Source: an uncultured Chthonomonadaceae bacterium (GTDB lineage Bacteria > Armatimonadota > Chthonomonadetes > Chthonomonadales > Chthonomonadaceae). Taken from it: 64,000 bases of DNA. The translations under genes were made by a program, and so were the position numbers. This document shows, in pieces, positions 1 to 64,000 of this stretch (positions are counted from its first letter, which is position 1; every line of letters starts with the position of its first letter). The notes below the pieces were generated by a model. The model was not told where the DNA came from, ran no database searches, and saw only the letters and a list, made by a program, of their open reading frames with translations. The stretch is from contig CAWIEK010000044.1 of NCBI GenBank assembly GCA_963835065.1, forward strand, positions 64,001 to 128,000, read 5' to 3'.

Positions 1-987
1 CTTTCCGGCCTGCCCGCCCTTGTGGATAAAGCGCTCGGCGCGGCAGTTCCCGGCCACGAGGCGCAGGCAAAAAAACTACGGGACGATACAGCGAAACTGG
101 CGCTGTGGGCGACGCCCGCCGATGCCGCAAGCCCCCTGCGCGACCTGGACACGGCGCATACGGCTCTGGTTGCGGCGTTGACAAAGCGGGTTGATGCGCT
201 GAATGCTTCGTCCGCGCAGGCTTCGTATGCGCGCGTCCACGATTGGGTGCAGTCCACGCTGCCTGCGTTCCTGCGCCAATCCGACGCGCTCACGTACCAG
301 AACATTCTGGACGGCCTGGCCGACATGCGCCCCATCAAGCAGGCCGCTCGTCTGGATGACAAGATGCAGGCGTTCCTGACGCATCTCGCGCCCTTGCAGG
401 ACGCCATTACGCAGTCGGCGAACAGCCTGTTTTCCGGCCTGCGCGACGCCTTGCAGATGCTCAACCCGCTCACCTTGCAGGATCAGGCCAAAGCCATTTA
501 CGAGGCCATTACGACGAAAATGGCCGTTCTCGACCCGGTTCCGCTTGCCAAACAGTTGCGAACGGACATTTATTTGCCCCTGCGCGTACCCCTCGACGCC
601 ATCGCGCCGGACAAAATCGCCGCGCAGCTTAATGCCGCGTTCAAAGCCGTTTCTACCGCGCTCACGGACGGAGTGCGCGCGCTGCTGGACAAGATCGTAG
701 GCGCGGTAGACGCCAAATTGACCGACGTTCGGACGCGCATACAGGCCATCATCAAGCAGGTGCAGGACCTCATCACCGGTACCGTAACTAAGGTGCGGGC
801 GGCATTGGACAAACTGGAAAATATCATTTTCGTGGGCGTATTGGAACGCCTGCAAAAGCTCATAGACAAATTGGGCGTCAGCTTCGACAAGGAATTGAAC
901 CGGGTAGTACAAGCCTTCGACGCGATGCTGGCCGCCATCCCGCTCAAAAGCAATTCGCCTCCGGCGGCTTTGCCCCTTGCGGCGTAA
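1..987 (+). CDS. C-terminal part of a long helical, Ala/Leu-rich protein (tape-measure-like or eCIS-associated); 5' truncated by the window
   Basis: Frame is open from base 1; amphipathic helical repeats (LNPLTL, LDPVPL, IAPDKI); lies upstream of tail/baseplate genes. Confidence 0.5.
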   Translation, partial: LSGLPALVDKALGAAVPGHEAQAKKLRDDTAKLALWATPADAASPLRDLDTAHTALVAALTKRVDALNASSAQASYARVHDWVQSTLPAFLRQSDALTYQNILDGLADMRPIKQAARLDDKMQAFLTHLAPLQDAITQSANSLFSGLRDALQMLNPLTLQDQAKAIYEAITTKMAVLDPVPLAKQLRTDIYLPLRVPLDAIAPDKIAAQLNAAFKAVSTALTDGVRALLDKIVGAVDAKLTDVRTRIQAIIKQVQDLITGTVTKVRAALDKLENIIFVGVLERLQKLIDKLGVSFDKELNRVVQAFDAMLAAIPLKSNSPPAALPLAA

Positions 988-992
988 ACCAA

Positions 993-1027
993 TGGGTGTT
1001 GGGTGTTAGGTATTAGGTGTTGGGGTG
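993..1027. repeat. Degenerate heptamer tandem repeat (GGTGTTG/GGTATTA type)
   Basis: tgggtgttgggtgttaggtattaggtgttggggtg, intergenic. Confidence 0.7.
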
Positions 1028-1058
1028 ATCAACGATTAGATTGAAGAAGGAAGCAAGT

Positions 1059-3394
1059 ATGCCCGTCGCGGCCATGCACAATCAGGAGCCTGCTTTCCAT
1101 ACACTGACGGAAGCCGAGCGTCAGCAGGAGGCTTTGCGCCGCGTGGAAGGCTATCTTTATGAGACGGCAAAACCCCGCGTCACGTATGGGCCGAACGGCG
1201 CGGTTGTCGGCGTGGAGGAAACGGACGGCAGGCAATCCGTTTATACCTACTCCGATTGGGGCGATTTGATCGGCATCCGTGAACCGGACGGACGCGAAAC
1301 GCGCTACGAGTACGAGGCGCGGCGGCTGACCCGCGTTGTCTTCCCGGACGGCGGGGAAACTCGCTATGAATACGACGCGAACGGGCATTTGTCCACTATG
1401 TCGGAACGGGGCTTCGTGACCCGCTATGCTTACGACGCGCAGGGACGATGGACGCAATCCGTATGCGCGGACGGAACCACGACGGATTATATGTATGACG
1501 CGCAGGGACGTGTCATACGCGCCGTTGCAACCCCGCCCGCTTCACCGGAAACACAAACGCAAACCGACGTCTGCCAACTGCCCGTCACGATGGAATATGA
1601 ACACGACGCGCAGGGACAAATAACGGCGATTCATCAGGAAATAAACGGCGTCCGCGTAAGCGTCCGGCTGCGCTTCGATGCGTCCGGGCGGCTGTCGGAA
1701 CTAAACCTGCCCGGCCTCCCCGCGCCCCTCCGCTATACCTGGGACAAAACTGGCAGGCCGCAAACCGTCAGCCTGAACACGGAAAGTTCCCCTGTTCCCT
1801 GTTCCCTGTCACCTGTTCCCTTGCCTCTAGCGCAATTCGAGTTCGACGACGCGACCCGAACCACGCGGGTTCATCTGGCGAACGGCTGGGTTGAGGAGAC
1901 GCGAGCAGATAGCATTGACTGCCGCCCCGTTTCACGGCGGGTGTGGCATACGGAGCGGACAAACGAAACCCTGCTTTCGCGGCACAACACGTATGACGCG
2001 CAGGGCAGAATCATTGCCGATGGCGCGCGCTGCTACGATTACGACGTGGCAGGCCGGTTATGCGCCGTTCATGCCGTTCAGGAAGAAACTAGCCGCGCCT
2101 ATGCCTACGATTCGGGTGACTGTCTGCTGCGCGACAACGCTCCTGCCGATACAGGGGATTTGCGCGACAGCAATCCTGCCGATGCGGACGTTTTGCCCGT
2201 TCACGATGCGCGCGGGCGGCAAACGAGGCGCACAGATGCGTGCGGCACATGGACATACGCCTACGACGATGCCCACAATCTGCGCCGCGTTGCCTTAAAC
2301 GGTCAGCCCGTTGCCACCTTCGCCTACGATCACAAAGGCCAACTCGCCGCGTCGCAAATCGAAAACCGCGTGGAGCGTTACTTGTACGGGCCTGCCGATG
2401 AATTGCTTGCGGTCACGGACGCAGCAGGCAATCTAATACGCGCCGACATTCGTACTCCGCTCGGCCTGCTGGCGCAGATAGACGGCGCGGGCGATATTTT
2501 TTCACGCACAACGATGACCGCGCCACCTGCCTCGCCGTGACGGATTTGCAGGGTGCAGTTGTAGAGCGTTTTGATGTTGAGGCGTATGGAAACGTCGGCA
2601 AACCTTACTTCGCCGCCCTCGGCCTGTGCCACTGGGGGGCGCGGTGGTACGATCCGCAGGGCGGGCGGTTTCTGACGCGGGACACGTATACGGGAGCGCC
2701 GGATGATGCGCGGCTTGTGCATCCGTGCCTGAGCGCGGCGGAGCAGGGGAGGGCGCGGGCGCACATTTTGATGGACTGGCTCAAGCAGCCGCGCGTTCGG
2801 CGCAGTTATGCGTTTTGTCACGGCGACCCGATCAACTATGTAGACCCGAACGGGCATTGGGCGCTGGGCGGCGCGCTGCTGTCGCTGCTGGGCGCGATCT
2901 GGTCCCTGCCCAATACCCTGCTTGGTTTGCTGCTGGAAATCACGTGCCTGATCGGGGAAGTGATCCGCTGGCTGGCGTTTCTGATAAGCGGCGGTAAAAC
3001 CAACTGGCAGACGCCGGGTGTGGAAGGCATCGTTTCTTCATCGCGCTTGAATACGGTTGCGCTCGTGTTCAGTGGCGGCTGGCTTGGTTCCCTGCCCGGC
3101 ATGACCGCGCTCACGTTTGGCAATGTGATTTTCGTCAACAAGGACTGGAAAAGCAATCCGGCCATCAATCCCGCCGGCAACGTTCAGCCGCCCGCGTATA
3201 AGGGAACCGTTTCCCTGCCGGGCAGTCAGGCGCTGTATGAGCGTGAAATGCGGCGGGGCAATCAGTACGGCTGGTTCGGCCCGTTCTATCATCTTGGCGT
3301 ACCGACGTTCGGGCTGTACCTGTGGGATTTGCTCATCAACGGGCCGGACAAGTCGTGGCTCAATGCCGACGCGCATAATTATGGAGGCGTGTAA
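1059..3394 (+). CDS. Short Rhs/YD-repeat protein with Rhs core and hydrophobic C-terminal tip; split by a frameshift at the T-run 2497-2502
   Basis: Many YxYD(A)xGR repeats in 1041..2540. 2537..3394 has WGARWYDPQGGRFLTRD and DPINYVDPNGH. Adding one T gives DIFFTHNDDRATCLAVTD and joins the two ORFs. Confidence 0.85.
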
Positions 3395-3397
3395 GCC

Positions 3398-4453
3398 ATG
3401 CCGCCCCTGAAACCCACGTTTACGCTGATGGCGGGCAGCCTGCATTCCACCACCAAAAGTCCCGTTGGCGGCCCCTCCCGCATTTGCGTGGAGCGGGACA
3501 TGGACATTGCCGCCGATTCTGCCCGCGTGTGGCTGGACGAGCGGAGCGGCGTGGAATTAGAAGATGCCATCACGCTGAAATTGGGCAATGACGGCGATGA
3601 AATGACGGTGTTTACCGGCAAGGTTGTAGCCCTGCGGCCTACGCTTGACGGCGTGATTTTGGAAGCGTTGGGCAGTTTGAACGCCCTGCTCAACCTGCGA
3701 ACGTCCAAAATGTGCCTCAACAAAACGCCGGGTGACATTGTAAGCGATCTGGCGTCAACAGGAAGCGTGACGACCGGAACCATTGACAGCGGGCCGAGCC
3801 TGCCCCGCTTCGCGCTGGACAGCCGCCTGAGCGCGTATGCCCACATCAAAGACCTGGCAGACCGATTGGGCTACGAAGTGTACGCGGATCGTGACGGCAA
3901 ACTGATGTTTCACGCATTGGGCGCGGCGGCAAGTCTGGATGGCGCGGGCGGTTTGAGCCTGCCGTCGGGAGTCGGGGGGGCGCTTGGCGGACTTGCGGGC
4001 GCGGGCAGTGACAGTTACGCTTACGGAAAGAACCTGCTTGCCGCGCAGAGCGAGGCGCGAACGGCGGGGTGGGGCAAAATCACGGTTGGCGGCGAAAGTC
4101 CCACATCCGGGCAGGGAGACAAGGCCGCGTCCTGGCTCACGGCAAAAGACACGGATTATGACGGCGCGGCAGGTGACGGCAAGCCGACGCGCTTGTATCT
4201 CGATCCCGCCGCGCGAACGTCCGATCTGGCCGAACGCTTCGCCAAGGGGCGGCTGGCAACTTCGCAGCGCCGCGCCCATCAGGTTTGCTTTACCACATTG
4301 GGCCGCGCCGCCTTCGACCTGGGCGATGATACGCAGGTGAGCGGCGCAGACGACGACCAGATTAACGCAAGCGGCTATATTCGCGCCCTCCGCCACCGCT
4401 TCGACGCCGAAACCGGCTTCGTAACCGACGCGCGGATTTGCGTGAAAAAATAA
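3398..4453 (+). CDS. Baseplate hub / phage late-control gpD-like protein (gp27-like half of a split VgrG)
   Basis: gpD-like pattern (VFTGKV, LADRLGYEVYADRDGKLMF, C-terminal GYIRALRHRFDAETGFVT); sits directly before the gpV-like gene. Confidence 0.7.
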   Translation: MPPLKPTFTLMAGSLHSTTKSPVGGPSRICVERDMDIAADSARVWLDERSGVELEDAITLKLGNDGDEMTVFTGKVVALRPTLDGVILEALGSLNALLNLRTSKMCLNKTPGDIVSDLASTGSVTTGTIDSGPSLPRFALDSRLSAYAHIKDLADRLGYEVYADRDGKLMFHALGAAASLDGAGGLSLPSGVGGALGGLAGAGSDSYAYGKNLLAAQSEARTAGWGKITVGGESPTSGQGDKAASWLTAKDTDYDGAAGDGKPTRLYLDPAARTSDLAERFAKGRLATSQRRAHQVCFTTLGRAAFDLGDDTQVSGADDDQINASGYIRALRHRFDAETGFVTDARICVKK

Positions 4454-4512
4454 CATTACTCTCCTCTTTCCAAAACAAAATGTGGGCGGTCAGGAGAGGT
4501 TAATCTAAAATG

Positions 4513-4565
4513 CCTCCCCTCTCCTAGCGAGGAACGAGCGTCCAGGAGAGGGGCCGGGGGTGAGG
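4513..4565. repeat. REP-like palindromic intergenic element (CCCCTCTCCT...AGGAGAGGGGCCGGGGGTGAGG)
   Basis: Inverted arms cccctctcct / aggagagggg are visible in the sequence. Confidence 0.6.
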
Positions 4566-4568
4566 TAA

Positions 4569-5285
4569 GTGAGTCAGATCATTGACATCATACGCTGCGT
4601 GGTGCAGCAGGAACTCGCCCGGACCCGGACCAGTCTGCTCGGCGTCGTGACGGCTATTTTCGCGCACGAGGCCAAAGACGACAGCAACAACTACGAGGCC
4701 AGCGTCCGCTTCAAGCACGAGGATTGGGAACTGACGCGCATTCCCGTTGCTGTAGACCATACGGGCGCGGCCAGTCTGCCCGTTGTCGGCGATCTGGTTT
4801 TGGTGCAGTTCATTGACGGCGATCTGAACCAGCCTGTGATTACGGGGCGCTTTTACCATGAGGACAACCGCCCGCCCCTGCACAAAGCCGGGGACGTGAT
4901 GTTCGAGCAGCGGTACGAAGAAAACAACAGCCCCAAAATCAATCAATTGCGCTTTGGCGCGGACGGCGCGATCTATTTGCAGCACGATGTTACCAAACCG
5001 GAAGACAACAGCGACGCCAAAGCCACGATCAAGATAGAACCCAATGGTGATGTTACCATCAGCGCCAACAAAAAAGTCGTTATCAAACTGACCAATGATT
5101 CCAAGTTGGAAATCACCGCCGATGATCTGCCCTTCGACATCAAATGCAAGAAATTGACTGTTACGGGGGATGCGGAAATCACGGGCAAAACCACGATTGG
5201 CGGTGACACCACGATCAATGCCAAACTGACGGTTGGTACGGCGACCAAGACTACGATAGATGGCAGCACGATTACAGGGAGCTGA
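4569..5285 (+). CDS. Baseplate assembly protein V / gp5-like spike (OB fold + beta-helix)
   Basis: LPVVGDLVLVQFIDGDLNQPVITGRFY OB-fold signature; C-terminal beta-strand repeats. Confidence 0.85.
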   Translation: MSQIIDIIRCVVQQELARTRTSLLGVVTAIFAHEAKDDSNNYEASVRFKHEDWELTRIPVAVDHTGAASLPVVGDLVLVQFIDGDLNQPVITGRFYHEDNRPPLHKAGDVMFEQRYEENNSPKINQLRFGADGAIYLQHDVTKPEDNSDAKATIKIEPNGDVTISANKKVVIKLTNDSKLEITADDLPFDIKCKKLTVTGDAEITGKTTIGGDTTINAKLTVGTATKTTIDGSTITGS

Positions 5286-5295
5286 TACAACGGCT

Positions 5296-5718
5296 ATGGG
5301 AACGCTCACGCTCAAAGGCAAATTGAACCTGATGGGCAATCTGACGCTCAAAGACACGGTTGTGATTGACGGCAAGAAGGCACTGGTGCAATTGTCGGCT
5401 CCAAGCGATCCGCCCCACAGTACGAGCGGCATTCCCGTAATTATTCCGCCGCCGCCCGCTCCGAAGCCACTGGACGATGGCCCAAATGTATGGGTCATAG
5501 CCAGCTTTAATCAAACGGTGAAGGCCGGAAGTAAGCCCATTGTTGCGCTTGGCATGGCGATACAGGGCGCTACTCCCATCTGGCCCGGCATGATGCTGCC
5601 GAGCGTGGGCAATACGGGACCCGTCACCATCAACTTCATACCAATCAACGTAGAGAAAGACCAGTGCATCATTTTTCCGTCCGGGGCCAGCGCAGAGCTG
5701 AGTACAAGCGGGCAGTAA
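5296..5718 (+). CDS. Putative PAAR-like spike-tip protein
   Basis: 140 aa directly after the spike; three-fold motif VVIDGKKALV / VKAGSKPIVA / VTINFIPINV. Confidence 0.45.
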   Translation: MGTLTLKGKLNLMGNLTLKDTVVIDGKKALVQLSAPSDPPHSTSGIPVIIPPPPAPKPLDDGPNVWVIASFNQTVKAGSKPIVALGMAIQGATPIWPGMMLPSVGNTGPVTINFIPINVEKDQCIIFPSGASAELSTSGQ

Positions 5719-5721
5719 ACC

Positions 5722-6564
5722 ATGACGAACGCTGTCGCGCCGCAGGGCATTACCCAACTTAAACTGATCGTTGACGCGCCCGCCAACGGCGCGGTGTTTG
5801 TGGCGCCGGGAACGCCACCGGTGGCAGGAACGCCGCCGACAGCCAGCGTTGCTTTCGCGGGGCATGTCGTGACCCCGCCCGCAGGCATTACGCTGTTTTA
5901 TAAATGGTATTCCAGCCTGTATACTCCCGCCGACGCCAATCTTGTCGCGCTGAACGCGCCCAATTTTACGCAGACCGGCGGCAGCATTGCTTTACAAGTC
6001 GGAACGCACGTTTTAACGTTTACCGCGAAAGATCAACTCGAGGAAAGCGTGGCCGCAACGCTAAAAGTAAAATACGCAGGCTTGGCGGGCGGGCCACCGC
6101 AAAACCCGCAGCCCCCACCGGACAAACTGCCGCCGCCCTGCGTGATACACGTTTTCGCGGCGCAGTCGCTGTGGCCTAACAATGCAAACGGAGGAACGTA
6201 CACGCTGATTCGCGCCAATGCTGTATTTCAGGGCGTTGCCGCAACCGCCGCACATCAGGGATTGGAAGCCGCCGCGCCGTCAAAATGGACGAACCCTGCT
6301 TACCTGGCGCTCAATCGCATCAGTTACGTGTGGCGTTTTTCTCGCGCAGGCCAACCCGTCGTGGAACTGCGCCCCGCCGCGAAAGACTTGCTGTTTGTGC
6401 CTGCGCAGGGCACGGATGGCGCGCGCGTCCGTTTGCAAGGACCACTGCCTGCCACTCTGGTAAGCAGCGTTCCCTACTCCGTCAGCCTGCGCGTCGAGGA
6501 CATCAACCCGCCGCATCAAGGCCATAACGATCCGGTGACAGCCACGATTACCATTATTGGTTAG
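5722..6564 (+). CDS. Hypothetical beta-rich (Ig-like) protein within the injection-system operon
   Basis: 280-aa ORF tightly packed between the tip and gp25 genes. Confidence 0.55.
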   Translation: MTNAVAPQGITQLKLIVDAPANGAVFVAPGTPPVAGTPPTASVAFAGHVVTPPAGITLFYKWYSSLYTPADANLVALNAPNFTQTGGSIALQVGTHVLTFTAKDQLEESVAATLKVKYAGLAGGPPQNPQPPPDKLPPPCVIHVFAAQSLWPNNANGGTYTLIRANAVFQGVAATAAHQGLEAAAPSKWTNPAYLALNRISYVWRFSRAGQPVVELRPAAKDLLFVPAQGTDGARVRLQGPLPATLVSSVPYSVSLRVEDINPPHQGHNDPVTATITIIG

Positions 6565-6574
6565 GAACAGTTTT

Positions 6575-7000
6575 ATGATTGACCGGGAATTGCTTTTCGG
6601 CAACGACATACAGGTGTTGGAGCGGGCGGGCGGCTTTGACGCGATTGCCGGGGGTGACGGCGATTTGCGCATGGCGCGAGGCACGGACGACATTATTCAG
6701 GCGCTGACCCTGCGCCTGCTGGTACGCCTGGGCGCGCTGGCTCCGCTCGGCTGGCCGGACTATGGTTCCCGCCTGCACGAACTCATCGGCGAACCCAATA
6801 ACCGGCGCACTCATTTGAAACTGATGGCTTTTGCCCGCGCCGCGCTGGAACTGGACGCCCGCGTGGATCAAGTAGCCGACATACAGGCTGAAATCGCGCC
6901 GGGTGAGCGCAATGCCGCGCGCCTGACCATTACGGTTGCCCTGATACAGCAGCCCACGCCCGTAACGCTGGTTTTTCTCGCCAATTTGGAGGCGCAATAA
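6575..7000 (+). CDS. gp25/GPW-like baseplate wedge protein
   Basis: QALTLRLL...G.L...PDYGSRLHELIGEP and LELDARV motifs. Confidence 0.9.
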   Translation: MIDRELLFGNDIQVLERAGGFDAIAGGDGDLRMARGTDDIIQALTLRLLVRLGALAPLGWPDYGSRLHELIGEPNNRRTHLKLMAFARAALELDARVDQVADIQAEIAPGERNAARLTITVALIQQPTPVTLVFLANLEAQ

Positions 7001-8809
7001 ATGATTGCAGACCCGGGACGCCCGTTTTCCAAATCTTTTGCCGATCTCATTGACGCGATGCAGATCCGGCTTACGAGCGGCGTGGAAATGCCCGCTTCCC
7101 TGACACTTGCCTATCAGGAAGGGACAAGCGCGTATGACCTGCCTTCCAACCTGCTCACTCTGACGACGGTATGGGCGCAGATCGGCAGCCGCGTCGTGAC
7201 CTGTCAGCCGGGCCGCGATGCTACGATCAACAACGTCGTTACCGTCGTTGGCGGCGATTATGTGATACGGGGCAGCAAACTGGTATGGCGGGCCGTCAGC
7301 GCCACCCTGGATGCGCCGGAAACGCTGCTCGTGGCGGGCATGATGTTCACCATCGAGTACACGGTGCGCGGGACGCCTTCGGGCATCAACGATTTTCTGC
7401 CCGGTAGCATCGCGGGTACGCTGGTGCGCGCCATCACCCGCGAAATGACGCTGATGTACAGCCAGATTGACGAGGCGTACCGGCGCGCGTTTCTGATGCA
7501 GGCTGAAGGCATCGCCCTGGATAACGTGGTTGCGCTGCTCGGCGTGTACCGCAACCCGGCTGTGAAAGCGGTGGGAAGCGTCACCTTTTTCGTCAAACAG
7601 CCGCCACTCAAGCCCATTGCTATTCCCGCGGGAACGCAGGTCGCGGACGCGGGCGGGCGCTTGTTCGCCACGCTGGCGGATAAAACCATCGGCGTCACGG
7701 ATCAGAACGTGACTGTAGACGCCGCCGCTCTTGACCCCGGCCCGCAGGGCAACGCGGACGTAAATACCATTACGGTCATGCCAACTCCCCCGCGCGGCGT
7801 GGACAGCGTGACCAACATCGCGGCGTTTATGGGCGGGCAAGTCGCTGAAGCCGACGACGCTTTGCGCGAACGCGCCCAGCACGCGCTTGACCGGGCGGGC
7901 AAGGGAACCCTCAACGCCATCAAGTACGCCGTAAAAGCCATACAGGGCGTCGAGGAAGTGGAAGTGCGGGATCATACCCTGGACGGCACAATCCCGTTGG
8001 GCGAAGTGCATGTCTATTATTCCGGCGGCAACAACCTGACCGGCCTGGACAACAAGGTACAACTCGTCGTCAACGATACGCGCTCGGCAGGCATTTTCCC
8101 CCGCATCTTCACCATTGACAAGGTGAACATCGGCGGCGTTTTTTATCTGCTGCCGGATGTGGGAATTCCCGATACCGCGCCCGCCGCGTTCCGGCAGGAT
8201 GTGGTTGCGGCGATAACCGCGCTGCCCGTTGGCGGCGCCCTCTCCCTGCGCCGACTGAATGCCCTTGTTTACAATGAAGTGGGACTCAAAGACGTGGCGG
8301 AAGCGCAATTGACGTCTACAGTGCGCGGAACCACGCAGGCCATCGCCACAGACCCGCTCACCATCAAGGCGACGGACACGCTTATGACCAGTGGGGATGC
8401 CATCAAGGTCGTAGTGATACGGGCGCTCGTGATTACCGACAAGACAAAAATCACCGTTACGCATGACACGAAGGCCACGCCGCCCACCTATACCCTTACT
8501 TTTCCCGTGCAGTTGACGGACGGAACCGCGCCGCTTCCCTTTCTCAATTTCATCCTGAATATCAATGTCGCGCTGACCGTCACTTCCAAAACCAACAACA
8601 GCGTACAAACAATTATCGGCCCTTACCGCGCGGCGGCTGTTTTCAAGGGCGACGGCAAAACGGCAAGTACCGCAATGGCGCAAATCATCGTGCCGGACGT
8701 GCCGGGAACGGGACTGCCGGCGGACCGCATACCTCTCATCAGCGCATCGCTGTCGGCGGACGGCTACCCGGCCATTCCCGCCATAACAACCGACGTGACA
8801 TTGCCGTAA
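7001..8809 (+). CDS. Baseplate J/gp47 family protein
   Basis: AEGIALDNVVALLGVYRNPA, IPAGTQV, GPQGN, GGQVAEADDALRERA motifs. Confidence 0.9.
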   Translation: MIADPGRPFSKSFADLIDAMQIRLTSGVEMPASLTLAYQEGTSAYDLPSNLLTLTTVWAQIGSRVVTCQPGRDATINNVVTVVGGDYVIRGSKLVWRAVSATLDAPETLLVAGMMFTIEYTVRGTPSGINDFLPGSIAGTLVRAITREMTLMYSQIDEAYRRAFLMQAEGIALDNVVALLGVYRNPAVKAVGSVTFFVKQPPLKPIAIPAGTQVADAGGRLFATLADKTIGVTDQNVTVDAAALDPGPQGNADVNTITVMPTPPRGVDSVTNIAAFMGGQVAEADDALRERAQHALDRAGKGTLNAIKYAVKAIQGVEEVEVRDHTLDGTIPLGEVHVYYSGGNNLTGLDNKVQLVVNDTRSAGIFPRIFTIDKVNIGGVFYLLPDVGIPDTAPAAFRQDVVAAITALPVGGALSLRRLNALVYNEVGLKDVAEAQLTSTVRGTTQAIATDPLTIKATDTLMTSGDAIKVVVIRALVITDKTKITVTHDTKATPPTYTLTFPVQLTDGTAPLPFLNFILNINVALTVTSKTNNSVQTIIGPYRAAAVFKGDGKTASTAMAQIIVPDVPGTGLPADRIPLISASLSADGYPAIPAITTDVTLP

Positions 8810-8839
8810 CTTCCGATAGAACGCGGGGAACTTAAACCG

Positions 8840-10189
8840 ATGTCGTACAAAACCGACCGCCTGCTTGCCCTGCTGCCGGACGTTTTCGCGGTGGAAAGCG
8901 AGTCGCTGCTGTACCACCTGCTGGACGCGGTGGGGGCGGAGTTCATGCAGGCCGATGAAAGCATCAAGCGGCTGCTGCGCTCACACTGGGTCAACTATGC
9001 CGATGGCGCGGCGCTGGACGCGCTGGCTTCCATCTATAACGTGTCCCGGCGTCGGCTTCGCGACGGCGAACTGGAAAGCGACGATGCGTTTCGGCTGCGG
9101 CTCAAATCCGTCGTGGATTTGTTTACGGGCGGCGGCTCGGTGCGGGCCGTAAAGGGCGCGGTGCGCTCCGCCCTGGGCCTGCCTTTCGATCTGGATCAAT
9201 TGAACCTGTCGAGTGAGTTCCAGAGTTTGCGCGACGATATCGAAGCTCTGGTTGTGCTGGAAGAATTCAAAACGCAGTTCAGCACGGTCTTCGGCAACAA
9301 TGTACAGCGCGCGGGCGACCTGGCCGAACTGCGCGTCAGCGTGGACTCGGCCAGCACCAGCGCCGCGCGGCCCGAAATCCAGTGGCATTTTACGCGGGGT
9401 TCAGCCCGCCATCTTCGCCTGGTCGTGACGGGCACAACAGACGGTTTTCAGTCCAAAACCGGGTTCATTGTGCCGGAAGACGGGACCCTGTACCTGTCCG
9501 GCGACACAGATGGTAATTTGAAAGTGGTGTTGAACAGTCAGGACGTGAGCGCGTCCTTCACCGGCCTGATTACCGACGCCGATCTCAAAGCGGGCAAAAC
9601 GCCCCCGCCCACGCGCCTGCCGCTCGTGCCGCAGGGCCACAGCGAGTGGACGTTTCGGGCAGGAAGCGGCGTCTGGGACGAAAGCGTATTCGACGAGGGC
9701 CAATTAGGGGCGGTAGACAGTTTCGGCTCTTCGGACGCCGATGCTGCGGGCGTGGCCGCGCCGCAATTTGAAATCAGCTTGCAGCAGGGGCAGAAGACGC
9801 CGCTGGAGTTCGATGTCAGGGTTCCCTATTTTCTAAAGCAGGCGGTGGAGCAGTTGGCGTCACTGCACAACTATCCTTCAAACTCGCTGCTCGTGTTCGA
9901 GGGACTGCCGCCCGAACGCATACAGGACGTGGTGAACCAGACGCGGGCTGCCGGGGTGCGCGGCACGGTGCAGTTCACGCTCAACCTGTACGACAATCAT
10001 TTTCTTAACGATGTCCTGCGTTTGCGGTCCACGCAGCACACGCAGGAGGACGCGGGCGCGCGGGAGGGGCTGTTCGCGCTCGGCTCTGTAGACAAGGCAC
10101 AGGAAACGCACGATGTAGGCGAGGTTTTCTTAATCGGCAGCGTGTTTGACCGCACCACATTTAACGGCAGTTACGGTTTTGCGTTTTAA
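8840..10189 (+). CDS. Baseplate wedge / tail protein I-like
   Basis: ADGAALDALASIYNVSR...ESDDAFRLRL and RAAGV motifs; follows baseplate J. Confidence 0.7.
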   Translation: MSYKTDRLLALLPDVFAVESESLLYHLLDAVGAEFMQADESIKRLLRSHWVNYADGAALDALASIYNVSRRRLRDGELESDDAFRLRLKSVVDLFTGGGSVRAVKGAVRSALGLPFDLDQLNLSSEFQSLRDDIEALVVLEEFKTQFSTVFGNNVQRAGDLAELRVSVDSASTSAARPEIQWHFTRGSARHLRLVVTGTTDGFQSKTGFIVPEDGTLYLSGDTDGNLKVVLNSQDVSASFTGLITDADLKAGKTPPPTRLPLVPQGHSEWTFRAGSGVWDESVFDEGQLGAVDSFGSSDADAAGVAAPQFEISLQQGQKTPLEFDVRVPYFLKQAVEQLASLHNYPSNSLLVFEGLPPERIQDVVNQTRAAGVRGTVQFTLNLYDNHFLNDVLRLRSTQHTQEDAGAREGLFALGSVDKAQETHDVGEVFLIGSVFDRTTFNGSYGFAF

Positions 10190-10226
10190 CATGGATAATG
10201 AAGGGTTGTTGAGAAGGAGGATCGCT

Positions 10227-10739
10227 ATGCAGGAGCGCAACGACATGCGCGGACAGTTGCGGATTGAGGTGCGCGACAGGGACGGGAACCTGGTGCAAAC
10301 GCAGGAGTGCCACAACCGCATCGTCCTGTCCGGGCGGTATCTGGTCGCGCACATGTTCGGCGGCGTACCCACCCCGGACCCGACGATTAAGCCCATCGCG
10401 TTTCTGGCGGTTGGCGAGGGAGCCGCAGCCGTTACGGATGACCAGACGGCCCTCGTCACCGAGCGCGGCCCGCGCAAGGCTATCACTAAAATAGATTATA
10501 CGGATTTTACCGACACGGGAACCAAGCGCGTCCGGGCGACGATCACGGCCACATTCGACTACAAGGAAGTCAACGGCAACGCGCCGCTCGTGGAAGCGGG
10601 CCTGTTCACCGATGACAACACGGTAGACCCCAAAACGAAGACGCCGAAAGCGGGAATCATGTACAACCGCGTCACCTTCAACCAAGTCAACAAAAACGAG
10701 TCCTTCCAACTCACGCTGCTGTGGGAGATTATTTTTTAG
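10227..10739 (+). CDS. Tail-collar/fibre-attachment-like protein
   Basis: N.IV..G, LAVGEG, EAGLF, NRVTF..V.K...LT..WEI.F pattern seen in tail modules; AAGGAGG RBS. Confidence 0.65.
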   Translation: MQERNDMRGQLRIEVRDRDGNLVQTQECHNRIVLSGRYLVAHMFGGVPTPDPTIKPIAFLAVGEGAAAVTDDQTALVTERGPRKAITKIDYTDFTDTGTKRVRATITATFDYKEVNGNAPLVEAGLFTDDNTVDPKTKTPKAGIMYNRVTFNQVNKNESFQLTLLWEIIF

Positions 10740-10745
10740 GAAGGC

Positions 10746-10861
10746 CATTAGGCATGTAGGCATTAGGCATTAGGCATCGGGCATTAGGAAAGAAGGTAGA
10801 AGGCAGAAGACAGAAGCCTGATCCCTGAACTCCTGACCCCTGACCCCTGACCCCTGACCCC
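10746..10861. repeat. Two heptamer tandem tracts (GGCATTA)n and (CCTGACC)n
   Basis: Directly visible intergenic tandem repeats. Confidence 0.8.
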
Positions 10862-10878
10862 TACTTTGAGGAGGCAAT

Positions 10879-12360
10879 ATGCCGCTTACGCTTATTGATA
10901 AAACGCCGGGCGATCCATTAAGGTCGCAGGATTGGAACGCGCACGTCCATGAGACGCAGCGCCTGGATCAAGCCAAAGTGGATCGCAAAGGCGACACCAT
11001 CACGGGTGACCTGACCATCAATGGCGCGCTGACAGCCGTCGCCAATGTCACCATTACCGGCGCGCTGACCGCCGCCGCTAACGCCACTATCAACGGCGCG
11101 CTAACGGCAGTAGGGAACGTCGGCATCGGGGCAGGCGCTCCCGATACGAACCTGACTATTCAGGGCGGGCCAAGTGCGTATTTGAACCTCAAGACCGCGG
11201 GGAATGCGCAGCAACTGCTTATTGGAGCCGATGCCGGGGGCGGCCTCATCTCCACTATGACCAATCACGATCTGCAATTGCGGGCCGGCGGCAACGTGAC
11301 CAGGATGATCGTAAAAGCGAACGGCAATGTCGGTATCGGCGGCGACCCGCAAACCGCTCTGCATGTCTACAACGGCAACATTCGCGTGGATGGAGGCGAG
11401 TACCAGAATTGGGGGCCGCTGGTGCTTCACGCCGACGTAGATAACAGCGGCGACGGTGAATTTCATTTCCGCGGTACGAACAACCAGGAGATGATGACCA
11501 TCCTCGCCAACGGCAATGTGGGGATCGGCACGAACGCGCCAATCGTTCCGCTCCAATTCTCAAGTACTCTGGGCAATAAAATTTGTCTGTGGGGTACGAA
11601 CGCATCGCAGCATTACGGTTTCGGCATTCAGAACTCCACACTGCAAATCTACGGGGATATTGCCGGCACAAGCGTCGCATTTGGGTGGGGCTCCAGCAGC
11701 AACTTTCATGAGACGATGCGGATTCAAGGGGATGGCCGGCTTATCGTTCAAAGCGATTACTACGGCAAAGGGCATGTGTTCCTCCACGCCTTTGAGGGGG
11801 ATGGGGTAAACGGAACAGCCTATGTCCAAGCCCGTGACAACACCGGCAAAACCAGCATCGGGCTGACACTGCGCACCACCATCAGTGGAGGTATTATCGA
11901 GGCCATCAAAATAGACCCGAGCGGCCAGACACATATTGCGTCATTAACGGGCGTCCTAAAACTTTTCCGCATAGACCACCCGGCAAAAGCGGGCTACGAC
12001 CTGGTACACGCCTGCATGGAGGGACCGGAAAACGGCGTTTATTATCGGGGCACGGCGCGGCTTGTGAACGGCGAAGCGATCATTACCCTGCCGGAATACT
12101 TTGAAGCTTTGACGCGCAAAGAAGACCGCACGGTTCAGTTGACGCCACAGGGCGGCAAGCCATTCCTGTTGAGCGCCGAAGAAGTTGTGGACGGGCGCTT
12201 CAAGGCGTATGGAACCGAACCGAACGGCGTATTCTGCTGGGAGGTCAAGGCGGTACGGGCGGATGTCGCGCCGCTGGAAGTCGAGGTCGAAAAGCAGGAG
12301 CCGAGCAGTCTGCGCGCGCAGGAAAGTGGCAATCTGCACTCCGTTGCCGCTAGAGGCTAA
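10879..12360 (+). CDS. Tail fibre protein
   Basis: Short N-terminal anchor (KTPGDPLRSQDWN), repeated GNVGIG beta-shaft motifs, C-terminal FRIDHP...LVHACMEGPENGVYYRG domain. Confidence 0.85.
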   Translation: MPLTLIDKTPGDPLRSQDWNAHVHETQRLDQAKVDRKGDTITGDLTINGALTAVANVTITGALTAAANATINGALTAVGNVGIGAGAPDTNLTIQGGPSAYLNLKTAGNAQQLLIGADAGGGLISTMTNHDLQLRAGGNVTRMIVKANGNVGIGGDPQTALHVYNGNIRVDGGEYQNWGPLVLHADVDNSGDGEFHFRGTNNQEMMTILANGNVGIGTNAPIVPLQFSSTLGNKICLWGTNASQHYGFGIQNSTLQIYGDIAGTSVAFGWGSSSNFHETMRIQGDGRLIVQSDYYGKGHVFLHAFEGDGVNGTAYVQARDNTGKTSIGLTLRTTISGGIIEAIKIDPSGQTHIASLTGVLKLFRIDHPAKAGYDLVHACMEGPENGVYYRGTARLVNGEAIITLPEYFEALTRKEDRTVQLTPQGGKPFLLSAEEVVDGRFKAYGTEPNGVFCWEVKAVRADVAPLEVEVEKQEPSSLRAQESGNLHSVAARG

Positions 12361-12374
12361 AGGAAAAACATACC

Positions 12375-12659
12375 ATGCGAGATCAATTGGAGCGCCGATT
12401 GCAGCAACTGAAGGACGAATACGCGCAGGGCGAAAAAACGCTGGAAAACCTGCAAGCCAAAACATCGGGCGTACAGCGCGTGATGCTGCGCCTGAGCGGA
12501 GCGATTCAGGTGCTGGAAGAGGAACTGGCGGCGGAAAACACCCCACAGCCTTCCGGCAATCATTCGGTTTATTCCGGCAATGGCGCGTCGGAAAACGGCG
12601 CGGAACCCGGCGCGCTTCTTCCGAATTCCGCGCCTGCCGCCCTGCCGGGGAGAATATAG
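12375..12659 (+). CDS. Small coiled-coil protein (possible fibre chaperone)
   Basis: Heptad pattern MRDQLERRLQQLKDEY...LRLSGAIQVLEEEL; RBS present. Confidence 0.6.
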   Translation: MRDQLERRLQQLKDEYAQGEKTLENLQAKTSGVQRVMLRLSGAIQVLEEELAAENTPQPSGNHSVYSGNGASENGAEPGALLPNSAPAALPGRI

Positions 12660-12662
12660 GCC

Positions 12663-13439
12663 ATGCCCGCCAGTATCACCGGCGCCTTCCGCGATCTGCT
12701 GGTCACGTCCCTGCCCGATCTGTTCGGCGGCGACAAGCCCGCCGCGCAGCTTGCCGTCACCGAGGGCAGTTTCGACGTAGACCCGACGTATGCGGAGGTC
12801 AGCGTCAGCGAACCGCGCCCGGACGACCGGACGGAAAACCTGCCGTTCGACCCCGCAAAACCGACCGGGCCGTATACGCTTGCGCAGCCGCCGGCCGCCG
12901 GGCCGCGCCGCGTCAGCCTTGACTCGGAAACGGGCGCGCGAACCCTTTTGGCCGATGAGGAAATCGTGTGGGATGTGGCGGATGGACGCAAATTTACGCT
13001 GCAACTACGTCCGTCCCGCGACCCCAAAACATTCAAAACCGTGCATGCGCTGTACGGCGTGGTCACGGTCACGACGCTGCTGCGGGGGCGGCAAACGCTG
13101 TCGGCGCGCTTGCAGCCTGCCGACGCTTCCCGGCTGGAAGAAACGCTTTCCCTCGTCATGGGCGTGGTCGCGCTGAACCGGCAGGCGCTCATGGACGCCA
13201 CGCGCAGCGATTATGCGGGCAACGGGTACGGGGCGCATGTCAGCGTGAAAAGCCTGCAAATCAAGAGCGCGGCCTACGCCGCCGATTCGGTGACGCTGCT
13301 GTTAGGCGCGGAAGTGGAACTCAAAGCCGAGCGCGCCCTTGCGCCCGACGAAGGCCACGCGATTGTCCGCATCATCACGGCGGGCCGCACAACGGGACAA
13401 ACGCATCCCATTGACATTGACGTAGCATTGGACGTGTGA
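12663..13439 (+). CDS. Hypothetical protein, last gene of the eCIS-like operon (possible cap/terminator-type)
   Basis: 258-aa ORF; N-terminus ITGAFRDLLVTSLPDL weakly recalls Pvc16/Afp16-type caps. Confidence 0.45.
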   Translation: MPASITGAFRDLLVTSLPDLFGGDKPAAQLAVTEGSFDVDPTYAEVSVSEPRPDDRTENLPFDPAKPTGPYTLAQPPAAGPRRVSLDSETGARTLLADEEIVWDVADGRKFTLQLRPSRDPKTFKTVHALYGVVTVTTLLRGRQTLSARLQPADASRLEETLSLVMGVVALNRQALMDATRSDYAGNGYGAHVSVKSLQIKSAAYAADSVTLLLGAEVELKAERALAPDEGHAIVRIITAGRTTGQTHPIDIDVALDV

Positions 13440-13473
13440 TCGCGCCATTGCCGGTAAGCGCAATAGCCGCGTC

Positions 13474-14157
13474 TCATGCCACCCACCCACTCCGCCGCAG
13501 CGCGAAGCCGATGATGAACCCTAAGATCGCCAGGAACAGGAGCATCCACCAGCCTCGGTAGCGGTATTCCGCCTTGACGCGCACTTCCAGGCGGGACTTG
13601 TTGTCGGGGTCTACGCCGTTGTGCGGCCACGCGCCCTGACTGTACAGGCTGTCGGTCAGTTTCAGCGCGATACCTTTGTGGTCGAACACATCGTAGCAGC
13701 ACACCGCGTCAATCTTGCCCGCCGTATGCAGATTTTCCAGCACCTGGCGCACCGGTATCTCCGGGTCCAGTATCCATTCGCTTGTTCCGCCAGGCGTTCG
13801 GATCATATAAGCGTCGCGGGCGAAGGTCAGCGTGATGAAGGAATTTTTCGTGACATCATCCAGCGTATTGGGCGCGTTTTGCCGACGGTTGTAGGGTAAA
13901 AATTTCCCATCCGCCCAGAAGTGCCGGAACAGATCGTTCATCTTTTCCCAGGCTTGCAAATCCGCCTGCTCCGCCATACGCTGCTTGCACTTTTCCTTCA
14001 GCGCGGTCAGGGGCGTCCCGGCAGGAAACTGCCCGATGTTGTAGATTTTGGCGTCCGGGAGCGCGTCCTGTCGTTTGGGCAGGCCGCCCTTTTCCGCCGC
14101 CCGCCCATCCAACTCCGGCAGGTTCACCTTGATATGTATGTCTTCTCGCATGGGCAT
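13474..14157 (-). CDS. Membrane-anchored protein, weakly TssN-like soluble domain with C-terminal TM helix
   Basis: DLFRHF...YNRR...ILDPEIPV recalls the T6SS-iii TssN soluble domain; C-terminal WWMLLFLAILGFIIGFAL TM. Confidence 0.45.
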   Translation of the reverse strand: MPMREDIHIKVNLPELDGRAAEKGGLPKRQDALPDAKIYNIGQFPAGTPLTALKEKCKQRMAEQADLQAWEKMNDLFRHFWADGKFLPYNRRQNAPNTLDDVTKNSFITLTFARDAYMIRTPGGTSEWILDPEIPVRQVLENLHTAGKIDAVCCYDVFDHKGIALKLTDSLYSQGAWPHNGVDPDNKSRLEVRVKAEYRYRGWWMLLFLAILGFIIGFALRRSGWVA

Positions 14158-14188
14158 TGTTCGTCGCTTTTGCTCCTGCGTTCGATTG

Positions 14189-16234
14189 TCACGAACCCTT
14201 GATGCCGCGTTGCTCTTTAAAGGGTTCATCCAATGAGTCTCGATGCCCTTTCCAACTTACAACCGCCCATTTTGGGGAGTGTACGGGGAGTGTTTTGACG
14301 TAACCCCGCAGGTCTTTACGCGCCGTGTCGGGAAGGTTATCCGCATCTACTGCCAGCAAGATATATTCAAGATCCTTCTGTCCGGTGGCATCGATCTGAA
14401 GGGGAACATCGCGTGTGTCACTGTTCTGCCACGCCATCTCGTATGGGTGATGAGTTCCATCTGCTTCGGTCACGTCCTGCTTCCCATCCGGTTCGCGCAG
14501 TACAGGCTCGGCTTCTCCAACCATGTTCTTCATATAGCTCATTATCGGGCGCGCTTTTTCTCCCGAAACGCTGAACAATTGGAAATAGTACTCCTTGAGC
14601 GGGAGTACAAAGGTGAGTTCGCTGGGGCGGCCTTCCTTTCTGGCCTCGACACTCAGAGTGAGTTCAAGAGGATTGTCCGTTCTCAGAACCGATAATCCCG
14701 CCCGCTTACAGAGTTCCTGCATCGCCGTTAACTTCGGCGCGGGAACCTTGATATGAGGGGGGCGCTTTTTAGGCGTGTGGGGATTGACAACCACTCCCCC
14801 CTGTCCCTGCCTGGGATCATGCGTTATGACTCCGCCAGATGGATTTACAGGCACCCCCCCGCTGCCAGGAGAACCCGGCGGCGGTCCGGTAATCGTGGGT
14901 GGAGCAATTAGTGGCCGGATAGGCTGTTGTTGAACCGGTGGCGTTTTATCCGATTCTTTAGGCTTGTCCGGCAGTTTATCTAATTTCAACTCTGCTGCGC
15001 ATGGAACGACATAGTTGTGGTCGTGGAATTTGCGCCGTTCGCTTACGTAAGAGATGTCAACGGGTTCCTGGTGTCCAACAGTGAAATGCTCCTTCATTGC
15101 GCTGGAAATATCAACCAGCAGTTCATAGGGTTCCGTTTCCTGCGAACTCCCACTCCACCCAAACGGCCAGCGATACCAAATATAGCGCTTGGGCAAAAAG
15201 AATTGGTACACATTGTCTCCAAGCGGGCGGCCATGGTAGCGCTTTTCAACAGCGTCCCTGTGTGACAGCAGTTCCACGCCTTGTATATCTTTCGGATTGA
15301 CAACCATGCCCGGAGGTGGTTTTAGCTGCAAATTAACTGTCGCTCCGGCATTTTCCGGGATGCCCCGGAACATCCAGACAAGCGCGCACACCACGAACAA
15401 TCCGCCGCCGATGAGCAGGGGATAGTCGTACCACCAGAGATGCCGGAACGGCACGTAATCTACAAACGTCTGCTGCTCGCAGGGCGCGACAAAGGCCGGG
15501 GAGGCTTCCCTGGGCGGCGTTACGGCAGCGTCGGCGCAAAGCGTGAAATTCTCGTTACGCTCGCGCGGATTGAGTCGGATGGTCACGGGCAGGGTAATGG
15601 AGGTTTCCGGCGCAAGCGCGTACTCCGGCAGCTTGGAAACCTTCGCGCCGTGATCCGGCGTTTCGCCCCGATACACCTGCGGCTTCACGCCCAGTTCCAT
15701 GTACGACCAGTTGCTGACGGTGATCCGCGCTTTGGGCGAGCCAAAGCCCCAGCGATGCCAGGGACGCAAGCGTACAACTTCGGGGGTTAATTCCACGCGC
15801 ACGTCGCGCTGCGTGGGCGGGGGAAACCAGTGGTACGTTTCCGGTTCGCCGATGAGCGAACCCCCATCCTGGGGCGAGTTGGTGTCGTGCTTAAAAAGAG
15901 AAACGACAAATTCACAACTTGCTTCGCGCTGACTAAGCACAACCAGCGTCAGCGTGACCCCCTCTCCCGGAGGCAGCGGAAATTTGTCGCCCGGCTTGAT
16001 ACGCCCCATATTGGAAGTAGTCAGCTCATATTCGCCGGGACTCAAGCCTTCCACGAGAATACTGGCAAACCGCATTTGAACATTCTGGTTTTCAAGCGGC
16101 CAGGTCAGTTCCGTGCCGTTGCCGACAGCGTTTTCATCCAGGCGCGCCGAAGCGCGGCCCCCGGCCCCATACTGAAACGGGCGTTCGGAGGGCCGCTGGC
16201 GGCTTGAAGATCGGGTTCGCGGCTGTATAAGCAT
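14189..16234 (-). CDS. Large single-pass membrane protein with Ig-like N-terminal domains and Pro-rich linker
   Basis: TM LLIGGGLFVVCALVWMF; PPTITGPPPGSPG linker; operonic with the T6SS-like genes. Confidence 0.65.
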   Translation of the reverse strand: MLIQPRTRSSSRQRPSERPFQYGAGGRASARLDENAVGNGTELTWPLENQNVQMRFASILVEGLSPGEYELTTSNMGRIKPGDKFPLPPGEGVTLTLVVLSQREASCEFVVSLFKHDTNSPQDGGSLIGEPETYHWFPPPTQRDVRVELTPEVVRLRPWHRWGFGSPKARITVSNWSYMELGVKPQVYRGETPDHGAKVSKLPEYALAPETSITLPVTIRLNPRERNENFTLCADAAVTPPREASPAFVAPCEQQTFVDYVPFRHLWWYDYPLLIGGGLFVVCALVWMFRGIPENAGATVNLQLKPPPGMVVNPKDIQGVELLSHRDAVEKRYHGRPLGDNVYQFFLPKRYIWYRWPFGWSGSSQETEPYELLVDISSAMKEHFTVGHQEPVDISYVSERRKFHDHNYVVPCAAELKLDKLPDKPKESDKTPPVQQQPIRPLIAPPTITGPPPGSPGSGGVPVNPSGGVITHDPRQGQGGVVVNPHTPKKRPPHIKVPAPKLTAMQELCKRAGLSVLRTDNPLELTLSVEARKEGRPSELTFVLPLKEYYFQLFSVSGEKARPIMSYMKNMVGEAEPVLREPDGKQDVTEADGTHHPYEMAWQNSDTRDVPLQIDATGQKDLEYILLAVDADNLPDTARKDLRGYVKTLPVHSPKWAVVSWKGHRDSLDEPFKEQRGIKGS

Positions 16235-16270
16235 TTTTACTATCTTTACCTTTTTAGTTAATTTGGGCTG

Positions 16271-16777
16271 CTATTGAGGCTTTCTGTCAAAAATCACGGG
16301 ATAGTCGAACGAAAATTTGTCTTCCGGGCTGGCATCCTTACGATAATTCTCAAATTTATCATGCCAGAGTTTGATGTTCTTGTTTCCCTCGCTCGCCAGT
16401 TGCTTTTCCTTCTTATCCAGTAACTCCATGTACTCTTTGCGCGTAGGCCATGTTACTGTGTCTTTCCAAACCTGATAACTTCTATCATCCGGGGTGAACT
16501 CCAGATACTCTTTTTCACCCGAATGTTTACTCAGTTGATAAGGTTTTGATAATGACGGGTCGCTTAAATGCGTCTTGTGTTGGTCCTTGGCTCTGATGGA
16601 GTTACCATCCTTATCAAAACCAAAAAAGAGCAGCGTGATTTTGCCCTGCTGTTGGGGGGGCGGTATGGCCGGCGCCGGCTTCGGAGTCGGCTTGCCAAGC
16701 AGATACCCGATTACGCCGCAGACCGTAAACGCCGCAAACGCTTTTAACCAGAATATATTTGACAGACAGCGTAACAT
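16271..16777 (-). CDS. Small N-terminally anchored membrane protein (TssO-like size and topology)
   Basis: 168 aa; TM WLKAFAAFTVCGVIGYLL followed by a Pro-rich linker. Confidence 0.55.
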   Translation of the reverse strand: MLRCLSNIFWLKAFAAFTVCGVIGYLLGKPTPKPAPAIPPPQQQGKITLLFFGFDKDGNSIRAKDQHKTHLSDPSLSKPYQLSKHSGEKEYLEFTPDDRSYQVWKDTVTWPTRKEYMELLDKKEKQLASEGNKNIKLWHDKFENYRKDASPEDKFSFDYPVIFDRKPQ

Positions 16778-16794
16778 TGTAAGAAGTTCCTTCG

Positions 16795-17886
16795 TTATTT
16801 GTCCGACCGCCAGTTTATCAAACTACGCTTTTTGATGGTGACATCCGGCGCGCTCGCCCCCGGCGACGGCAGAAAAGGTTTTTCCGAGTTGACGACGACA
16901 CCGCCGCCGGGGCCGCTGTCGGGCGTAATGCCGGCCTCCCACTTCTTGTACTCCTCCGCCAACTTGCGCAGCGCTTCCGAGATGAGATACAGCAAATAGC
17001 CCCAGTCGGTTTCCCGCCTTTCCGCTTCCGGGGGAATTTCCCTCAAAGCGACGGCAAGATGCGCCAGTATTTGCATCTGCTGACCATGATGCGGCAGGAG
17101 GAACCGCAGTTCGTTCAGCTGCATCAATATGCGGTACACGCGATTGAGATAAGCGCGCGGACGCTCGCCCCAATCCAGCACAACGTTCGCTTCCATCAGC
17201 GCCGCCGACATAATGCCCGCTTCCGGCTTGTGGTTCACCAGCAGTTTGTTCAGGTGCGTGAGGCAATTTTCCGCTTGTTCCTGTATCTGCTTCACGGCTA
17301 TGATCAAGCGCGGCATACTGTCCAGGCGCAGACATTCGGGAATAAACGTGTCGTCTTCCCGCAGCCCGGTTATGTCGTTGACGAGTCGCCCGATGCACAG
17401 CCAATCCTCGACGTTTTGTTCCGCCCGCGTGGTGGAAAGCAGATAGCGCATTTGCGAGAAACGGCGCGGGATGCGTCCCTGCGACGATTGTTCCCCGATT
17501 GGTTCCATGCCCTCCCGAATCCCTAAATAAACGGCGATTTTGCTGCCCGTCGCCGACGTTTCCGGGGCAAGGTCGCCGACATAGGGCGCGCACAACGGCA
17601 TACCCGCGCTGATGACGATTTCCGCCGGGTAGCCGCTCGGCATGATGGCCCGACATTCCAGCAGCTTCAGCGTACATTCCCAGATACCGCCCCGCGTGTT
17701 GTTTTGATAGCGCGTCAGACTGAAGGCTTCGCGGGGCATTTTCGCAACCCCATACGCGCCCTGCGCCAGCGCCAACAGCCGCAGTTGATCCAAAACAAAC
17801 TCGCGGTCTTCGGTCAGATACTGCCCGCGCATCATTCCGACCGAGTCCCAATACACGGCGTTCAAGTTAATGGCGTCTCTGCTCAC
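16795..17886 (-). CDS. TssK-like baseplate protein
   Basis: N-terminal AVYWDSVGM (TssK V.W..GM), CRAIMPSGY, IGRL....DDTFIPECL. Confidence 0.65.
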   Translation of the reverse strand: MSRDAINLNAVYWDSVGMMRGQYLTEDREFVLDQLRLLALAQGAYGVAKMPREAFSLTRYQNNTRGGIWECTLKLLECRAIMPSGYPAEIVISAGMPLCAPYVGDLAPETSATGSKIAVYLGIREGMEPIGEQSSQGRIPRRFSQMRYLLSTTRAEQNVEDWLCIGRLVNDITGLREDDTFIPECLRLDSMPRLIIAVKQIQEQAENCLTHLNKLLVNHKPEAGIMSAALMEANVVLDWGERPRAYLNRVYRILMQLNELRFLLPHHGQQMQILAHLAVALREIPPEAERRETDWGYLLYLISEALRKLAEEYKKWEAGITPDSGPGGGVVVNSEKPFLPSPGASAPDVTIKKRSLINWRSDK

Positions 17887-17902
17887 GCTTCTCCTCAGAA
17901 AA

Positions 17903-17937
17903 AAGTGGATAGTGGATAGTTAGTTGATAGTTCGTAG
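17903..17937. repeat. Heptamer tract (AGTGGAT/AGTTGAT)n
   Basis: Visible intergenic tandem repeat. Confidence 0.6.
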
Positions 17938-17955
17938 TTGACACAAGACAGACAT

Positions 17956-19632
17956 TTATTTGGCGAGACAGGAGCGCAGGGGAAGCCCCTCGCGCGTCCG
18001 GGGCGCGTTGCCGTCCGCAAGCCAGGCGGTTTCACCGAGAACAGCCGCGTCTACCGCCCATCGGCAGCGCAGCGGCACATGCGCGGGCAGAAACAGCCGC
18101 CCCAAAACTTCCAGCCGTTTATGCGCCTGCTCCGTTTTTGATTCAGCCCAGGCGTTTTCCACTTCGGGGCGGCCCGCCGCCTGCGCTTTCTGTTCTGCCG
18201 TTGCAGTCGCTTCTGCCGTTACAGTCGCTTCTGTCGCTTCTGTGCCTCCTGCCGCTTCTGACGCTTCTTCCGGTTCGGAGGTTTCAAAGCGCTCATGCGG
18301 CAGATACACGATCACTTCGGGCGCGCGCAAAATCGCTTCGCCTTCCAGCATCAGCGTTAATCCCAACTGCGCAAGGGGCGTTCCCATCCGGCTTTCCACG
18401 CTGTGATAGGCTTCCAGGTGGATGCTTGCGTCCTGGGAAACCAGCAGGCGAACGGCGCGGTCGAAAAGCGCGCCCCAATCCGTCACTTCCCGGCGTTTCA
18501 GCAGCAGCGCCCACAAAATGCCCTGCGCTTGCGGTTCGGAAAACAACTGCCAGTCTTCGGGCATCAGTCCCAAAAATCCATCGTCCTTCCAATCCTGCAT
18601 CAGCCGCAGCAGAACGCCATTCAAGTCCAGGCCGCCGAGCAATCCGTTTTGCGCGTAGGGCTTGCTTTTTCGGCCAAGCCAATAGGCCAGCGGGTTTACG
18701 CCCAAAGCCTCCGGCGACTCCCCGGTTTGAAAGGCCGTTAATGTCGCTGCAAAAAAATCCTCAACGGTCAAATCCCAATCGGGCGGCGACCAATCCATCG
18801 GATACGCTGCGCCTTCCAGCATGTCAATTTCGGCCAGGTGCAGAAACATCAGCGTGAAAAACCGCTCCGCCAATCGCGTGGCCGCATCGGTCTGCGTATC
18901 TACATTTTGATCGTCCCAAACAAAGCCGTGCGGGTTGGCGACGGGAATCAGCTGATTGTCGCGCAGCAGCAGGATGTAATCGGAAGGCGTTTGCAGCGCG
19001 GGCGGCGACTGCAATTCCGGGTACTGCGTTCGCCACAGCCGCGCCAGCCATTGCGTGGGAGACATCGCGCCGGGCATCACCATTCCCTGCGCGCCCGGCG
19101 CGTCGGGCGCGGCCAATCCCTGTACGGCAACAAACCCCAACTGCTCCGTCCATTCGTCCGGGCTGCGGTCAATCAGCCACCGGTGCGTTTCCAGGCAGGC
19201 CTGCTCCTGCCGGTTGGGGATCAGACTCGGCGCGAACTGCGTGTCCCAGAGGCTGGCCGCGAGCCGTTCCGCCAATGCGCGCAGTTCCTCCTCCAGGATG
19301 GGCGCAGGCGTTTTGGGCAGTCCGACCTGCATCAGTGGATACAGCCATTGCAGCCGATTGTCGGCCCGTATATTCAGGTCAATAGAGCCGTCCTGGCGCG
19401 CGGCAATCACTTCCGGCTGCGCGAAATGCCCGACATTGGGCGTAACGCGCATCGTTTCCAGCGGGATGCCCTTTTCCCGCAGCAGCAGCACGGCGTACAG
19501 CAGAAAAGCCGGGCCGTTCAAAGCAGAAAAATACTCCAGTTCGTCGTATTTCAATTCCACTTTCGGCGGCGCGGGCTTGCCGGGCGTATTCGCCTGCCCC
19601 GTTGATGCGGCTTCCGTTGGCTCCGGGTTCAT
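17956..19632 (-). CDS. TssG-like baseplate protein (extended)
   Basis: Starts at the ATGA overlap with the upstream gene; C-terminal LGLTLML...LGRLFLPAHV...VLGETAWL resembles TssG ends; lies between TssF-like and TssK-like genes. Confidence 0.5.
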   Translation of the reverse strand: MNPEPTEAASTGQANTPGKPAPPKVELKYDELEYFSALNGPAFLLYAVLLLREKGIPLETMRVTPNVGHFAQPEVIAARQDGSIDLNIRADNRLQWLYPLMQVGLPKTPAPILEEELRALAERLAASLWDTQFAPSLIPNRQEQACLETHRWLIDRSPDEWTEQLGFVAVQGLAAPDAPGAQGMVMPGAMSPTQWLARLWRTQYPELQSPPALQTPSDYILLLRDNQLIPVANPHGFVWDDQNVDTQTDAATRLAERFFTLMFLHLAEIDMLEGAAYPMDWSPPDWDLTVEDFFAATLTAFQTGESPEALGVNPLAYWLGRKSKPYAQNGLLGGLDLNGVLLRLMQDWKDDGFLGLMPEDWQLFSEPQAQGILWALLLKRREVTDWGALFDRAVRLLVSQDASIHLEAYHSVESRMGTPLAQLGLTLMLEGEAILRAPEVIVYLPHERFETSEPEEASEAAGGTEATEATVTAEATATAEQKAQAAGRPEVENAWAESKTEQAHKRLEVLGRLFLPAHVPLRCRWAVDAAVLGETAWLADGNAPRTREGLPLRSCLAK

Positions 19633-21278
19633 CGCGCAATCTCCGCAAGGATTCGATACCAGCCCAGGGAAAAGTTTTGTTCCAGGCAGGAAGCCGCGTG
19701 GTGCGCCATGTCTTTGAGCAGATAATCCGGCAGCGCAATTGTCGGCTTGACCGGCAGCGTCAGGCGCATGACCGGCGAAATCGGCAGGGAGGGGGCGGCT
19801 TCCTCCGGCGCATTCGCGCCTTCGGTGGGAAGCGGCGGCAGAAACGCGGGCTGATAGGAGAGAAACGGTTCTGCCATGCGCGAAGGCCAAAGATAACTGT
19901 CCCATAGCGTCGGTTCCTGTACGCGCGCATTCACGCCTTCCAGCCGGAACTGCGCGCGGCTGATGTCGAAGCAGCGATGGCAGTCCGGGAGATGCCGTAA
20001 AAATTCCTGCAATTCCCCGAACGTCAGCATCCGGGAGCGCAGGAAAATCCACTGCCACCAGAAGCGGCAGGCGTCGCCCGTCGGGTCGCTGAAATCCAGC
20101 GTCAGCCCGCCGACGGGAAACAGGCTGATGTCAAATTTCGAAGGCGCTGCCTCGCGCTGATTGTCCGGGTCGCTGACAATTTCGCGGCGTTCGCGGCGCG
20201 CGGCGGGTTCTGACGCCTCAAATTCGGCAGGTTCAATCGTGCCCCGGCTGCCGTAATAAACGCGCGCTTCCTGGGCCTGATTGCCACACGCCACGCGCGT
20301 TTTGTTGCCCTCATGGCGCAGCGGCGCGGCCTCCCAGGTGTCCCCGCTCACGCCCGCCGCCGCGAAAACGCCCTTCAAATCATCGAAGATAATCTCGATT
20401 TTACCCATTACCAGGTCGCGGCGCGTCGGCTGCCAGTCCATCTTCATTTGCGCCGCGACAACGGGATTGAGCAGCAGCCAATCGTCGCCCTCCGCGAGCC
20501 GCTTGCGCAAACCCGCGCCAATCTCATCCTCCATCGTGACCGACAACGCGATCTGCGTGGCTTCCCCCCGGCTTCCCCCTGTCTGCCCGTATGTGGGCAG
20601 CGCAGCAAAAGGAGACGGACTCGAACCGGACGGGCTTGCGAAACCTGTGGAAAAACGGAGATGCAGGATTTTGCGGGAATAGGGATAAAAGGGCGGCAGC
20701 CAGGTTTCCAGCGCGGGCGTGGTGGGCGCGGACAATCGCAGCGACTGCTCCAGTTCGCAATACCCTACGTACCGCTCCACCTGCACCGAACAGGGGCGTC
20801 CATCAATCTGCGCGCGCCACGTCGCTTCCGCCAGGCTCGCAACCGCTTCTTCTTCGGCGGCAATGCAGACCAGCATCCCCATTTCCGGGTCGGTTAAATC
20901 GGGTTCCTCCGTTCCGGGGATATGGCGCAACGTCCAGAAGCAGGAGTTTTCGCTGACGCGGCAGTTCTGCGTGAAAATCGGACGAATCCAGCCTTCACCG
21001 CATGGCGTCCAGGGCTCCCGATGTTCGTCAAACGCCACATCGCGCCGACGAATCAGGGGCGTGGCGGCGGGACTGGTTTGCGATGACGTGATCTGCTGCC
21101 AGGCGGGGCTTTGCGGCAGCAGCAATCCCTGCATGGGAAACTGCCAGACGCCCTGCGGCAAAATCTGCGCCGAAATCTGCCCCGCCACATGTCGGTGCGC
21201 CTGTTCCAGCCGCTTCGCCAGAAGTTCGTTCCACTTGTCGAGAAAATTTTCAAAAGGCCGGCTATAGGTGTCTGTCAT
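19629..21278 (-). CDS. TssF-like baseplate protein
   Basis: 549 aa; N-terminal helix then ILPQ...PMQGLL; LLNPVVAAQ; SRMLTFGELQEFL near the C-terminus; synteny. Confidence 0.55.
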   Translation of the reverse strand: MTDTYSRPFENFLDKWNELLAKRLEQAHRHVAGQISAQILPQGVWQFPMQGLLLPQSPAWQQITSSQTSPAATPLIRRRDVAFDEHREPWTPCGEGWIRPIFTQNCRVSENSCFWTLRHIPGTEEPDLTDPEMGMLVCIAAEEEAVASLAEATWRAQIDGRPCSVQVERYVGYCELEQSLRLSAPTTPALETWLPPFYPYSRKILHLRFSTGFASPSGSSPSPFAALPTYGQTGGSRGEATQIALSVTMEDEIGAGLRKRLAEGDDWLLLNPVVAAQMKMDWQPTRRDLVMGKIEIIFDDLKGVFAAAGVSGDTWEAAPLRHEGNKTRVACGNQAQEARVYYGSRGTIEPAEFEASEPAARRERREIVSDPDNQREAAPSKFDISLFPVGGLTLDFSDPTGDACRFWWQWIFLRSRMLTFGELQEFLRHLPDCHRCFDISRAQFRLEGVNARVQEPTLWDSYLWPSRMAEPFLSYQPAFLPPLPTEGANAPEEAAPSLPISPVMRLTLPVKPTIALPDYLLKDMAHHAASCLEQNFSLGWYRILAEIAR

Positions 21279-21321
21279 ACTCTGCCAGGTTACTCTGCGG
21301 GCTTGCTCAGTTCAGGAAGCC

Positions 21322-21747
21322 TTAGCCTAAAATATCGTTCTGAATGTATTGCAGCAGTCTATGGATTGTTCGCGCTTCAAGAGTACTCCGTGTTTTTGCT
21401 AAAGCAGCTAGGCGTGTTCTATGTCCCTGATCAAGCGCGCCGGCAACCTGCTGGCGATCCAAATCCCGTAACCCGTCAGCAACCGTGACCAACAACTCAC
21501 CATCTGCTGCGTCCAGCATCTGTATCATCAGAGGAAGCGCATATCGCAACTCTCCATGAGGAAGGATTTGAGCGAGATAGCGCTGCCATTGTAGAGGTTT
21601 TTGGCGCCAAATCCTGTTTAGCGCGTCCCAATCGTCAGATGTCAACGGCCCTATAAGCGTGTGAGCATAAAGGATAACATCATCTGACCAGTAATCCACA
21701 GAGTAGTCCTGACTGAGACAGTCATCAAGCATAGCTAGTGTACTCAT
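21322..21747 (-). CDS. Putative immunity protein for the EndoU toxin
   Basis: 141-aa helical ORF immediately downstream of the toxin C-terminus; lower GC. Confidence 0.7.
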   Translation of the reverse strand: MSTLAMLDDCLSQDYSVDYWSDDVILYAHTLIGPLTSDDWDALNRIWRQKPLQWQRYLAQILPHGELRYALPLMIQMLDAADGELLVTVADGLRDLDRQQVAGALDQGHRTRLAALAKTRSTLEARTIHRLLQYIQNDILG

Positions 21748-21756
21748 AATAATCCT

Positions 21757-22950
21757 TTACCATTGGGACGGGTTTCCACCTGTCGGGTAGGAAGAGGTAA
21801 TATTACCTTGCGCATCTTTAATCACTTCCCATTGAACGCCATCCACAGTTTGCCTGTGCAGGGTGGCGCCATCCCTGACACGCGATGCGACTTCCGGGGT
21901 GTCTGCTACCTTTCCAGTCGTATCAAGTATCTTCTGATCAGTCCAGTCATCAGGCGCTAAAGTGGACTGTTTGATTTTAGAAAGATTTCCGTCTGGAAAT
22001 TGAGTTACAAACTTGACTTTTGAAGTGCCGTCAGGATAGGTTTCAAGAACCTCATGGTCGAAATTGGGCGATGTTTTGATTTGAGGAGAATGCCCTCCAA
22101 TAACTTCGTTGGACATTCCTCCTGGTGAATTAGCATTTGGCACTCGTTGACTGTAAAGAATCTTCTGCTCCATTTCAGGAGTAAGTCTCTGGCTTGCAGG
22201 AACTTCGACTTCACCCGGAACGAACTTTCCCGCAAGCCCACTGCCGAGCGCAGCACCCGCAAAGCCACCTGCAAAGGTTAGAACTTTCTGACCGGTAGAC
22301 CCCTCTCCGAAAATCTTGCCGCCTGCCCAATGCCCGCCCATACCGCCGCCGATGCCGCCCAAAAACCCGCCGCCCAGCCTGGCGGCGATAGCAGCCATGC
22401 CTAATCCCCTGGCGGTCATTGCCAGGCCACCGCCGGCCAATCCCAACACCAGCAAGGCTGCCTCAGCCTGCCAGGGAACTTCGCTATGGATGTCCGCGCA
22501 GGTATGTACCGGGCCGCCAATCAAAACGGTGGAACACCCTTGCGCGATGACAAAGCCGCATACGCCCTTATCTGTTTTACGCGCCGCGTGCAAGCCTTCA
22601 ATCAAGACGGTTTCGCTGCCCTGCGCGACCAGAGACACTTTATGGGCGACGCAAGCAACCTTACTGCCACATGCAATGGCCGCCTGCCGTCCGTCGCCTC
22701 CAATGTAAACTGTGGCTGCTCCCGTGATGATAGGGCCACTGTCGGCAGGGATCATGGAGCCAACAACTTCGCCTATCATCCCTCCCAGAGACGCTCCCGT
22801 ACACGCCGCGCCCGCAATCGCCAGCGCCGCCGCGCCGCCGGTCGCAATGATTGCCGCGCCAATCACTGCGCCCGCAAGCGCGCCCACTATCAACCCCGCG
22901 AATGCAGAGGAATGTGAAACCTGATCTCCTATTCGCGCGGCTTCCGGCAT
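21757..22950 (-). CDS. prePAAR-TMD-PAAR effector with C-terminal EndoU-like nuclease toxin
   Basis: AARIGDQVSH prePAAR motif, Gly/Ala TM segments, PAAR (TVLIEGLHAARKTD); CT with IGGHSP, K.STLAPDDW.D and terminal ITSSYPT. Confidence 0.85.
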   Translation of the reverse strand: MPEAARIGDQVSHSSAFAGLIVGALAGAVIGAAIIATGGAAALAIAGAACTGASLGGMIGEVVGSMIPADSGPIITGAATVYIGGDGRQAAIACGSKVACVAHKVSLVAQGSETVLIEGLHAARKTDKGVCGFVIAQGCSTVLIGGPVHTCADIHSEVPWQAEAALLVLGLAGGGLAMTARGLGMAAIAARLGGGFLGGIGGGMGGHWAGGKIFGEGSTGQKVLTFAGGFAGAALGSGLAGKFVPGEVEVPASQRLTPEMEQKILYSQRVPNANSPGGMSNEVIGGHSPQIKTSPNFDHEVLETYPDGTSKVKFVTQFPDGNLSKIKQSTLAPDDWTDQKILDTTGKVADTPEVASRVRDGATLHRQTVDGVQWEVIKDAQGNITSSYPTGGNPSQW

Positions 22951-22968
22951 AATCAACAGTCCCCAGGT

Positions 22969-23391
22969 TCAGCGCAGCAGGCTGAAACTCTCAACCAGCG
23001 ATGCAAGCTGCTTTTCGTAGCGGTCGAAATTTACTTCTAAAGCGGTGGCCGTCAGCGTCAAAGCGAGCTGATTGGAATAGAAATAGTATTGATGCTGACG
23101 CATCATACCGTTCTCGGAACGCCAGGTAAAATTGGCTCGGATCGTGTGCCTGCCCCCAATAGCGGCAGGGCGCTGCTCAAGCAGAAGAAACCCGTTCAGA
23201 TTTGCCTCTAAGACTTTCAATTGCCTGGCTGCGTAACTGTTCACATCTTCGTCGGCTCTGGCGTCTTCTCGATTCATCACGACATTGAACTCGCCCGGAC
23301 TGGCTCCCGCATTGGTAAAGATGTGAACAGACAGGTCTTTCCACCCTTCGGGCAGGAAGAAGGATCCCTCATTGAACTTGTATAAAGGCAT
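22969..23391 (-). CDS. DUF1795/DcrB-like (Eag) effector chaperone
   Basis: YKFNEGSFFLPEGWKDLSVHIF N-terminus typical of DcrB/Eag; directly upstream of the prePAAR effector. Confidence 0.85.
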   Translation of the reverse strand: MPLYKFNEGSFFLPEGWKDLSVHIFTNAGASPGEFNVVMNREDARADEDVNSYAARQLKVLEANLNGFLLLEQRPAAIGGRHTIRANFTWRSENGMMRQHQYYFYSNQLALTLTATALEVNFDRYEKQLASLVESFSLLR

Positions 23392-23519
23392 ATACGCTTC
23401 CCTCATTATCCCAAGACCGGAAGATAGTTGTTTTAGAGACGGTTTCGCCCGCCTGCGGGGCCGCAGCAGCACTTGCCGGTGGCATTGCGGCGACCCGCTT
23501 ACTTTTGGATTGCTGATTC

Positions 23520-24332
23520 TTACGGATGGTGAGACTGTACAGGCAGATCACCCGGCAGGATAGGCCGACTAAGCTCGCCGGTATATTTCAGCACTTGCAG
23601 GCCCGTACCCGGAACGGGTACAGAAGAGCGCAGCAGTTCTATATCTTTGTCTGACAGTCGGGTCTTTACGGCTGCTGCATTTAAATCCAGCGCCGTTGAG
23701 CCGAGGAAAGCTGAAGGTGTCGCTGTCACATCGGGCCGCGCGGTGACATATTGAACGATTAGCTCGATCTGCTTCGCCTGGACAGGCGCCATAGGGATGG
23801 TATCATTTCTGAAGAAATAGGCGCTGTGTTCTGAAACAGGAACAGGAACCTCAATATCCAACTGCAGATCAGAATGTGCCTTAAGGCGGGTGGCACAGGG
23901 CCGATTGGAGTAGGTAACCAGCCTTTTGGGGAGTGGAGACGCGCCTAATAACAGGCGTAATGTCCCATCTTGAAAGAAGCAGTAGACGTGTTCCGGGTCA
24001 AGAACGGGATGATTATTTTTGGCCTCCAACCGCCACAGACGGTTTAGCACATAAATGTCTTCATTGCCAGAGTTCGTTATGTGTATGCCGACACGCAAAA
24101 TAGAGGCGCTGGTCACTGTGAAATTTGTTTTCATATGAACCGAACCCCGCGTAGAAGTTGGGTCGGAACTTGGCGTTCCGCTGCCAAGCGGCACATTTTG
24201 GCCGACAGTGTTCATGCTTTTGCTCCTTATTTTGTTTTTATCGTCTTTGGCGAGACTACGACAGGCAAGATTGCAGCCTAAGGCTGCAATCAACATTATA
24301 CATCGCCAGCGCTTTTTATATTGTGTTTGCAC
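23520..24332 (-). CDS. Putative lipoprotein, candidate immunity protein to the VgrG-fused peptidase
   Basis: GTG start just after the vgrG stop gives basic n-region KKRWR, a hydrophobic stretch and a Cys lipobox (ALGC/NLAC). Confidence 0.55.
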   Translation of the reverse strand: MQTQYKKRWRCIMLIAALGCNLACRSLAKDDKNKIRSKSMNTVGQNVPLGSGTPSSDPTSTRGSVHMKTNFTVTSASILRVGIHITNSGNEDIYVLNRLWRLEAKNNHPVLDPEHVYCFFQDGTLRLLLGASPLPKRLVTYSNRPCATRLKAHSDLQLDIEVPVPVSEHSAYFFRNDTIPMAPVQAKQIELIVQYVTARPDVTATPSAFLGSTALDLNAAAVKTRLSDKDIELLRSSVPVPGTGLQVLKYTGELSRPILPGDLPVQSHHP

Positions 24333-24339
24333 ACTACAT

Positions 24340-26772
24340 TTAAGGCTGCGACGGAGGCGTGTTGGGAACAAAAGCATTGTCAGCATCAGAATGATTTACC
24401 CTGTGGTATGGATAGCCTATGTCGCGCAGATAATCTGCTTCCGAAGGCGTTCCTGTTGAAATTGTAGTTTTTTCTTCCAGTGTGTCGAAGACCGGGTCCG
24501 GCGCGCAGTCGCCAATGCCGTTCATCTGATGCGCGCCATGTGTCATTTCGTGAAACAAAATGGCATCATTAGGAACCGGATGTGCCGGATCAAGGGAGTT
24601 TGTAAGCGTTAGATCCGGCAGAAGCCTTACAGTGGTATCAGCCCCCGTTCCAGTACCAATGCGCTGTGTTACGCCATCAGCCTCCATAACGGGTGCCCCG
24701 GAGCCGTAGAATACAGGTTTACCTACAGCCGTAGACGCTTGCCATTCATCATCGGTATCCGGGCCGCAATCGCTGTTTGGTCCGTTTGGATCGTTAGCTG
24801 GATACTCGGTAATCTTCATGTTGTGTCCGCTCTCATCAATGCTGTTGAGGGTCTGCATACCGGAATCGGTAGTGGCAATTTTGTCAAGCCGATCCAATGC
24901 CTGCGCCTGGAAAGCGGGCGTACCGTGAATGGTAATAGCCCTGCCTACTTTGGTGTCCCCGTTGGGCAGCTTCGTAACGGCCATTCCTCCAACAGTACGC
25001 GTTGCCGCAGTGCCCGTTCCCGCGCCTCCTGCTGGCCCTGCTCCCACGCCTAAACTCGTGTCCAGGTGCAGGGGTGACATGGAGGTGGGTCCACAGTTGA
25101 TCATAACGAGCGGCGTTCCGTCTATCTTGACAGTTCCCTTTGTCGCCTTCATCTGGATCGTGCCCGCTTCCAGCATCAACTGGTTGTCGGCGTGCATGTA
25201 GATGCTGCCCGAACAGAAGATGTCAAGCTGCGCGGGGCCACTCCCCTTCTCGAAGTGAATACGATCACTCCCCGAACTTGTCAGGTCCATCACCACTGTC
25301 TCTTTGCCGCCCTCGATCTCGCCCCGAAAGATCAACTTGTCCTTACAGCGTATCTCTACAATGTCGGTGGCGCCTTTGTCTTTCGTCGTCATGCTCACCA
25401 GATTACCCGAAGGTGTCCGCCACAACTTGGTTTCATCCGGCGCATACACAAACCCCTGCGCCGCATGTTCACGCACCGACCCGATCACGACTGCATCGCT
25501 GTCCCAACCATCTAAGAACTGCACAAGCACATGCTCGCCCACTTCCGGCAGCGACAGAAAGCCCGACGTGCCGGTCTTGCCCTTCAACCCGCCATATGGT
25601 GTGACGGTTTGCAGCCAGCACAAGCGCGTAAACGGCGTCGCTTCCAGCGGCTCCCAATCGAACTCCACCTGAATACGCCCGCTCTTGGTCGGATCGTCGC
25701 TATTGTTCTTGGTCACATGCGCCCACAGGCACTGCATCGGCCAGTTGGTGCGCCGCAAGCGGGGAAGCAGGGGCATCAGTTTGTCTAAGAGCGCGAACTC
25801 CTGCGACACGGCTTCGCTGCCATGTCCTTGTATGGTCACGTCGCGCACCAGCCAGGGTTGTTCGGCAAAGTTGACCAACGCGCCAGGCGCAAAGGCGTAC
25901 ACGCCTCCCATCCAGCGCGCCCGGCACACAACCGTGTTCACATCCAGGTTGGTCGCATCCTCTAACTTCTGTTCCTGCTGGTACTGCGCATGATGGGGCG
26001 CGTCCGCTTTCGGTTCGTACAGGTGCCCCGGCGCGCGCGTCAAACCCGCGTTGAACTCCAGCACCTTAGAACGCGCAATACCCGGCGACGCGCTGCCGGT
26101 GCCCTGCGCGGTTGTTTGTATGGGAACCAGGCCCGCTTCCAGACTGGTCGTATTCCAGTGCCTATCCGCGCTCGGAAACTCGTCGCCTGCCGGAACGCTC
26201 GGTTTGCCGATCAGCACTTTGCGGTTGAGGTCGTCAACGGCTAGGGGAATGCCCCACGCATGCAGCATCCGGCACAAGTAAGCAAAATCGGTTTCTTCGT
26301 ACTGGACGCTGAGGGGTATCTTTACGCTTCCTGTTGCGCTCGCCCCGCCTTCGCCGAAGTCAAGTTCTCCCTTGTTCTTGCCGATGAGGTAATCGCACAC
26401 ATCTTTGAGCGTACAGCTTTCCCACACGCGGAAGTTGCGGATTTGATCCAGGCGCGCGCTGTAGGACACGCACTCGAAGTGGAAGTAGGCGCGGTGTTCC
26501 AGCCGTTCGGCGCGCACGGAGCGCACATAGCCCCGGAAGCAGTCCACCGTTTCGCTGTCATCCTTAGAATGCCAGCGCAGCAGCACATCGGCGTTGAGGG
26601 TTTTTGCGCCTTTTTCGGCAAGAGCGGCGTAGGTATCGGCTTCCTGATCGTCGGTTCCGAGCGTACAATGGGCCGTGCCGTGCGTGTACAGGCGGCGGAC
26701 GATGGACACATCGGCCAGTTCCGTTTTGGCGATCAGCCCGTTGATTACACCCGACACGATCTCGAACGACAT
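24340..26772 (-). CDS. vgrG: VgrG spike with C-terminal M91-like zinc metallopeptidase (evolved VgrG)
   Basis: VQYEETDFAYLCRM, DDPTKSGRIQVEFDW, LPEVGEHVLVQF; C-terminal LFHEMTHGAH (HExxH) and EEKTTI. Confidence 0.9.
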   Translation of the reverse strand: MSFEIVSGVINGLIAKTELADVSIVRRLYTHGTAHCTLGTDDQEADTYAALAEKGAKTLNADVLLRWHSKDDSETVDCFRGYVRSVRAERLEHRAYFHFECVSYSARLDQIRNFRVWESCTLKDVCDYLIGKNKGELDFGEGGASATGSVKIPLSVQYEETDFAYLCRMLHAWGIPLAVDDLNRKVLIGKPSVPAGDEFPSADRHWNTTSLEAGLVPIQTTAQGTGSASPGIARSKVLEFNAGLTRAPGHLYEPKADAPHHAQYQQEQKLEDATNLDVNTVVCRARWMGGVYAFAPGALVNFAEQPWLVRDVTIQGHGSEAVSQEFALLDKLMPLLPRLRRTNWPMQCLWAHVTKNNSDDPTKSGRIQVEFDWEPLEATPFTRLCWLQTVTPYGGLKGKTGTSGFLSLPEVGEHVLVQFLDGWDSDAVVIGSVREHAAQGFVYAPDETKLWRTPSGNLVSMTTKDKGATDIVEIRCKDKLIFRGEIEGGKETVVMDLTSSGSDRIHFEKGSGPAQLDIFCSGSIYMHADNQLMLEAGTIQMKATKGTVKIDGTPLVMINCGPTSMSPLHLDTSLGVGAGPAGGAGTGTAATRTVGGMAVTKLPNGDTKVGRAITIHGTPAFQAQALDRLDKIATTDSGMQTLNSIDESGHNMKITEYPANDPNGPNSDCGPDTDDEWQASTAVGKPVFYGSGAPVMEADGVTQRIGTGTGADTTVRLLPDLTLTNSLDPAHPVPNDAILFHEMTHGAHQMNGIGDCAPDPVFDTLEEKTTISTGTPSEADYLRDIGYPYHRVNHSDADNAFVPNTPPSQP

Positions 26773-26854
26773 CTAAAGATACTCCACGAATGTCGCGCCA
26801 GGGCGACATCTCACGACAAGATATTACAAACAAGGCCGGCTTTGAAAAAAGATA

Positions 26855-26903
26855 CGGACAGGATGCGCAGGCATCTTCAAGAAGCGCCTGCGCATCCTGT
26901 CCG
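26855..26903 (-). terminator. 18-bp perfect hairpin followed by a U-tract on the - strand, after the tube gene
   Basis: cggacaggatgcgcaggc / gcctgcgcatcctgtccg, with aaaaaa at about 26845-26850. Confidence 0.75.
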
Positions 26904-26910
26904 GCGCGGT

Positions 26911-27345
26911 TTAGTTTTCGGCTGCCGTGCCGGCCGAGACGTCAATGAGGTTCTTGCTATCGTAGTTGACGGTTCCGGGCAACGCGGCCATAATGTTGAC
27001 CGTGATGGTGGAACCTGTCAGCTGCAAGTCCGTGCCGACGCCGCCTGCCGTGACATCCGATCCCCATTCGTTTTCCGCATAGCTGCTGACCCAGGCGTGA
27101 GGAATTATCCAGTTGTGCTGCGGCTTCTCATCGCGGCTTTCCGTGCTCAATTCCACTTTCTTGAAGCGGTCCGGGCCGGCTTTGGCCTTTACCCAGTCGG
27201 CGAGCAGCGTGTCTTCAGTCAGCCGCACAATGACTACCATCCCGGCGATGGGCACTTTGAGCGGTTCGCGGCTGTCGCCATGTCCAATGTTCACGGTTGC
27301 GCGCAGCACCTGCTGAATCTCGGTGCCATTGATTTTCAGTTTCAA
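26911..27345 (-). CDS. Hcp/TssD-like tube protein
   Basis: 144 aa between sheath and vgrG; AAGGAG RBS before TTG; TEDTLLADW and AWVSSYAEN recall T6SS-iii TssD. Confidence 0.65.
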   Translation of the reverse strand: MKLKINGTEIQQVLRATVNIGHGDSREPLKVPIAGMVVIVRLTEDTLLADWVKAKAGPDRFKKVELSTESRDEKPQHNWIIPHAWVSSYAENEWGSDVTAGGVGTDLQLTGSTITVNIMAALPGTVNYDSKNLIDVSAGTAAEN

Positions 27346-27602
27346 CGTTTTACTCCTTGTCAGTTGCAAACTTCGAGTTCAAAACTAGTTCCAGGACGAT
27401 TTTGAAAAGGCGCTTGCCGGGATGCGGCAGGGCATTTCCCTTTGCGCATGTAGAGCGTTCGCCTTTGCGCATGAAAATGTCGAAGTGTCCGCTCCTGGAA
27501 TACCGAACACCGGAACGCCGGCATCTTCATACAATGTCACCAGTCCCTAGTGGCTAATCAATAGTGGCTGGCCGAAAAATGGTTTGTCGCTAACGTCGTT
27601 GT

Positions 27603-30108
27603 TCAATTGAAGGAAATATGCAGATCGCCGACAACGCCCTCTTTGAAGTTCAGCTTGATGCTGTAACCGGCGGAAGGGTCGTCCACGTCATTGGGCGTGA
27701 CCACAACGCCGTCTTCTTTCAGCGGGCCGGGGAACGCATTGACGGTCTTGCCCAGCGGATCGTACCAGCCCTTGTTGCCGCCGTCCACATACAGCAGAAT
27801 TTCCGCGATAAGCGCTTCCATTTCCTCCTGCGTGGGCAGCGCGCCGCCTTCAAACGCTTGATACGCCAGCAGCAGGCGGCGCAGATACACCTCCTGCCGG
27901 TAGTGGTGAATCATGCGATAGCGATAGCCGGAGCCGATGTCCACGCGATACAGCGTGCGCGGCGCGACAATCGCAGGGTTTTTGCCGGCAACATGCCGAA
28001 ATACGAGAAACGACTGATCCACGCCCGAAAACTGCGAATAGATGTCGTCGCCGGTAAACTCGTCGAGCGGTACGCGGGTCTGCGCGAATATGGGATGGGC
28101 GGTAACATCTACGGCAATACCGGGCAGTCTCGGGTTCACCTGTTGCTGCATTTTGGAAATAGCCTGCAGCACTTTGGGCTGGTCATTCGCCATGATGCGT
28201 CCCGCCGCGACATAGCAGGCGCGCACGGCAACGGGCGGCACTTCCACCGCTACCTCGCGCCCGTCCGCCACCTTGCCCGTGATCAGTACGCCGTCCGGGG
28301 GCAGGCACAGGAAATCGGGCGCGCACAAAATGCCGGAAACCGCCCACGACTGCCCCACAACGTCGTCCACGCAGTAATCGTTTTGTACGCCTTCCACAAC
28401 GACTTTTTTCGCCCGCCCGGAAATCAGCCTTTCTTCGGGCGAGAACAGTACTTGAAAGCCGCACTCATAGCCCAGTTCCATCAGGCCCATCACTTCGGCT
28501 GCGCCCGCCACGCGCCCAAACCCGCCGAACTGCTCGATGCGCTCGTGGCGCAGTTTCTCGATGCGCGCGTCCAACTGGATATGGTCATCCTCGACCTCGG
28601 CCTCTGTGGTACGCTGGTAATCCTCTTCAAAGTTGCCGCCCCGGATGCGCCCCTCGCCGGGGGGAGTCGGTTCCTGGCCGAGGAAGGGAGCGACATGCGG
28701 CACAATCGCAAAGGAAATGGCGTCCTGGTACTGGTTGCCAGCCTGGTGGCATGCGCGGCGCATGTAGTAGACAAGCTCTTCCTGATAGATTTGCCACAGG
28801 TCGGTCAGTTCGCCGTTGGCGACGATAAGTTCCGGCTGTATGCCCATGACGTCCGGCGGAAACTCGTTGAAGAGAGAATAAACTCCCATAATCGTTTCAA
28901 ACAGAGGAATCACTTCGCGGAGGAAGCTTTGTACGCCCTTGCTGTACACGCCAAGAAAATCGTCATGCGCTTTCGCCAATTCCTGCGCGTCGAATTTGTA
29001 GGTGATTCCATCCGGGCCGGTCAGACCTTTGGCAAGTTCTTTGGGATCGTTGAGGACGACGGCAAGCAGGTTTCCTACAACCGGGTCAATCTTCTTCAGA
29101 CGCACCATCTCGCTCATGAAGCTGCCGACAACGGCGGGAAGCTGGGCTTTTCTGTCCTTGATGGTAGCGATTTCGCTCAGGTCGCGCTTTGCCAGGGGCT
29201 TGCTTTCCAGCGCGTTGCGCAGGGGAACCAGTTCCGTGCTTCCCGTGCGGGTGGCCGCGCCCGCGCCGATGGCCTTGCGCGTGGGCGGCGGCAATTTGGG
29301 AATGTCTTCGACGCTCAGGCGGCCATTGGTTCCGATGGTCAGGAACAAATTTTGATCGCTTGATTGACCGCTGCCCCCACTCGGCCCGACCATAGATTTG
29401 TAAGATTCCAGCAGCGCGTGTTCCGCGATGGCTGTGGTGCGCAGTTGATCGGACAGCGCGTTTTCCAGTTCGGACTTGCGCCGCTCAAAGGCTTCCAGCG
29501 AACGCTGGATGTCCTTGTTCATCTTCACTTCGCCGCTGGAATCTTCGGCCCGCTTCATTTCGATCAGCAGTTTTTCCAACTGGGCATGCAGCGTCTGCAT
29601 GGACTTTTTCACCAAGCCGTACTGTACGCTGGGCTTGAAGCCAAACAGCGCTTCGTCAATGTTGACCCGATCCGCGCCCTGACGCAAACGCACCCGATTG
29701 CTGATAAGGTCGCGCAGCGAACGGATGAAGGGATGGGAACTCGTTGATGAGTATCTTGGTCCAGCCCGGCCCGCCTTCCAGCGAGAACTCATAATGCGGA
29801 AGTTCATCAAGGGAGTAGACCTGGCCTTCCGCGTCTTCGGTCGTGATTTGCCCACCCGCCCGTAGGCGATAAAAAAAAGCGGGCTGCATCTTGTCCATGA
29901 ACTCTTTGAAAGAATGGACAGCCAGTTCTTTCTTGACTTTGTCTCGAAATTGCGTCCACGTCATCAAGCCGGACTGCAAATAGGCCAGCATATCTTCCAG
30001 GCGTGGCGCATCTATGGACAAGTTGACGGAGGTAAACAAAATGGCGCGGCTGGTGTTGGGCTGCATGGTCTGATTGACAAATTGCAGCGTTTTACGATTA
30101 ATGGGCAT
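27603..30108 (-). CDS. Contractile sheath (TssC/DUF5458-like) with long N-terminal extension; frameshift near 29738
   Basis: Removing one base joins KILINE to SHPFIRSL (about 835 aa). The C-terminal half has ELIVANGELTDL, ISFAIVP, GILCAPDFL and VPP...AAGRI, resembling DUF5458 sheath motifs. Confidence 0.6.
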
Positions 30109-30218
30109 GTCGAACTTTCTCCCGGAATGTGACTGTTTGTTTTACCTGCATTGTTCTAGTGACGTAGAATACACCACTCGTGTTCCGTCTATCGCCATAA
30201 AAAGTAGATATTGAATGA

Positions 30219-30235
30219 TCATCTTTGCAAGATGA
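30219..30235. promoter_or_regulatory. Inverted repeat TCATCTT-N3-AAGATGA in the AT-rich divergent promoter region; possible operator
   Basis: Perfect 7-bp arms between the T6SS-like and cas operons. Confidence 0.3.
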
Positions 30236-30601
30236 GCGTCAACTTCACAAATTGATAAATATGATCAGATGGATGAGGCGCAAAGCGGTTTTAGGCCAGC
30301 GAAATTGGAGGATCTGCTGAATTTAAGAGAGTGTTCTACCCTAACCAACCTGACAGGCGAAAAGTTCTGTTGCGGTTCCCAATCTGGCGCGATTTTAAGA
30401 AAATTTTATTCAAACCACAGAGGAAAAGCATATCCAGTCGGTCAATCTATATCCACGCCCTGTTACTTTCAACAGCCTGCCCGGGCGCAAACGATTTTCC
30501 CATACTCTGTTACATCTTCCAATGGTCAAGGCATGTTAGATAAATGCAACCAAATGGATTGTGTAAAAATATTCCTGAGCAACTATCCCGGAGGTCGTTC
30601 C

Positions 30602-31879
30602 ATGCCAAAGTATACACACATGGTTTGTTTGGTTGGCGAGAATCCTCTGCCTATCTGGTTGGGAATTCACCAGTTTATGCCATCGAAGCAAGAAACGGCC
30701 AACATAGAAGCAAAGCCGATTGTCCGTCTCGTCTACTCAAGTCAAACCAAGAAGGTCGCTGAACACCTGCAAAAACAGTTGCAGCATGAAAGCGATAGTG
30801 GTCTGCACGAGATTAGATGCTTATTCGATGCCGATGGCGAACTCAAAGAAGCCTTTTCACCACAGGCAATGAGGGAGACGTTGAAAAAGCTGAATGGCGA
30901 GAACCTTAGTGATCTTGACGATTATGCGTTGAACTACACCGGTGGCACAAAGGTTATGGCTGCCTACTTTCTCCACGACTGGATGACGACCGGACGCAGT
31001 GACCGCGCATTCTATCTACAAGAAACAAACGGGCAATTTCACTTTGATAGCGGCACCCCATATCCACTTAAGCCAACTATTAGAGAGTTGACACTTGACA
31101 CTCTCGAAAGACTTCACGGCGCTAATCCGCATTCGTTGCGCCCCAATGTGCCCTGTAACAAACAAGATTGTGTGAATTTTTATAATGCACATCAAAGCGG
31201 CGAGTTGGCAAAAATCAAGAAGAAGTCATCTGATAAGTGGAACCCACTAGAACCTTCAATTCCTTACTTTCATGCCCAAGTTGAAAGTGAAGGAACTTGG
31301 AGAGGGGAGAGTGAATGGGCGCAAATTTTTACACTACTCACCGACAATGCGCGTACGCAATGGCAGCAATCTATCTTCTATTCTGATGACACAAAGCAAA
31401 AGCTCAGTGAAGAACTCAAGGAGCAGTTCCGCTTTGCCTTTAAGAATGAGTGGCTGGAATGGCTTGTCATGTTCTGGCTGAAAGAAGTATTGCCTGACAG
31501 TAAAGTTACCACTGGCAAGAAGTTCAAAATTGAAGGCCAAGAGTTTGAAGCAGATGCGCTGGTGGTTCACAAGAATCGTCTTTATTACTTCTCTGTCACT
31601 ACCAAATTGAAGCCCGATGAGTGTAAAGAGAAAATGTTCGAGGCTATACACCGCTCGCGGCAGTTGGGTGGTGGATTAGCGCGTTCTTGTACCATTTGCC
31701 TGGCAGATGAATACGATGATTACGAGAGCGGCAAAAAGGTGGATACAGTTTCAGCAATTCGTAAATCTCTCACGAGCAGCGATAAAATCGGGAACCACAC
31801 CATCTTTGGACTTAAAGAGATCACTAAATGGCTAACTGATGAAAACATCGAAGATATGGAAACTTTCATCAATCAATAG
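30602..31879 (+). CDS. CARF-domain + PD-(D/E)xK nuclease (Card1/Can2-like cOA effector)
   Basis: LVGENPLP and LNYTGGTKVMA CARF motifs; EWLE...EFEADAL...FSVTT...KMFEA..R..QLGG nuclease domain. Confidence 0.85.
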   Translation: MPKYTHMVCLVGENPLPIWLGIHQFMPSKQETANIEAKPIVRLVYSSQTKKVAEHLQKQLQHESDSGLHEIRCLFDADGELKEAFSPQAMRETLKKLNGENLSDLDDYALNYTGGTKVMAAYFLHDWMTTGRSDRAFYLQETNGQFHFDSGTPYPLKPTIRELTLDTLERLHGANPHSLRPNVPCNKQDCVNFYNAHQSGELAKIKKKSSDKWNPLEPSIPYFHAQVESEGTWRGESEWAQIFTLLTDNARTQWQQSIFYSDDTKQKLSEELKEQFRFAFKNEWLEWLVMFWLKEVLPDSKVTTGKKFKIEGQEFEADALVVHKNRLYYFSVTTKLKPDECKEKMFEAIHRSRQLGGGLARSCTICLADEYDDYESGKKVDTVSAIRKSLTSSDKIGNHTIFGLKEITKWLTDENIEDMETFINQ

Positions 31880-31893
31880 AGAGGATTTCTGGT

Positions 31894-33378
31894 ATGGCAT
31901 TGGATAGTGACGGAGTAAATTCGGCCTATATCTCCTTCGATGTAGATCGTATCAAGGAGTTTGTATTCGCCGGACAGCGCCCTCTCGACATTACTGGAGC
32001 AAGTGAGCTAATAAAGCAACTGGACACGCAGGTAAATGGCGGTAGCCTGGAGACATGGCTACACGAATTTCAACCTTTTGAAGTTATCTACGCGGTTGGC
32101 GGTTCCGGCATGATTCGCCTCATTGATAGTACGCGAGCAGGCGATCTATGCTGCTATCTGGAGCAGAAGTTTCGACAGGAAACGCTTACCGGATCGTGCA
32201 GCGCGGTTTATGTTCCCATTCCCAAAACGCCGCCAACAGGAGCCGCCTTCCGGGACGCGCTCCGCTTGCTGGGTATTCGCCTTCAGCAACGCAAAGCGGA
32301 GAAGGCGGGTAAAGAGCCTGCGGAAGCGTGGACAATGGGAAACTTCTCGCGCTGTCAGGCATGTGGTATTTTCCCATCTTCTGTGGAGGATGTCAAACTT
32401 CCCACTAACGAGGAGAAACGATGGATTTGCGCGTCCTGTCTGAAAAAGCGAACCACAGGACGAAACCTGAGAAACTTGATTTCCGACCGGGGCAATCTGG
32501 CGCTCTCACTCAGTGATATTTCCAATTCTTACATTGCCTGTCTCTACGCGGATGTCAACAAAGCCGGCAAATTATTGCTTGCCTGTAATGAGGAGCGGGA
32601 AGTACGCCTCTTCTCCGATCATTTCTTTCGGATATTACAGCAGGAATTTCTTAAGCAAGTTCCGGGCAGATTTCAAAGCCCGGTCATTGGCGGCGATGAC
32701 TTGCTTCTCCTGATTCCTGCACAGAACTGTGTCCATGTCACCATGAGTCTGTGGCAACAGGTTGAAACGAGCCTGACTCACGTTCCTCAATACCTTGTGA
32801 ATACAGAGGTTGGAAAACTGCTGCAAAATGTTTCTCTAAGCCTCAGCCTAGTGATTGTCGAGCATCAACTCCCTATCAACTTCATCTTCGATATGGCGCA
32901 GTCACTTCTCAAGAGCGCGAAAACGGGCAGTTATCAACTTGGAATGTCTACCATTGACTACATGCTCCTGAAAGGGGGCAGTCCGATGAGCGGGAATATC
33001 AAGGCGCTTCGGGACCATTACTTCACTGCCTCTTTGCCACAGGGAACCACGTTCCCGCAGGCCGAAGACGCAGGAGAGATTGAGATAAGACAGCAATATC
33101 TCACGCGCCGTCCCTACACGCGCGCGCAACTGAACGAACTAGTTCAACTCCTGCGGGTTGTCAAGGACAGGAAGGCGGCCTTCCGCTCAATTCTTGACAA
33201 GTTTCAAATTGCAAGCCCCACGGAAGTCTACATCCACGCGCAGTATCAGAAATCGCGGGAGTATCTGCCAGGTAATGTTGACGAGATGCTCTATCGCATC
33301 GAAACACGCGAGGGTGATAACATATTGACGACCGGCGTGGGCGACCTCCTTGAACTCTACGAAATGAACTCGCTTTAG
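31894..33378 (+). CDS. cas10: Compact Cas10 (no HD domain) with intact GGDD palm
   Basis: FDVDRIKEFVF...DITGAS palm 1, CQAC...CASC Zn finger, YADVNKAG and IGGDDL palm 2; 494 aa. Confidence 0.9.
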   Translation: MALDSDGVNSAYISFDVDRIKEFVFAGQRPLDITGASELIKQLDTQVNGGSLETWLHEFQPFEVIYAVGGSGMIRLIDSTRAGDLCCYLEQKFRQETLTGSCSAVYVPIPKTPPTGAAFRDALRLLGIRLQQRKAEKAGKEPAEAWTMGNFSRCQACGIFPSSVEDVKLPTNEEKRWICASCLKKRTTGRNLRNLISDRGNLALSLSDISNSYIACLYADVNKAGKLLLACNEEREVRLFSDHFFRILQQEFLKQVPGRFQSPVIGGDDLLLLIPAQNCVHVTMSLWQQVETSLTHVPQYLVNTEVGKLLQNVSLSLSLVIVEHQLPINFIFDMAQSLLKSAKTGSYQLGMSTIDYMLLKGGSPMSGNIKALRDHYFTASLPQGTTFPQAEDAGEIEIRQQYLTRRPYTRAQLNELVQLLRVVKDRKAAFRSILDKFQIASPTEVYIHAQYQKSREYLPGNVDEMLYRIETREGDNILTTGVGDLLELYEMNSL

Positions 33379-33386
33379 GAGATGTG

Positions 33387-35189
33387 ATGAGCTATACATT
33401 GACACTCTTTGCAGAAACGCCTATCCTGATTGATGGGCAACATAGCTCCTTCATTGTAGACAAGTCCACGGCAAGGAAAATAGTTGCCAAAAAGGACAAT
33501 TCGGAGGAGAAGCGAAGCAAGCCGTTTATCCCCGCGTCTGCCCTTAAAGGCGCATTGCGCATCGAGTTCGAGCGTCTTCTGCGTGGCATTGGTATTTATA
33601 TTTGTCCCGCTCCTGACCCAGAAAAAATGTGCAAAGATAGAAATAAACTCTGCCTTGCCTGTCGCTTGTTTGGTGGACCGAATTCCCGCGTAGGGAAGCT
33701 GCGATTCCAAGATGCTCTGTTCCAGCCAAGTTTTGATGAAGATGCCTATGCCCGGCGAATGGGAGTCAGCATCTCGCGCCAACTTCGCAAAGTGGAAGGC
33801 CAGAAACTTTATAGCCAGGAAGCGGCTCCTGCGAACCTGAAATACCAGGGCGCTATCGCCGTCCTCGAACCTCTTTCAGATGAGGAGAGCGCCTACTTTG
33901 AAAAGGTTCTCGCCTGGTGCGAAATGGAAGGATTGTTCATCGGAGGAAATCGTTCGCGCGGAATGGGCAAAATCGCCCTGAATGTCAAGAAGTCCGATCC
34001 TGTAGTTCCCACAACTTTACATTTTGAGGAAAAGGGGAAAACCAAAGTCTATCAAGTCACCTTCGAGCGTGATGCAAATCAGCCGGAACCGATGCGTGTC
34101 AGCCGACACAAGACCGGAAGTTACCTGCTCAACAGTTTCGACTTTTTGCCGGGCAGTACCGCGCGTGGAGCCGCCGCATGGGGATGGACGCGCCAGGGAC
34201 TGCCGGAGGCCGATGTTTCGGAACTGATATTGCGGCGTACACGATTTTCCCATCTTTATCCGGTCCAACTAGATGAAATACGCCCTTCAACCGCGGTTGC
34301 ATGCAAACAGCAACCTGACAAAGATGGCCCATTTGACACGCTTTTACTGCGTTTCCTGCTAAACCAGGCGGAGAAGACGGCTAATGGTAAAGCGCTGATT
34401 TCCCTTTTTGAACGACTTGATGCCTGTCCTAATTGCAAAGGCGGATTAATTCCAGCAGATCGTTTTAAGACAAGCGCGGACCGGCAGTTAATGATAAAGT
34501 TGGGGCTGAACCGGCAAACGGGACACGCAAAAGAAACTTTCTTCTATATCTATGAAACCCTGAACTCGCAGACTACCTATTCCGGGTTCCTTCAGGCAGA
34601 TGAGAGCATTGAAGCTCTTCCTGAAACGGTGCCGGTCTTCATTGGCGGCGCGAGAGGCAAAGGTTTCGGCAAAGGAACACTCAAAATCCACCATGATGTT
34701 TCTCATGTGCCGGGTGATCTCGATGCGGTGAAAGAACGTCTTAAGCAGCTCAATCGCAAGTTGGAAGAATTGGCAGCAGAGAAAATGTATGCGCTTGCTC
34801 TTCCACAGAATCGAACCTACTTCTCTCTGATGTTGCTGACAGACTTGGTTCTTCCGCCGAACACGGCGCTACAAGACTTGCTGGAACGCGAAGGCTGGCA
34901 GTGGGAGTTGGCTCAACTCGGCTGGACGCGCATGGGAGGCTTCAATGAGGCGGCTGTGCAGCGCAAGCCCCTCATCCCTGTATTGGAGCGCGGTGGCACT
35001 GTCCTGCTTTCTGTTGACCATGACGAGAACACAAGGGATCAGCTCGCCATACGGCTTGCAGAACTTGAGACCACAGGGCTTGGCTTGATGCGGATGCAGG
35101 GTTTTGGCTGGATTTATTCGAATCACGACTTTCACGATTTTGGCGTTATACCCAATAAGGAGCAGAGCGATGGAACAAGAGCGTCTTGA
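33387..35189 (+). CDS. csx10: Cas7-Cas5 RAMP fusion (Csx10-like)
   Basis: PFIPASALKGALR, C..CRLFG, IGGNRSRGMG; then LPGSTARGA, IGGARGKGFG and GLGLMRMQGFG G-loops. Confidence 0.85.
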   Translation: MSYTLTLFAETPILIDGQHSSFIVDKSTARKIVAKKDNSEEKRSKPFIPASALKGALRIEFERLLRGIGIYICPAPDPEKMCKDRNKLCLACRLFGGPNSRVGKLRFQDALFQPSFDEDAYARRMGVSISRQLRKVEGQKLYSQEAAPANLKYQGAIAVLEPLSDEESAYFEKVLAWCEMEGLFIGGNRSRGMGKIALNVKKSDPVVPTTLHFEEKGKTKVYQVTFERDANQPEPMRVSRHKTGSYLLNSFDFLPGSTARGAAAWGWTRQGLPEADVSELILRRTRFSHLYPVQLDEIRPSTAVACKQQPDKDGPFDTLLLRFLLNQAEKTANGKALISLFERLDACPNCKGGLIPADRFKTSADRQLMIKLGLNRQTGHAKETFFYIYETLNSQTTYSGFLQADESIEALPETVPVFIGGARGKGFGKGTLKIHHDVSHVPGDLDAVKERLKQLNRKLEELAAEKMYALALPQNRTYFSLMLLTDLVLPPNTALQDLLEREGWQWELAQLGWTRMGGFNEAAVQRKPLIPVLERGGTVLLSVDHDENTRDQLAIRLAELETTGLGLMRMQGFGWIYSNHDFHDFGVIPNKEQSDGTRAS

Positions 35190-35559
35190 CGAACTGAATC
35201 GCCAAAACGAGGCGATGCGCAGGCGGTTTCAGAAACAGCAGGCATTGGATGATGAGAAAGATATGCTGGCGAAACTAGCAGTAAGTCTGGTGGACAAACT
35301 ACGTGCGAACCAGGAAGTCAGATTTCCCAAAAAGTCTCAGCTTCAAAACTTTCGCACTGCCGCTGCCGGTTACGTTTCTGTCCAGGAGATCAAAATCTAC
35401 ATCACCTATCAGATGAGTTGAAGTCAAAGCCCGCTCAATCGGACTTTTGGCAAAACCATCATTGACAATCTCGACAAATTTGACAACGATATTGAAAAGT
35501 CCCGGCTCTTCTTAGGCTACTTCTGCCGGTACGGTGCGCAATTTGCCGAGAAAGGATAA
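35170..35559 (+). pseudogene. Cas11/Csm2-like small subunit with an in-frame TGA at 35419-35421
   Basis: KSQLQN...IYITYQMS*SQSPLNRTFGKTIIDNLDK...RLFLGYFCR; the reading frame continues to TAA at 35557-35559. Confidence 0.75.
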
Positions 35560-35563
35560 CAGG

Positions 35564-36358
35564 ATGAGCAAGAAACCCAATGATGTTTTGGCAAGCAGAG
35601 TTCGTCTGACAGGTTTTGTTCAGAACGAAACGGCGCTGCACATCGGTATAGGACGCTCGCTCGGCGTCACCGGAAGCGACTCGCCGGTTTTGCTGGATTA
35701 CTTCAATAACCCTGTAATTCCCGGTTCTTCCTTCAAAGGAACCCTGCGCGCGAATTTGGAAGCCGTCGTGCGCGGCTTGAATTTCGGCAAGTTGCTGTGG
35801 ACTTGTGACACCGTTGCGCATACCAATGAACACAAAACCTGTTGCGTTCGTGACAAGGAAGATTGGGACAAAGCCGATGTGATATTAAACAACTTGTGCG
35901 ACATGTGTTACCTGTTCGGCGCTCCCTATTTCGGCGCGAGACTATTTATTTCGGACATGGTTGTCGCGCCTGACTGTTGGCTGCCACAGATGCTTGGAGT
36001 GCGGGACGGGGTTGCCATTGATCGGGAAACTCGTACAGCTTCCGGGGGCAAGAAATATGATTTTGAGACCGTTCCCCCCGGTGTTCGCTTCAAACTTGAC
36101 TTGGTGCTGGACAATCCACAGGATCACGAGGTAGGTCTGCTCCTGCGTGGCTTCGAACTTTATAACGAGGGCTTTGCGTTCCTTGGAGGCAAGACTTCGC
36201 GCGGCACGGGGCGGATATCCATTAGAATCGAAACCATCACACGTCTTGATCCTGTTGCTTTCCTCAAAGGTGAACAGACATATCGCACTGTTTTTGGGGA
36301 TGGAGAGTGGAACCACTACTACGAGGCTCTGAAAACCCGGCTGACGCCACAGGAGTAG
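35564..36358 (+). CDS. cas7: Cas7 (Csm3/Csx7-like) RAMP
   Basis: TALHIG, GSDSPV (Asp at the Csm3 catalytic position), IPGSSFKG, RDGVAIDR, LGGKTSRGTG. Confidence 0.92.
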   Translation: MSKKPNDVLASRVRLTGFVQNETALHIGIGRSLGVTGSDSPVLLDYFNNPVIPGSSFKGTLRANLEAVVRGLNFGKLLWTCDTVAHTNEHKTCCVRDKEDWDKADVILNNLCDMCYLFGAPYFGARLFISDMVVAPDCWLPQMLGVRDGVAIDRETRTASGGKKYDFETVPPGVRFKLDLVLDNPQDHEVGLLLRGFELYNEGFAFLGGKTSRGTGRISIRIETITRLDPVAFLKGEQTYRTVFGDGEWNHYYEALKTRLTPQE

Positions 36359-36371
36359 AAAGGAATTGCGC

Positions 36372-37197
36372 ATGTTCAGCAGTCTTAGAAATACGGCGAA
36401 ACTACAAATAAAACTGTCGCCGGAAGGTTCTTTTCTCATCAAGGCGCGGGAGAGTCTTAACCCCATGCGCCCGGATATGGAGTTTGTACGACTAAATACC
36501 GCATACGGAGAGACCCTCTACATTCCCGGTTCTTCGCTAAAAGGCGTCACACGTTCCAATGTCGAAGCATTGGTAACAGCCATGAATAATGTAGTCTGCA
36601 ACTCCTCCGACAAAACCTGCGGCAGATGCGATGGTTGCGCAACTTTTGGTAGTACGAGTATGGCAAGTCATGTTCGCTTTGGCGATCTGCTTCCTTGGCG
36701 TATTTCGCAAAAGCCAGAGGAGCGGGAACAGGCTGTAGTGGCACTCCAACCATTTCTCAACACACGTACTAATGTCGCTATTAACCGTAGGAAGGGCAGT
36801 GTAGGAGGCGGAGGCCCATTTGAAATGGAAGTGCTGTCGGGTGGAAGTTTTTTCGGAGAGGTTGTACTGGAAAACTACGACTTGTGGCAAATGGAGTTGA
36901 TACTGACGATCTTCGACCGCATTGATGATGGCACAATTCGCATGGGCTACGGCACATCCCGAGGCTTAGGGCGCGTAAAGCTGGAGGTGGAGACGATTTC
37001 AGATAGAGCAGTTCGGCGAACTGGCGCGTGACGCCCGCCTTTGCGGCAGCAGCATGAATGAACAGATAGAACTTTCTTCCTCTGTCACTTCTTCAGCCAG
37101 TCCGCTTGGCAGAAAATGGCAACTCACACGTGAAGATGTGTACGATGATGTATTCACCTGCCTTGTCAATCGTTATCAAGGAAGGGGCGCACATTGA
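36372..37197 (+). CDS. cas7: Cas7 RAMP; frameshift near 36998
   Basis: YIPGSSLKG, C..CATFG, RTNVAINR, MGYGTSRGLG; removing one T extends the ORF to TGA at 37195-37197. Confidence 0.85.
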
Positions 37198-37611
37198 ACG
37201 CGGAAATACAGCGGTTCGCGGACTTCAGATGCCTTTTTATCCACGCTTCGCGCGTTCAAAGATACTCTTCATGTTACCATAGAAACGCACCGTCAAAGCG
37301 ACGTACTGCATAATGTCGCCGTAAAAGAGGCTGTGGAACGATATGAACTGGAACTGGCTTCTCTGCCTTACGACCTCACCTTTCGCGCCTACGATGCCAA
37401 TTGCGAAGCCGCATGGTATGGCACGGAAGGCGTACTGATTCGCCTGAACGAAACCGGCAGCTATGCCGTGAGCAAACCGATTAGTTACAAAGAGAGTGGC
37501 GCGCAATCGAAAGTGTGTGTCAGAGAGATTATCTGTGAGGGGCGCGTCATTTATCGAAAACTCGAGCCTATACCTATACAGGAGGCGAAAACAGATGCGA
37601 ATCGTGACTGA
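37194..37611 (+). CDS. Small accessory protein in the csx19 position; frameshift near 37224
   Basis: TTG overlaps the upstream stop; removing one T gives an ORF of about 139 aa between Cas7 genes. Confidence 0.5.
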
Positions 37612-38512
37612 CGATCAAGAACAGGATGGCTTTTTTTGGGTTGAGCGTCTTTTGCCCAAGCATCATGGTTTGCCAAATCATGATCTTATCAAGGGCTTTT
37701 CGGGACAATGGAACCTCATTGGAGTTGCACAGACGCCACTGCATGTCGGCTCTGGTGAACTGAGCCTGATGGAAGGCCAGATGGTGTTTTCATTCAATCG
37801 TCAGGTTAATGGAGACAGCGAGATATGCATAATTTCCGGCTCCTCATGGAAGGGCGCGTTCCGAAGCATGGTGGAATTATTCAGTCCTTCCTGTTTTACG
37901 GGAGACTCTTGCCCGAGCCAGTGTCCGGCTTGCTCGCTATTCGGAACCATGGGCTACAGGGGGCGGATCGCTGTTGAAGACAGCCCTATTGCAAACGATG
38001 TGCAAACGGAAATAGCCACATTTCGGCAGCGCACCGAACCCAGGCGAAATGCGCCGCGTGGTGAAGACGCAATTTTTCATAAACTCTATAACCGCGATAT
38101 GACTCCACAGCAGTTGGTGCATCCCGAAGATTGGGAACGTGTAGAAGTTATCCCTGCCCAAACAAGGTTTTTGGTGCGAATACAGTTTCAAAACCTTCAA
38201 TCCTGGGAAATGGGATTGCTCCTCTTTTCACTTGGACTGACAAAATCGTATACTTTCGACTTCAAAGCAGGCGGCGCAAAGAATCGAGGTATGGGTGTGC
38301 TTCGGCTTCATTGGCACAAAGGCTATGCAGCATCTGGAATAAACTGGCTGCTTGATGGAAGTAAAGGTTCTCCCTCCCTTTCCCTCGCGGATCGTGCCTC
38401 CTATGTGTCCGACTACTTTGGGAAAGCAGAGGAGTGGGGTTGCCTGGCTGACGTGCAGAATTTGGCGGAAATTCTCAAGAGGGAGTACCGAAAAGATGCC
38501 GCAAATGCTTGA
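37595..38512 (+). CDS. cas7: Cas7/Csm5-like RAMP
   Basis: QTPLHVGSG, ISGSSWKGAFRS, CPACSLFG, AGGAKNRGMG; GGAGG RBS. Confidence 0.88.
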   Translation: MRIVTDDQEQDGFFWVERLLPKHHGLPNHDLIKGFSGQWNLIGVAQTPLHVGSGELSLMEGQMVFSFNRQVNGDSEICIISGSSWKGAFRSMVELFSPSCFTGDSCPSQCPACSLFGTMGYRGRIAVEDSPIANDVQTEIATFRQRTEPRRNAPRGEDAIFHKLYNRDMTPQQLVHPEDWERVEVIPAQTRFLVRIQFQNLQSWEMGLLLFSLGLTKSYTFDFKAGGAKNRGMGVLRLHWHKGYAASGINWLLDGSKGSPSLSLADRASYVSDYFGKAEEWGCLADVQNLAEILKREYRKDAANA

Positions 38513-39393
38513 AACTCAGGACAGAGAGCATCTCATTCAGCAAGTGCGTCTGTTGCTGCGAAACCTCCGTGAGCAGACCCCTTCAGACACTCTCCCGCAG
38601 ACGATGCGGATGGTTGCGCCGGTTCTCGCTCATCTCAAGCGACGCTCTCTGGCAGCAACCCTGATTCTCCTGGAATATCCGCATGCCAGCGACACTTCGC
38701 AACCGCACTGGGTTGAAATGCGGAGCCAGGTCAAACCATTCCTATCTGAAATTGTGGCAACTTACCCCGACGAGAGGCGGCAACAGGAAGCAGGACTTTA
38801 TGCACTTGGATGGCTGCATCGGCTCAGCCGCATCGTAGGAACAGAGCAGGACAACCAACGTTCTGATAGACCACAAGGGAACAGCCGTGCCAAGATTCCA
38901 GCGAGACAACTTACGCGAGCGTTCCCACAGGCGAGAAACATCAGAACGCTCACGACGCGAAAAGTCCTTGACCAGACCGCAACTCCCTCCTGACGAGCCT
39001 CTACAGCACAACGCGATGGCAGAAGCATTCAGCCGCTTGCAGCAAGAGGAGCAATCCGTCTCAGAGGAAGTTACCGTTCCTATTGTAGTGCCTTCAGAGG
39101 CAATGGTCGGCGACACTGACGAGGATAAGGAGGCAATGGCACGGCCAAGTTTCGGGAAACACCAACTATGGGTGACGGCGCTTCCCGGAGCCAAGCCTCG
39201 CATTGTAACCGAATGGGGAGAGCGCGTCACCTGTTACGGCATACAAGATTACAATATTCCTGAAACTGCCAAATACCCGCAGGAAGATGGCAGCGTGGAC
39301 TTGATGTGCCTCGCGGAAGTAACTTACAAAGACGGTCATGCGGTTTCTGCGCGTTTCGTCAAATGGATCGAGCAGGCTGATTTTGAGGATTAA
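38496..39393 (+). CDS. Second Cas11-like helical domain + Arg/Glu-rich linker + C-terminal beta domain; frameshift near 38896
   Basis: LYALGWLHRL small-subunit-like motif; removing one T joins AKI to QRDNLR. Confidence 0.5.
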
Positions 39394-39473
39394 TCCGATA
39401 ATCTGTCACAGGGTTCGCCTGCTCAACTCATTCCATATTTATCAGTGACCGCCAGACAACATGCTCCATACGT

Positions 39474-41861
39474 TTAGATAGCGGCGATTTGGTTGACTTC
39501 GGTTTGGATTTTGACGAGCTTGGCGTATTCGCCGTCTTTCTCCATCAGTTCTTCGTGGGTTCCACATTCCACCATTTTGCCTTCTTTCATCACGACGAGA
39601 CGGCTGGCGTTGCGCAGGGTGGACAGGCGGTGCGCGATGGCAAAGGTGGTTCGGTTTTCGATCAGGCGGGTAATCGCCTCCTGAATGAGTTTTTCGGTTT
39701 CGGTGTCCACACTGGCCGTCGCTTCGTCCAAAATGAGGATTTTCGGGTTGTGCAGGATGGCGCGGGCGATGGAAATGCGCTGGCGCTCGCCGCCCGAAAG
39801 CCGCTGCCCCCGTTCGCCGACATAGGTGTCATAACCGTCCGGGAACTTCAAAATGAACTCGTGGCAGTTGGCGGCTTTGGACGCCCGGAACACTTCGTCT
39901 ATCGTCGCGTCGGGCTTGGCATACGCGATGTTGTCGCGCAGGGTTCCGGGGAACAGGAACGGCTCCTGCAGCACAATGCCCAATTGACTGCGGAAATCTT
40001 CGCCCGCGATGTTGCGAATGTCCACGCCGTCTACCAGGATGCGGCCTTCCGACACTTCGTAAAAGCGCGAGAGGAGGTTGATAATGGTGGATTTGCCCGC
40101 GCCGCTGTGCCCGACAAGCCCGATCATTTCGCCGGGCTGTACGTGGAGGTTGAAGTCGTCGAGGACGCGATTGGCTTTGTCGTAGGTGAAGGCGACGTGC
40201 CGGAATTCCACTTCGCCTTTGATGTCGGGCAGGCGGGTGGCGTTTTCGGCTTCCCGAATATCCGGTTCCGTATCCAGCACTTCAAACACGCGCTCCGCAG
40301 CGGTCAGCGAACGGGTAGACCAGTCCAGCACTTGCGAGAAGTTCTGAAACGGCTGATAGAACTGGATGAGATAGCCGTTGAACATCGTGAGCAGGCCGAG
40401 CGTCATCAAATGGCCGTGAACAGTAACACCATTGAGAACTTGATTCCCGCCGACGATCCAGATGATGTAGCTGCCGGTACTCATCAGCAGGGCGAGCAGC
40501 GGAACGTATGTGGCGCGAAAGGCATTGGCCTCATAACTGGCCTGAAAAACGTTGGTGTTGCGGGTTCGGAAGTTGTTGACTTCGCGGCCTTCCTGCGCAA
40601 AGGCTTTCACGACGCGCATACCGGTTAAGGTGCTGTTGAGCGTGGAGTACATTTTGCTGATGCGCCGCCACACGACATGGTACTTGCGGCGGGCGCGGGG
40701 CATGAACCAGCGCGTCAGGCCGAAGATGAACGGGCCGGGCGTGAGCATCAGCAGCGCCAATTGCCAGTTGAGCCGAAACAGGACGAAGCCGATGCCTATC
40801 AGGGTCAGCACGTTGCTGATGAGCCAGGGGATGCCGTCGGCGAGGAAGTCCCAGAGGTTTTCGGCATCGTTGGTGACGCGCGCCATGACGCTGCCCGTAC
40901 TGCGCTTGTCGTAGTAGGCAAGCGATAACTGCTGAAACTTGTCGTACAGCGCCATGCGAATGTCCATCGTAATGCGCCCGCCAAGCCAGGGGTTGAGGCG
41001 GCGCTGGCCGTAAACAAAACAGGCGTTGGCGACGCGGGCAAGCGCAAACAGGCCGACAAAGCCGAGCAGGGGCCGCAGCGTCGTGTCATGAGCGCGGGTT
41101 TGGGCATTAAGTGTGTCTATGATGCGGCCCGCGACCCAGGGCGGCAGCAGGTCCACAAGGGTAATACCGACAATCAGGCTGATGGCAAGCACGACCTGCT
41201 TTTTGTAGGGCGTGAGGAACTGGAACAGGCGCAGAAGGACAGCCCGCTTGTTGGTGCAGGCGGGGCAAATGTCGCTGTCCTGGGGCAGGATGCGCTTGCA
41301 GTTCGGGCAATTCTTGCGCTTCTCCTCGGCTTTTTCCTGCTTGGGTGGCTCGCCTTTGGCAAGGGCGTTCAATTGCCGGGCGACAATGCTGGCTTCCCCG
41401 ATGTTGGCCTGTGAAAACCGCATCAGGGGAATGGTTTCCGCGTCCGTTCGCACTTGAATCAGGCCGTTGCCGACAAGCGTATCGGTTTTGGCTTCCTGAA
41501 TTTGCTTGAGCGGAATCGCATGGCGCACTTTGGCATGATTGCCGCCGTTGCGCGCGAACACATACACCTGCGCGTCGTCTACAACCAGCCATTCCGGGTG
41601 AAACACGCCTTCGGGCGTAATATCGGTTTCAAAAACAAGCGGTTTTTCCGCCGTCGGTATGGGCGCATTCTCCAGGTTGTCATCATCGTCGTTGGTGACT
41701 GGTGGTTGATGGTTGGTGAGTGGTGACTCGTGGCTGGCAGGGGCGTTCTCTGTAACTGCGCTGAACGCATTGGACGCAGGAGGATTGGTGACAGCGGCGT
41801 TGGCGCGCAGTTCGCGCAGCGTGTTTTCGACTTCTTCCGGCAGCGTTTCCAGCAGAGCCAT
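39474..41861 (-). CDS. ABC transporter ATP-binding/permease protein with N-terminal extension and CxxC...CxxC
   Basis: GHSGAGKST, LSGGERQR, ILILDEATAS; TM domain. Confidence 0.95.
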   Translation of the reverse strand: MALLETLPEEVENTLRELRANAAVTNPPASNAFSAVTENAPASHESPLTNHQPPVTNDDDDNLENAPIPTAEKPLVFETDITPEGVFHPEWLVVDDAQVYVFARNGGNHAKVRHAIPLKQIQEAKTDTLVGNGLIQVRTDAETIPLMRFSQANIGEASIVARQLNALAKGEPPKQEKAEEKRKNCPNCKRILPQDSDICPACTNKRAVLLRLFQFLTPYKKQVVLAISLIVGITLVDLLPPWVAGRIIDTLNAQTRAHDTTLRPLLGFVGLFALARVANACFVYGQRRLNPWLGGRITMDIRMALYDKFQQLSLAYYDKRSTGSVMARVTNDAENLWDFLADGIPWLISNVLTLIGIGFVLFRLNWQLALLMLTPGPFIFGLTRWFMPRARRKYHVVWRRISKMYSTLNSTLTGMRVVKAFAQEGREVNNFRTRNTNVFQASYEANAFRATYVPLLALLMSTGSYIIWIVGGNQVLNGVTVHGHLMTLGLLTMFNGYLIQFYQPFQNFSQVLDWSTRSLTAAERVFEVLDTEPDIREAENATRLPDIKGEVEFRHVAFTYDKANRVLDDFNLHVQPGEMIGLVGHSGAGKSTIINLLSRFYEVSEGRILVDGVDIRNIAGEDFRSQLGIVLQEPFLFPGTLRDNIAYAKPDATIDEVFRASKAANCHEFILKFPDGYDTYVGERGQRLSGGERQRISIARAILHNPKILILDEATASVDTETEKLIQEAITRLIENRTTFAIAHRLSTLRNASRLVVMKEGKMVECGTHEELMEKDGEYAKLVKIQTEVNQIAAI

Positions 41862-42172
41862 AATGATTGATTGCCTTTGTATGCGTTCGAATAGAGTTGG
41901 ATGGGTTCTGTGAGGAGCGTGGAGCGTTCGGCGGAACGCGGGCAGACATACACGAGCCTGAACGATTATGCTGACAAAAGTATACCTTTAATGAACTACG
42001 AACAACGCCCTGGTAAAGTTTACCTTATGAGGGCATTGTCCGTGTTCCTGTCAAGCGCTTTTAACGTGACGATCAAAGAGGGGCGCGTGTTCCGTTGTTG
42101 GAGTGTTGGAAGGTGACAAACGCGAGAGGACTAAATGTTTGTGGGGAAGGCATACGCGGAATGTTTGCAGGG

Positions 42173-42721
42173 CTATTTGCGCGCGATTGCAGGCGTAGCG
42201 CGATACAGCGCCGCGCCTTTATACGTGAGAACGGCGTCCTGTTCCAGTTCCAGAAAATGGGTTTGTGGATTGATTTTGCCTGCCAATTTGTACTGCGCTT
42301 TGCCGATATGCAGGTCCAATCGGCTGTTGGGCAGAATCGCGTAGGTTCCGCTCCAGGCGACGGTGACGGTATGTCCGTCCGCGCTTTCCTGAACACTTGC
42401 CACGCTCAGGTCGGGAAACGGCATGGCGGTGGTTCCCGCCGCGCTTGCTGCAAGCAGCTGTGTTTCGCCCTGTACCGCCCCGTGCCCAAAGATCACTTTC
42501 TGCGACAGGACGCCCAACTCGACATTCGGCCCAATCGGGTCGCTGCCCACAGACTGCAATTCCCATTCGCCATCAATGCACTCGGCGGTCAGCGCGCTGT
42601 CCTTGCCGACCGTATGCGCTTTGGAAAGCCGCGCGCCCGCGAACACGCCCACCGCGCCCACAACCGCCAATCCCACCTGTACCCGTCCATTCCGCAAACG
42701 CGCTATTTCCATTCTTGCCAT
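42173..42721 (-). CDS. Hypothetical exported protein (lipocalin-like beta barrel?)
   Basis: N-terminal hydrophobic segment; IDGEWEL motif. Confidence 0.5.
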   Translation of the reverse strand: MARMEIARLRNGRVQVGLAVVGAVGVFAGARLSKAHTVGKDSALTAECIDGEWELQSVGSDPIGPNVELGVLSQKVIFGHGAVQGETQLLAASAAGTTAMPFPDLSVASVQESADGHTVTVAWSGTYAILPNSRLDLHIGKAQYKLAGKINPQTHFLELEQDAVLTYKGAALYRATPAIARK

Positions 42722-42915
42722 ACCGTGCCATTCCCTTCGCCGCTGTTCTTAAACTGCCTCCCGTTATTATTGGCAAATCCCGGCTGATTTTTCACCATCG
42801 GCCTTAGCAGGAACAGGGCCGCGGAATGGCGAATATGAACGCAATCGGACACGTCCACTGCAACAAATTTCCCTTCATGAAGTTTTGTTTATCCATGCTT
42901 GTAGAAAGAGGCCAC

Positions 42916-43975
42916 ATGACGCAACAGCCAACACCGATAACGGATGCAGACGCAACCATAGATCATGACCGTTTGTTCAAGACGCTGCTGACCACGTTCT
43001 TTGTAGATTTCGTCGCGCTGTTCCTGCCCGAAGTGAGCGCGAGAATGGAGCCGGACAGTCTGGAGTTTCTGAGCCAGGAGATTTTCACCGACATCCATTC
43101 GGGTGAAAAGCACATTGTGGATGTTCTGGTCAAGGTGAGGCTGCAAGGCGAGGAAACGTGTCTGCTGATCCATGTAGAGAACCAGGCGTCTTCACAAGCG
43201 GAGTTCGCGCGGCGCATGTTCACGTTATTTTGCCCGTCTGCACGAGAAGTACGGCTTGCCCATCTACCCCGTCGCCGTGTTCTCTTTCGATGCGCCTAAA
43301 CGCGCTGAACCGAACAAGTACGTCATGAACGTTCCCGGCTTGCGCGTACTGGACTTCCGCTTCCGCGCCATTCAACTCAACCGGCTGCCGTGGCGGCGCT
43401 TTATGAAGCAGGCCAATCCGGTTGCCGTGGCCTTGATGACCAAAATGAAGATTGCGCCGAGCGACCAGAAGCGGGTAAAACTGCAATGCCTGCGCCTGCT
43501 GCTCACGCTCAAACTTGATCCGGCCAAGTCGGATTTGATTTTCCTGTTTATGGAAACGTATTTGAGACTGAATACAACCGATGAGCAATGGTATCAGCGC
43601 GCAGTAGATACGCTGAGTACAACCGAAAAGGAGCAAACGATGGAACTGATGAGCAGTGTGGGCCGCGAAGCCTGGCGCAAAGGCCTGGAGGAAGGACGCC
43701 AGGCCGGGCTGCAAACGGGCCTTCAGGAAGGACGACAAGTTGGCATTCAGGAAGGACGACAAGTTGGCATTCAGGAAGGACGACAGGAAGGACTTCAAGC
43801 GGGAGTAACGACTGTGGTATCACGTATACTGCAGCGCAAATTCGGTTCTGTGCCTCCTGCGCTGCTGCAGCGGGTTCAAACATTGTCCGTCGCAAACGCC
43901 GAAGCGTTGGCCGAAGAACTGCTTGGCAACATCACGCTTGCCGATGTGGAAGCATGGCTTGACCGCTTGCCGTGA
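42916..43975 (+). CDS. Rpn family (PD-(D/E)xK) / DUF4351 protein; frameshift near 43225
   Basis: DHDRLFKTLL, LIHVENQ, F.RRMF; EGRQ repeats; removing one T gives MFTYFARLHEKYGLPIYP. Confidence 0.88.
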
Positions 43976-44032
43976 CAGCGATAGGAATGATATGCGCGTC
44001 TGGCAACGTGTGACAGTCCTGCGAAAAGTGAG

Positions 44033-45064
44033 CTACGCTCCATCCGTTTTTGCAGGGCTGTCGCGTTCGCCGGATTCAGCGGCAGGCCGAAGGAGTTCGG
44101 CGGGGGGCGTATTGGCAACTGTTTGACCGACCGGGCGCAGCAGTTCGCGGGGCGCGGCGATCTGCGCGGGGTTGGCCGTGCCGCGCAGCAGCGTAGCGCT
44201 TTGTTCGGCGCGGCGGGCGCGCGTTTGGAGGAACGGCAGGCATTGTTTCGCCTGCTCGCGCACCTGTGGATGCGGCGACAGGCTCAGGTTCTCAACGACG
44301 GGAATGGCGCGCGGATCGCCGATCTGTTCCAGGGCTTGCAGCGTGGCGATCTGCATGGCTGGCTCGGAGCGAAATGCGAGTTCCAGCAGCGCGGTCATTT
44401 GCGCAGGGGTGATTGCTGCCGCATGATCGGCGCGGACGCGCGGCAGCAGTTCCCGGAGCGCCTGATGCGCAGCCTGGCGCACGGCTGTTTCTCCATCGTG
44501 GGCGGCAACCGCAAGGACGCCGACAGCGCGCGGATCGCCCGCCTGTCGCAGTTCGCTGACGGTTTTACGGCGCTTGCCCATCGTTTGATCTGCCGCCCAT
44601 GCGCCGCCGCCAACGTACCACAGCCACCAATTTCCGGCCAAACGCCAGTGCGACGCCCAGAATAGAAACACCACAAACGCAGCGAACCCGGCAATTCGCA
44701 ACCGCCGCAGAATTTTGAACCTGCGGGCCTGAATCGTTTCCGCCATCAAGCGCTGCATAATATCTTCCACGCTCTGCTGTAGCTCTGCCGACTGTCGCTT
44801 TTGCGCTGCGCCTTTGTCCAACGCCGACAACACTTCCAGCGTAGCCATGCGCGCGTCAACGCGCGTTTTCGTGTCGGCGTTGTGCAGCGCGTCTATTACG
44901 GTCGGCGGTGTGGAGGAAGCGGAAGCAGTATTAGACTGAGCAATGGTGTTACGGGCTTGTTCCAGAGCCGAGGGTTGGGCTGCACTGTCATTTTCAGGGA
45001 AAGTCTCAACCATCGCCTGTGATTCGCTTTGATCTTGCGGGGCAGGGTTTACGTGAAGGTTCAT
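44033..45064 (-). CDS. HEAT-repeat membrane protein
   Basis: GDPRAV/GDPRAI HEAT repeats; central TM segment. Confidence 0.7.
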   Translation of the reverse strand: MNLHVNPAPQDQSESQAMVETFPENDSAAQPSALEQARNTIAQSNTASASSTPPTVIDALHNADTKTRVDARMATLEVLSALDKGAAQKRQSAELQQSVEDIMQRLMAETIQARRFKILRRLRIAGFAAFVVFLFWASHWRLAGNWWLWYVGGGAWAADQTMGKRRKTVSELRQAGDPRAVGVLAVAAHDGETAVRQAAHQALRELLPRVRADHAAAITPAQMTALLELAFRSEPAMQIATLQALEQIGDPRAIPVVENLSLSPHPQVREQAKQCLPFLQTRARRAEQSATLLRGTANPAQIAAPRELLRPVGQTVANTPPAELLRPAAESGERDSPAKTDGA

Positions 45065-45261
45065 GGCGATTAGAGCGGATTGGGAGCAAAGACAATAACG
45101 GCAAAGACTTTTCGGTCTTTGCCGTTATAATCATAATCATCGCGGGATAGCGAACTGCGTAATCTATCACGCGACAAACATTGTAATGCAAGCGCTGAAC
45201 ATCAACGAGCAGGCAAGCGCAGGAACCAACATCATTCTATAGCGCGTATCCGCCCAAAATT

Positions 45262-45435
45262 TCAGGCAGCCACCAACACCGGCTCCGCTTCCACTTCCGA
45301 GGGCGTGTATCCCAATTCGGCGAGAATATCGTTGGGGTCGGTTTCGAGCAGTTCCGCAACGGCGCGAACGAAGTCGAGCGACGGGCCTGCCGTCAATGTT
45401 TCGGCGCTTTGCCATTCCATCTGATTGGTTTCCAT
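45262..45435 (-). CDS. Small hypothetical protein (HTH-like tail)
   Basis: PSLDFVRAVAELLETDPNDILAELGY; GAGG RBS. Confidence 0.5.
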   Translation of the reverse strand: METNQMEWQSAETLTAGPSLDFVRAVAELLETDPNDILAELGYTPSEVEAEPVLVAA

Positions 45436-45640
45436 GATCCTACCTCGCTTATTCGGGACAGCACCTCGTTGTTCTGTCCGGCTGAATTGTATTCGGCGCA
45501 GCCACGCGATAATAGCGTCTTGCTGCATCCCGCGTTAGTATAACATACGCGGTGAAGCAAATCAAGCGAATCTGGCCGTGAAGGTATCTTTTTTGCGCAG
45601 ATTTTATATGCAAAGCCGAGTAGAAGCCTGTAGTTGCGGT

Positions 45641-45898
45641 TCAGCGCCCGCTTTGACCGGGGCCGGGAGCCGAAACCGGCCCGCCCGCGCCCGTACTCAT
45701 CCGCTGCGTACTGCTGCCGGTTTGAACGACGCCCTGCCCCTGTGTGCTGCGAGTGCCCACGCCCGTACCGCCCGAACCCTGCGCCGCCGTACCCATTGAA
45801 CCGGCTTCGGGGTCTACGCTTTCCGAACTGCGGCAGCCCGCCAATCCCGGCGCCATCAATAACGCGCTCAACACTATGTAACGTGTACCCAACTTCAT
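45641..45898 (-). CDS. Small lipoprotein
   Basis: Signal peptide with LAGC lipobox; Gly/Ser/Thr-rich. Confidence 0.65.
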   Translation of the reverse strand: MKLGTRYIVLSALLMAPGLAGCRSSESVDPEAGSMGTAAQGSGGTGVGTRSTQGQGVVQTGSSTQRMSTGAGGPVSAPGPGQSGR

Positions 45899-45910
45899 GT
45901 TTGTGACTCC

Positions 45911-46243
45911 TTACTGCCAGTTATCGGTATTCTCTTCTTTCGCGCTTTCGCCGGGCATGGCAAAATTGCGGGCGGCTTCGTGGGGCGTGAGCAGCAGGCA
46001 ATACGTCATGTGCAGCATTTCGGTTTTCGGCACGGGATCAAAGACAGGGTAGAAAAACGCTTCCCGTTCCAGACCGTCCTTGCCCTCAAACAAGCGCGAT
46101 ACCACTTTCATATCAATTTTATTGTCGCCGCGTAGGGTCGTGGACACCAGCGCATCAGGATCGTGGAGGCCCCACTCTTCGCGCACCAGTGTTTCCAGCC
46201 TCAATCGCAACGCCTCTACATCCACACTGCTCTCATCACGCAA
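45911..46243 (-). CDS. Hypothetical protein
   Basis: Globular-looking C-terminal part of ORF 45911..46390; the upstream part is heptamer-repeat derived; start uncertain. Confidence 0.45.
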   Translation of the reverse strand: MRDESSVDVEALRLRLETLVREEWGLHDPDALVSTTLRGDNKIDMKVVSRLFEGKDGLEREAFFYPVFDPVPKTEMLHMTYCLLLTPHEAARNFAMPGESAKEENTDNWQ

Positions 46244-46362
46244 TCCCTCACCCGCAGCCTTCCCTCTTACCAACCACCAATCACCCGTTACTAACCACCA
46301 CTCCCGGCATTGTAGCCGTTTTGACAGAACGATTGCAACCCCGGCCAAACGGTTCGAGACGC

Positions 46363-47133
46363 TTACTGCTTGTGATGAACTTCGCGGCACAATCCCTTTT
46401 GCGAAAGGCAGCGGCGGCAGTTGCGCTGTCGGCGGATCGCGTCCACTACCGTTATGCCAGCCGCCACGCCGAAGTTGATCCAGCGTAGAGAAGCGGGAAG
46501 CGGCAGCAGGGAAGGTGTCAGCAGCAGGCCAAACAGCAGATTATTGGTGGCGTAACTGCCCGCCTTATCCCAGAAGCAATGCCTGCGCAATGCCTGCGTG
46601 AACCGAACGGTTTGAACGCCCGCGCCTGTGAGCAGCAGAGCAAACAGCGCGAACAAATGCGAATGATATACGGCAAAAGCAGCGCTTCCAAGCAGTAACA
46701 CCCAACTCGCAAGCGCAAAGCGAAGATAGCGCAGCCGCGCCGCGCGGTTGAAGTCGGGGGCGCAGTCGAAGCCGTCGCGGGGCGGGGCGCAGCCGGCAAT
46801 CACGCGGCGGTTATAAGTGACAAGTTGATAAAAGGCATACACCAGCGCGCGGAAGGGCGCGTTGCGAAACAGGGGCGTGAAAATGGGAAAGCGGTGTCCG
46901 ATGAGCAGGAACAGGGCGTCCATGCCATACGTCACTTCGCCCGTTTGCGTGTCGAGCAGGGGGATTTCGTGCCGCGCCCGCTTCAAGTCTAACCGCTGCA
47001 TCGTGTCCGCGTTTGCGCGGGCCATGCCGACGCGATGATCGGGCGTCAATATGCCCATGCGAACAAATCCCTGCGTGTACACCTTGCACATCGGGCAACT
47101 GTCGTCATACAGAATAACCTTGTTTGTCAACAT
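46363..47133 (-). CDS. DCC1-like (DUF393) thiol-disulfide oxidoreductase with TM helices
   Basis: ILYDDSCPMC DxxCxxC motif. Confidence 0.8.
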   Translation of the reverse strand: MLTNKVILYDDSCPMCKVYTQGFVRMGILTPDHRVGMARANADTMQRLDLKRARHEIPLLDTQTGEVTYGMDALFLLIGHRFPIFTPLFRNAPFRALVYAFYQLVTYNRRVIAGCAPPRDGFDCAPDFNRAARLRYLRFALASWVLLLGSAAFAVYHSHLFALFALLLTGAGVQTVRFTQALRRHCFWDKAGSYATNNLLFGLLLTPSLLPLPASLRWINFGVAAGITVVDAIRRQRNCRRCLSQKGLCREVHHKQ

Positions 47134-47433
47134 CCGCGTTCTCCTTCCGAACCGCTTCGTTGCCGCACTTGCCTCTTGCTTTCAACAAAATGACCACAAA
47201 ATGACCGAGTTGTGAACGACCCGTCTACAGGGCGTTCCGCCAGCCGGTCTGCGACCGGAATACGTGATTGTTGAAAGTTCCTGCGGCGTGAAAACAAGTT
47301 TTCGCCGCTTATTCTTTATGTACGCGCCAGTCTGTGCAAAGTTTCACAAACTTTTGTTTAGTATCGCTCCTGCTGCTTCTTCCTTTTCCTAAGCATTGCG
47401 CCAATTACTCCTCAAGCCTGCCGGAAGGAACAA

Positions 47434-47640
47434 TCAGGCGGGAACGGGAAACCCTGCCCGTTCAAGCGCGGCTATTAGCGCATCACGGGAAACGTTCGCC
47501 TCATGCGTGACCGTTACATTTTTGGTGGCAATGTCCACGTTGACACTCTGGATGCCGGGCAAAGCGCCCACTGCCTTCTTGATAGCATTAGCGCAGCCGT
47601 CACACATTATATCGGGCGCGGAAACAGTGGTTGTCTGCAT
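47434..47640 (-). CDS. copZ: Heavy-metal-associated (CopZ-like) chaperone
   Basis: DIMCDGC HMA motif; 68 aa; AAGGAG RBS. Confidence 0.85.
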   Translation of the reverse strand: MQTTTVSAPDIMCDGCANAIKKAVGALPGIQSVNVDIATKNVTVTHEANVSRDALIAALERAGFPVPA

Positions 47641-47694
47641 GGTATTCTCCTTATGATGGTTTAGCAGGCCGGCACACTTACGCGACAAAGCGAC

Positions 47695-48123
47695 ATGGAA
47701 CCTGAAATTACTTACACGCAAAGTCTGGATGATGTGGATTGGGACGCGCTGAAAGCCGCCCTGCGCGCCGACGACTTCGACAACGGGCGCACTCCGACGC
47801 AACTGCGTCAATCGTTTGCCAACAGCCATAGTTTTTGTTTTGCCTGGGCCGGCGGGCGCATCATCGGCAAAGCGCGTATTTTGTCGGACGGGGTGTGCAA
47901 CGCCTATCTTGTAGACGTATGGACACAAAGCGCGTTCCGCAAACGCGGCATCGCCACACAAATGATTACCCGCCTCCTCAAAGACCTGCCGGGACAGCAT
48001 GTGTACCTGCAATCAGATGAAGGCACACTATCGTTTTACCACAAACTCGGCTTTCATTCGCAGCCGCAGGGACTTTCTATTGTTGTCGGACACTGGCTCG
48101 ACAACACGCCCATAGACGAATAA
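47695..48123 (+). CDS. GNAT family N-acetyltransferase
   Basis: AYLVDVWT...FRKRGIA and FYHKLGF motifs. Confidence 0.9.
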   Translation: MEPEITYTQSLDDVDWDALKAALRADDFDNGRTPTQLRQSFANSHSFCFAWAGGRIIGKARILSDGVCNAYLVDVWTQSAFRKRGIATQMITRLLKDLPGQHVYLQSDEGTLSFYHKLGFHSQPQGLSIVVGHWLDNTPIDE

Positions 48124-48389
48124 TACCGCATCAGGTGTTTGGGGGTTCGGGTGTTCGGGTGTTTTACTGCGCGAAAAGGATGGAGTGTTGATAGTCGCGC
48201 TGTTTGATGCTTACGTAGGCCGTTGTATATAATTATACGACTATAGCCATTTGTTGACGTTTGAGCGGAACCCTGCGTTGTAAATCCTGTAATTAAGGGC
48301 AGCGGCTGCCGATTCATTTGTTCCTGTAAGCAAGGAATGTGGAAGGCGGCGGGCGGCATACGCAACACAGGGAGACACAACAAAACATC

Positions 48390-49286
48390 ATGGCACATGG
48401 CGATTTGAAGGGCAAAGTGGTTGTGATAACCGGCGCGTCCAGCGGGTTCGGCAAGGGAACCGCGCTGCAATTGGCCGGGGGCGGAGCGTATCTGGTTCTG
48501 GCGGCGCGGCGCGACAACCTGCTGGAAGAACTGGCGCAGCAATGCCAGGCGCAGGGTGGGCAGGCGATTGCGGTTCATACGGATGTCAGCAAGCCGGAAG
48601 ACGTGCAGCAATTGGCGCAGACTGCTGTTTCCACTTACGGGCGCATTGACGTGTGGATCAACGATGCGGGCGGCGGCGCGATTGGCCGCTTCGAGGAAGT
48701 TCCGCTTGAAAAGCATAGACAGGTCATTGAAACCGATCTGCTCGGCACGATTTACGGCAGCTATGTCGCCATGCGGCAGTTTCATCAGCAGGGCAGCGGC
48801 ATCCTGATCAATATAGCCTCGGTAATCGGCAAGGTTCCCGCGCCGTATTTCGCTTCGTATGCCGCCGCCAAGCATGGCGTTGTCGGCCTGAGCGCCGCCT
48901 TGCGGCAGGAATTGGACATCAATAAAATCGAGGGCATCCGCGTCTGCACGGTCATGCCGACTTCGATGGACACGCCGTTTTTTGAACACGCGGCGGATTA
49001 TACCGGGCATCAGGTGGTTCCCATTCCGCCCGTGTATGAGCCGGAGCAGGTTATCAACGCGCTGGTCAGCCTTGTCACCGATCCCAAAGACGAGGTTGCG
49101 GTAGGCGGCGCGGGGGGACCCGGCTTTACCATCATGCATAATCTGTTCCCCGGCCTGACCGAACACATGATGGCGAAAGTAACCCACAAGTCGCTTCAGG
49201 ACGCCGCGCCTCACGAGGATACGGGCGGCAGCATTGCCCAGCCCATGACTTCGGGTACAGAAGTCGGCGGCGGCTGGAAGCAGTAG
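48390..49286 (+). CDS. SDR family oxidoreductase
   Basis: TGASSGFG and YAAAK motifs. Confidence 0.93.
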   Translation: MAHGDLKGKVVVITGASSGFGKGTALQLAGGGAYLVLAARRDNLLEELAQQCQAQGGQAIAVHTDVSKPEDVQQLAQTAVSTYGRIDVWINDAGGGAIGRFEEVPLEKHRQVIETDLLGTIYGSYVAMRQFHQQGSGILINIASVIGKVPAPYFASYAAAKHGVVGLSAALRQELDINKIEGIRVCTVMPTSMDTPFFEHAADYTGHQVVPIPPVYEPEQVINALVSLVTDPKDEVAVGGAGGPGFTIMHNLFPGLTEHMMAKVTHKSLQDAAPHEDTGGSIAQPMTSGTEVGGGWKQ

Positions 49287-49397
49287 ACGCGCAAGCGGTT
49301 AAGCCTCTAACACACGAATACTCAGCGGCGTCAATGCGCTTGAGTTCCTCGTCCGTAAAGACAAGATTATTCAGTCCCGCAACGTTTACTTCAATAC

Positions 49398-49453
49398 GCT
49401 GGAACAAGCAAGCCACCCTGCCGTCAACATGCGGCAGGGTGGCTTGTTCCAGC
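49398..49453. terminator. Long hairpin between convergent genes
   Basis: caagccaccctgccg / cggcagggtggcttg arms. Confidence 0.65.
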
Positions 49454-49463
49454 ATCCGTCGGC

Positions 49464-49769
49464 CTAATACTCTTCGCCGCCCTCGTCGTTGCCCTCGTCG
49501 AATTCGGGTTCTTCCTCTTCTTCGAGCGGAACCTCGGACACGCCTAACTCTTTCAGGTCGTCCAGATCGGTTCCTGACGACAGGCTGCGGCGCTCCGGCT
49601 CGGCTTCCAAAAGGCCCATAGGCGTGGGATGCTTCTGCCGCGCCTCATCACTGACAAACCGCACTTTGATACCGGCCATCCACATGGGAATTTTGGGCAT
49701 CGGCTTGCCCGTTTCCGAACAAACCACTTCCTGTACAATGTCATCCGCTTTCCGCATAATACTAAACAC
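49464..49769 (-). CDS. Hypothetical protein with acidic tail
   Basis: 101-aa ORF, coding-like composition. Confidence 0.6.
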   Translation of the reverse strand: MFSIMRKADDIVQEVVCSETGKPMPKIPMWMAGIKVRFVSDEARQKHPTPMGLLEAEPERRSLSSGTDLDDLKELGVSEVPLEEEEEPEFDEGNDEGGEEY

Positions 49770-49883
49770 TCCATCCTAAAATCAGCCGTTCCCATGCGAT
49801 ACGCTGTATCACGCGAGAACGGCAAATACAATACCCGTTGGCAGGTCTATTGATATTCTCTTACGTCGGCAGGGAACACTGCG

Positions 49884-50147
49884 TTAGCCTGCATCGGTGG
49901 CGGATACGTTTTCGGTATCCGTGTTCTGCGGCTTCTGCGCGCGCTCGGCGGGCGGCGGCGCGATGCGGATAGACACCACGCCGTTGATAAGCATCAGAAT
50001 ACCGGCCCCAAGATAGACGAGTGATAAGTGATCTTGTGGCGACTGACCGGGTTCCATGAGAAAATGATCGTGCGTGGCAAATCCGGCAAGGCTGACAAGA
50101 ATCAGTATCAGCCCAATGATAATAAACATATTCAGGTAACGCAGCAT
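49884..50147 (-). CDS. Small two-TM membrane protein
   Basis: Two hydrophobic helices; GAGGAG RBS. Confidence 0.6.
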   Translation of the reverse strand: MLRYLNMFIIIGLILILVSLAGFATHDHFLMEPGQSPQDHLSLVYLGAGILMLINGVVSIRIAPPPAERAQKPQNTDTENVSATDAG

Positions 50148-50259
50148 AACCGCTCCTCGCCCACAGGCGCGCGAATAGGTTCCATCTTTTCACGATGGTA
50201 TCTATCATTATACCCCAGGTTAGGGTTTTAGGTTTCTAGGGTTTGTAGGGTTTTAGAGT

Positions 50260-50414
50260 CAATACCGTTCAAATAAGCGTTGGTAGGGACACAACTTGTT
50301 GTGTCCTCTTGCGGTCGTTGTGTCCTCTTCCGGTAGATGAGAGCGCGGACACAACAAGTTGTGTCCCTACAATGTTCTTTTTGAGGTGAAAAGTGCCTTA
50401 TTTGAACGGTATTG
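50260..50414. mobile_element. MITE/REPIN-like element: 18-bp terminal inverted repeats enclosing an inverted pair of 24-bp GTAG-type REPs
   Basis: CAATACCGTTCAAATAAG / CTTATTTGAACGGTATTG; GTAGGGACACAACTTGTTGTGTCC (50283-50306) and its exact reverse complement (50347-50370). Confidence 0.7.
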
Positions 50415-50478
50415 TTTTTAGGGTTTTAGGGTTTTAGCGAGTGAAGGCGTAATGACGTGCCCCTAAAACCTTAGAAAC

Positions 50479-51669
50479 CTAAAACCCTACAAACCTACGT
50501 TGGACGCGCGGGCCGAGACGGGTTAGAAGTTCATAGACGATGGTTTGCGCGGATTGGGCGGCGTGTTCGGGACGCAGGGAACAGCCGTTGTAATAGCCAT
50601 AAAGAAGCGCGTCCATGCCAACTTCGGCTTCGGGAATGTCGGTGACATTAACCATCATCGAGTCCATCGAAATGCGCCCGCAAATGGGCGCTTGCTGTCC
50701 GTTGATGAGGACATAACCCTGATTGGACAGGCTGGCCGGGATGCCGTCATGGTAGCCGATGGGCAGAACGGCTTTGCGAAAACCATTGCGCGGAACCGTA
50801 AACGTGCCGTTGTAGCCGATACGGTCGCCTTTGCAATGGGTTTGCAGCGCGGCGATACGGCTTACAAGCGCAACAGCGGGAACAAGCGGCAGGGCGCAAT
50901 GGACGGCGGGCGAGGGATACAGCCCGAACAAGCCAAGCCCGATACGAACCATGTCATAACGCGCTTCAGGAAAGCGAATCGCGCCCGAAGTCGCCGCCGC
51001 ATGAATCAGCAAGGAGGAACGGCCATCAAGGGAGGAACGCTTTGCCGGCGAGGAATGGTCAGCAAAGGCAGAACTTTTTGGGATGTTGGCAGCGCTAAGA
51101 GATTGTTCAAAGCAGGCTATCTGTCGGCGCGTAAATTCATCGGCGTCGGGGTCTTCGGCGGAAGCGAAGTGGGTCAAAATGCCTTCGACGTGGAGACAGC
51201 CGGATTTTTGAAGCGTGTGGAGCAGGGTCGGCAGTTCACCGGGCGCAATGCCCAATCGTCCCAAACCGGTATCTATTTCGATATGCGCGTTCAGTTCGCG
51301 CCCTTTCTGCCGCAATTGCGTTTCAAGCGTACAGGCAAGCGCAACCGAGTAGAGAACAGGCGTGAGATTGAAATGCAGCAGCTTGTCTGTTTCATCAGGA
51401 GCGCACTGCATGACGAGAATGGGCAGGCGAACCCCGGCTTCGCGCAGACTTGTGCCCTCGTCCGCGCTCGACACCCCAAAATAATCTACGCCCATGTCCT
51501 GAAGATGCAGGCTCAGGCGCGTGGCATCGCTGCCATACGCAAGCGCTTTCACCATTGCCAGCAGGCGGACATGCGGCCCGATAAAGGCACGAATCCGGCT
51601 GACATTGGCTTGTACGGCGTCAACGTTGACATAAAAGCGGTTTGAAGATTCGGCTTCTGGCAACGTCAA
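50479..51669 (-). CDS. alr: Alanine racemase
   Basis: AMVKALAYG (PLP Lys), IDTGLGRLG, GYHDG, GRISMD, TIVYE. Confidence 0.93.
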   Translation of the reverse strand: MTLPEAESSNRFYVNVDAVQANVSRIRAFIGPHVRLLAMVKALAYGSDATRLSLHLQDMGVDYFGVSSADEGTSLREAGVRLPILVMQCAPDETDKLLHFNLTPVLYSVALACTLETQLRQKGRELNAHIEIDTGLGRLGIAPGELPTLLHTLQKSGCLHVEGILTHFASAEDPDADEFTRRQIACFEQSLSAANIPKSSAFADHSSPAKRSSLDGRSSLLIHAAATSGAIRFPEARYDMVRIGLGLFGLYPSPAVHCALPLVPAVALVSRIAALQTHCKGDRIGYNGTFTVPRNGFRKAVLPIGYHDGIPASLSNQGYVLINGQQAPICGRISMDSMMVNVTDIPEAEVGMDALLYGYYNGCSLRPEHAAQSAQTIVYELLTRLGPRVQRRFVGF

Positions 51670-52918
51670 AATTCCTTTTCATGTTCGTTTTCCTGTTCGC
51701 TGGAAAAATTATCAGGAAGGTTGTTGAAAAGTTTATCGGAAGGCGCATGAGCAAACGAATCGATAGGTTCACCGGCAATGGGAACAACGCCATGCCCGCT
51801 TTGTATGGAACTCAAATTCAGCCTTCCACCCTCATAAACCATGCCTCCATGCAGCGGGCTGTCGGTCATAAACAGGGGCGTATCCAAATCCACAAAGCAG
51901 AAGCCGCCCAGACCGGACGCGAAACAGGCCGATACGGTCATGGCTAAAATGGACTCGACCATGCCGCCAATCATCAGTCCGATACCCTGCGTTTTGCACA
52001 GCGCGGCGATTTCCAGCGCGTCCGCGATGCCGCACTTCATCAGCTTGATGTTGACGATACTGGCCGCCTGCATGTCCATCAAGTCGCCGAACGCCTTCCA
52101 CATCCGACGCGCTTTCATCGGCGATAATGGGTACGCCGCCTTCCCGCGTAATCCGTTTCATTCCATCCAGATCATCTTTTGGCACGGGCTGTTCCAGCGC
52201 GGCGGGCGTGATGCCGTGCTCCCTCAGCATGGCAAGCAACCGCAAAGCGGAGGCAGCGGTCAAGCCCTTGATTGCCGTCAAGCAGCAGGGGCGCGTCGGG
52301 GGCATGGGCGTGAATGGCCTTGATGCGGGCGGCATCCGTCACAATGTCCTGCGTGCCGATTTTGATTTTGATAGTCCGTATGCCCCGCTTGACGATGTTC
52401 TGGGCAGAAATGGCGGCATGGGCAACGGCTTCCTCGTTGCTGACGCCCGATTGCGTGGTAACGGTCATGTCGGTTTCAAGCAACGCATTGGCATTGCCGA
52501 AAACAGCGACCAGGGGAATGTTATCGTGCCGGGCAAGAGCATCCAGCAGGGCGGTTTCCAGAGCGCAGCGCGTGGAACCGTCATGAGGAATCTGCGTTTT
52601 CAACTGACTGGCGATGTGCCGCCAACCCCGCGCATCCTGTCCAATGAGCGCGGACTGAACACTTGCAAGGGCACTTCGGGCGCTATCCTGCGTTTCGCCG
52701 TTAAAGGGCGGCAGGGGAGCCGCTTCGCCATAGCCCTTCGCGCCGTCCGCAAGTTCCAGCGTCACGAGCAAATTGTTGGCAACCGCCTGCGCCCCGCCCG
52801 CAATCCCGAACAACTCCCACAGCGGTATATCCAGATTTTGCACCCTAATGCTGCGTATGATTGTGCTTTTCGGCAAAGCCAAACTCCGTACTTTCCTTCG
52901 TGTCTCATTACCGGACAC
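51666..52918 (-). CDS. L-Ala-D/L-Glu epimerase (enolase superfamily); two frameshifts near 52262 and 52081
   Basis: GYGEAAP, IKIKIG, DGNQG, EQP, ADES, NIKLMKCG, DLDTP spread over three frames. Confidence 0.85.
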
Positions 52919-53034
52919 ATTTAGCCAATGGTTGAAAACGCCTGTGAGAATGGGTTCGGCTAAGAAATCTTGTTTAATCCTAAAAATCCTGTTAATCCTG
53001 TCTATTTTGAATTTGCATCTGCGTTCATTCGCGT

Positions 53035-54246
53035 TTATTCGCGGCTGACTTGTTCCTGCTGATTCAGGTAGCGCAGGACGATGTTGGTGAACAAGCGGAT
53101 ACCGACGGGAACGGCTTCGTCGCCAAAATTGTACGTGGGCGTATGGAGCGGGGTCACGTCTGTACCGACGCCGAGCCGAAACATTGCGCCGGGCGCGCGT
53201 TCCAGATACACGGCGAAATCTTCCGCGCCCATAGAAGGCGATTCTAAAACAACAACGTTGTCGCGTCCCAAAACATCCGCGCCCACTTCGGCAACAAGGG
53301 CGTTGATGCCCGCATCATTAACGGTAACGGGCGTACCGAAGCGATAGCCGAACGTGTACTCGGCGCGCATGGCCTGACAAATGCCGGCCACGATCCGCTC
53401 CACATGCTCCTTCATTTGCGGGCGCAGTTCGCGGGACAGGCAGCGCACCGTGCCCTTGATTTCCGCTGTGCCGGGGATCACGTTGTACGCCGTGCCCGCG
53501 TGAAACTGCGCCACCGTCACGACAACCGGCTCCACAGGCGAGACTTCCCGGCTCGACAAGGTTTGCAGCGCAGTGACGATGTGCGCGCCGATAACGATAG
53601 GGTCAACGCCGATATGCGGCATGGCCGCGTGTGCGCCGCGCCCGTGAACGGTGATGTCGAATGTGTCAGCGGACGCCATCATGGGGCCGGGGCGAACGCC
53701 GATCTGCCCCACTGCCATACCGGGCCAGCCGTGCAGCGCGACAATGGCATCCACGCCGTCCATGACGCCTTCCGCGCACATTTCGGTTGCGCCGCCAACG
53801 GTCTCTTCCGCCGGCTGAAAGATGAATTGAACCGTGCCGGGAAGCTGGCTGCGCAATTGGGCGAGCGCCGTGGCTGTGCCGAGCAAAGTGGCGGTATGTC
53901 CGTCATGGCCGCAGGCATGCATTACGCCGGGATTACACGATTTGTACGGCAGATCGCTTTGCTCCAGAATCGGCAGGGCGTCCATGTCGGCGCGCAAGGC
54001 AATGGTCGGGCCTTCGTTCGCGCCGTCTGCCTTGCCTCGCAATAGCCCGACAACGCCATAACCGCCGACACCGGCGCGAACCTCATCCAGTCCAAGCGCG
54101 CGCAAACGCTCCGCCACCAGTTCAGACGTGGCCTGTTCCTGATGGCTGAGTTCGGGATTCTGGTGCAGATAATGGCGCGTGGCAACCGCTTCGGGAACAG
54201 CGGCCTGAACAATAGATGCGAGAACTTCCTGATCCACAAAAGGCAT
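53035..54246 (-). CDS. M20 family amidohydrolase
   Basis: LHQNPELS, RADMDALP, MHACGHDGH, FQPAEE, GAEDF. Confidence 0.95.
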   Translation of the reverse strand: MPFVDQEVLASIVQAAVPEAVATRHYLHQNPELSHQEQATSELVAERLRALGLDEVRAGVGGYGVVGLLRGKADGANEGPTIALRADMDALPILEQSDLPYKSCNPGVMHACGHDGHTATLLGTATALAQLRSQLPGTVQFIFQPAEETVGGATEMCAEGVMDGVDAIVALHGWPGMAVGQIGVRPGPMMASADTFDITVHGRGAHAAMPHIGVDPIVIGAHIVTALQTLSSREVSPVEPVVVTVAQFHAGTAYNVIPGTAEIKGTVRCLSRELRPQMKEHVERIVAGICQAMRAEYTFGYRFGTPVTVNDAGINALVAEVGADVLGRDNVVVLESPSMGAEDFAVYLERAPGAMFRLGVGTDVTPLHTPTYNFGDEAVPVGIRLFTNIVLRYLNQQEQVSRE

Positions 54247-54300
54247 AAGATTTCCTTCACTTAACCGGCAGATAGGCGCGTTTCTAATTCAAGGTATTGC

Positions 54301-54420
54301 GCCGGGGATTTTCAATCCCCGGCAGGAAAGTGCAAGCGTCCTGCGGACGCACAATTCAAAGAATAGCATCGCGCTCGTAGGACGCTTGTTTTGTCTTGCC
54401 GGGGATTGAAAATCCCCGGC
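54301..54420. repeat. 120-bp palindromic element with 24-bp terminal inverted repeats, each itself a hairpin
   Basis: GCCGGGGATTTTCAATCCCCGGCA ... TGCCGGGGATTGAAAATCCCCGGC; inner caagcgtcct / aggacgcttg. Confidence 0.8.
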
Positions 54421-54445
54421 AGAGTTAAGAAGAAGTTTTGAACTT

Positions 54446-55306
54446 TCAATTCAGTCCATAAACATGGCTGGCATTGTCGTGAAACAATTTACGCTTATCG
54501 GCCTCGTTCCAATCGGCGACAATGGCTTGCAGTGTTTCCACCCACGTTCGCAGGGAAGCCCCAAGCGTACACACGGGCCAATCGCTTGCGAACATAACGC
54601 GGTCATGCCCGAAGGATTGTACGCAGGTGTTTACGAACGGCGCGAGCAGAGAAGACGCATCTTCCCCCGGTTTTAGCTGCGCAATGATGCCGCTGATTTT
54701 GCAGACGATGTTGGGCTGCTCCGCCAATTCCGCAATGCCCCGCTTCCAGCCTATGTGTTCGGGCGAATCGAGCGCGGCGTGAATGTTCGGGTTGCCGCAA
54801 TGATCGAGAACAAAGCGCGTGTCAGGGCATTGATGCGTAAGTTTCACGCCATCTTCCAGTTCGTTTGGGCGCAGGCACAGGTCGAACAACAATTTGCGCG
54901 CGCCTAACAAGCGCATTGCGCGGACGAATTCCGGTTTCAGGCAGGTTCCGCGTTCCAATCCGCCGTGCAGCACCTTCCGAACGCCCTTTACATGCCTGTC
55001 ACCTGAAAAGCGCTCCACATACGCGGCAAAGCCCGAATCAAGCGGGTCGCCACCAATTACTGCGCCCACAAGAAGCGTGTCTTTCTGGCGGCACAGGCCA
55101 AGAACGATTTCCGCTTCCAAAACGCGCTGCGTTGCCTCGGCATCCACTTCCATGTATACGGTGTTGACGATGTTCAAACCCGCCGCTTCGCGCTCATAAT
55201 CCGCCAGAACGTGGTTTGCAGCCAGTTTGCCGCCGCCCGCCAGCCAGGGCAGATGCAGTTTGCTCAAATCCCACAAATGCTGATGCGTGTCAATAATGGG
55301 AAGCAT
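54446..55306 (-). CDS. Amidohydrolase_2 family protein (lactonase-like)
   Basis: IIDTHQHLW, VLDHCG, CKISG, FASDWP. Confidence 0.9.
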   Translation of the reverse strand: MLPIIDTHQHLWDLSKLHLPWLAGGGKLAANHVLADYEREAAGLNIVNTVYMEVDAEATQRVLEAEIVLGLCRQKDTLLVGAVIGGDPLDSGFAAYVERFSGDRHVKGVRKVLHGGLERGTCLKPEFVRAMRLLGARKLLFDLCLRPNELEDGVKLTHQCPDTRFVLDHCGNPNIHAALDSPEHIGWKRGIAELAEQPNIVCKISGIIAQLKPGEDASSLLAPFVNTCVQSFGHDRVMFASDWPVCTLGASLRTWVETLQAIVADWNEADKRKLFHDNASHVYGLN

Positions 55307-55358
55307 GGAAGTTCCGTTTCTTGTTAATTCGTTTTCCGGTGAGTTTATTTGGGCGGGT

Positions 55359-55730
55359 TTACTCCCGGACGGCGGTAATGGCAAGCAGCGCCCATCCGCA
55401 TAGGAAGCATAAACCGCCCAACGGGGTCACGGCTCCGAGAATTTTCACGCCGCTGACTGCCAGCACATACAGGCTGCCGGAAAACAGCAGGATGCCAGCT
55501 GCAAACAGCCAGCCTGCCAGTTCCACCTTCTTTTTGTCGCGCAGCCGGTCTGCCAGAATCGCCAGCAGCACAAGCGCCAGCGCGTGGACAAGATGGTACT
55601 GGACGCCCGTTTTGTAGGTTTCTACTGTTCCGTTCGCGGTTAAGACGCTTTGCAGTCCGTGCGCCCCGAACGCGCCAAGCGCCACGCCCACAAACGCAAA
55701 CACGCTGCCCAGCAGCAACATATTTTTCAC
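55359..55730 (-). CDS. DUF423 (YgdD/TMEM256) membrane protein
   Basis: GAFGAHGL, TGVQYH, FSGSLY, TPLGG. Confidence 0.93.
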   Translation of the reverse strand: MKNMLLLGSVFAFVGVALGAFGAHGLQSVLTANGTVETYKTGVQYHLVHALALVLLAILADRLRDKKKVELAGWLFAAGILLFSGSLYVLAVSGVKILGAVTPLGGLCFLCGWALLAITAVRE

Positions 55731-55885
55731 GTCAAGTCTGCCTTATTCATCCGGGTTTGGTTCGGAAAATGGAGTGGAAGGATTGCAGGAACGGTACTGT
55801 TCTTGCAGGAAATTACGTATGAATGGCGTATGTGGTTGCAAGGGAACGGCATTGGCGTGTTCCCACAGCGAAAGGAAGCAAAAGT

Positions 55886-56701
55886 ATGCCTGGTCCCTTT
55901 CCCGGTATGGACCCCTATCTGGAACACCCGATGCTATGGTCTGATTTGCACCATAGTTTCATTACGTTTGCCCGTTCGGCAATTCGCGCGGCGTTGCCGA
56001 ACGGTTACATCGCCAAAGTGGAAGAGCGTGTCATTATTCTTCCTCCAGAGCGAACCATCATTCCCGACGTGTTTGTACGCCGACAGCCTGCGCCATCTAC
56101 GCCGTCAACAGGAACCCTCGCGGTTATGGACGAACAAGACGCGCCCCGCCTGCTTCGAATCCCGCCGCCGGAGTCGCAGCGCGAAGGCTATATTGATATT
56201 GTGGACGCTGTAGATCAAGAGCGGATTGTGACCACAATCGAAGTTCTCAGCCCCACCAACAAAATGCTCGGCAATTCAGCGCGAACAAGCTATCTTGAAA
56301 AGCAGGAAGCGATTTTAAACAGCAGTACGCATCTGCTTGAGATTGATCTGTTGCGGACAGGCACACCGACGATTGCCGCGCCGTTGGCGGCTTTGGAAGC
56401 GGAGGGCGTTCCCTGGAACTACCTTGTCTGCCTGCACCGCGCCGGGCAAAACCGGGAAGATTACCAGACGTTCGAGGTCTGGTTCAATCGGATACGGCAA
56501 CCCCTGCCCCGCGTCCGCGTTCCACTGGATGCCGGCGTGTCCGATGTTCAGTTGGATTTACAGGCCGTTTTGAACCGCTGTTACGAGGAAGCGGGTTACG
56601 AAGATATGGCGGATTACGCGGGGGAGCCAATCCCCCCGCTTGCCACTGAAGATAGTCTTTGGGCAGACACAATACTGCGCGAACGTGGCCTGCGCGTCTG
56701 A
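55886..56701 (+). CDS. DUF4058 family protein
   Basis: MPGPFPGMDPYLE, IEVLSPTNK, LEIDLLR. Confidence 0.9.
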   Translation: MPGPFPGMDPYLEHPMLWSDLHHSFITFARSAIRAALPNGYIAKVEERVIILPPERTIIPDVFVRRQPAPSTPSTGTLAVMDEQDAPRLLRIPPPESQREGYIDIVDAVDQERIVTTIEVLSPTNKMLGNSARTSYLEKQEAILNSSTHLLEIDLLRTGTPTIAAPLAALEAEGVPWNYLVCLHRAGQNREDYQTFEVWFNRIRQPLPRVRVPLDAGVSDVQLDLQAVLNRCYEEAGYEDMADYAGEPIPPLATEDSLWADTILRERGLRV

Positions 56702-56730
56702 GTGTGGCGCTTAAAAGAAAGGAACTGCAA

Positions 56731-57590
56731 ATGCCCGGCCCGTTCCCCGGTATGGATCCCTATCTGGAAGACCCGTTTATTTGGCAGGGCGTTCACAACA
56801 CCCTGATTACGTATATTGCCGCCGCGCTGAATGCCGTGCTGCCGCCCGATTACGTTGCGGATACGGGAGTACGCTGCCTGATCGAGCGGCAAATGAGCGC
56901 GATTATTCCTGATGTAATCGTTCAGGAGGAACGCGCGCTTGTCCTGTTGGAACGCAGCGGAAGCGTGGCGGTTCTGGAAACACCGCGAAAAATAGACACC
57001 ACGCTTCGCCTGCGAAGCGTGGCGGTTCTGGAAAACCGCGAAAAATAGACACGCCGCTTCGCCTGCGAGTGGATACTTTGGAAGAGCGCCAGGCGTTTGT
57101 CAACGTTATCAACATTCACAGCGAACAGATTGTCACGGTGATTGAAATACTCAGCCCGACAAACAAAAACACTTCCAATGACGGATGGGAAACGTACCGG
57201 CGGAAACAGCAGGAGTTGCTGGCAAGCCAAACGAACCTTATTAAAATTGACTTGCTGCGCGATGGCGAGTACACAGTGGCTGTACCCGAATCTGTGCTGC
57301 CGCGCGCGCCCCGCCGTGATTATTTAACCTGCCTGCATCGGGGCGGGCGCGGCTGGGATTTTGAAGCTTGGCCTACAAGAGTGCGCGAACGATTGCCCTG
57401 TATTGCCGTGCCGCTTACGCAGGAATTATCCGACGTGCCCCTGGACTTACAGCAACCCTTCAACAGGCTCTATGACGAGGGGCGGTATGACCGGAAAGTG
57501 AATTATTCGCGGGAGCCAATCCCGCCGCTTGCCGCCGAAGACGCCGCGTGGGCGGACACCCTACTGCGCGAACGCAGCCTGCGCAGATGA
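56731..57590 (+). CDS. DUF4058 family paralog interrupted by a 54-bp tandem duplication whose second copy lacks one base
   Basis: MPGPFPGMDPYLE in 56659..57048; IEILSPTNK in 57069..57590; repeat units start at 56961 and 57015. Confidence 0.8.
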
Positions 57591-57610
57591 ATAACATCTA
57601 TGTAGAAACA

Positions 57611-57967
57611 TCATTTCTCAGTCGCGCCACTGCTTGCCGTCGTGGTGGGGGTGGCAGGCGCGGCGGGCTTATCGGCGGTTTTACTGTCGGTTTTGCTATC
57701 AGTCGAGTCCGTTTTGGTTTCAGAACCGGATTTATCCCCTGTTTTGTCTCCCTCCGCCTTTTCGGAACTCGCCGACTCACTTGTGTCCGGCTTACGCGAG
57801 TCGTTGACGTACCAGCCGGAACCCTTAAAGACGATGCCGACGGGATATAGCAGACGCTTCACTTTACTGCCACATTGCGGACAAATTTCAACAGGCGCGT
57901 CTTTCATCGCCTGAAACACGGAAAATTCGTGCTTACATTCGGTACACTGATAACCATAGGTCGGCAA
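57611..57967 (-). CDS. FmdB family zinc-ribbon protein
   Basis: MPTYGYQCTEC...CPQCG...FKGSGWY. Confidence 0.92.
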   Translation of the reverse strand: MPTYGYQCTECKHEFSVFQAMKDAPVEICPQCGSKVKRLLYPVGIVFKGSGWYVNDSRKPDTSESASSEKAEGDKTGDKSGSETKTDSTDSKTDSKTADKPAAPATPTTTASSGATEK

Positions 57968-58069
57968 AGGAACTCACCTCTTAAAATGTAAATTTTGCTG
58001 GATAGCTCTATTATACCGCGTTGCAAGCCTTGCTGCGTAAGTCGGCAGGCGTTGGAGTAAGGAACCGCT

Positions 58070-58444
58070 TTGGGTACGAAAATCGCTTTGCTTGTGCTGA
58101 TGGCTGTGTGTGGCGGCGCGTGGGGCTATGTGGCCTGGATCAAGCGCCGCCTGGATGTTGCGCTCAAGCTGCTGGAAGAGCAAAAGACGCGGCAGCGCAG
58201 CCTGTCCGCTTCCTATGGCCGCATCACGGAACAATGGTTCCCCCTGATGGACAAATACCCGTATGACTCCGCCAATTTTCGCTTTCTCGGAACGCCTGTG
58301 GACGGCGTACAGTTCGAGGAAGACCGTATCGTATTCGTCGAGTTCAAGTCCAACCGATCAGAACTGTCTTCAGCCCAGAAGAAACTAAAGAAACTGGTCG
58401 AGTTGGGCAAAGTGACGTGGGAGGAGTTTCATTTTAATGAGTGA
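58070..58444 (+). CDS. Holliday-junction-resolvase-like endonuclease (Endonuc_Holl type) with N-terminal TM
   Basis: GRITEQ..P, FRFLGTPVD, FVEFKS. Confidence 0.75.
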   Translation: MGTKIALLVLMAVCGGAWGYVAWIKRRLDVALKLLEEQKTRQRSLSASYGRITEQWFPLMDKYPYDSANFRFLGTPVDGVQFEEDRIVFVEFKSNRSELSSAQKKLKKLVELGKVTWEEFHFNE

Positions 58445-58453
58445 GGAGACGTT

Positions 58454-58554
58454 AGGGAACAGGGAACAGGGAACAGGGAACAGAAGGAATTCGCAAGAGA
58501 AAGATTCCCGTTCTGTCTCCTTGCTGTTCCCTGTTCCCTGTTCCCTGTTCCCTG
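58454..58554. repeat. Palindromic heptamer element (AGGGAAC)4...(CTGTTCC)4 at the 5' end of anmK
   Basis: Directly visible; the two tracts are reverse complements. Confidence 0.85.
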
Positions 58555-58559
58555 ACCGG

Positions 58560-59714
58560 ATGCTGCTCCTTGGCCTGATGTCGGGCACGTCCGTAGACGG
58601 CATTGATGCTGCGCTGGTGGAGTTTGAAGGGCAGGGCGATGGGTTAAAGTGGACGCTGCCCGGGTTTACCTGCGTTCCCTGGGCTGTGGAACTGCGGGCG
58701 GCGATTTTGGACGCCTGCCGCCCGGACGCGAGGCTGCAAACCATAGTCGCGCTCAATGTGCGCTTAGGGGAAGCGTTTGCGGAAGCGGCGAAGGTGGCGG
58801 CGGACAAAATGGGCGTTTCGCTTGCCGATATTGGCTGCATCGCGTCGCATGGGCAAACCGTGTGGCATCAGCCGACGCCGCTTACAATTGCGGGACAGGC
58901 CGTGACGGGAACGCTGCAAATTGGGGAGCCGAGCGTGATTGCCGCCCGAACCGGCTGCGTGGTCGTGGCGGATTTTCGGACGGCGGATATGGCCGTTGGC
59001 GGACAGGGCGCTCCGCTTGTGCCGTTTGCCGATTACGCGCTGTTCCACTCCGCAACGGAAACCCGCGTCGTACAGAACATCGGCGGCATCGCCAACCTGA
59101 CGTATCTTCCGGCAGGGGGCGGATTGGAAGAGGTAATCGCTTTTGATACGGGGCCGGGCAACATGCTGCTGGACGCTCTGATGCAGCGTATCACTGAGGG
59201 CGCAAGGCAATATGATGCGGAAGGCGCTTTCGCCGGGCGTGGAAACATCTGCGCGCCCCTGCTGGAATTGTTTTTGGACGATCCCTATTTTGCCCTGCCG
59301 CCCCCGAAAACAACGGGGCGCGAACAGTTCGGGCAGGCGTATGCCGACCGCTTTTATCAGGAAGCGCAGAAATTCGGCTGTGGAAACGAAGACATTCTGG
59401 CGACAGCCACGCGCCTGACGGCCCAAACTATTGCCCGCGCCTGCCGGGATTGGCTGCCGGCGCAGGGACCAATAGACACGGTGATTGTCGGTGGGGGCGG
59501 AACTGCGAACCTGCCCCTGATGCAAATGCTAAGGGACTTGCTGGCCCCGGCGCGAATTACCACTTCTGCCGAGTTCGGCCTGCCCGATGACGCCAAAGAA
59601 GCCGTCGCGTTCGCGCTGCTGGCCTACGAAACGCTGCACGGACGCCCCTCGAATGTGCCGTCCGCAACGGGCGCGAAGTCGGCGGCGATATTGGGCAAGA
59701 TTGTCTTGCCTTGA
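58560..59714 (+). CDS. anmK: Anhydro-N-acetylmuramic acid kinase (alternative start 58437)
   Basis: GLMSGTSVDGID, SHGQT, GGQGAPLVP, NIGGIAN, FDTGPGN, KEAVAFA. Confidence 0.95.
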   Translation: MLLLGLMSGTSVDGIDAALVEFEGQGDGLKWTLPGFTCVPWAVELRAAILDACRPDARLQTIVALNVRLGEAFAEAAKVAADKMGVSLADIGCIASHGQTVWHQPTPLTIAGQAVTGTLQIGEPSVIAARTGCVVVADFRTADMAVGGQGAPLVPFADYALFHSATETRVVQNIGGIANLTYLPAGGGLEEVIAFDTGPGNMLLDALMQRITEGARQYDAEGAFAGRGNICAPLLELFLDDPYFALPPPKTTGREQFGQAYADRFYQEAQKFGCGNEDILATATRLTAQTIARACRDWLPAQGPIDTVIVGGGGTANLPLMQMLRDLLAPARITTSAEFGLPDDAKEAVAFALLAYETLHGRPSNVPSATGAKSAAILGKIVLP

Positions 59715-59740
59715 CAAACGCTTGTCGGGTAGATTATACT
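59711..59740 (+). promoter_or_regulatory. sigma70-type promoter upstream of the purA leader
   Basis: TTGACA-18 nt-TATACT. Confidence 0.7.
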
Positions 59741-60047
59741 AAATAAAGTGGTTAGCCAGGCCCTCGGATGGATAGCGTATGCTATCCATTTTTCCTTTGA
59801 GGGGCACAGCAATCGCCTCCGAATCCCCTCTCACGTCCATTACGGATTTGAGAAGCCGCGTCACGTCTCGGCTTCTTGAAATGGCGAACCTGGCGGAGGG
59901 AAAAGGGAGGAACGGACCGCCCCGGTGGAAATCATGAGTGATAAGTGATGACTGATGAATGGGGCTGTTATTCATCACTCATCATTCATCATTCATCATT
60001 GTAAATGCGGTGTCGTCAGCCTCGGGGCAGGAGAGCGATAGAAAAAC

Positions 60048-61364
60048 ATGGCAAACATTGTGATCGTGGGCGCGCAGTGGGGCGACGAGGCCAAAGGCAA
60101 GATCATTGACTACCTCGCGTCCCAATCGGCGATGGTCGTTCGGTATGGCGGCGGCAATAACGCCGGCCATTCCGTGACGGTCGGAACCGAAGAGTACAAG
60201 TTTCACCTCATCCCCGCCGGTATTCTGCATCCCGGCATCCTCTGCGTGATTACGGATGGCGTGGTCATTGATCCGGGCGTCCTTGTCCGCGAACTCGATG
60301 GCTTGCAGGCGCGCGGCATTTCCCTGAGCAACCTGAAAATATCTACATCCACGCACATTATTTTGCCGTACCACCGCCTGCTCGACGAGCTGCAGGAGGA
60401 AAGCCGGGGCAATGAGAAGATCGGCACGACGGGCCGGGGCATCGGACCGGCGTACATGGATAAGGCGGCGCGAATCGGCATCCGCATGGGCGAGTTCGTG
60501 GACCCGGCGCGATTCGCAATCCGCTTGCGGGCGGTGCTGGCGGAAAAGAACGCCATTCTGACCAAAGTGTACGGGCATGAGGGGCTGGACGCGGACGCGC
60601 TTTTGCAGGAGTATCAGGGTTACGCCGAAACCCTGCGCCCGTATGTGCAGGACACGGCGGCACTGGTGAACCGGGTGGCGCGGAGCGGGGGCGGCGTGTT
60701 GTTTGAGGGCGCGCAGGGCACACTGCTCGATCTGGATTTGGGCACGTACCCGTATGTCACCTCCTCGCACCCGATTGCGGGCGGCGCGTGTATCGGAACC
60801 GGGGTCGGCCCGACAATGATTGACGGGGTTATCGGCGTGGCGAAGTCGTATACCACGCGGGTCGGGGCGGGCGTGTTTCCCACGGAACTGCTGAACGAAA
60901 CCGGGCATTACATCCGCGAACGGGGTCATGAGTACGGCACGACAACCGGACGCCCCCGACGCTGCGGCTGGCTGGACACGATGATTTTGCGGTACGCGGT
61001 GCAGGTAAATGGCCTGAGCTGCCTGGCGCTGGGGCATCTGGACGTGCTGGCTGGCTTGGACGAAGTGAAAATCTGCGTCGGATATGAAACCACGAGCGGT
61101 GAGCGGTTGGAAGACCTGCCTTCCGATCTGCCGTTCCGCACAGACCTCAAAGCCGTCTATGAAACCCTGCCCGGTTGGCCGGAAGACCTGTCAAATGCGC
61201 GTACAGTGGAAGAACTTCCTGCCAATGCCCGCGCGTTCGTCAGCCGGGTACAGGAACTCGTCGGCATTCCTATCGCCACGCTATCGGTCGGCCCTGCCCG
61301 CGAACAGACCATCATTGTAGACGGCGTGTTGGCAAGCGTTTTGCGCCCCGCCCCGCACACATAG
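60048..61364 (+). CDS. purA: Adenylosuccinate synthetase
   Basis: GAQWGDEAKGK, GGNNAGH, EGAQG, YPYVTSS, TTTGRPRRCGW. Confidence 0.98.
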   Translation: MANIVIVGAQWGDEAKGKIIDYLASQSAMVVRYGGGNNAGHSVTVGTEEYKFHLIPAGILHPGILCVITDGVVIDPGVLVRELDGLQARGISLSNLKISTSTHIILPYHRLLDELQEESRGNEKIGTTGRGIGPAYMDKAARIGIRMGEFVDPARFAIRLRAVLAEKNAILTKVYGHEGLDADALLQEYQGYAETLRPYVQDTAALVNRVARSGGGVLFEGAQGTLLDLDLGTYPYVTSSHPIAGGACIGTGVGPTMIDGVIGVAKSYTTRVGAGVFPTELLNETGHYIRERGHEYGTTTGRPRRCGWLDTMILRYAVQVNGLSCLALGHLDVLAGLDEVKICVGYETTSGERLEDLPSDLPFRTDLKAVYETLPGWPEDLSNARTVEELPANARAFVSRVQELVGIPIATLSVGPAREQTIIVDGVLASVLRPAPHT

Positions 61365-61384
61365 CGCTGCCTGCTGTGAAAAAA

Positions 61385-61414
61385 GAAGGGGCAAGGAACG
61401 TTTGCTGCCCCTTC
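61385..61414 (+). terminator. Hairpin downstream of purA
   Basis: gaaggggca / tgccccttc arms. Confidence 0.5.
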
Positions 61415-61430
61415 CATTTGCAAAACGAGG

Positions 61431-61459
61431 TTGACAGATTCGGCAAGTTGGGGTAGCAT
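61431..61459 (+). promoter_or_regulatory. sigma70-type promoter for the tRNA
   Basis: TTGACA-17 nt-TAGCAT. Confidence 0.6.
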
Positions 61460-61504
61460 AAGAGAGTGTGAAGCAGGCGCGAAAGCATTAAATAGCGCAG
61501 ATAT

Positions 61505-61580
61505 GAGAGCATAGCTCAGTCGGTAGAGCAACGCCCTTTTAAGGCGTGGGCCCTGGGTTCGAGTCCCAGTGCTCTCACCA
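61505..61580 (+). tRNA. tRNA-Lys(UUU)
   Basis: Acceptor GAGAGCA/TGCTCTC + ACCA; D-arm GCTCAGTCGGTAGAGC; anticodon arm ACGCC-CTTTTAA-GGCGT; T-loop TTCGAGT; 76 nt. Confidence 0.97.
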
Positions 61581-61594
61581 TTGGTTAATAAGCG

Positions 61595-61627
61595 CGATGG
61601 GGTAGAGTATCCAACTCTACCCCATCG
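61595..61627 (+). terminator. 14-bp hairpin after the tRNA
   Basis: cgatggggtagagt / actctaccccatcg followed by ttcgttt. Confidence 0.75.
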
Positions 61628-61774
61628 TTCGTTTGGGTACAGCAGCCGAATTAAGCCCTGTACAGGCATAATCCCGCCCAAAAGCCCGAACACTCCCTTG
61701 CCCGCGCCCGCGAGGAGAAAACGGGGCAGGTTTCTCCATTGGAGAAAGTCTACTGCAAGAACATAGAGTGCAAT

Positions 61775-62502
61775 ATGGTACAAAACCATGATGAACTAGC
61801 GACTCAGAGAACCGACTACGTTGCCTCCGCAACCAAAGCTGCACTCGGTTTGGTTCCGTTTGCAGGTTCGCTGTTGGCAGAGGTTGCCGGGACAGTCATT
61901 CCTAATCAGCGCGTGGATCGTTTGGTAAAGTTCGCGGAAGTGCTGGAAGAAAAGCTACGCGGGCTGGAACAAGAATTTGTTCGTTCTCAGGTAAATAATG
62001 AGAATTTTACGGACTTGCTGGAAGAAGGCATACGTCAGGCGGCGCGTTCGTTGAGTGATGAGCGCCGGGAACACATCGCAAGCCTGATTGCTACCAGTCT
62101 GTCTCAGGAGGACATAGAATACATCGAAGCGAACACTTGCTACGGATACTTGGAGAAATCAACGACATTGAAGTGATCTGGCTGAAGTATCATTATGATA
62201 GGCAGTTTGCAGGCTTTGCTGACGATATACGCGGGAAACATGTGGATATACTAGAACCAATCGTTGCAGGCTTGGGCGACCTCATTTTACAACAAAAGCG
62301 GGCAATTCAGATTAGCTATTCAGACCATTTAGCGAAGTTGGGATTACTAGACCGTCTTTACAACGCTGGCGGAATAACGAGTGCGCTTGAATTTGATGCC
62401 TCTGGCAGCATGAAGGTTCGGGGATACGAAGTCACCCGATTAGGAAACATCCTTGTTCGCTCAATTATGCCCGAACATACAGAAAGCAAACCCAACATTT
62501 GA
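61775..62502 (+). CDS. Abi-alpha/DUF4393-like hypothetical protein; frameshift near 62132
   Basis: ALGLVPFAG N-terminus, ERREHIASLI, (K)HLLRIL, HLAKLGLL...YEVTRLG winged-helix-like end; adding one A joins the ORFs. Confidence 0.5.
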
Positions 62503-62542
62503 CTACACGGTGAAACAGTAGAGCGAAGTAGGCTAAACAATT

Positions 62543-63295
62543 ATGATTGAGCCAATTTATCCGGTGGAATTTGAATTAGATTGCAAGAAACTGGCAGGAG
62601 CGACACATGGGGCTTTGATCGTCAGACTGGCGATGGCAGTAAGTGACCTTGCGAAAACCAGTTTTCTTGTAAAATTAGGTAATCTTTACGGCTCAGATGC
62701 GGACGTTTCTTAACCTTCAGAGGCTGCTGATGCTTATTTGAGCGACTACTTTAAAGCAGAGCGAACAACTTTAAGTTTCCGACTTTATGCAATGCGTATG
62801 CAGGCTGGACATGTGCGCGAAGGTGTTCACATCGTGAAAGACATTGCAAAGTCTGAACAGGATTTCATGCCCTGTTTTAGTAAATTGAACTTAGAAGATA
62901 AGGCAGCATACGAGTATTTCAAAGCCTGTTGGCGGAAAGACTCCGACGAAGAAAAAGAGTTTATGAAGTATGTGGGTGATCTGCGCCATTCAGTAACGTT
63001 TCACTATGACCAAACCGCCGTAAAGAACGCACTGGCGCAAATGGCAGACCGCAATGACCTGTCAACAAGCAAACTGATCCTTGATGAGGATGTTCATAAA
63101 CCTACATTTCCTATTGCGGACGGGGTAATCATGTGTGCCATTGGTTCAGGATGTTGGGGAATTGACATATTCAATTCGCAGGGACAAGAAGAACTGAAGG
63201 ATAGGATTGCTTGGATGGGACAACAAAGCCAACGCTTTTACCATTTCGGCAGAAGCCTTTGCACATACTATTTTACAGATTATCTTGCAAAATAG
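62543..63295 (+). pseudogene. HEPN-like protein with an in-frame TAA at 62711-62713
   Basis: ATG 62543 is in frame with 62738..63295; DLRHSVTFHYD fits the Rx4-6H HEPN motif. Confidence 0.5.
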
Positions 63296-63523
63296 TTTGC
63301 TTGGGTTGGTTCTCTGTTGGCGATATTCGCGCTTTCATGGTGATAAGCACCCGGTTCCTTATTTGAGAACCGGGCGCTTGTGTTGTTGGATGGCAGGCAT
63401 TGCAGCCCTTGCCGGCAACTTTCTCCATTGGAGAAACGGTAAAACACAACAGCCACAGGAACCGCGAATAGGCGGCCTGTGGCTGTTTGACTGTGTAGAC
63501 TGGTTCCTGCTGTGGGCAGGGCG

Positions 63524-64000
63524 CTAAACGGTTTTGCTGGCCTGTTTGCGGCGGCGCAGGAAGGCGGCTCCGGCGAGGGTCATGCCGGTGAGGAGGGCGA
63601 TGGAGCCGGGTTCGGGAACAGCGGCGGGAGTGAATTGAATGGTGTCTAGCGCCAAACCGCTGCTGGACAGTGTTGTGATGTGGATACGGTCGAACGTCTC
63701 GTTCCGAAAGCCGACGAAGCCTGCTCCTGGAGATGTAGGAACAATCAACGTGGCGCTGTCCACTGTTGTTGATCCGAGCAGGGCCGTGAACGTGTAAGAA
63801 TTGTTCAGATCTACGGCGGCAAAGGCGGCGGCGGACACCGGGGTATTGAAGATAATGTCGTATGGCCCGGCAGTGAAGGTAGCCGTGTTTCGATTGTATG
63901 TGTCCGTGTACGCGCCGGAAAACCCTGTGGAGCCGAGTACATTAGTGAAATCTGTCGAGTCATAGTAGAGCAGGCCGCTGAAGGTGACGCCCTGTGTGGA
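63524..64000 (-). CDS. PEP-CTERM sorting-domain protein (5' truncated by the window)
   Basis: VPEPGSIALLTGMTLAGAAFLRRRK C-terminus; frame is open to the window end. Confidence 0.92.
   Translation of the reverse strand, partial: STQGVTFSGLLYYDSTDFTNVLGSTGFSGAYTDTYNRNTATFTAGPYDIIFNTPVSAAAFAAVDLNNSYTFTALLGSTTVDSATLIVPTSPGAGFVGFRNETFDRIHITTLSSSGLALDTIQFTPAAVPEPGSIALLTGMTLAGAAFLRRRKQASKTV

Follow-up and report, generated by a model that had tools for sequence, protein, structure and literature searches.

The window analysed here, 64,000 nucleotides from an uncultured Chthonomonadaceae bacterium, carries on its minus strand (27603..30108) one gene of about 835 codons, whose reading frame is interrupted in this assembly by a single extra base and whose product is predicted to be a contractile sheath with a TssB-like and a TssC-like part in one chain. 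We put at about 0.68 the probability that it belongs to a likely undescribed T6SS subtype related to T6SS-iii. This reading rests on the unity of the gene, the single-chain form of its relatives, a conserved gene order and sequence affinities, all read directly from the data, together with a sheath fold that is predicted. T6SS sheaths are described as two proteins in the available part of PMC9230969.

Two overlapping ORFs are called at this place on the minus strand, one of 150 aa (30108-29656) and one of 750 aa (29855-27603). Compared with relatives there is one extra base at 29738..29739 (minus strand), inside the TssB-like part and not at the TssB/TssC boundary. In tblastn comparisons the frame changes at about 29720-29745 with all five full-length homologues compared, their N-termini matching the first ORF and the remainder the second, and the sequence of the closest relative, P0002, continues uninterrupted over the frame change (...ITESHPFIRSL). 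Run X1 supplies a contig over 27500-30111 that is about 97% identical, with 88 differences, and lacks one base at 29738 (depth 2); among the X1 differences listed, 24 of the 26 that lie in the gene are at third codon positions (57 further rows follow those listed). The proposal that the two ORFs join if one base near 29738 is removed is thus borne out by a contig of about 97% identity without the base and by single-chain relatives: the ORFs of 150 and 750 aa together make up a single gene of about 835 aa that carries one extra base.

The in-frame part of the second ORF matched 32 proteins, namely its own shortened call (696 aa) and 31 others, in a search covering protein lengths of 391-1245. 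Judged by the labels of these homologues, the lineage would be Armatimonadota. All 31 non-self homologues are single chains of 806-922 aa, and every one of them matches the N-terminal 240 aa of P0002. In a scan of 401 genomes of the phylum the sheath gene was found in 18, this genome included; 16 of the other 17 have it in one stop-free frame of 844-874 aa, and in the 17th it is interrupted by contig ends. A split within a contig is confined to the present genome among the 18.

That two true genes, or a programmed frameshift, yield separate TssB and TssC proteins is scarcely credible. In its favour, the ORF calls number two, and the first has the size of a TssB; the break, however, falls within the region resembling TssB, some 115 codons ahead of the linker, and both the near-identical contig and the relatives are continuous; programmed frameshifting was rejected on the same grounds. 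We also regard it as unlikely that the extra base is real and that the strain carries a recent pseudogene. Weapons are often lost, no source reads were at hand over 29738, and near-identical pieces of run X2 miss the site, all of which leaves room for a pseudogene; against it, the remaining ORFs of the cluster are of normal length and the assembly contains further frame switches. Because such switches occur at six unrelated sites of this assembly, among 96 matched genome bins, an assembly error is more likely than a true lesion. The frame switches lie in ordinary genes of C53 (three places), C28 and C70 (two places), which suggests that the assembly is indel-rich and that other 'split genes' of this genome should be read with caution.

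The fold was predicted with AlphaFold2 for the relative P0002 (77% identical, 843 aa) rather than for the window's own protein, giving a model with pLDDT 72 and pTM 0.75. Foldseek returned no row at E < 0.001 with this model, and its best eight rows are all sheaths, six of them T6SS chains and the other two from eCIS (E 6e-3 to 3e-2). A wide VIA search gave 27 rows above Z 9.1, every one of them a contractile sheath (Z 11.7-19.2), the next unrelated row standing at 9.1. The two-domain core of the contractile sheath superfamily is present in the predicted model, and the family is accordingly predicted to fold as a contractile sheath. Single-chain sheaths superpose from model residue 1-17 onward and TssC, VipB and IglB chains from residues 372-400 onward, which suggests that the N-terminus may occupy the place that TssB has in a T6SS. 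TssC chains align with the C-terminal half over 313-358 residues (339-358 for those of V. cholerae, P. aeruginosa, M. xanthus and Francisella); the best single-chain sheaths reach 305-327 residues although they align along the entire chain. Z-scores are highest for eCIS, pyocin and phage sheaths (17-19.6) and lower for TssC (15-18), mostly within error of each other. The C-terminal half has extra structure in common with TssC, notably the long helix 374-414.

Projected onto the minus strand of the window, the protein comprises four regions. A TssB-like region (29615..30070), corresponding to about residues 12-160 of P0002 on an approximate residue map, carries the NRT and 'V-SF-EF--KF-P' motifs. 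It is followed by a predicted long helical hairpin (29390..29633) at the place where T6SS sheaths carry surface domain 3, of which it is a candidate counterpart only. A low-confidence linker (29195..29385; model residues 240-304, pLDDT below 50) may represent the TssB/TssC junction, and the TssC-like region (27606..28995) spans model residues 372-835. In the accessible part of PMC4632598, surface domain 3 is composed of the C-terminal helices of TssB and the N-terminal helices of TssC. The P0002 model has a helical insertion at the domain-3 place, where the VipB residues below 60, the domain-3 helices, are left unaligned. Modelled alone, the N-terminal 240 aa reach pLDDT 87; with this piece both fold searches were filled by coiled coils and listed no TssB from the PDB, and the ESM Atlas gave no usable match.

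At the sequence level, the family has no match among the Pfam, NCBIfam and PDB sequence profiles, and none of 31 family members passes the PF17541 (DUF5458) cut-off. Genome scans for PF17541 around G405 (0 of 201 and 0 of 251) had no positive control and are hence uninformative. An exhaustive HMM search found 269 proteins, the best 150 of which were listed; among 123 proteins of 600 aa or more, a set that includes 14 close cluster-mates added to it, 119 combine the N-terminal block with a block further along within a single chain. Relatives of 860-900 aa form a third branch (P0065, P0074, P0082, P0100, P0114, P0159 and P0173). The family is absent from the plasmids searched, and a viral library gave weak tail-sheath rows.

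For profile comparisons, T6SS-iii profiles were built from annotated loci, in which TssB was identified by its position before the DUF5458 gene and by UniRef labels. Against the family profile of 117 sequences (A2), TssB-iii matches the N-terminus over 103 columns (probability 57%, E 1e-4) and TssC-iii the C-terminal half over 259 columns (77%, E 2e-5), compared with 0.5% (E 0.12) for TssB-i and 2% (E 0.022, 37 columns) for the phage/eCIS sheath with the same tool. Local profile scores were 23-27 for TssB-iii versus at most 17 in ten column shuffles, and 26-27 for TssC-iii versus at most 23. The phage/eCIS N-terminal motif reached 24 over 51 columns in a local run, as high as TssB-iii (23) but over fewer columns, and TssC-iii is closer to eCIS sheaths (94%) than to this family. 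The narrow alignment of 31 sequences alone matched neither TssB-iii nor TssC-iii. Comparisons with T6SS-i TssB, TssC, Hcp, TssF and TssG were non-significant and carry little weight, several being made from single sequences. The earlier note's interpretation is largely supported by these results. Its idea that the N-terminal part is a TssB equivalent agrees with the moderate TssB-iii profile match found there and with the superposition of single-chain sheaths from residue 1-17, and the kinship to T6SS-iii holds in that the nearest of the tested profiles are those of T6SS-iii. Its statement that DUF5458-like motifs lie only in the C-terminal half stands as far as the profile match, which is confined to that half, but finds no counterpart in a Pfam or NCBIfam hit.

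The genes downstream of the sheath, all on the minus strand, are consistent with a T6SS-like machine. Adjacent to it, a 152-aa protein (26911..27369) resembles TssD/Hcp-type tubes, with matches to TssD-iii (E 1.6e-4) and to the Bacillota tube described below (E 1.1e-4) and no significant match to the T6SS-i Hcp profile. Family hits identify a VgrG with a C-terminal M91 peptidase domain (24340..26772) and a prePAAR-PAAR-EndoU nuclease effector (21757..22956), and between them lies a DcrB-family effector chaperone (22969..23472; PF08786, E 1e-25). By position, two genes with no family hit are a probable immunity or accessory gene (23520..24386) and a probable immunity gene (21322..21747). A conserved 549-aa gene (19629..21278) might encode a TssF-like wedge, given weak matches to TssF-iii (E 0.06) and Bacillota F10 (E 0.02), and a conserved 557-aa gene (17956..19629) might encode a TssG-like one, again with weak matches (TssG-iii, E 0.1; Bacillota F13, E 0.004). 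A TssK-like protein (16795..17886) matches TIGR03353 below its cut-off (E 1.7e-6) and TssK-iii with 84% probability (E 8e-6); its G261 orthologue passes the PF05936 cut-off. Three ORFs of 168, 681 and 251 aa (13474..16777), each with a hydrophobic segment by hydropathy, are a candidate membrane anchor. This arrangement recurs in 40-kb stretches from eight loci, picked for long contigs from the 17 other matching genomes of the phylum: the tube, 549-aa and 557-aa genes are present in 8/8, VgrG in 7/8 and TssK in 6/8, and of the three hydrophobic ORFs the 251-aa gene has relatives in 7/8 and the 681-aa gene, weakly, in 4/8.

We find no separate tssB-sized gene in the cluster, as had been proposed: the 152-aa neighbour is tube-like, and PF05591 (TssB-i) has no match in this genome, nor in any of 21 genomes in a scan whose positive control matched. 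A TssB-i HMM run over 10,869 six-frame ORFs gave weak matches (E 0.5-1), five of the six ORFs being the sheath itself, and a TssB-iii HMM over the same ORFs matched only an unrelated one (E 0.58). By tblastn, which is insensitive to distant relatives, neither 86 locus stretches nor the genome yielded TssB, TssE, TssA, TssJLM or TssNOPR, and the stretches yielded no Clp ATPase; for TssNOPR, a single protein of each of N, O, P and R served as query, which has low sensitivity. The E. coli W T6SS set found in the genome only VgrG and three Clp ATPases on other contigs. Pfam baseplate-J and gp25 had no match among the cluster ORFs scanned, and the PF17482 matches in this genome lie in two places only, both outside the sheath cluster.

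Several features of the surroundings are recorded here in their own right. An eCIS-type cluster with Rhs, phage-base-V spike, sheath initiator and baseplate J genes (1-13439, plus strand) converges on the T6SS-like cluster, its own sheath lying just ahead of the window at position 57808 of C44. In G066 a PF17482 sheath is located about 23 kb from the one-piece sheath; the genomes matching PF17482 do not include G112, which has the cluster on its single contig. A type III CRISPR set (CARF, Cas10 and four RAMPs; 30269-38512, plus strand) is divergent, 160 bp from the sheath start codon; in the Bacillota genome G650 (L130) a RAMP cluster occurs just past a sheath cluster.

The earlier note suggested that Firmicutes 'transcriptional regulator' proteins of vgrG clusters are kin to this sheath, and this is confirmed in so far as relatives there adjoin tube, VgrG and DUF4280 genes; by sequence comparison, these Bacillota proteins appear to be its distant relatives. 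The name itself is attached to 2 of the 10 clusters looked up (Tyzzerella and Lachnospirales; Clostridium formicaceticum), the others being unnamed or hypothetical. For a Bacillota member, the ESM Atlas returned clusters so named and then PF17541 TssC as the nearest named cluster (0.94), which is a lead only. In GTDB species genomes at least 729 of 771 stretches were confirmed. Among the matches listed, 80 GTDB loci come nearly all from Lachnospiraceae or Clostridia, with two from Selenomonadales, and one full-length ORF is present in 78 of these 80 loci. A sample of the class Clostridia gave full-length matches in 7 of 300 scored genomes, the centre genome included.

The Bacillota gene order begins with a vWA protein, the sheath, two tubes, DnaJ, two FHA and two PP2C genes and continues with F10, F13, F15, F36, then Phage_GPD/VgrG, DUF4280 and toxin genes. 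Of 60 long loci, 54 have tubes after the sheath. The tubes of both phyla match each other (E 1e-4), and the Bacillota tube matches TssD-iii (E 1e-3). F13 and F10 are weak profile matches of the 557-aa and 549-aa genes, respectively, and F36, the gene in the TssK position, has no match to TssK. Ahead of the sheath, 55 of the 60 long loci have a vWA-domain membrane protein (e.g. L056:8214-9986), a possible anchor component; TssR of T6SS-iii has a vWA-like domain according to the available part of PMC10781749. Other peculiarities of these loci are a tandem array of three tube genes in each of G289 and G268 (L028, L029), one gene being extended at its C-terminus; a tandem pair of complete clusters on C1 of G650; a VgrG-type protein of Lachnospiraceae that ends in a colicin E5-like RNase domain and is encoded next to a sheath cluster (L039:3075-5495); and, by eye, small ubiquitin-like, ThiF/E1-like and further genes apparently between core and VgrG (L134:14649-19458, G765).

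Among known systems, T6SS-iii of Bacteroidota is the nearest. It provides the best profile matches for both parts of the sheath, for the tube and, in this phylum, for TssK; the order of TssB-part, TssC-part and tube equals tssB-tssC-tssD of a Hymenobacter locus; and its membrane-protein genes come after the G-K pair, a position taken here by the hydrophobic ORFs behind the G-like and K genes. In contrast to the separate TssB and TssC genes of T6SS-iii, the sheath here is one chain, its relation to PF17541 is confined to a profile-profile match, and TssE, a Clp ATPase and TssNOPR were not detected in the loci by tblastn. In the accessible text of PMC10781749, the T6SS-iii set consists of TssB, DUF5458/PF17541 TssC, TssD, TssK and TssNQOPR, TssK docks on TssN, whose gene lies beside tssG and tssK, and no T6SS-iii is reported outside Bacteroidota among more than 20,000 genomes. 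Because of the single chain, the missing PF17541 hit and the lack of a detected known membrane complex, the system would, by analogy, work like a T6SS and stand nearest to T6SS-iii, yet fall outside it. With T6SS-i/-ii (VipA/VipB, TssB1C1, IglA/IglB) it shares TssC chains that superpose on model residues 372-835, long helix included, and VgrG, PAAR, DcrB and TssK-like genes in the cluster; it differs in the single chain, the lack of a significant TssB-i or Hcp-i profile match, and the failure to find TssJLM, TssA, TssE and ClpV here. The sheaths of eCIS, R-pyocins and phages (Afp, PVC, Streptomyces CIS, P1) likewise build the core from the N- and C-parts of one chain (Z 17-19.6) and have short motifs in common with the family, which in turn differs from them by its large helical insertion, its TssK- and TssD-type partners, and cluster ORFs that gave no baseplate J or gp25 hit when scanned. 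Finally, the Bacillota relatives sit in clusters of the predicted Gram-positive 'phage-like translocation system' (DUF4280/PAAR_H2, Phage_GPD). PMC5349215 and PMC8651086 name no sheath or tube for that system, and PMC8651086 states that conserved eCIS or T6SS genes are absent from those clusters. Our literature search found no description of this sheath system within a coverage that left out most subscription journals and supplements, and a prior description is possible.

By extension from T6SS biology, the sheath would polymerise in the cytoplasm around the TssD-like tube, starting from a baseplate of VgrG-PAAR and TssF-TssG-like proteins. TssK may tie this baseplate to a lineage-specific membrane anchor, here possibly the three hydrophobic ORFs and in Bacillota possibly the vWA, FHA and PP2C membrane proteins. 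On contraction, neighbouring bacteria would be injected with the VgrG-peptidase and PAAR-EndoU effectors, against which the adjacent genes would confer immunity. As no ClpV was found in the loci, the sheath may be single-use, or a different chaperone may recycle it; a speculative candidate for such a helper is the DnaJ gene of Bacillota.

The same machine could be built from a chain that was never split, a pre-split relative of T6SS sheaths resembling those of eCIS with an inserted helical domain, for which 'fusion' would be the wrong word. We hold this to be a serious contender, at somewhat less than even odds, and it is compatible with the proposed function. Phage/eCIS motifs are kept at both ends, single-chain sheaths obtain the highest Z-scores, TssC-iii is itself near to the eCIS sheaths, and neither phylum showed a split form; however, stretches specific to TssB-iii and TssC-iii align far longer than those of eCIS, and a disordered linker is predicted where a junction is expected. 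It is improbable that the cluster encodes a tailocin or an extracellular injection particle that forms inside the cell and is set free when the cell lyses. The single-chain sheath, the failure to find ClpV, TssJLM or TssNOPR, and the eCIS-type cluster next door both here and in G066 would suit such a particle. The TssK-like protein, TssD-like tube, DcrB chaperone and pairs of toxin and probable immunity genes are T6SS traits, though, and the cluster ORFs scanned gave no Pfam baseplate-J or gp25 hit; moreover, the one-contig genome G112 has the cluster without being among the PF17482 matches. We retain as the likeliest reading a one-gene TssB+TssC sheath of a T6SS-iii-related subtype.

T6SS is usually regarded as a Gram-negative machine with a two-protein sheath. 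We lean, by a little over even odds, towards a new subtype of T6SS, characterised by its one-piece sheath and present in this phylum and in hundreds of monoderm Bacillota species, gut Lachnospiraceae included, which would be the missing engine of predicted Gram-positive PAAR/VgrG delivery and a living intermediate between single-chain eCIS and two-chain T6SS sheaths. The sheath cluster is a candidate for the translocation system predicted in Gram-positives by PMC5349215 and PMC8651086, and would then answer the question raised there. The widespread label 'transcriptional regulator' would be corrected, and the finding is relevant to the question of how the sheath of the T6SS came to be split and to acquire its recycling domain. 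If true, common Gram-positive gut commensals would possess an overlooked T6SS-like weapon, and a likely weapon would be added to models of competition in the gut microbiome.

Follow-up and report, generated by a model that had tools for sequence, protein, structure and literature searches.

How does a type III-D effector operon with no CRISPR array in sight obtain its guides, and does it still work? The question is raised by nine genes within the window, i.e., the whole 64-kb stretch of DNA that was analysed. Judged from its sequence, the locus is very probably a standard type III-D effector operon of several genes that includes a Can2 nuclease, lies far from its arrays, and is likely loaded in trans with crRNAs. 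Its guide-less look is only apparent, in that cas6 and matching arrays elsewhere in the genome likely supply the guides; the module is one more distant III-D operon with the usual effector, of a kind already known. Its genes are as follows.

30602..31879, + strand: Can2/Card1-family CARF plus PD-(D/E)xK nuclease, 425 aa, clade-1-type (SxTT) active site, intact
31894..33378, + strand: Cas10, 494 aa, no HD, zinc-finger Cys pairs, YADVN and GGDD (32689-32700), intact
33387..35189, + strand: Cas7-Cas5 (Csx10) fusion, about 600 aa, Cas7 part with catalytic-position Asp D25, intact
35170..35559, + strand: Cas11 (Csm2-type small subunit), in-frame TGA at 35419-35421
35564..36358, + strand: Cas7 (Csx7/Csm3-like), catalytic-position Asp D39, intact
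36372..37197, + strand: second Cas7, catalytic-position Asp D35, frame change near 36996
37194..37611, + strand: Csx19-position gene, conserved in relatives, named by position, frame change near 37215
37595..38512, + strand: terminal Cas7, 305 aa, large insertion absent, catalytic column lacking Asp, intact
38496..39393, + strand: Csx21-family gene, N-terminal Cas11-fold domain (about 38496-38880), linker, small beta-rich tail in another frame

Gene content and subtype of the operon

The genes listed in an earlier note on this DNA (a CARF-nuclease, Cas10, Csx10, Cas11, three separate cas7 genes, a Csx19-position gene, and a Cas11-like last gene) are all real, but the operon holds four Cas7 domains in all, since in the Csx10 gene a Cas7 is fused to Cas5. 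The note also missed the cas11 stop, the frame changes that break one cas7 and the csx19-like gene, and a further, probable one in the last gene.

The expected components of type III-D are present. The Csx10 fusion is matched by TIGR02674 over residues 234-585 (E 1.6e-25 at 90 bits, below the cut-off of 177), by PADLOC Cas5_IIId (E 3e-28), and by TIGR02581 over residues 41-199. Cas11, stop-interrupted as assembled, is recognized by PADLOC Csm2 III-D (E 5e-7) and by family alignment. Among the several distinct Cas7 domains, one of them frameshifted near its end as assembled, the Csx7/Csm3-like protein scores 164.6 bits with TIGR02581 (cut-off 108) and has 8bmw_G, a III-D Cas7, as its best PDB match, while the terminal Cas7 is matched by TIGR03986 and TIGR02581 (E 2e-14). 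Cas10 is matched by Pfam PF22335 and PADLOC Cas10 (E 1e-34), with the III-Dv Cas10 (8s9t_C) as best PDB match; as the note had claimed, it lacks an N-terminal HD domain and retains an intact palm GGDD (residues 266-269). None of its eight homologues (499-569 aa) has an HD domain, GGDD is invariant among them, and all begin as the window Cas10 does. HD loss as a peculiarity of this module was rejected, an HD-less Cas10 being the III-D norm (HD is present in 3% of III-D Cas10 proteins and absent in 97%; PMC11229360). The window Cas10 was not found in 40 sampled relatives; among 67 further genomes of the class, it was recovered from one.

The residues for crRNA-guided RNA cleavage and cyclic oligoadenylate (cOA) synthesis are present in the operon. 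The earlier description of the output as signalling-only was too strong because the catalytic-position aspartate persists in three of the four Cas7 domains (D25 in the fusion, D39, and D35, by alignment). Three such aspartates are likewise found in the III-Dv complex of Synechocystis PCC 6803 (8s9t) and the III-D complex of Saccharolobus solfataricus (8bmw), the two structures that supply the best PDB matches of the window Cas10 and Cas7. The domain order (Cas10, Cas7, Cas5 (Csx10), Cas11, Cas7, Cas7, Csx19 position, Cas7) also agrees with that of III-Dv (PMC11026444). The window operon differs from III-Dv in fusing only Cas7 and Cas5, with Cas11 and the two middle Cas7 genes separate as in III-D1 (each with its own RBS, in the window operon and its relatives), and in having a last Cas7 without the large insertion, followed by an extra Csx21 gene. 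Neither the Cas7-Cas5-Cas11 and Cas7-2x fusions of III-Dv nor the Cas7x3 fusion was found, and CorA has no match in the window; III-D2 is defined by Cas7x3 fusion with CorA (PMC13294483). In contrast to both III-D1 and III-Dv, no cas6, adaptation genes, or array adjoin the operon, and several frames are broken as assembled.

The first gene (PADLOC CARF4_PDDEXK, E 1.2e-36; PDB 8q3y, E 9.6e-12) starts at 30602, a position supported by an RBS and by the orthologue from a related locus, L038; an upstream ATG at 30269 was rejected on these grounds. By its motifs, the effector is a clade-1-type Can2, a clade tied to III-D and encoded in III-D loci (PMC10783487). Like TbrCan2 of Thermoanaerobacter brockii (clade 1; PDB 8q3y; PMC10783487), it lies within a III-D locus and conserves the NxTGGTK motif of the CARF domain (NYTGGTK at 111-117) and the E-ExD-SxTT-K motif of the nuclease—that is, E286, E316, D318, S331, T333, and T334 correspond to TbrCan2 E304, E341, D343, S356, T358, and T359, and K344, E347, and R351 to K369, E372, and R376. 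An acidic residue also occupies the base-selecting position (D339 for TbrCan2 E364). Differences from TbrCan2 comprise the last Ser of the full E-ExD-SxTTS-K motif, replaced by Lys (S360 to K), a K301-to-E change, and replacement of the D383/E384 sensor by G/L; given these changes, base preference and activation details may differ from those of TbrCan2.

The name Csx19 for the seventh gene follows from position: a conserved gene does stand at the csx19 position, but the PADLOC Csx19 model matches only 1 of 10 family members (E 0.019); the window gene has no NCBIfam, Pfam, or PDB match. For the last gene, the PADLOC Csx21 model matches 6 of 11 family members, though not the window copy itself, and one paper lists Csx21 as III-D associated or of unknown function. 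The proposal of a second Cas11-like gene held for its N-terminal domain, which aligned with the Cas11 family profile (hhalign, 93.9%, E 1.6e-7) and gave a predicted structure with pLDDT 87.8. In a fold search over 48,161 chains, its top five matches were Cmr5 or Cmr-complex chains (Z 9.0-10.3, modest values for a helical bundle; rmsd 3.0-3.8 over 98-112 aligned residues), with the next unrelated chain at Z 7.7. A small yield of the analysis is thus the prediction of a second Cas11-fold protein in Csx21, with a helical small-subunit fold like that of Cmr5/Csm2; this fold may already be in print. The tail of the last gene was modelled at pLDDT 43, too low to use, and has no Pfam match and no usable Atlas match.

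Where the guides may come from

Absence of an array, cas6, cas1/2, or a ring nuclease near the operon, as first reported from the flanks, extends across the 64-kb window. A repeat finder detected no array there; a search with the genome's own repeat core (up to five mismatches) returned a single match, at the five-mismatch limit and 15 kb from the operon; and none of the 108 other window ORFs matches a cas6, cas1/2, CARF, or ring-nuclease model. A faint cas6-like tblastn match at 29885-30052 (E 0.052) was rejected as chance. Rfam gave no matches in 28000-42000, and a promoter scan for a hidden guide RNA found 3 weak sites against 1.1 expected.

The term array-less is thus true of the locus but not of the genome, which carries arrays of four repeat families; window-scale calls of this kind need a genome-wide check before any biological reading, which is the second small yield. 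The whole-genome search that had been set in advance as the refuting test recovered both arrays and cas6, and the operon is built of standard III-D parts. Four cas6 genes (on contigs C2, C49, and C63, of one family, and on C15, of the I-B family), three cas1 loci, and three Csx15 ring-nuclease genes are encoded. R1 is present in 26, 4, 2, and 1 copies on C49, C2, C44, and C37, R2 (16 copies) and R3 (18-19 copies) on C63, and R4, in 30-nt type I-B arrays, in 30 and 5 copies on C42 and C69; all four families end in ATTGAAAC. R1 spacers measure 35-45 nt and adjoin RT, cas1, cas2, csx15, and a CARF-transmembrane gene, a type III support set, and the contig that carries the operon also bears an R1 mini-array with cas1, at a distance of 440 kb. 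Both cas6 genes beside R1 arrays are frameshifted as assembled; that of C63 is one open frame and sits beside R2/R3 arrays rather than R1. The note's single CARF nuclease is accordingly single only locally, as two CARF-transmembrane effectors, one Csx1, and the three Csx15 genes lie on other contigs. The R1 spacer strand bias toward antisense was not significant (19/28, p 0.087), nor was that of any other family, and the spacers of the C49 array matched none of 50,697 phage records.

Another type III operon without an array, of type III-B, lies on C48 and ends at the contig end; it could be the sole user of the genome's arrays, which counts against III-D loading.

Related loci were found by alignment search, a single-protein locus search having found none. 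Thirty were fetched and the 14 with most of the operon tallied; after five ending less than 200 bp from the operon were dropped, nine with readable flanks were left, including two close kin (L048 and L050). An array adjoins the operon in seven of the nine; one of the two without an adjacent array has cas6 on another contig. A repeat flagged upstream in locus L041 was dismissed as a CRISPR array on visual inspection. The closest operon found, that of L038 (uncultured Chthonomonadaceae, uncharacterised), has the same nine genes in the same order at 30-48% identity but, unlike the window operon, carries cas6 and arrays in cis and open frames throughout. The last 20 bases of its repeat match R1 at 19/20, R2/R3 at 14/20, and R4 at 13/20, and its Cas6 is 30-32% identical to three cas6 copies of the host genome.

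Taken together, crRNAs supplied in trans and a GGDD Cas10 making cOA for a Can2/Card1 effector are the best-supported reading. In most type III systems, Cas6 acts in trans (PMC12669027), and Bernheim et al. (PMC7145637) describe comparable distant cas clusters, separated by over 20 kb from any array in array-bearing genomes, with 12% of cas clusters lying outside CRISPR-Cas loci; the present case differs in that both type III effector operons found are array-less as assembled and the support genes are scattered over four other places. The complex might instead borrow mainly type I-B guides from the R4 arrays and the open C15 cas6, as III-B does from I-F in Marinomonas, such cross-type sharing being documented (PMC7145637). 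R4 shares the ATTGAAAC ending, but the L038 repeat matches R1 far better than R4 and the L038 Cas6 belongs to the C2/C49/C63 family rather than the I-B family, so that we consider this source improbable. Far less credible still is a module working without CRISPR arrays, with another guide RNA or a non-RNA trigger yielding cA4 for Can2: the array- and cas6-free window and the two relatives lacking an adjacent array agree with it, but the genome does have compatible arrays and cas6, seven of nine relatives are array-linked, no Rfam match lies near the operon, no extra gene fits a sensor role, and the Cas5 and Cas7 parts are conventional. The other-guide branch of the earlier note thus found no support.

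Broken reading frames

Trans-loading by the genome's arrays is rivalled by a decaying relic only on whether the system still works. In the latter case, the stop and frameshifts would be real, the complex would no longer assemble, and all of the strain's CRISPR systems would be in the course of being lost. Four lesions are at issue. The cas11 TGA replaces a codon that is Arg in 9/10 relatives and Lys in 1/10, and the post-stop piece aligns with the C-terminal half of relatives (0/300 shuffles equal the score for each of three). The second cas7 is 44-47% identical to its L037/L038 orthologues up to 36998; the frame change then removes about 55 C-terminal residues, the ORF as read stopping at 37031. 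The next frame holds a matching QFG motif (shuffles reach the score in 3/300 cases against L038 and 12-43/300 against three others), and its stop overlaps the start of the following gene. In the csx19-like gene, the TTG start and RBS are split from the body, with no in-frame start before 37333, and translation from 37222 gives 28% identity to the L037 orthologue (E 2e-10). A probable frame change near 38887 begins the tail ORF (38887-39393) of the last gene, whose L038 orthologue is a single 237-aa ORF with which the window tail does not align (72/300 shuffles reach the score).

These four lesions in 8.5 kb exceed the 0.87 expected from the assembly background (P about 0.012; frameshifts alone, P 0.046), and a rough by-eye count over about 34 kb of cas genes across the genome gives about 17 lesions where 3.5 were expected. 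Decay is further favoured by in-frame stops in cas11, cas1 (C49), and csx1 (C48), as stops are rare in control genes (3/173 with any); by the congeners, G001 lacking a PF10040 cas6 match and the single match of G002 holding an internal stop; and by the reported requirement of Csx19 for III-Dv assembly (PMC11026444). Assembly errors are nonetheless plausible because frameshifts occur even in alaS, clpX, and lon: 20 were counted in 17/173 conserved genes (215.5 kb), a ClpB/C-type ATPase and tgt included, and since these controls are conserved core genes, the error rate of accessory DNA may be understated. A reciprocal frameshift test on congener G001 scored 3 in 270 genes, compared with 23 in 251, and the three window frameshifts belong to the +1 (mod 3) class, as do 16/20 background events. 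The C63 spacers are homopolymer-poor (0.157 vs 0.256, p 2e-9), which points to a poor consensus where the DNA is variable; differences between paralogous cas1 and cas6 copies fall mostly at third codon positions (52/79 and 80/143); and Can2, Cas10, Csx10, and two cas7 genes remain intact. Self-targeting as a cause of decay is not indicated, as 0/90 spacers match the genome outside arrays, apart from two 21-nt partial matches and one duplicated spacer. Six short contigs (151-185 nt, one differing letter, no gaps), drawn from one DNA sequencing run (share 0.07), map to the island and the upstream gap and cover 0/4 lesions; no RNA run was listed as containing this DNA.

On this balance, we lean slightly toward assembly error for the broken frames; that at least one is real, and the complex therefore disabled, is nearly as probable, and the full relic reading falls somewhat short of even chances. 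Broken genes in the present assembly thus need an error-rate control before a biological reading.

Putative course of interference

If the trans-loaded operon is functional, Cas6 would cut CCCC-loop-GGGG hairpin repeats, most likely R1, leaving an 8-nt ATTGAAAC tag; the complex would bind complementary invader RNA and cut it at three Cas7 sites, while Cas10 makes cA4. This messenger would activate Can2 to cut single-stranded DNA and RNA, would probably also turn on the two CARF-transmembrane effectors, and would be removed or sequestered by Csx15. The most ambitious version is a live operon whose complex has two Cas11-fold subunits (Cas11, and Csx21 with its extra C-terminal domain), with guides from four repeat families sharing one 8-nt tag, together with the cA4 effectors and the Csx15 off-switches of three other contigs, linking it and the array-less III-B operon into a single signalling network that spans the genome; we regard this as unlikely. 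The operon was probably gained horizontally without a cas6 and array, both of which its closest relative retains, or lost them later; GC3 is 0.49-0.57 in the island and 0.72-0.75 in the flanking genes.

The operon and its type III-D relatives

The nine genes between positions 30602 and 39393 share one orientation, and eight have a clear RBS 5' of the start. They run from a CARF and PD-(D/E)xK nuclease (Can2) through Cas10, a Cas7-Csx10 fusion, Cas11 and two Cas7 to a small conserved gene in the place of csx19, the terminal Cas7 and, at the end, a member of the Csx21 family. The operon stands out as an island of low GC: its GC3 is 0.49-0.57, compared with 0.72-0.75 for two flanking genes. The DNA is real, as an independent run yielded six short contigs that agree with the island at ≥99%. 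An alignment search for related loci returned 6 genome and 24 metagenome loci. The operon belongs to a known kind, the type III-D CRISPR family.

The earlier note described a Cas10 lacking the HD domain but carrying GGDD, and the same is true of all eight homologues (30-40% identity, 499-569 aa), in which HD is absent from the start and GGDD is kept. An HD domain is reported for 3% of III-D Cas10 proteins, and Can1-2 effectors for 143 of 1113 type III loci (PMC11229360); clade 1 Can2 proteins, with the motif E-ExD-SxTTS-K, are described as encoded by III-D loci (PMC10783487). The Can2 of the window matches TbrCan2 (PDB 8q3y, E 1e-11) and conserves nine of its catalytic or substrate-binding residues, although it differs at S360, K301 and D383/E384. 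In the III-Dv complex, RNA is reportedly cut at three Cas7 aspartates and Csx19 is needed for assembly (PMC11026444). At the aligned position, an Asp is retained by three of the operon's Cas7 domains but not by the terminal Cas7.

A second Cas11-like gene had also been proposed, and the data on the last gene support this. Its N-terminal 127 residues align with same-position small proteins of 10 relatives, PADLOC Csx21 is matched by 6 of the 11 family sequences, and the family profile matches that of Cas11 (93.9%). The five best fold matches of the predicted model (Z 9.0-10.3) all come from Cmr5 or Cmr-complex chains. Together these support a predicted Cas11-fold Csx21-family protein; Csx21 itself is tabulated as III-D associated or unknown (PMC6546367).

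The upstream effector differs between relatives, being Can2, CARF-HD or Csx1. Most carry a CARF7-HD protein of ~700 aa rather than Can2 (upstream of cas10 in L037, L039, L044 and L048), and in another related locus (L059) a gene between the III-D operon and cas6 (8480-11005) encodes a SIR2-domain protein that matches pAgo-associated models.

Probable guide supply outside the window

No CRISPR array was found across the 64-kb window, and none of its 108 other ORFs matched a cas, CARF or ring-nuclease model, in agreement with the earlier note on the surroundings of the operon. Upstream of the operon, at 1041-30108, the window holds contractile-injection or type VI-like genes and several ORFs without a family match:

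Rhs repeats and baseplate J
21757-22956, PAAR-EndoU nuclease
24340-26772, VgrG-like protein with M91 peptidase tail

A search of the whole source genome (G000; 8.0 Mb, 71 contigs, completeness 91.9%), as proposed in the earlier note, gave both cas6 and arrays, the outcome that the note had named as counting against its reading. Profile searches placed Cas6 Pfam matches on contigs C2, C49 and C63, a fourth cas6 (type I-B) lies on C15, and cas1 occurs on C44 (the contig of the window, which spans its positions 64001-128000), C49 and C15. Four repeat families are present, all ending 3' in ATTGAAAC.

CRISPR repeat families of the source genome
R1, 37 nt: 26, 4, 2 and 1 copies on C49, C2, C44 and C37
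R2 and R3, 37 nt: 16 and 18-19 copies on C63
R4, 30 nt: 30 and 5 copies on C42 and C69

The C49 cassette (L003, about 678900-685900) comprises cas6, csx15, CARF-TM, cas2, RT, cas1 and a 26-repeat R1 array, and on C2 the order is cas6, csx15, CARF-TM, array. The end of C48 carries a III-B operon (L005 10514-18553) that includes csx1 and csx15, and C15 carries a I-B operon (L006 2751-12253). Thus guides, a processing enzyme, adaptation genes and an off-switch exist outside the window; the array nearest to the operon shares its contig, at a distance of 440 kb.

The C49 cassette, a type III support set, directly follows a ribosomal protein operon, contains no effector genes, has separate RT and cas1, and as assembled has broken cas6, csx15 and cas1 frames. 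The satellite R1 mini-arrays on C44 (about 541700-543100, L002 9675-11100, with an intact cas1) and C2 have near-identical leaders, and C37 holds a single R1 repeat. The III-B and I-B operons each show several broken frames.

The closest complete relative (L038), from an uncultured Chthonomonadaceae host of the same order as G000, has the same nine genes in the same order; cas6 and arrays come next in cis, and a further array lies upstream. The last 20 bases of its repeat agree with R1 at 19 positions, with R2 and R3 at 14 and with R4 at 13. The L038 Cas6 shares 30-32% identity with those encoded on C2, C49 and C63. Fourteen loci were tallied for arrays; five end at contig edges, and among the remaining nine an array adjoins the operon in seven and is absent in two. 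Operons without an adjoining array thus recur within an ordinary CRISPR family. In one of the two (L041, on contig C54 of genome G071) the operon is intact, and neither the 9.9 kb upstream of it nor the 3.9 kb downstream holds an array, cas6 or CARF effector; the cas6 match of that genome is on another contig, C3. Most type III systems are reported to use Cas6 in trans (PMC12669027), and 88% of cas clusters are reported from CRISPR-Cas loci, about 12% being distant or orphan (PMC7145637).

We infer that Cas6 from elsewhere in the genome would process the hairpin repeats, and that the crRNAs would load in trans onto the operon complex, whose three Cas7 would cleave target RNA while Cas10 would make cA4 to activate Can2. 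Csx15, described as a cA4 ring nuclease or sponge (PMC13148439), could then shut off the signal.

Broken frames in the operon

Four reading frames of the operon are interrupted as assembled:

35419-35421, in-frame TGA in cas11; Arg there in 9 of 10 relatives, and the following 45 codons match the C-terminal half of the family
near 36996, frame change in the second cas7
near 37215, frame change in the csx19-like gene
near 38887, probable frame change in the last gene, read from a pair of overlapping ORFs where L038 has one ORF, rather than from an alignment

No reads covered these lesions, as judged from the six independent-run contigs. We give slightly better than even odds to assembly error. 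Comparison with 800 kb of a congener genome (G001) revealed 20 frameshifts, 16 of the +1 class, in 17 of 173 conserved G000 genes (215.5 kb), including alaS, clpX, lon, a ClpB/C-type ATPase and tgt. Before shadow-ORF filtering, 23 frameshifts in 251 genes of G000 stood against three in 270 of G001, two of these three falling where G000 itself is shifted. The affected genes and this imbalance show that the assembly carries indel errors, which resemble those described for long-read assemblies (PMC12007338, PMC11017572), the platform being inferred. Error is also favored by cas paralogues that differ mainly at third codon positions, and by the homopolymer depletion of the C63 spacers (p 2e-9). 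Real decay, to which we allow a little under an even chance, is favored by the excess in the operon, where four lesions compare with an expectation of 0.87 (P about 0.012). It is also favored by the cas genes genome-wide, in which a rough tally by eye gave about 17 lesions in about 34 kb, with in-frame stops in three.

At the C63 locus (58900-63400, L004), which has the intact cas6, R2 and R3 spacers are strongly depleted in homopolymer dinucleotides and the repeats are clean, which suggests poor consensus in strain-variable DNA. The two R1-linked cas6 paralogues (L001 11535-12400, on C2, and L003 8900-9754, on C49) have in common a short tandem repeat of one heptamer within the coding region, with an equal net frame offset around it and downstream differences mostly at third codon positions; the common offset may reflect a shared error, a shared insertion or recoding. 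Heptamer runs of at least three units number 40 in G000. Downstream of the operon, comparison with the G001 orthologue shows that a +1 frame change near 43230 splits an Rpn/YhgA-like transposase-family gene (42826-43975).
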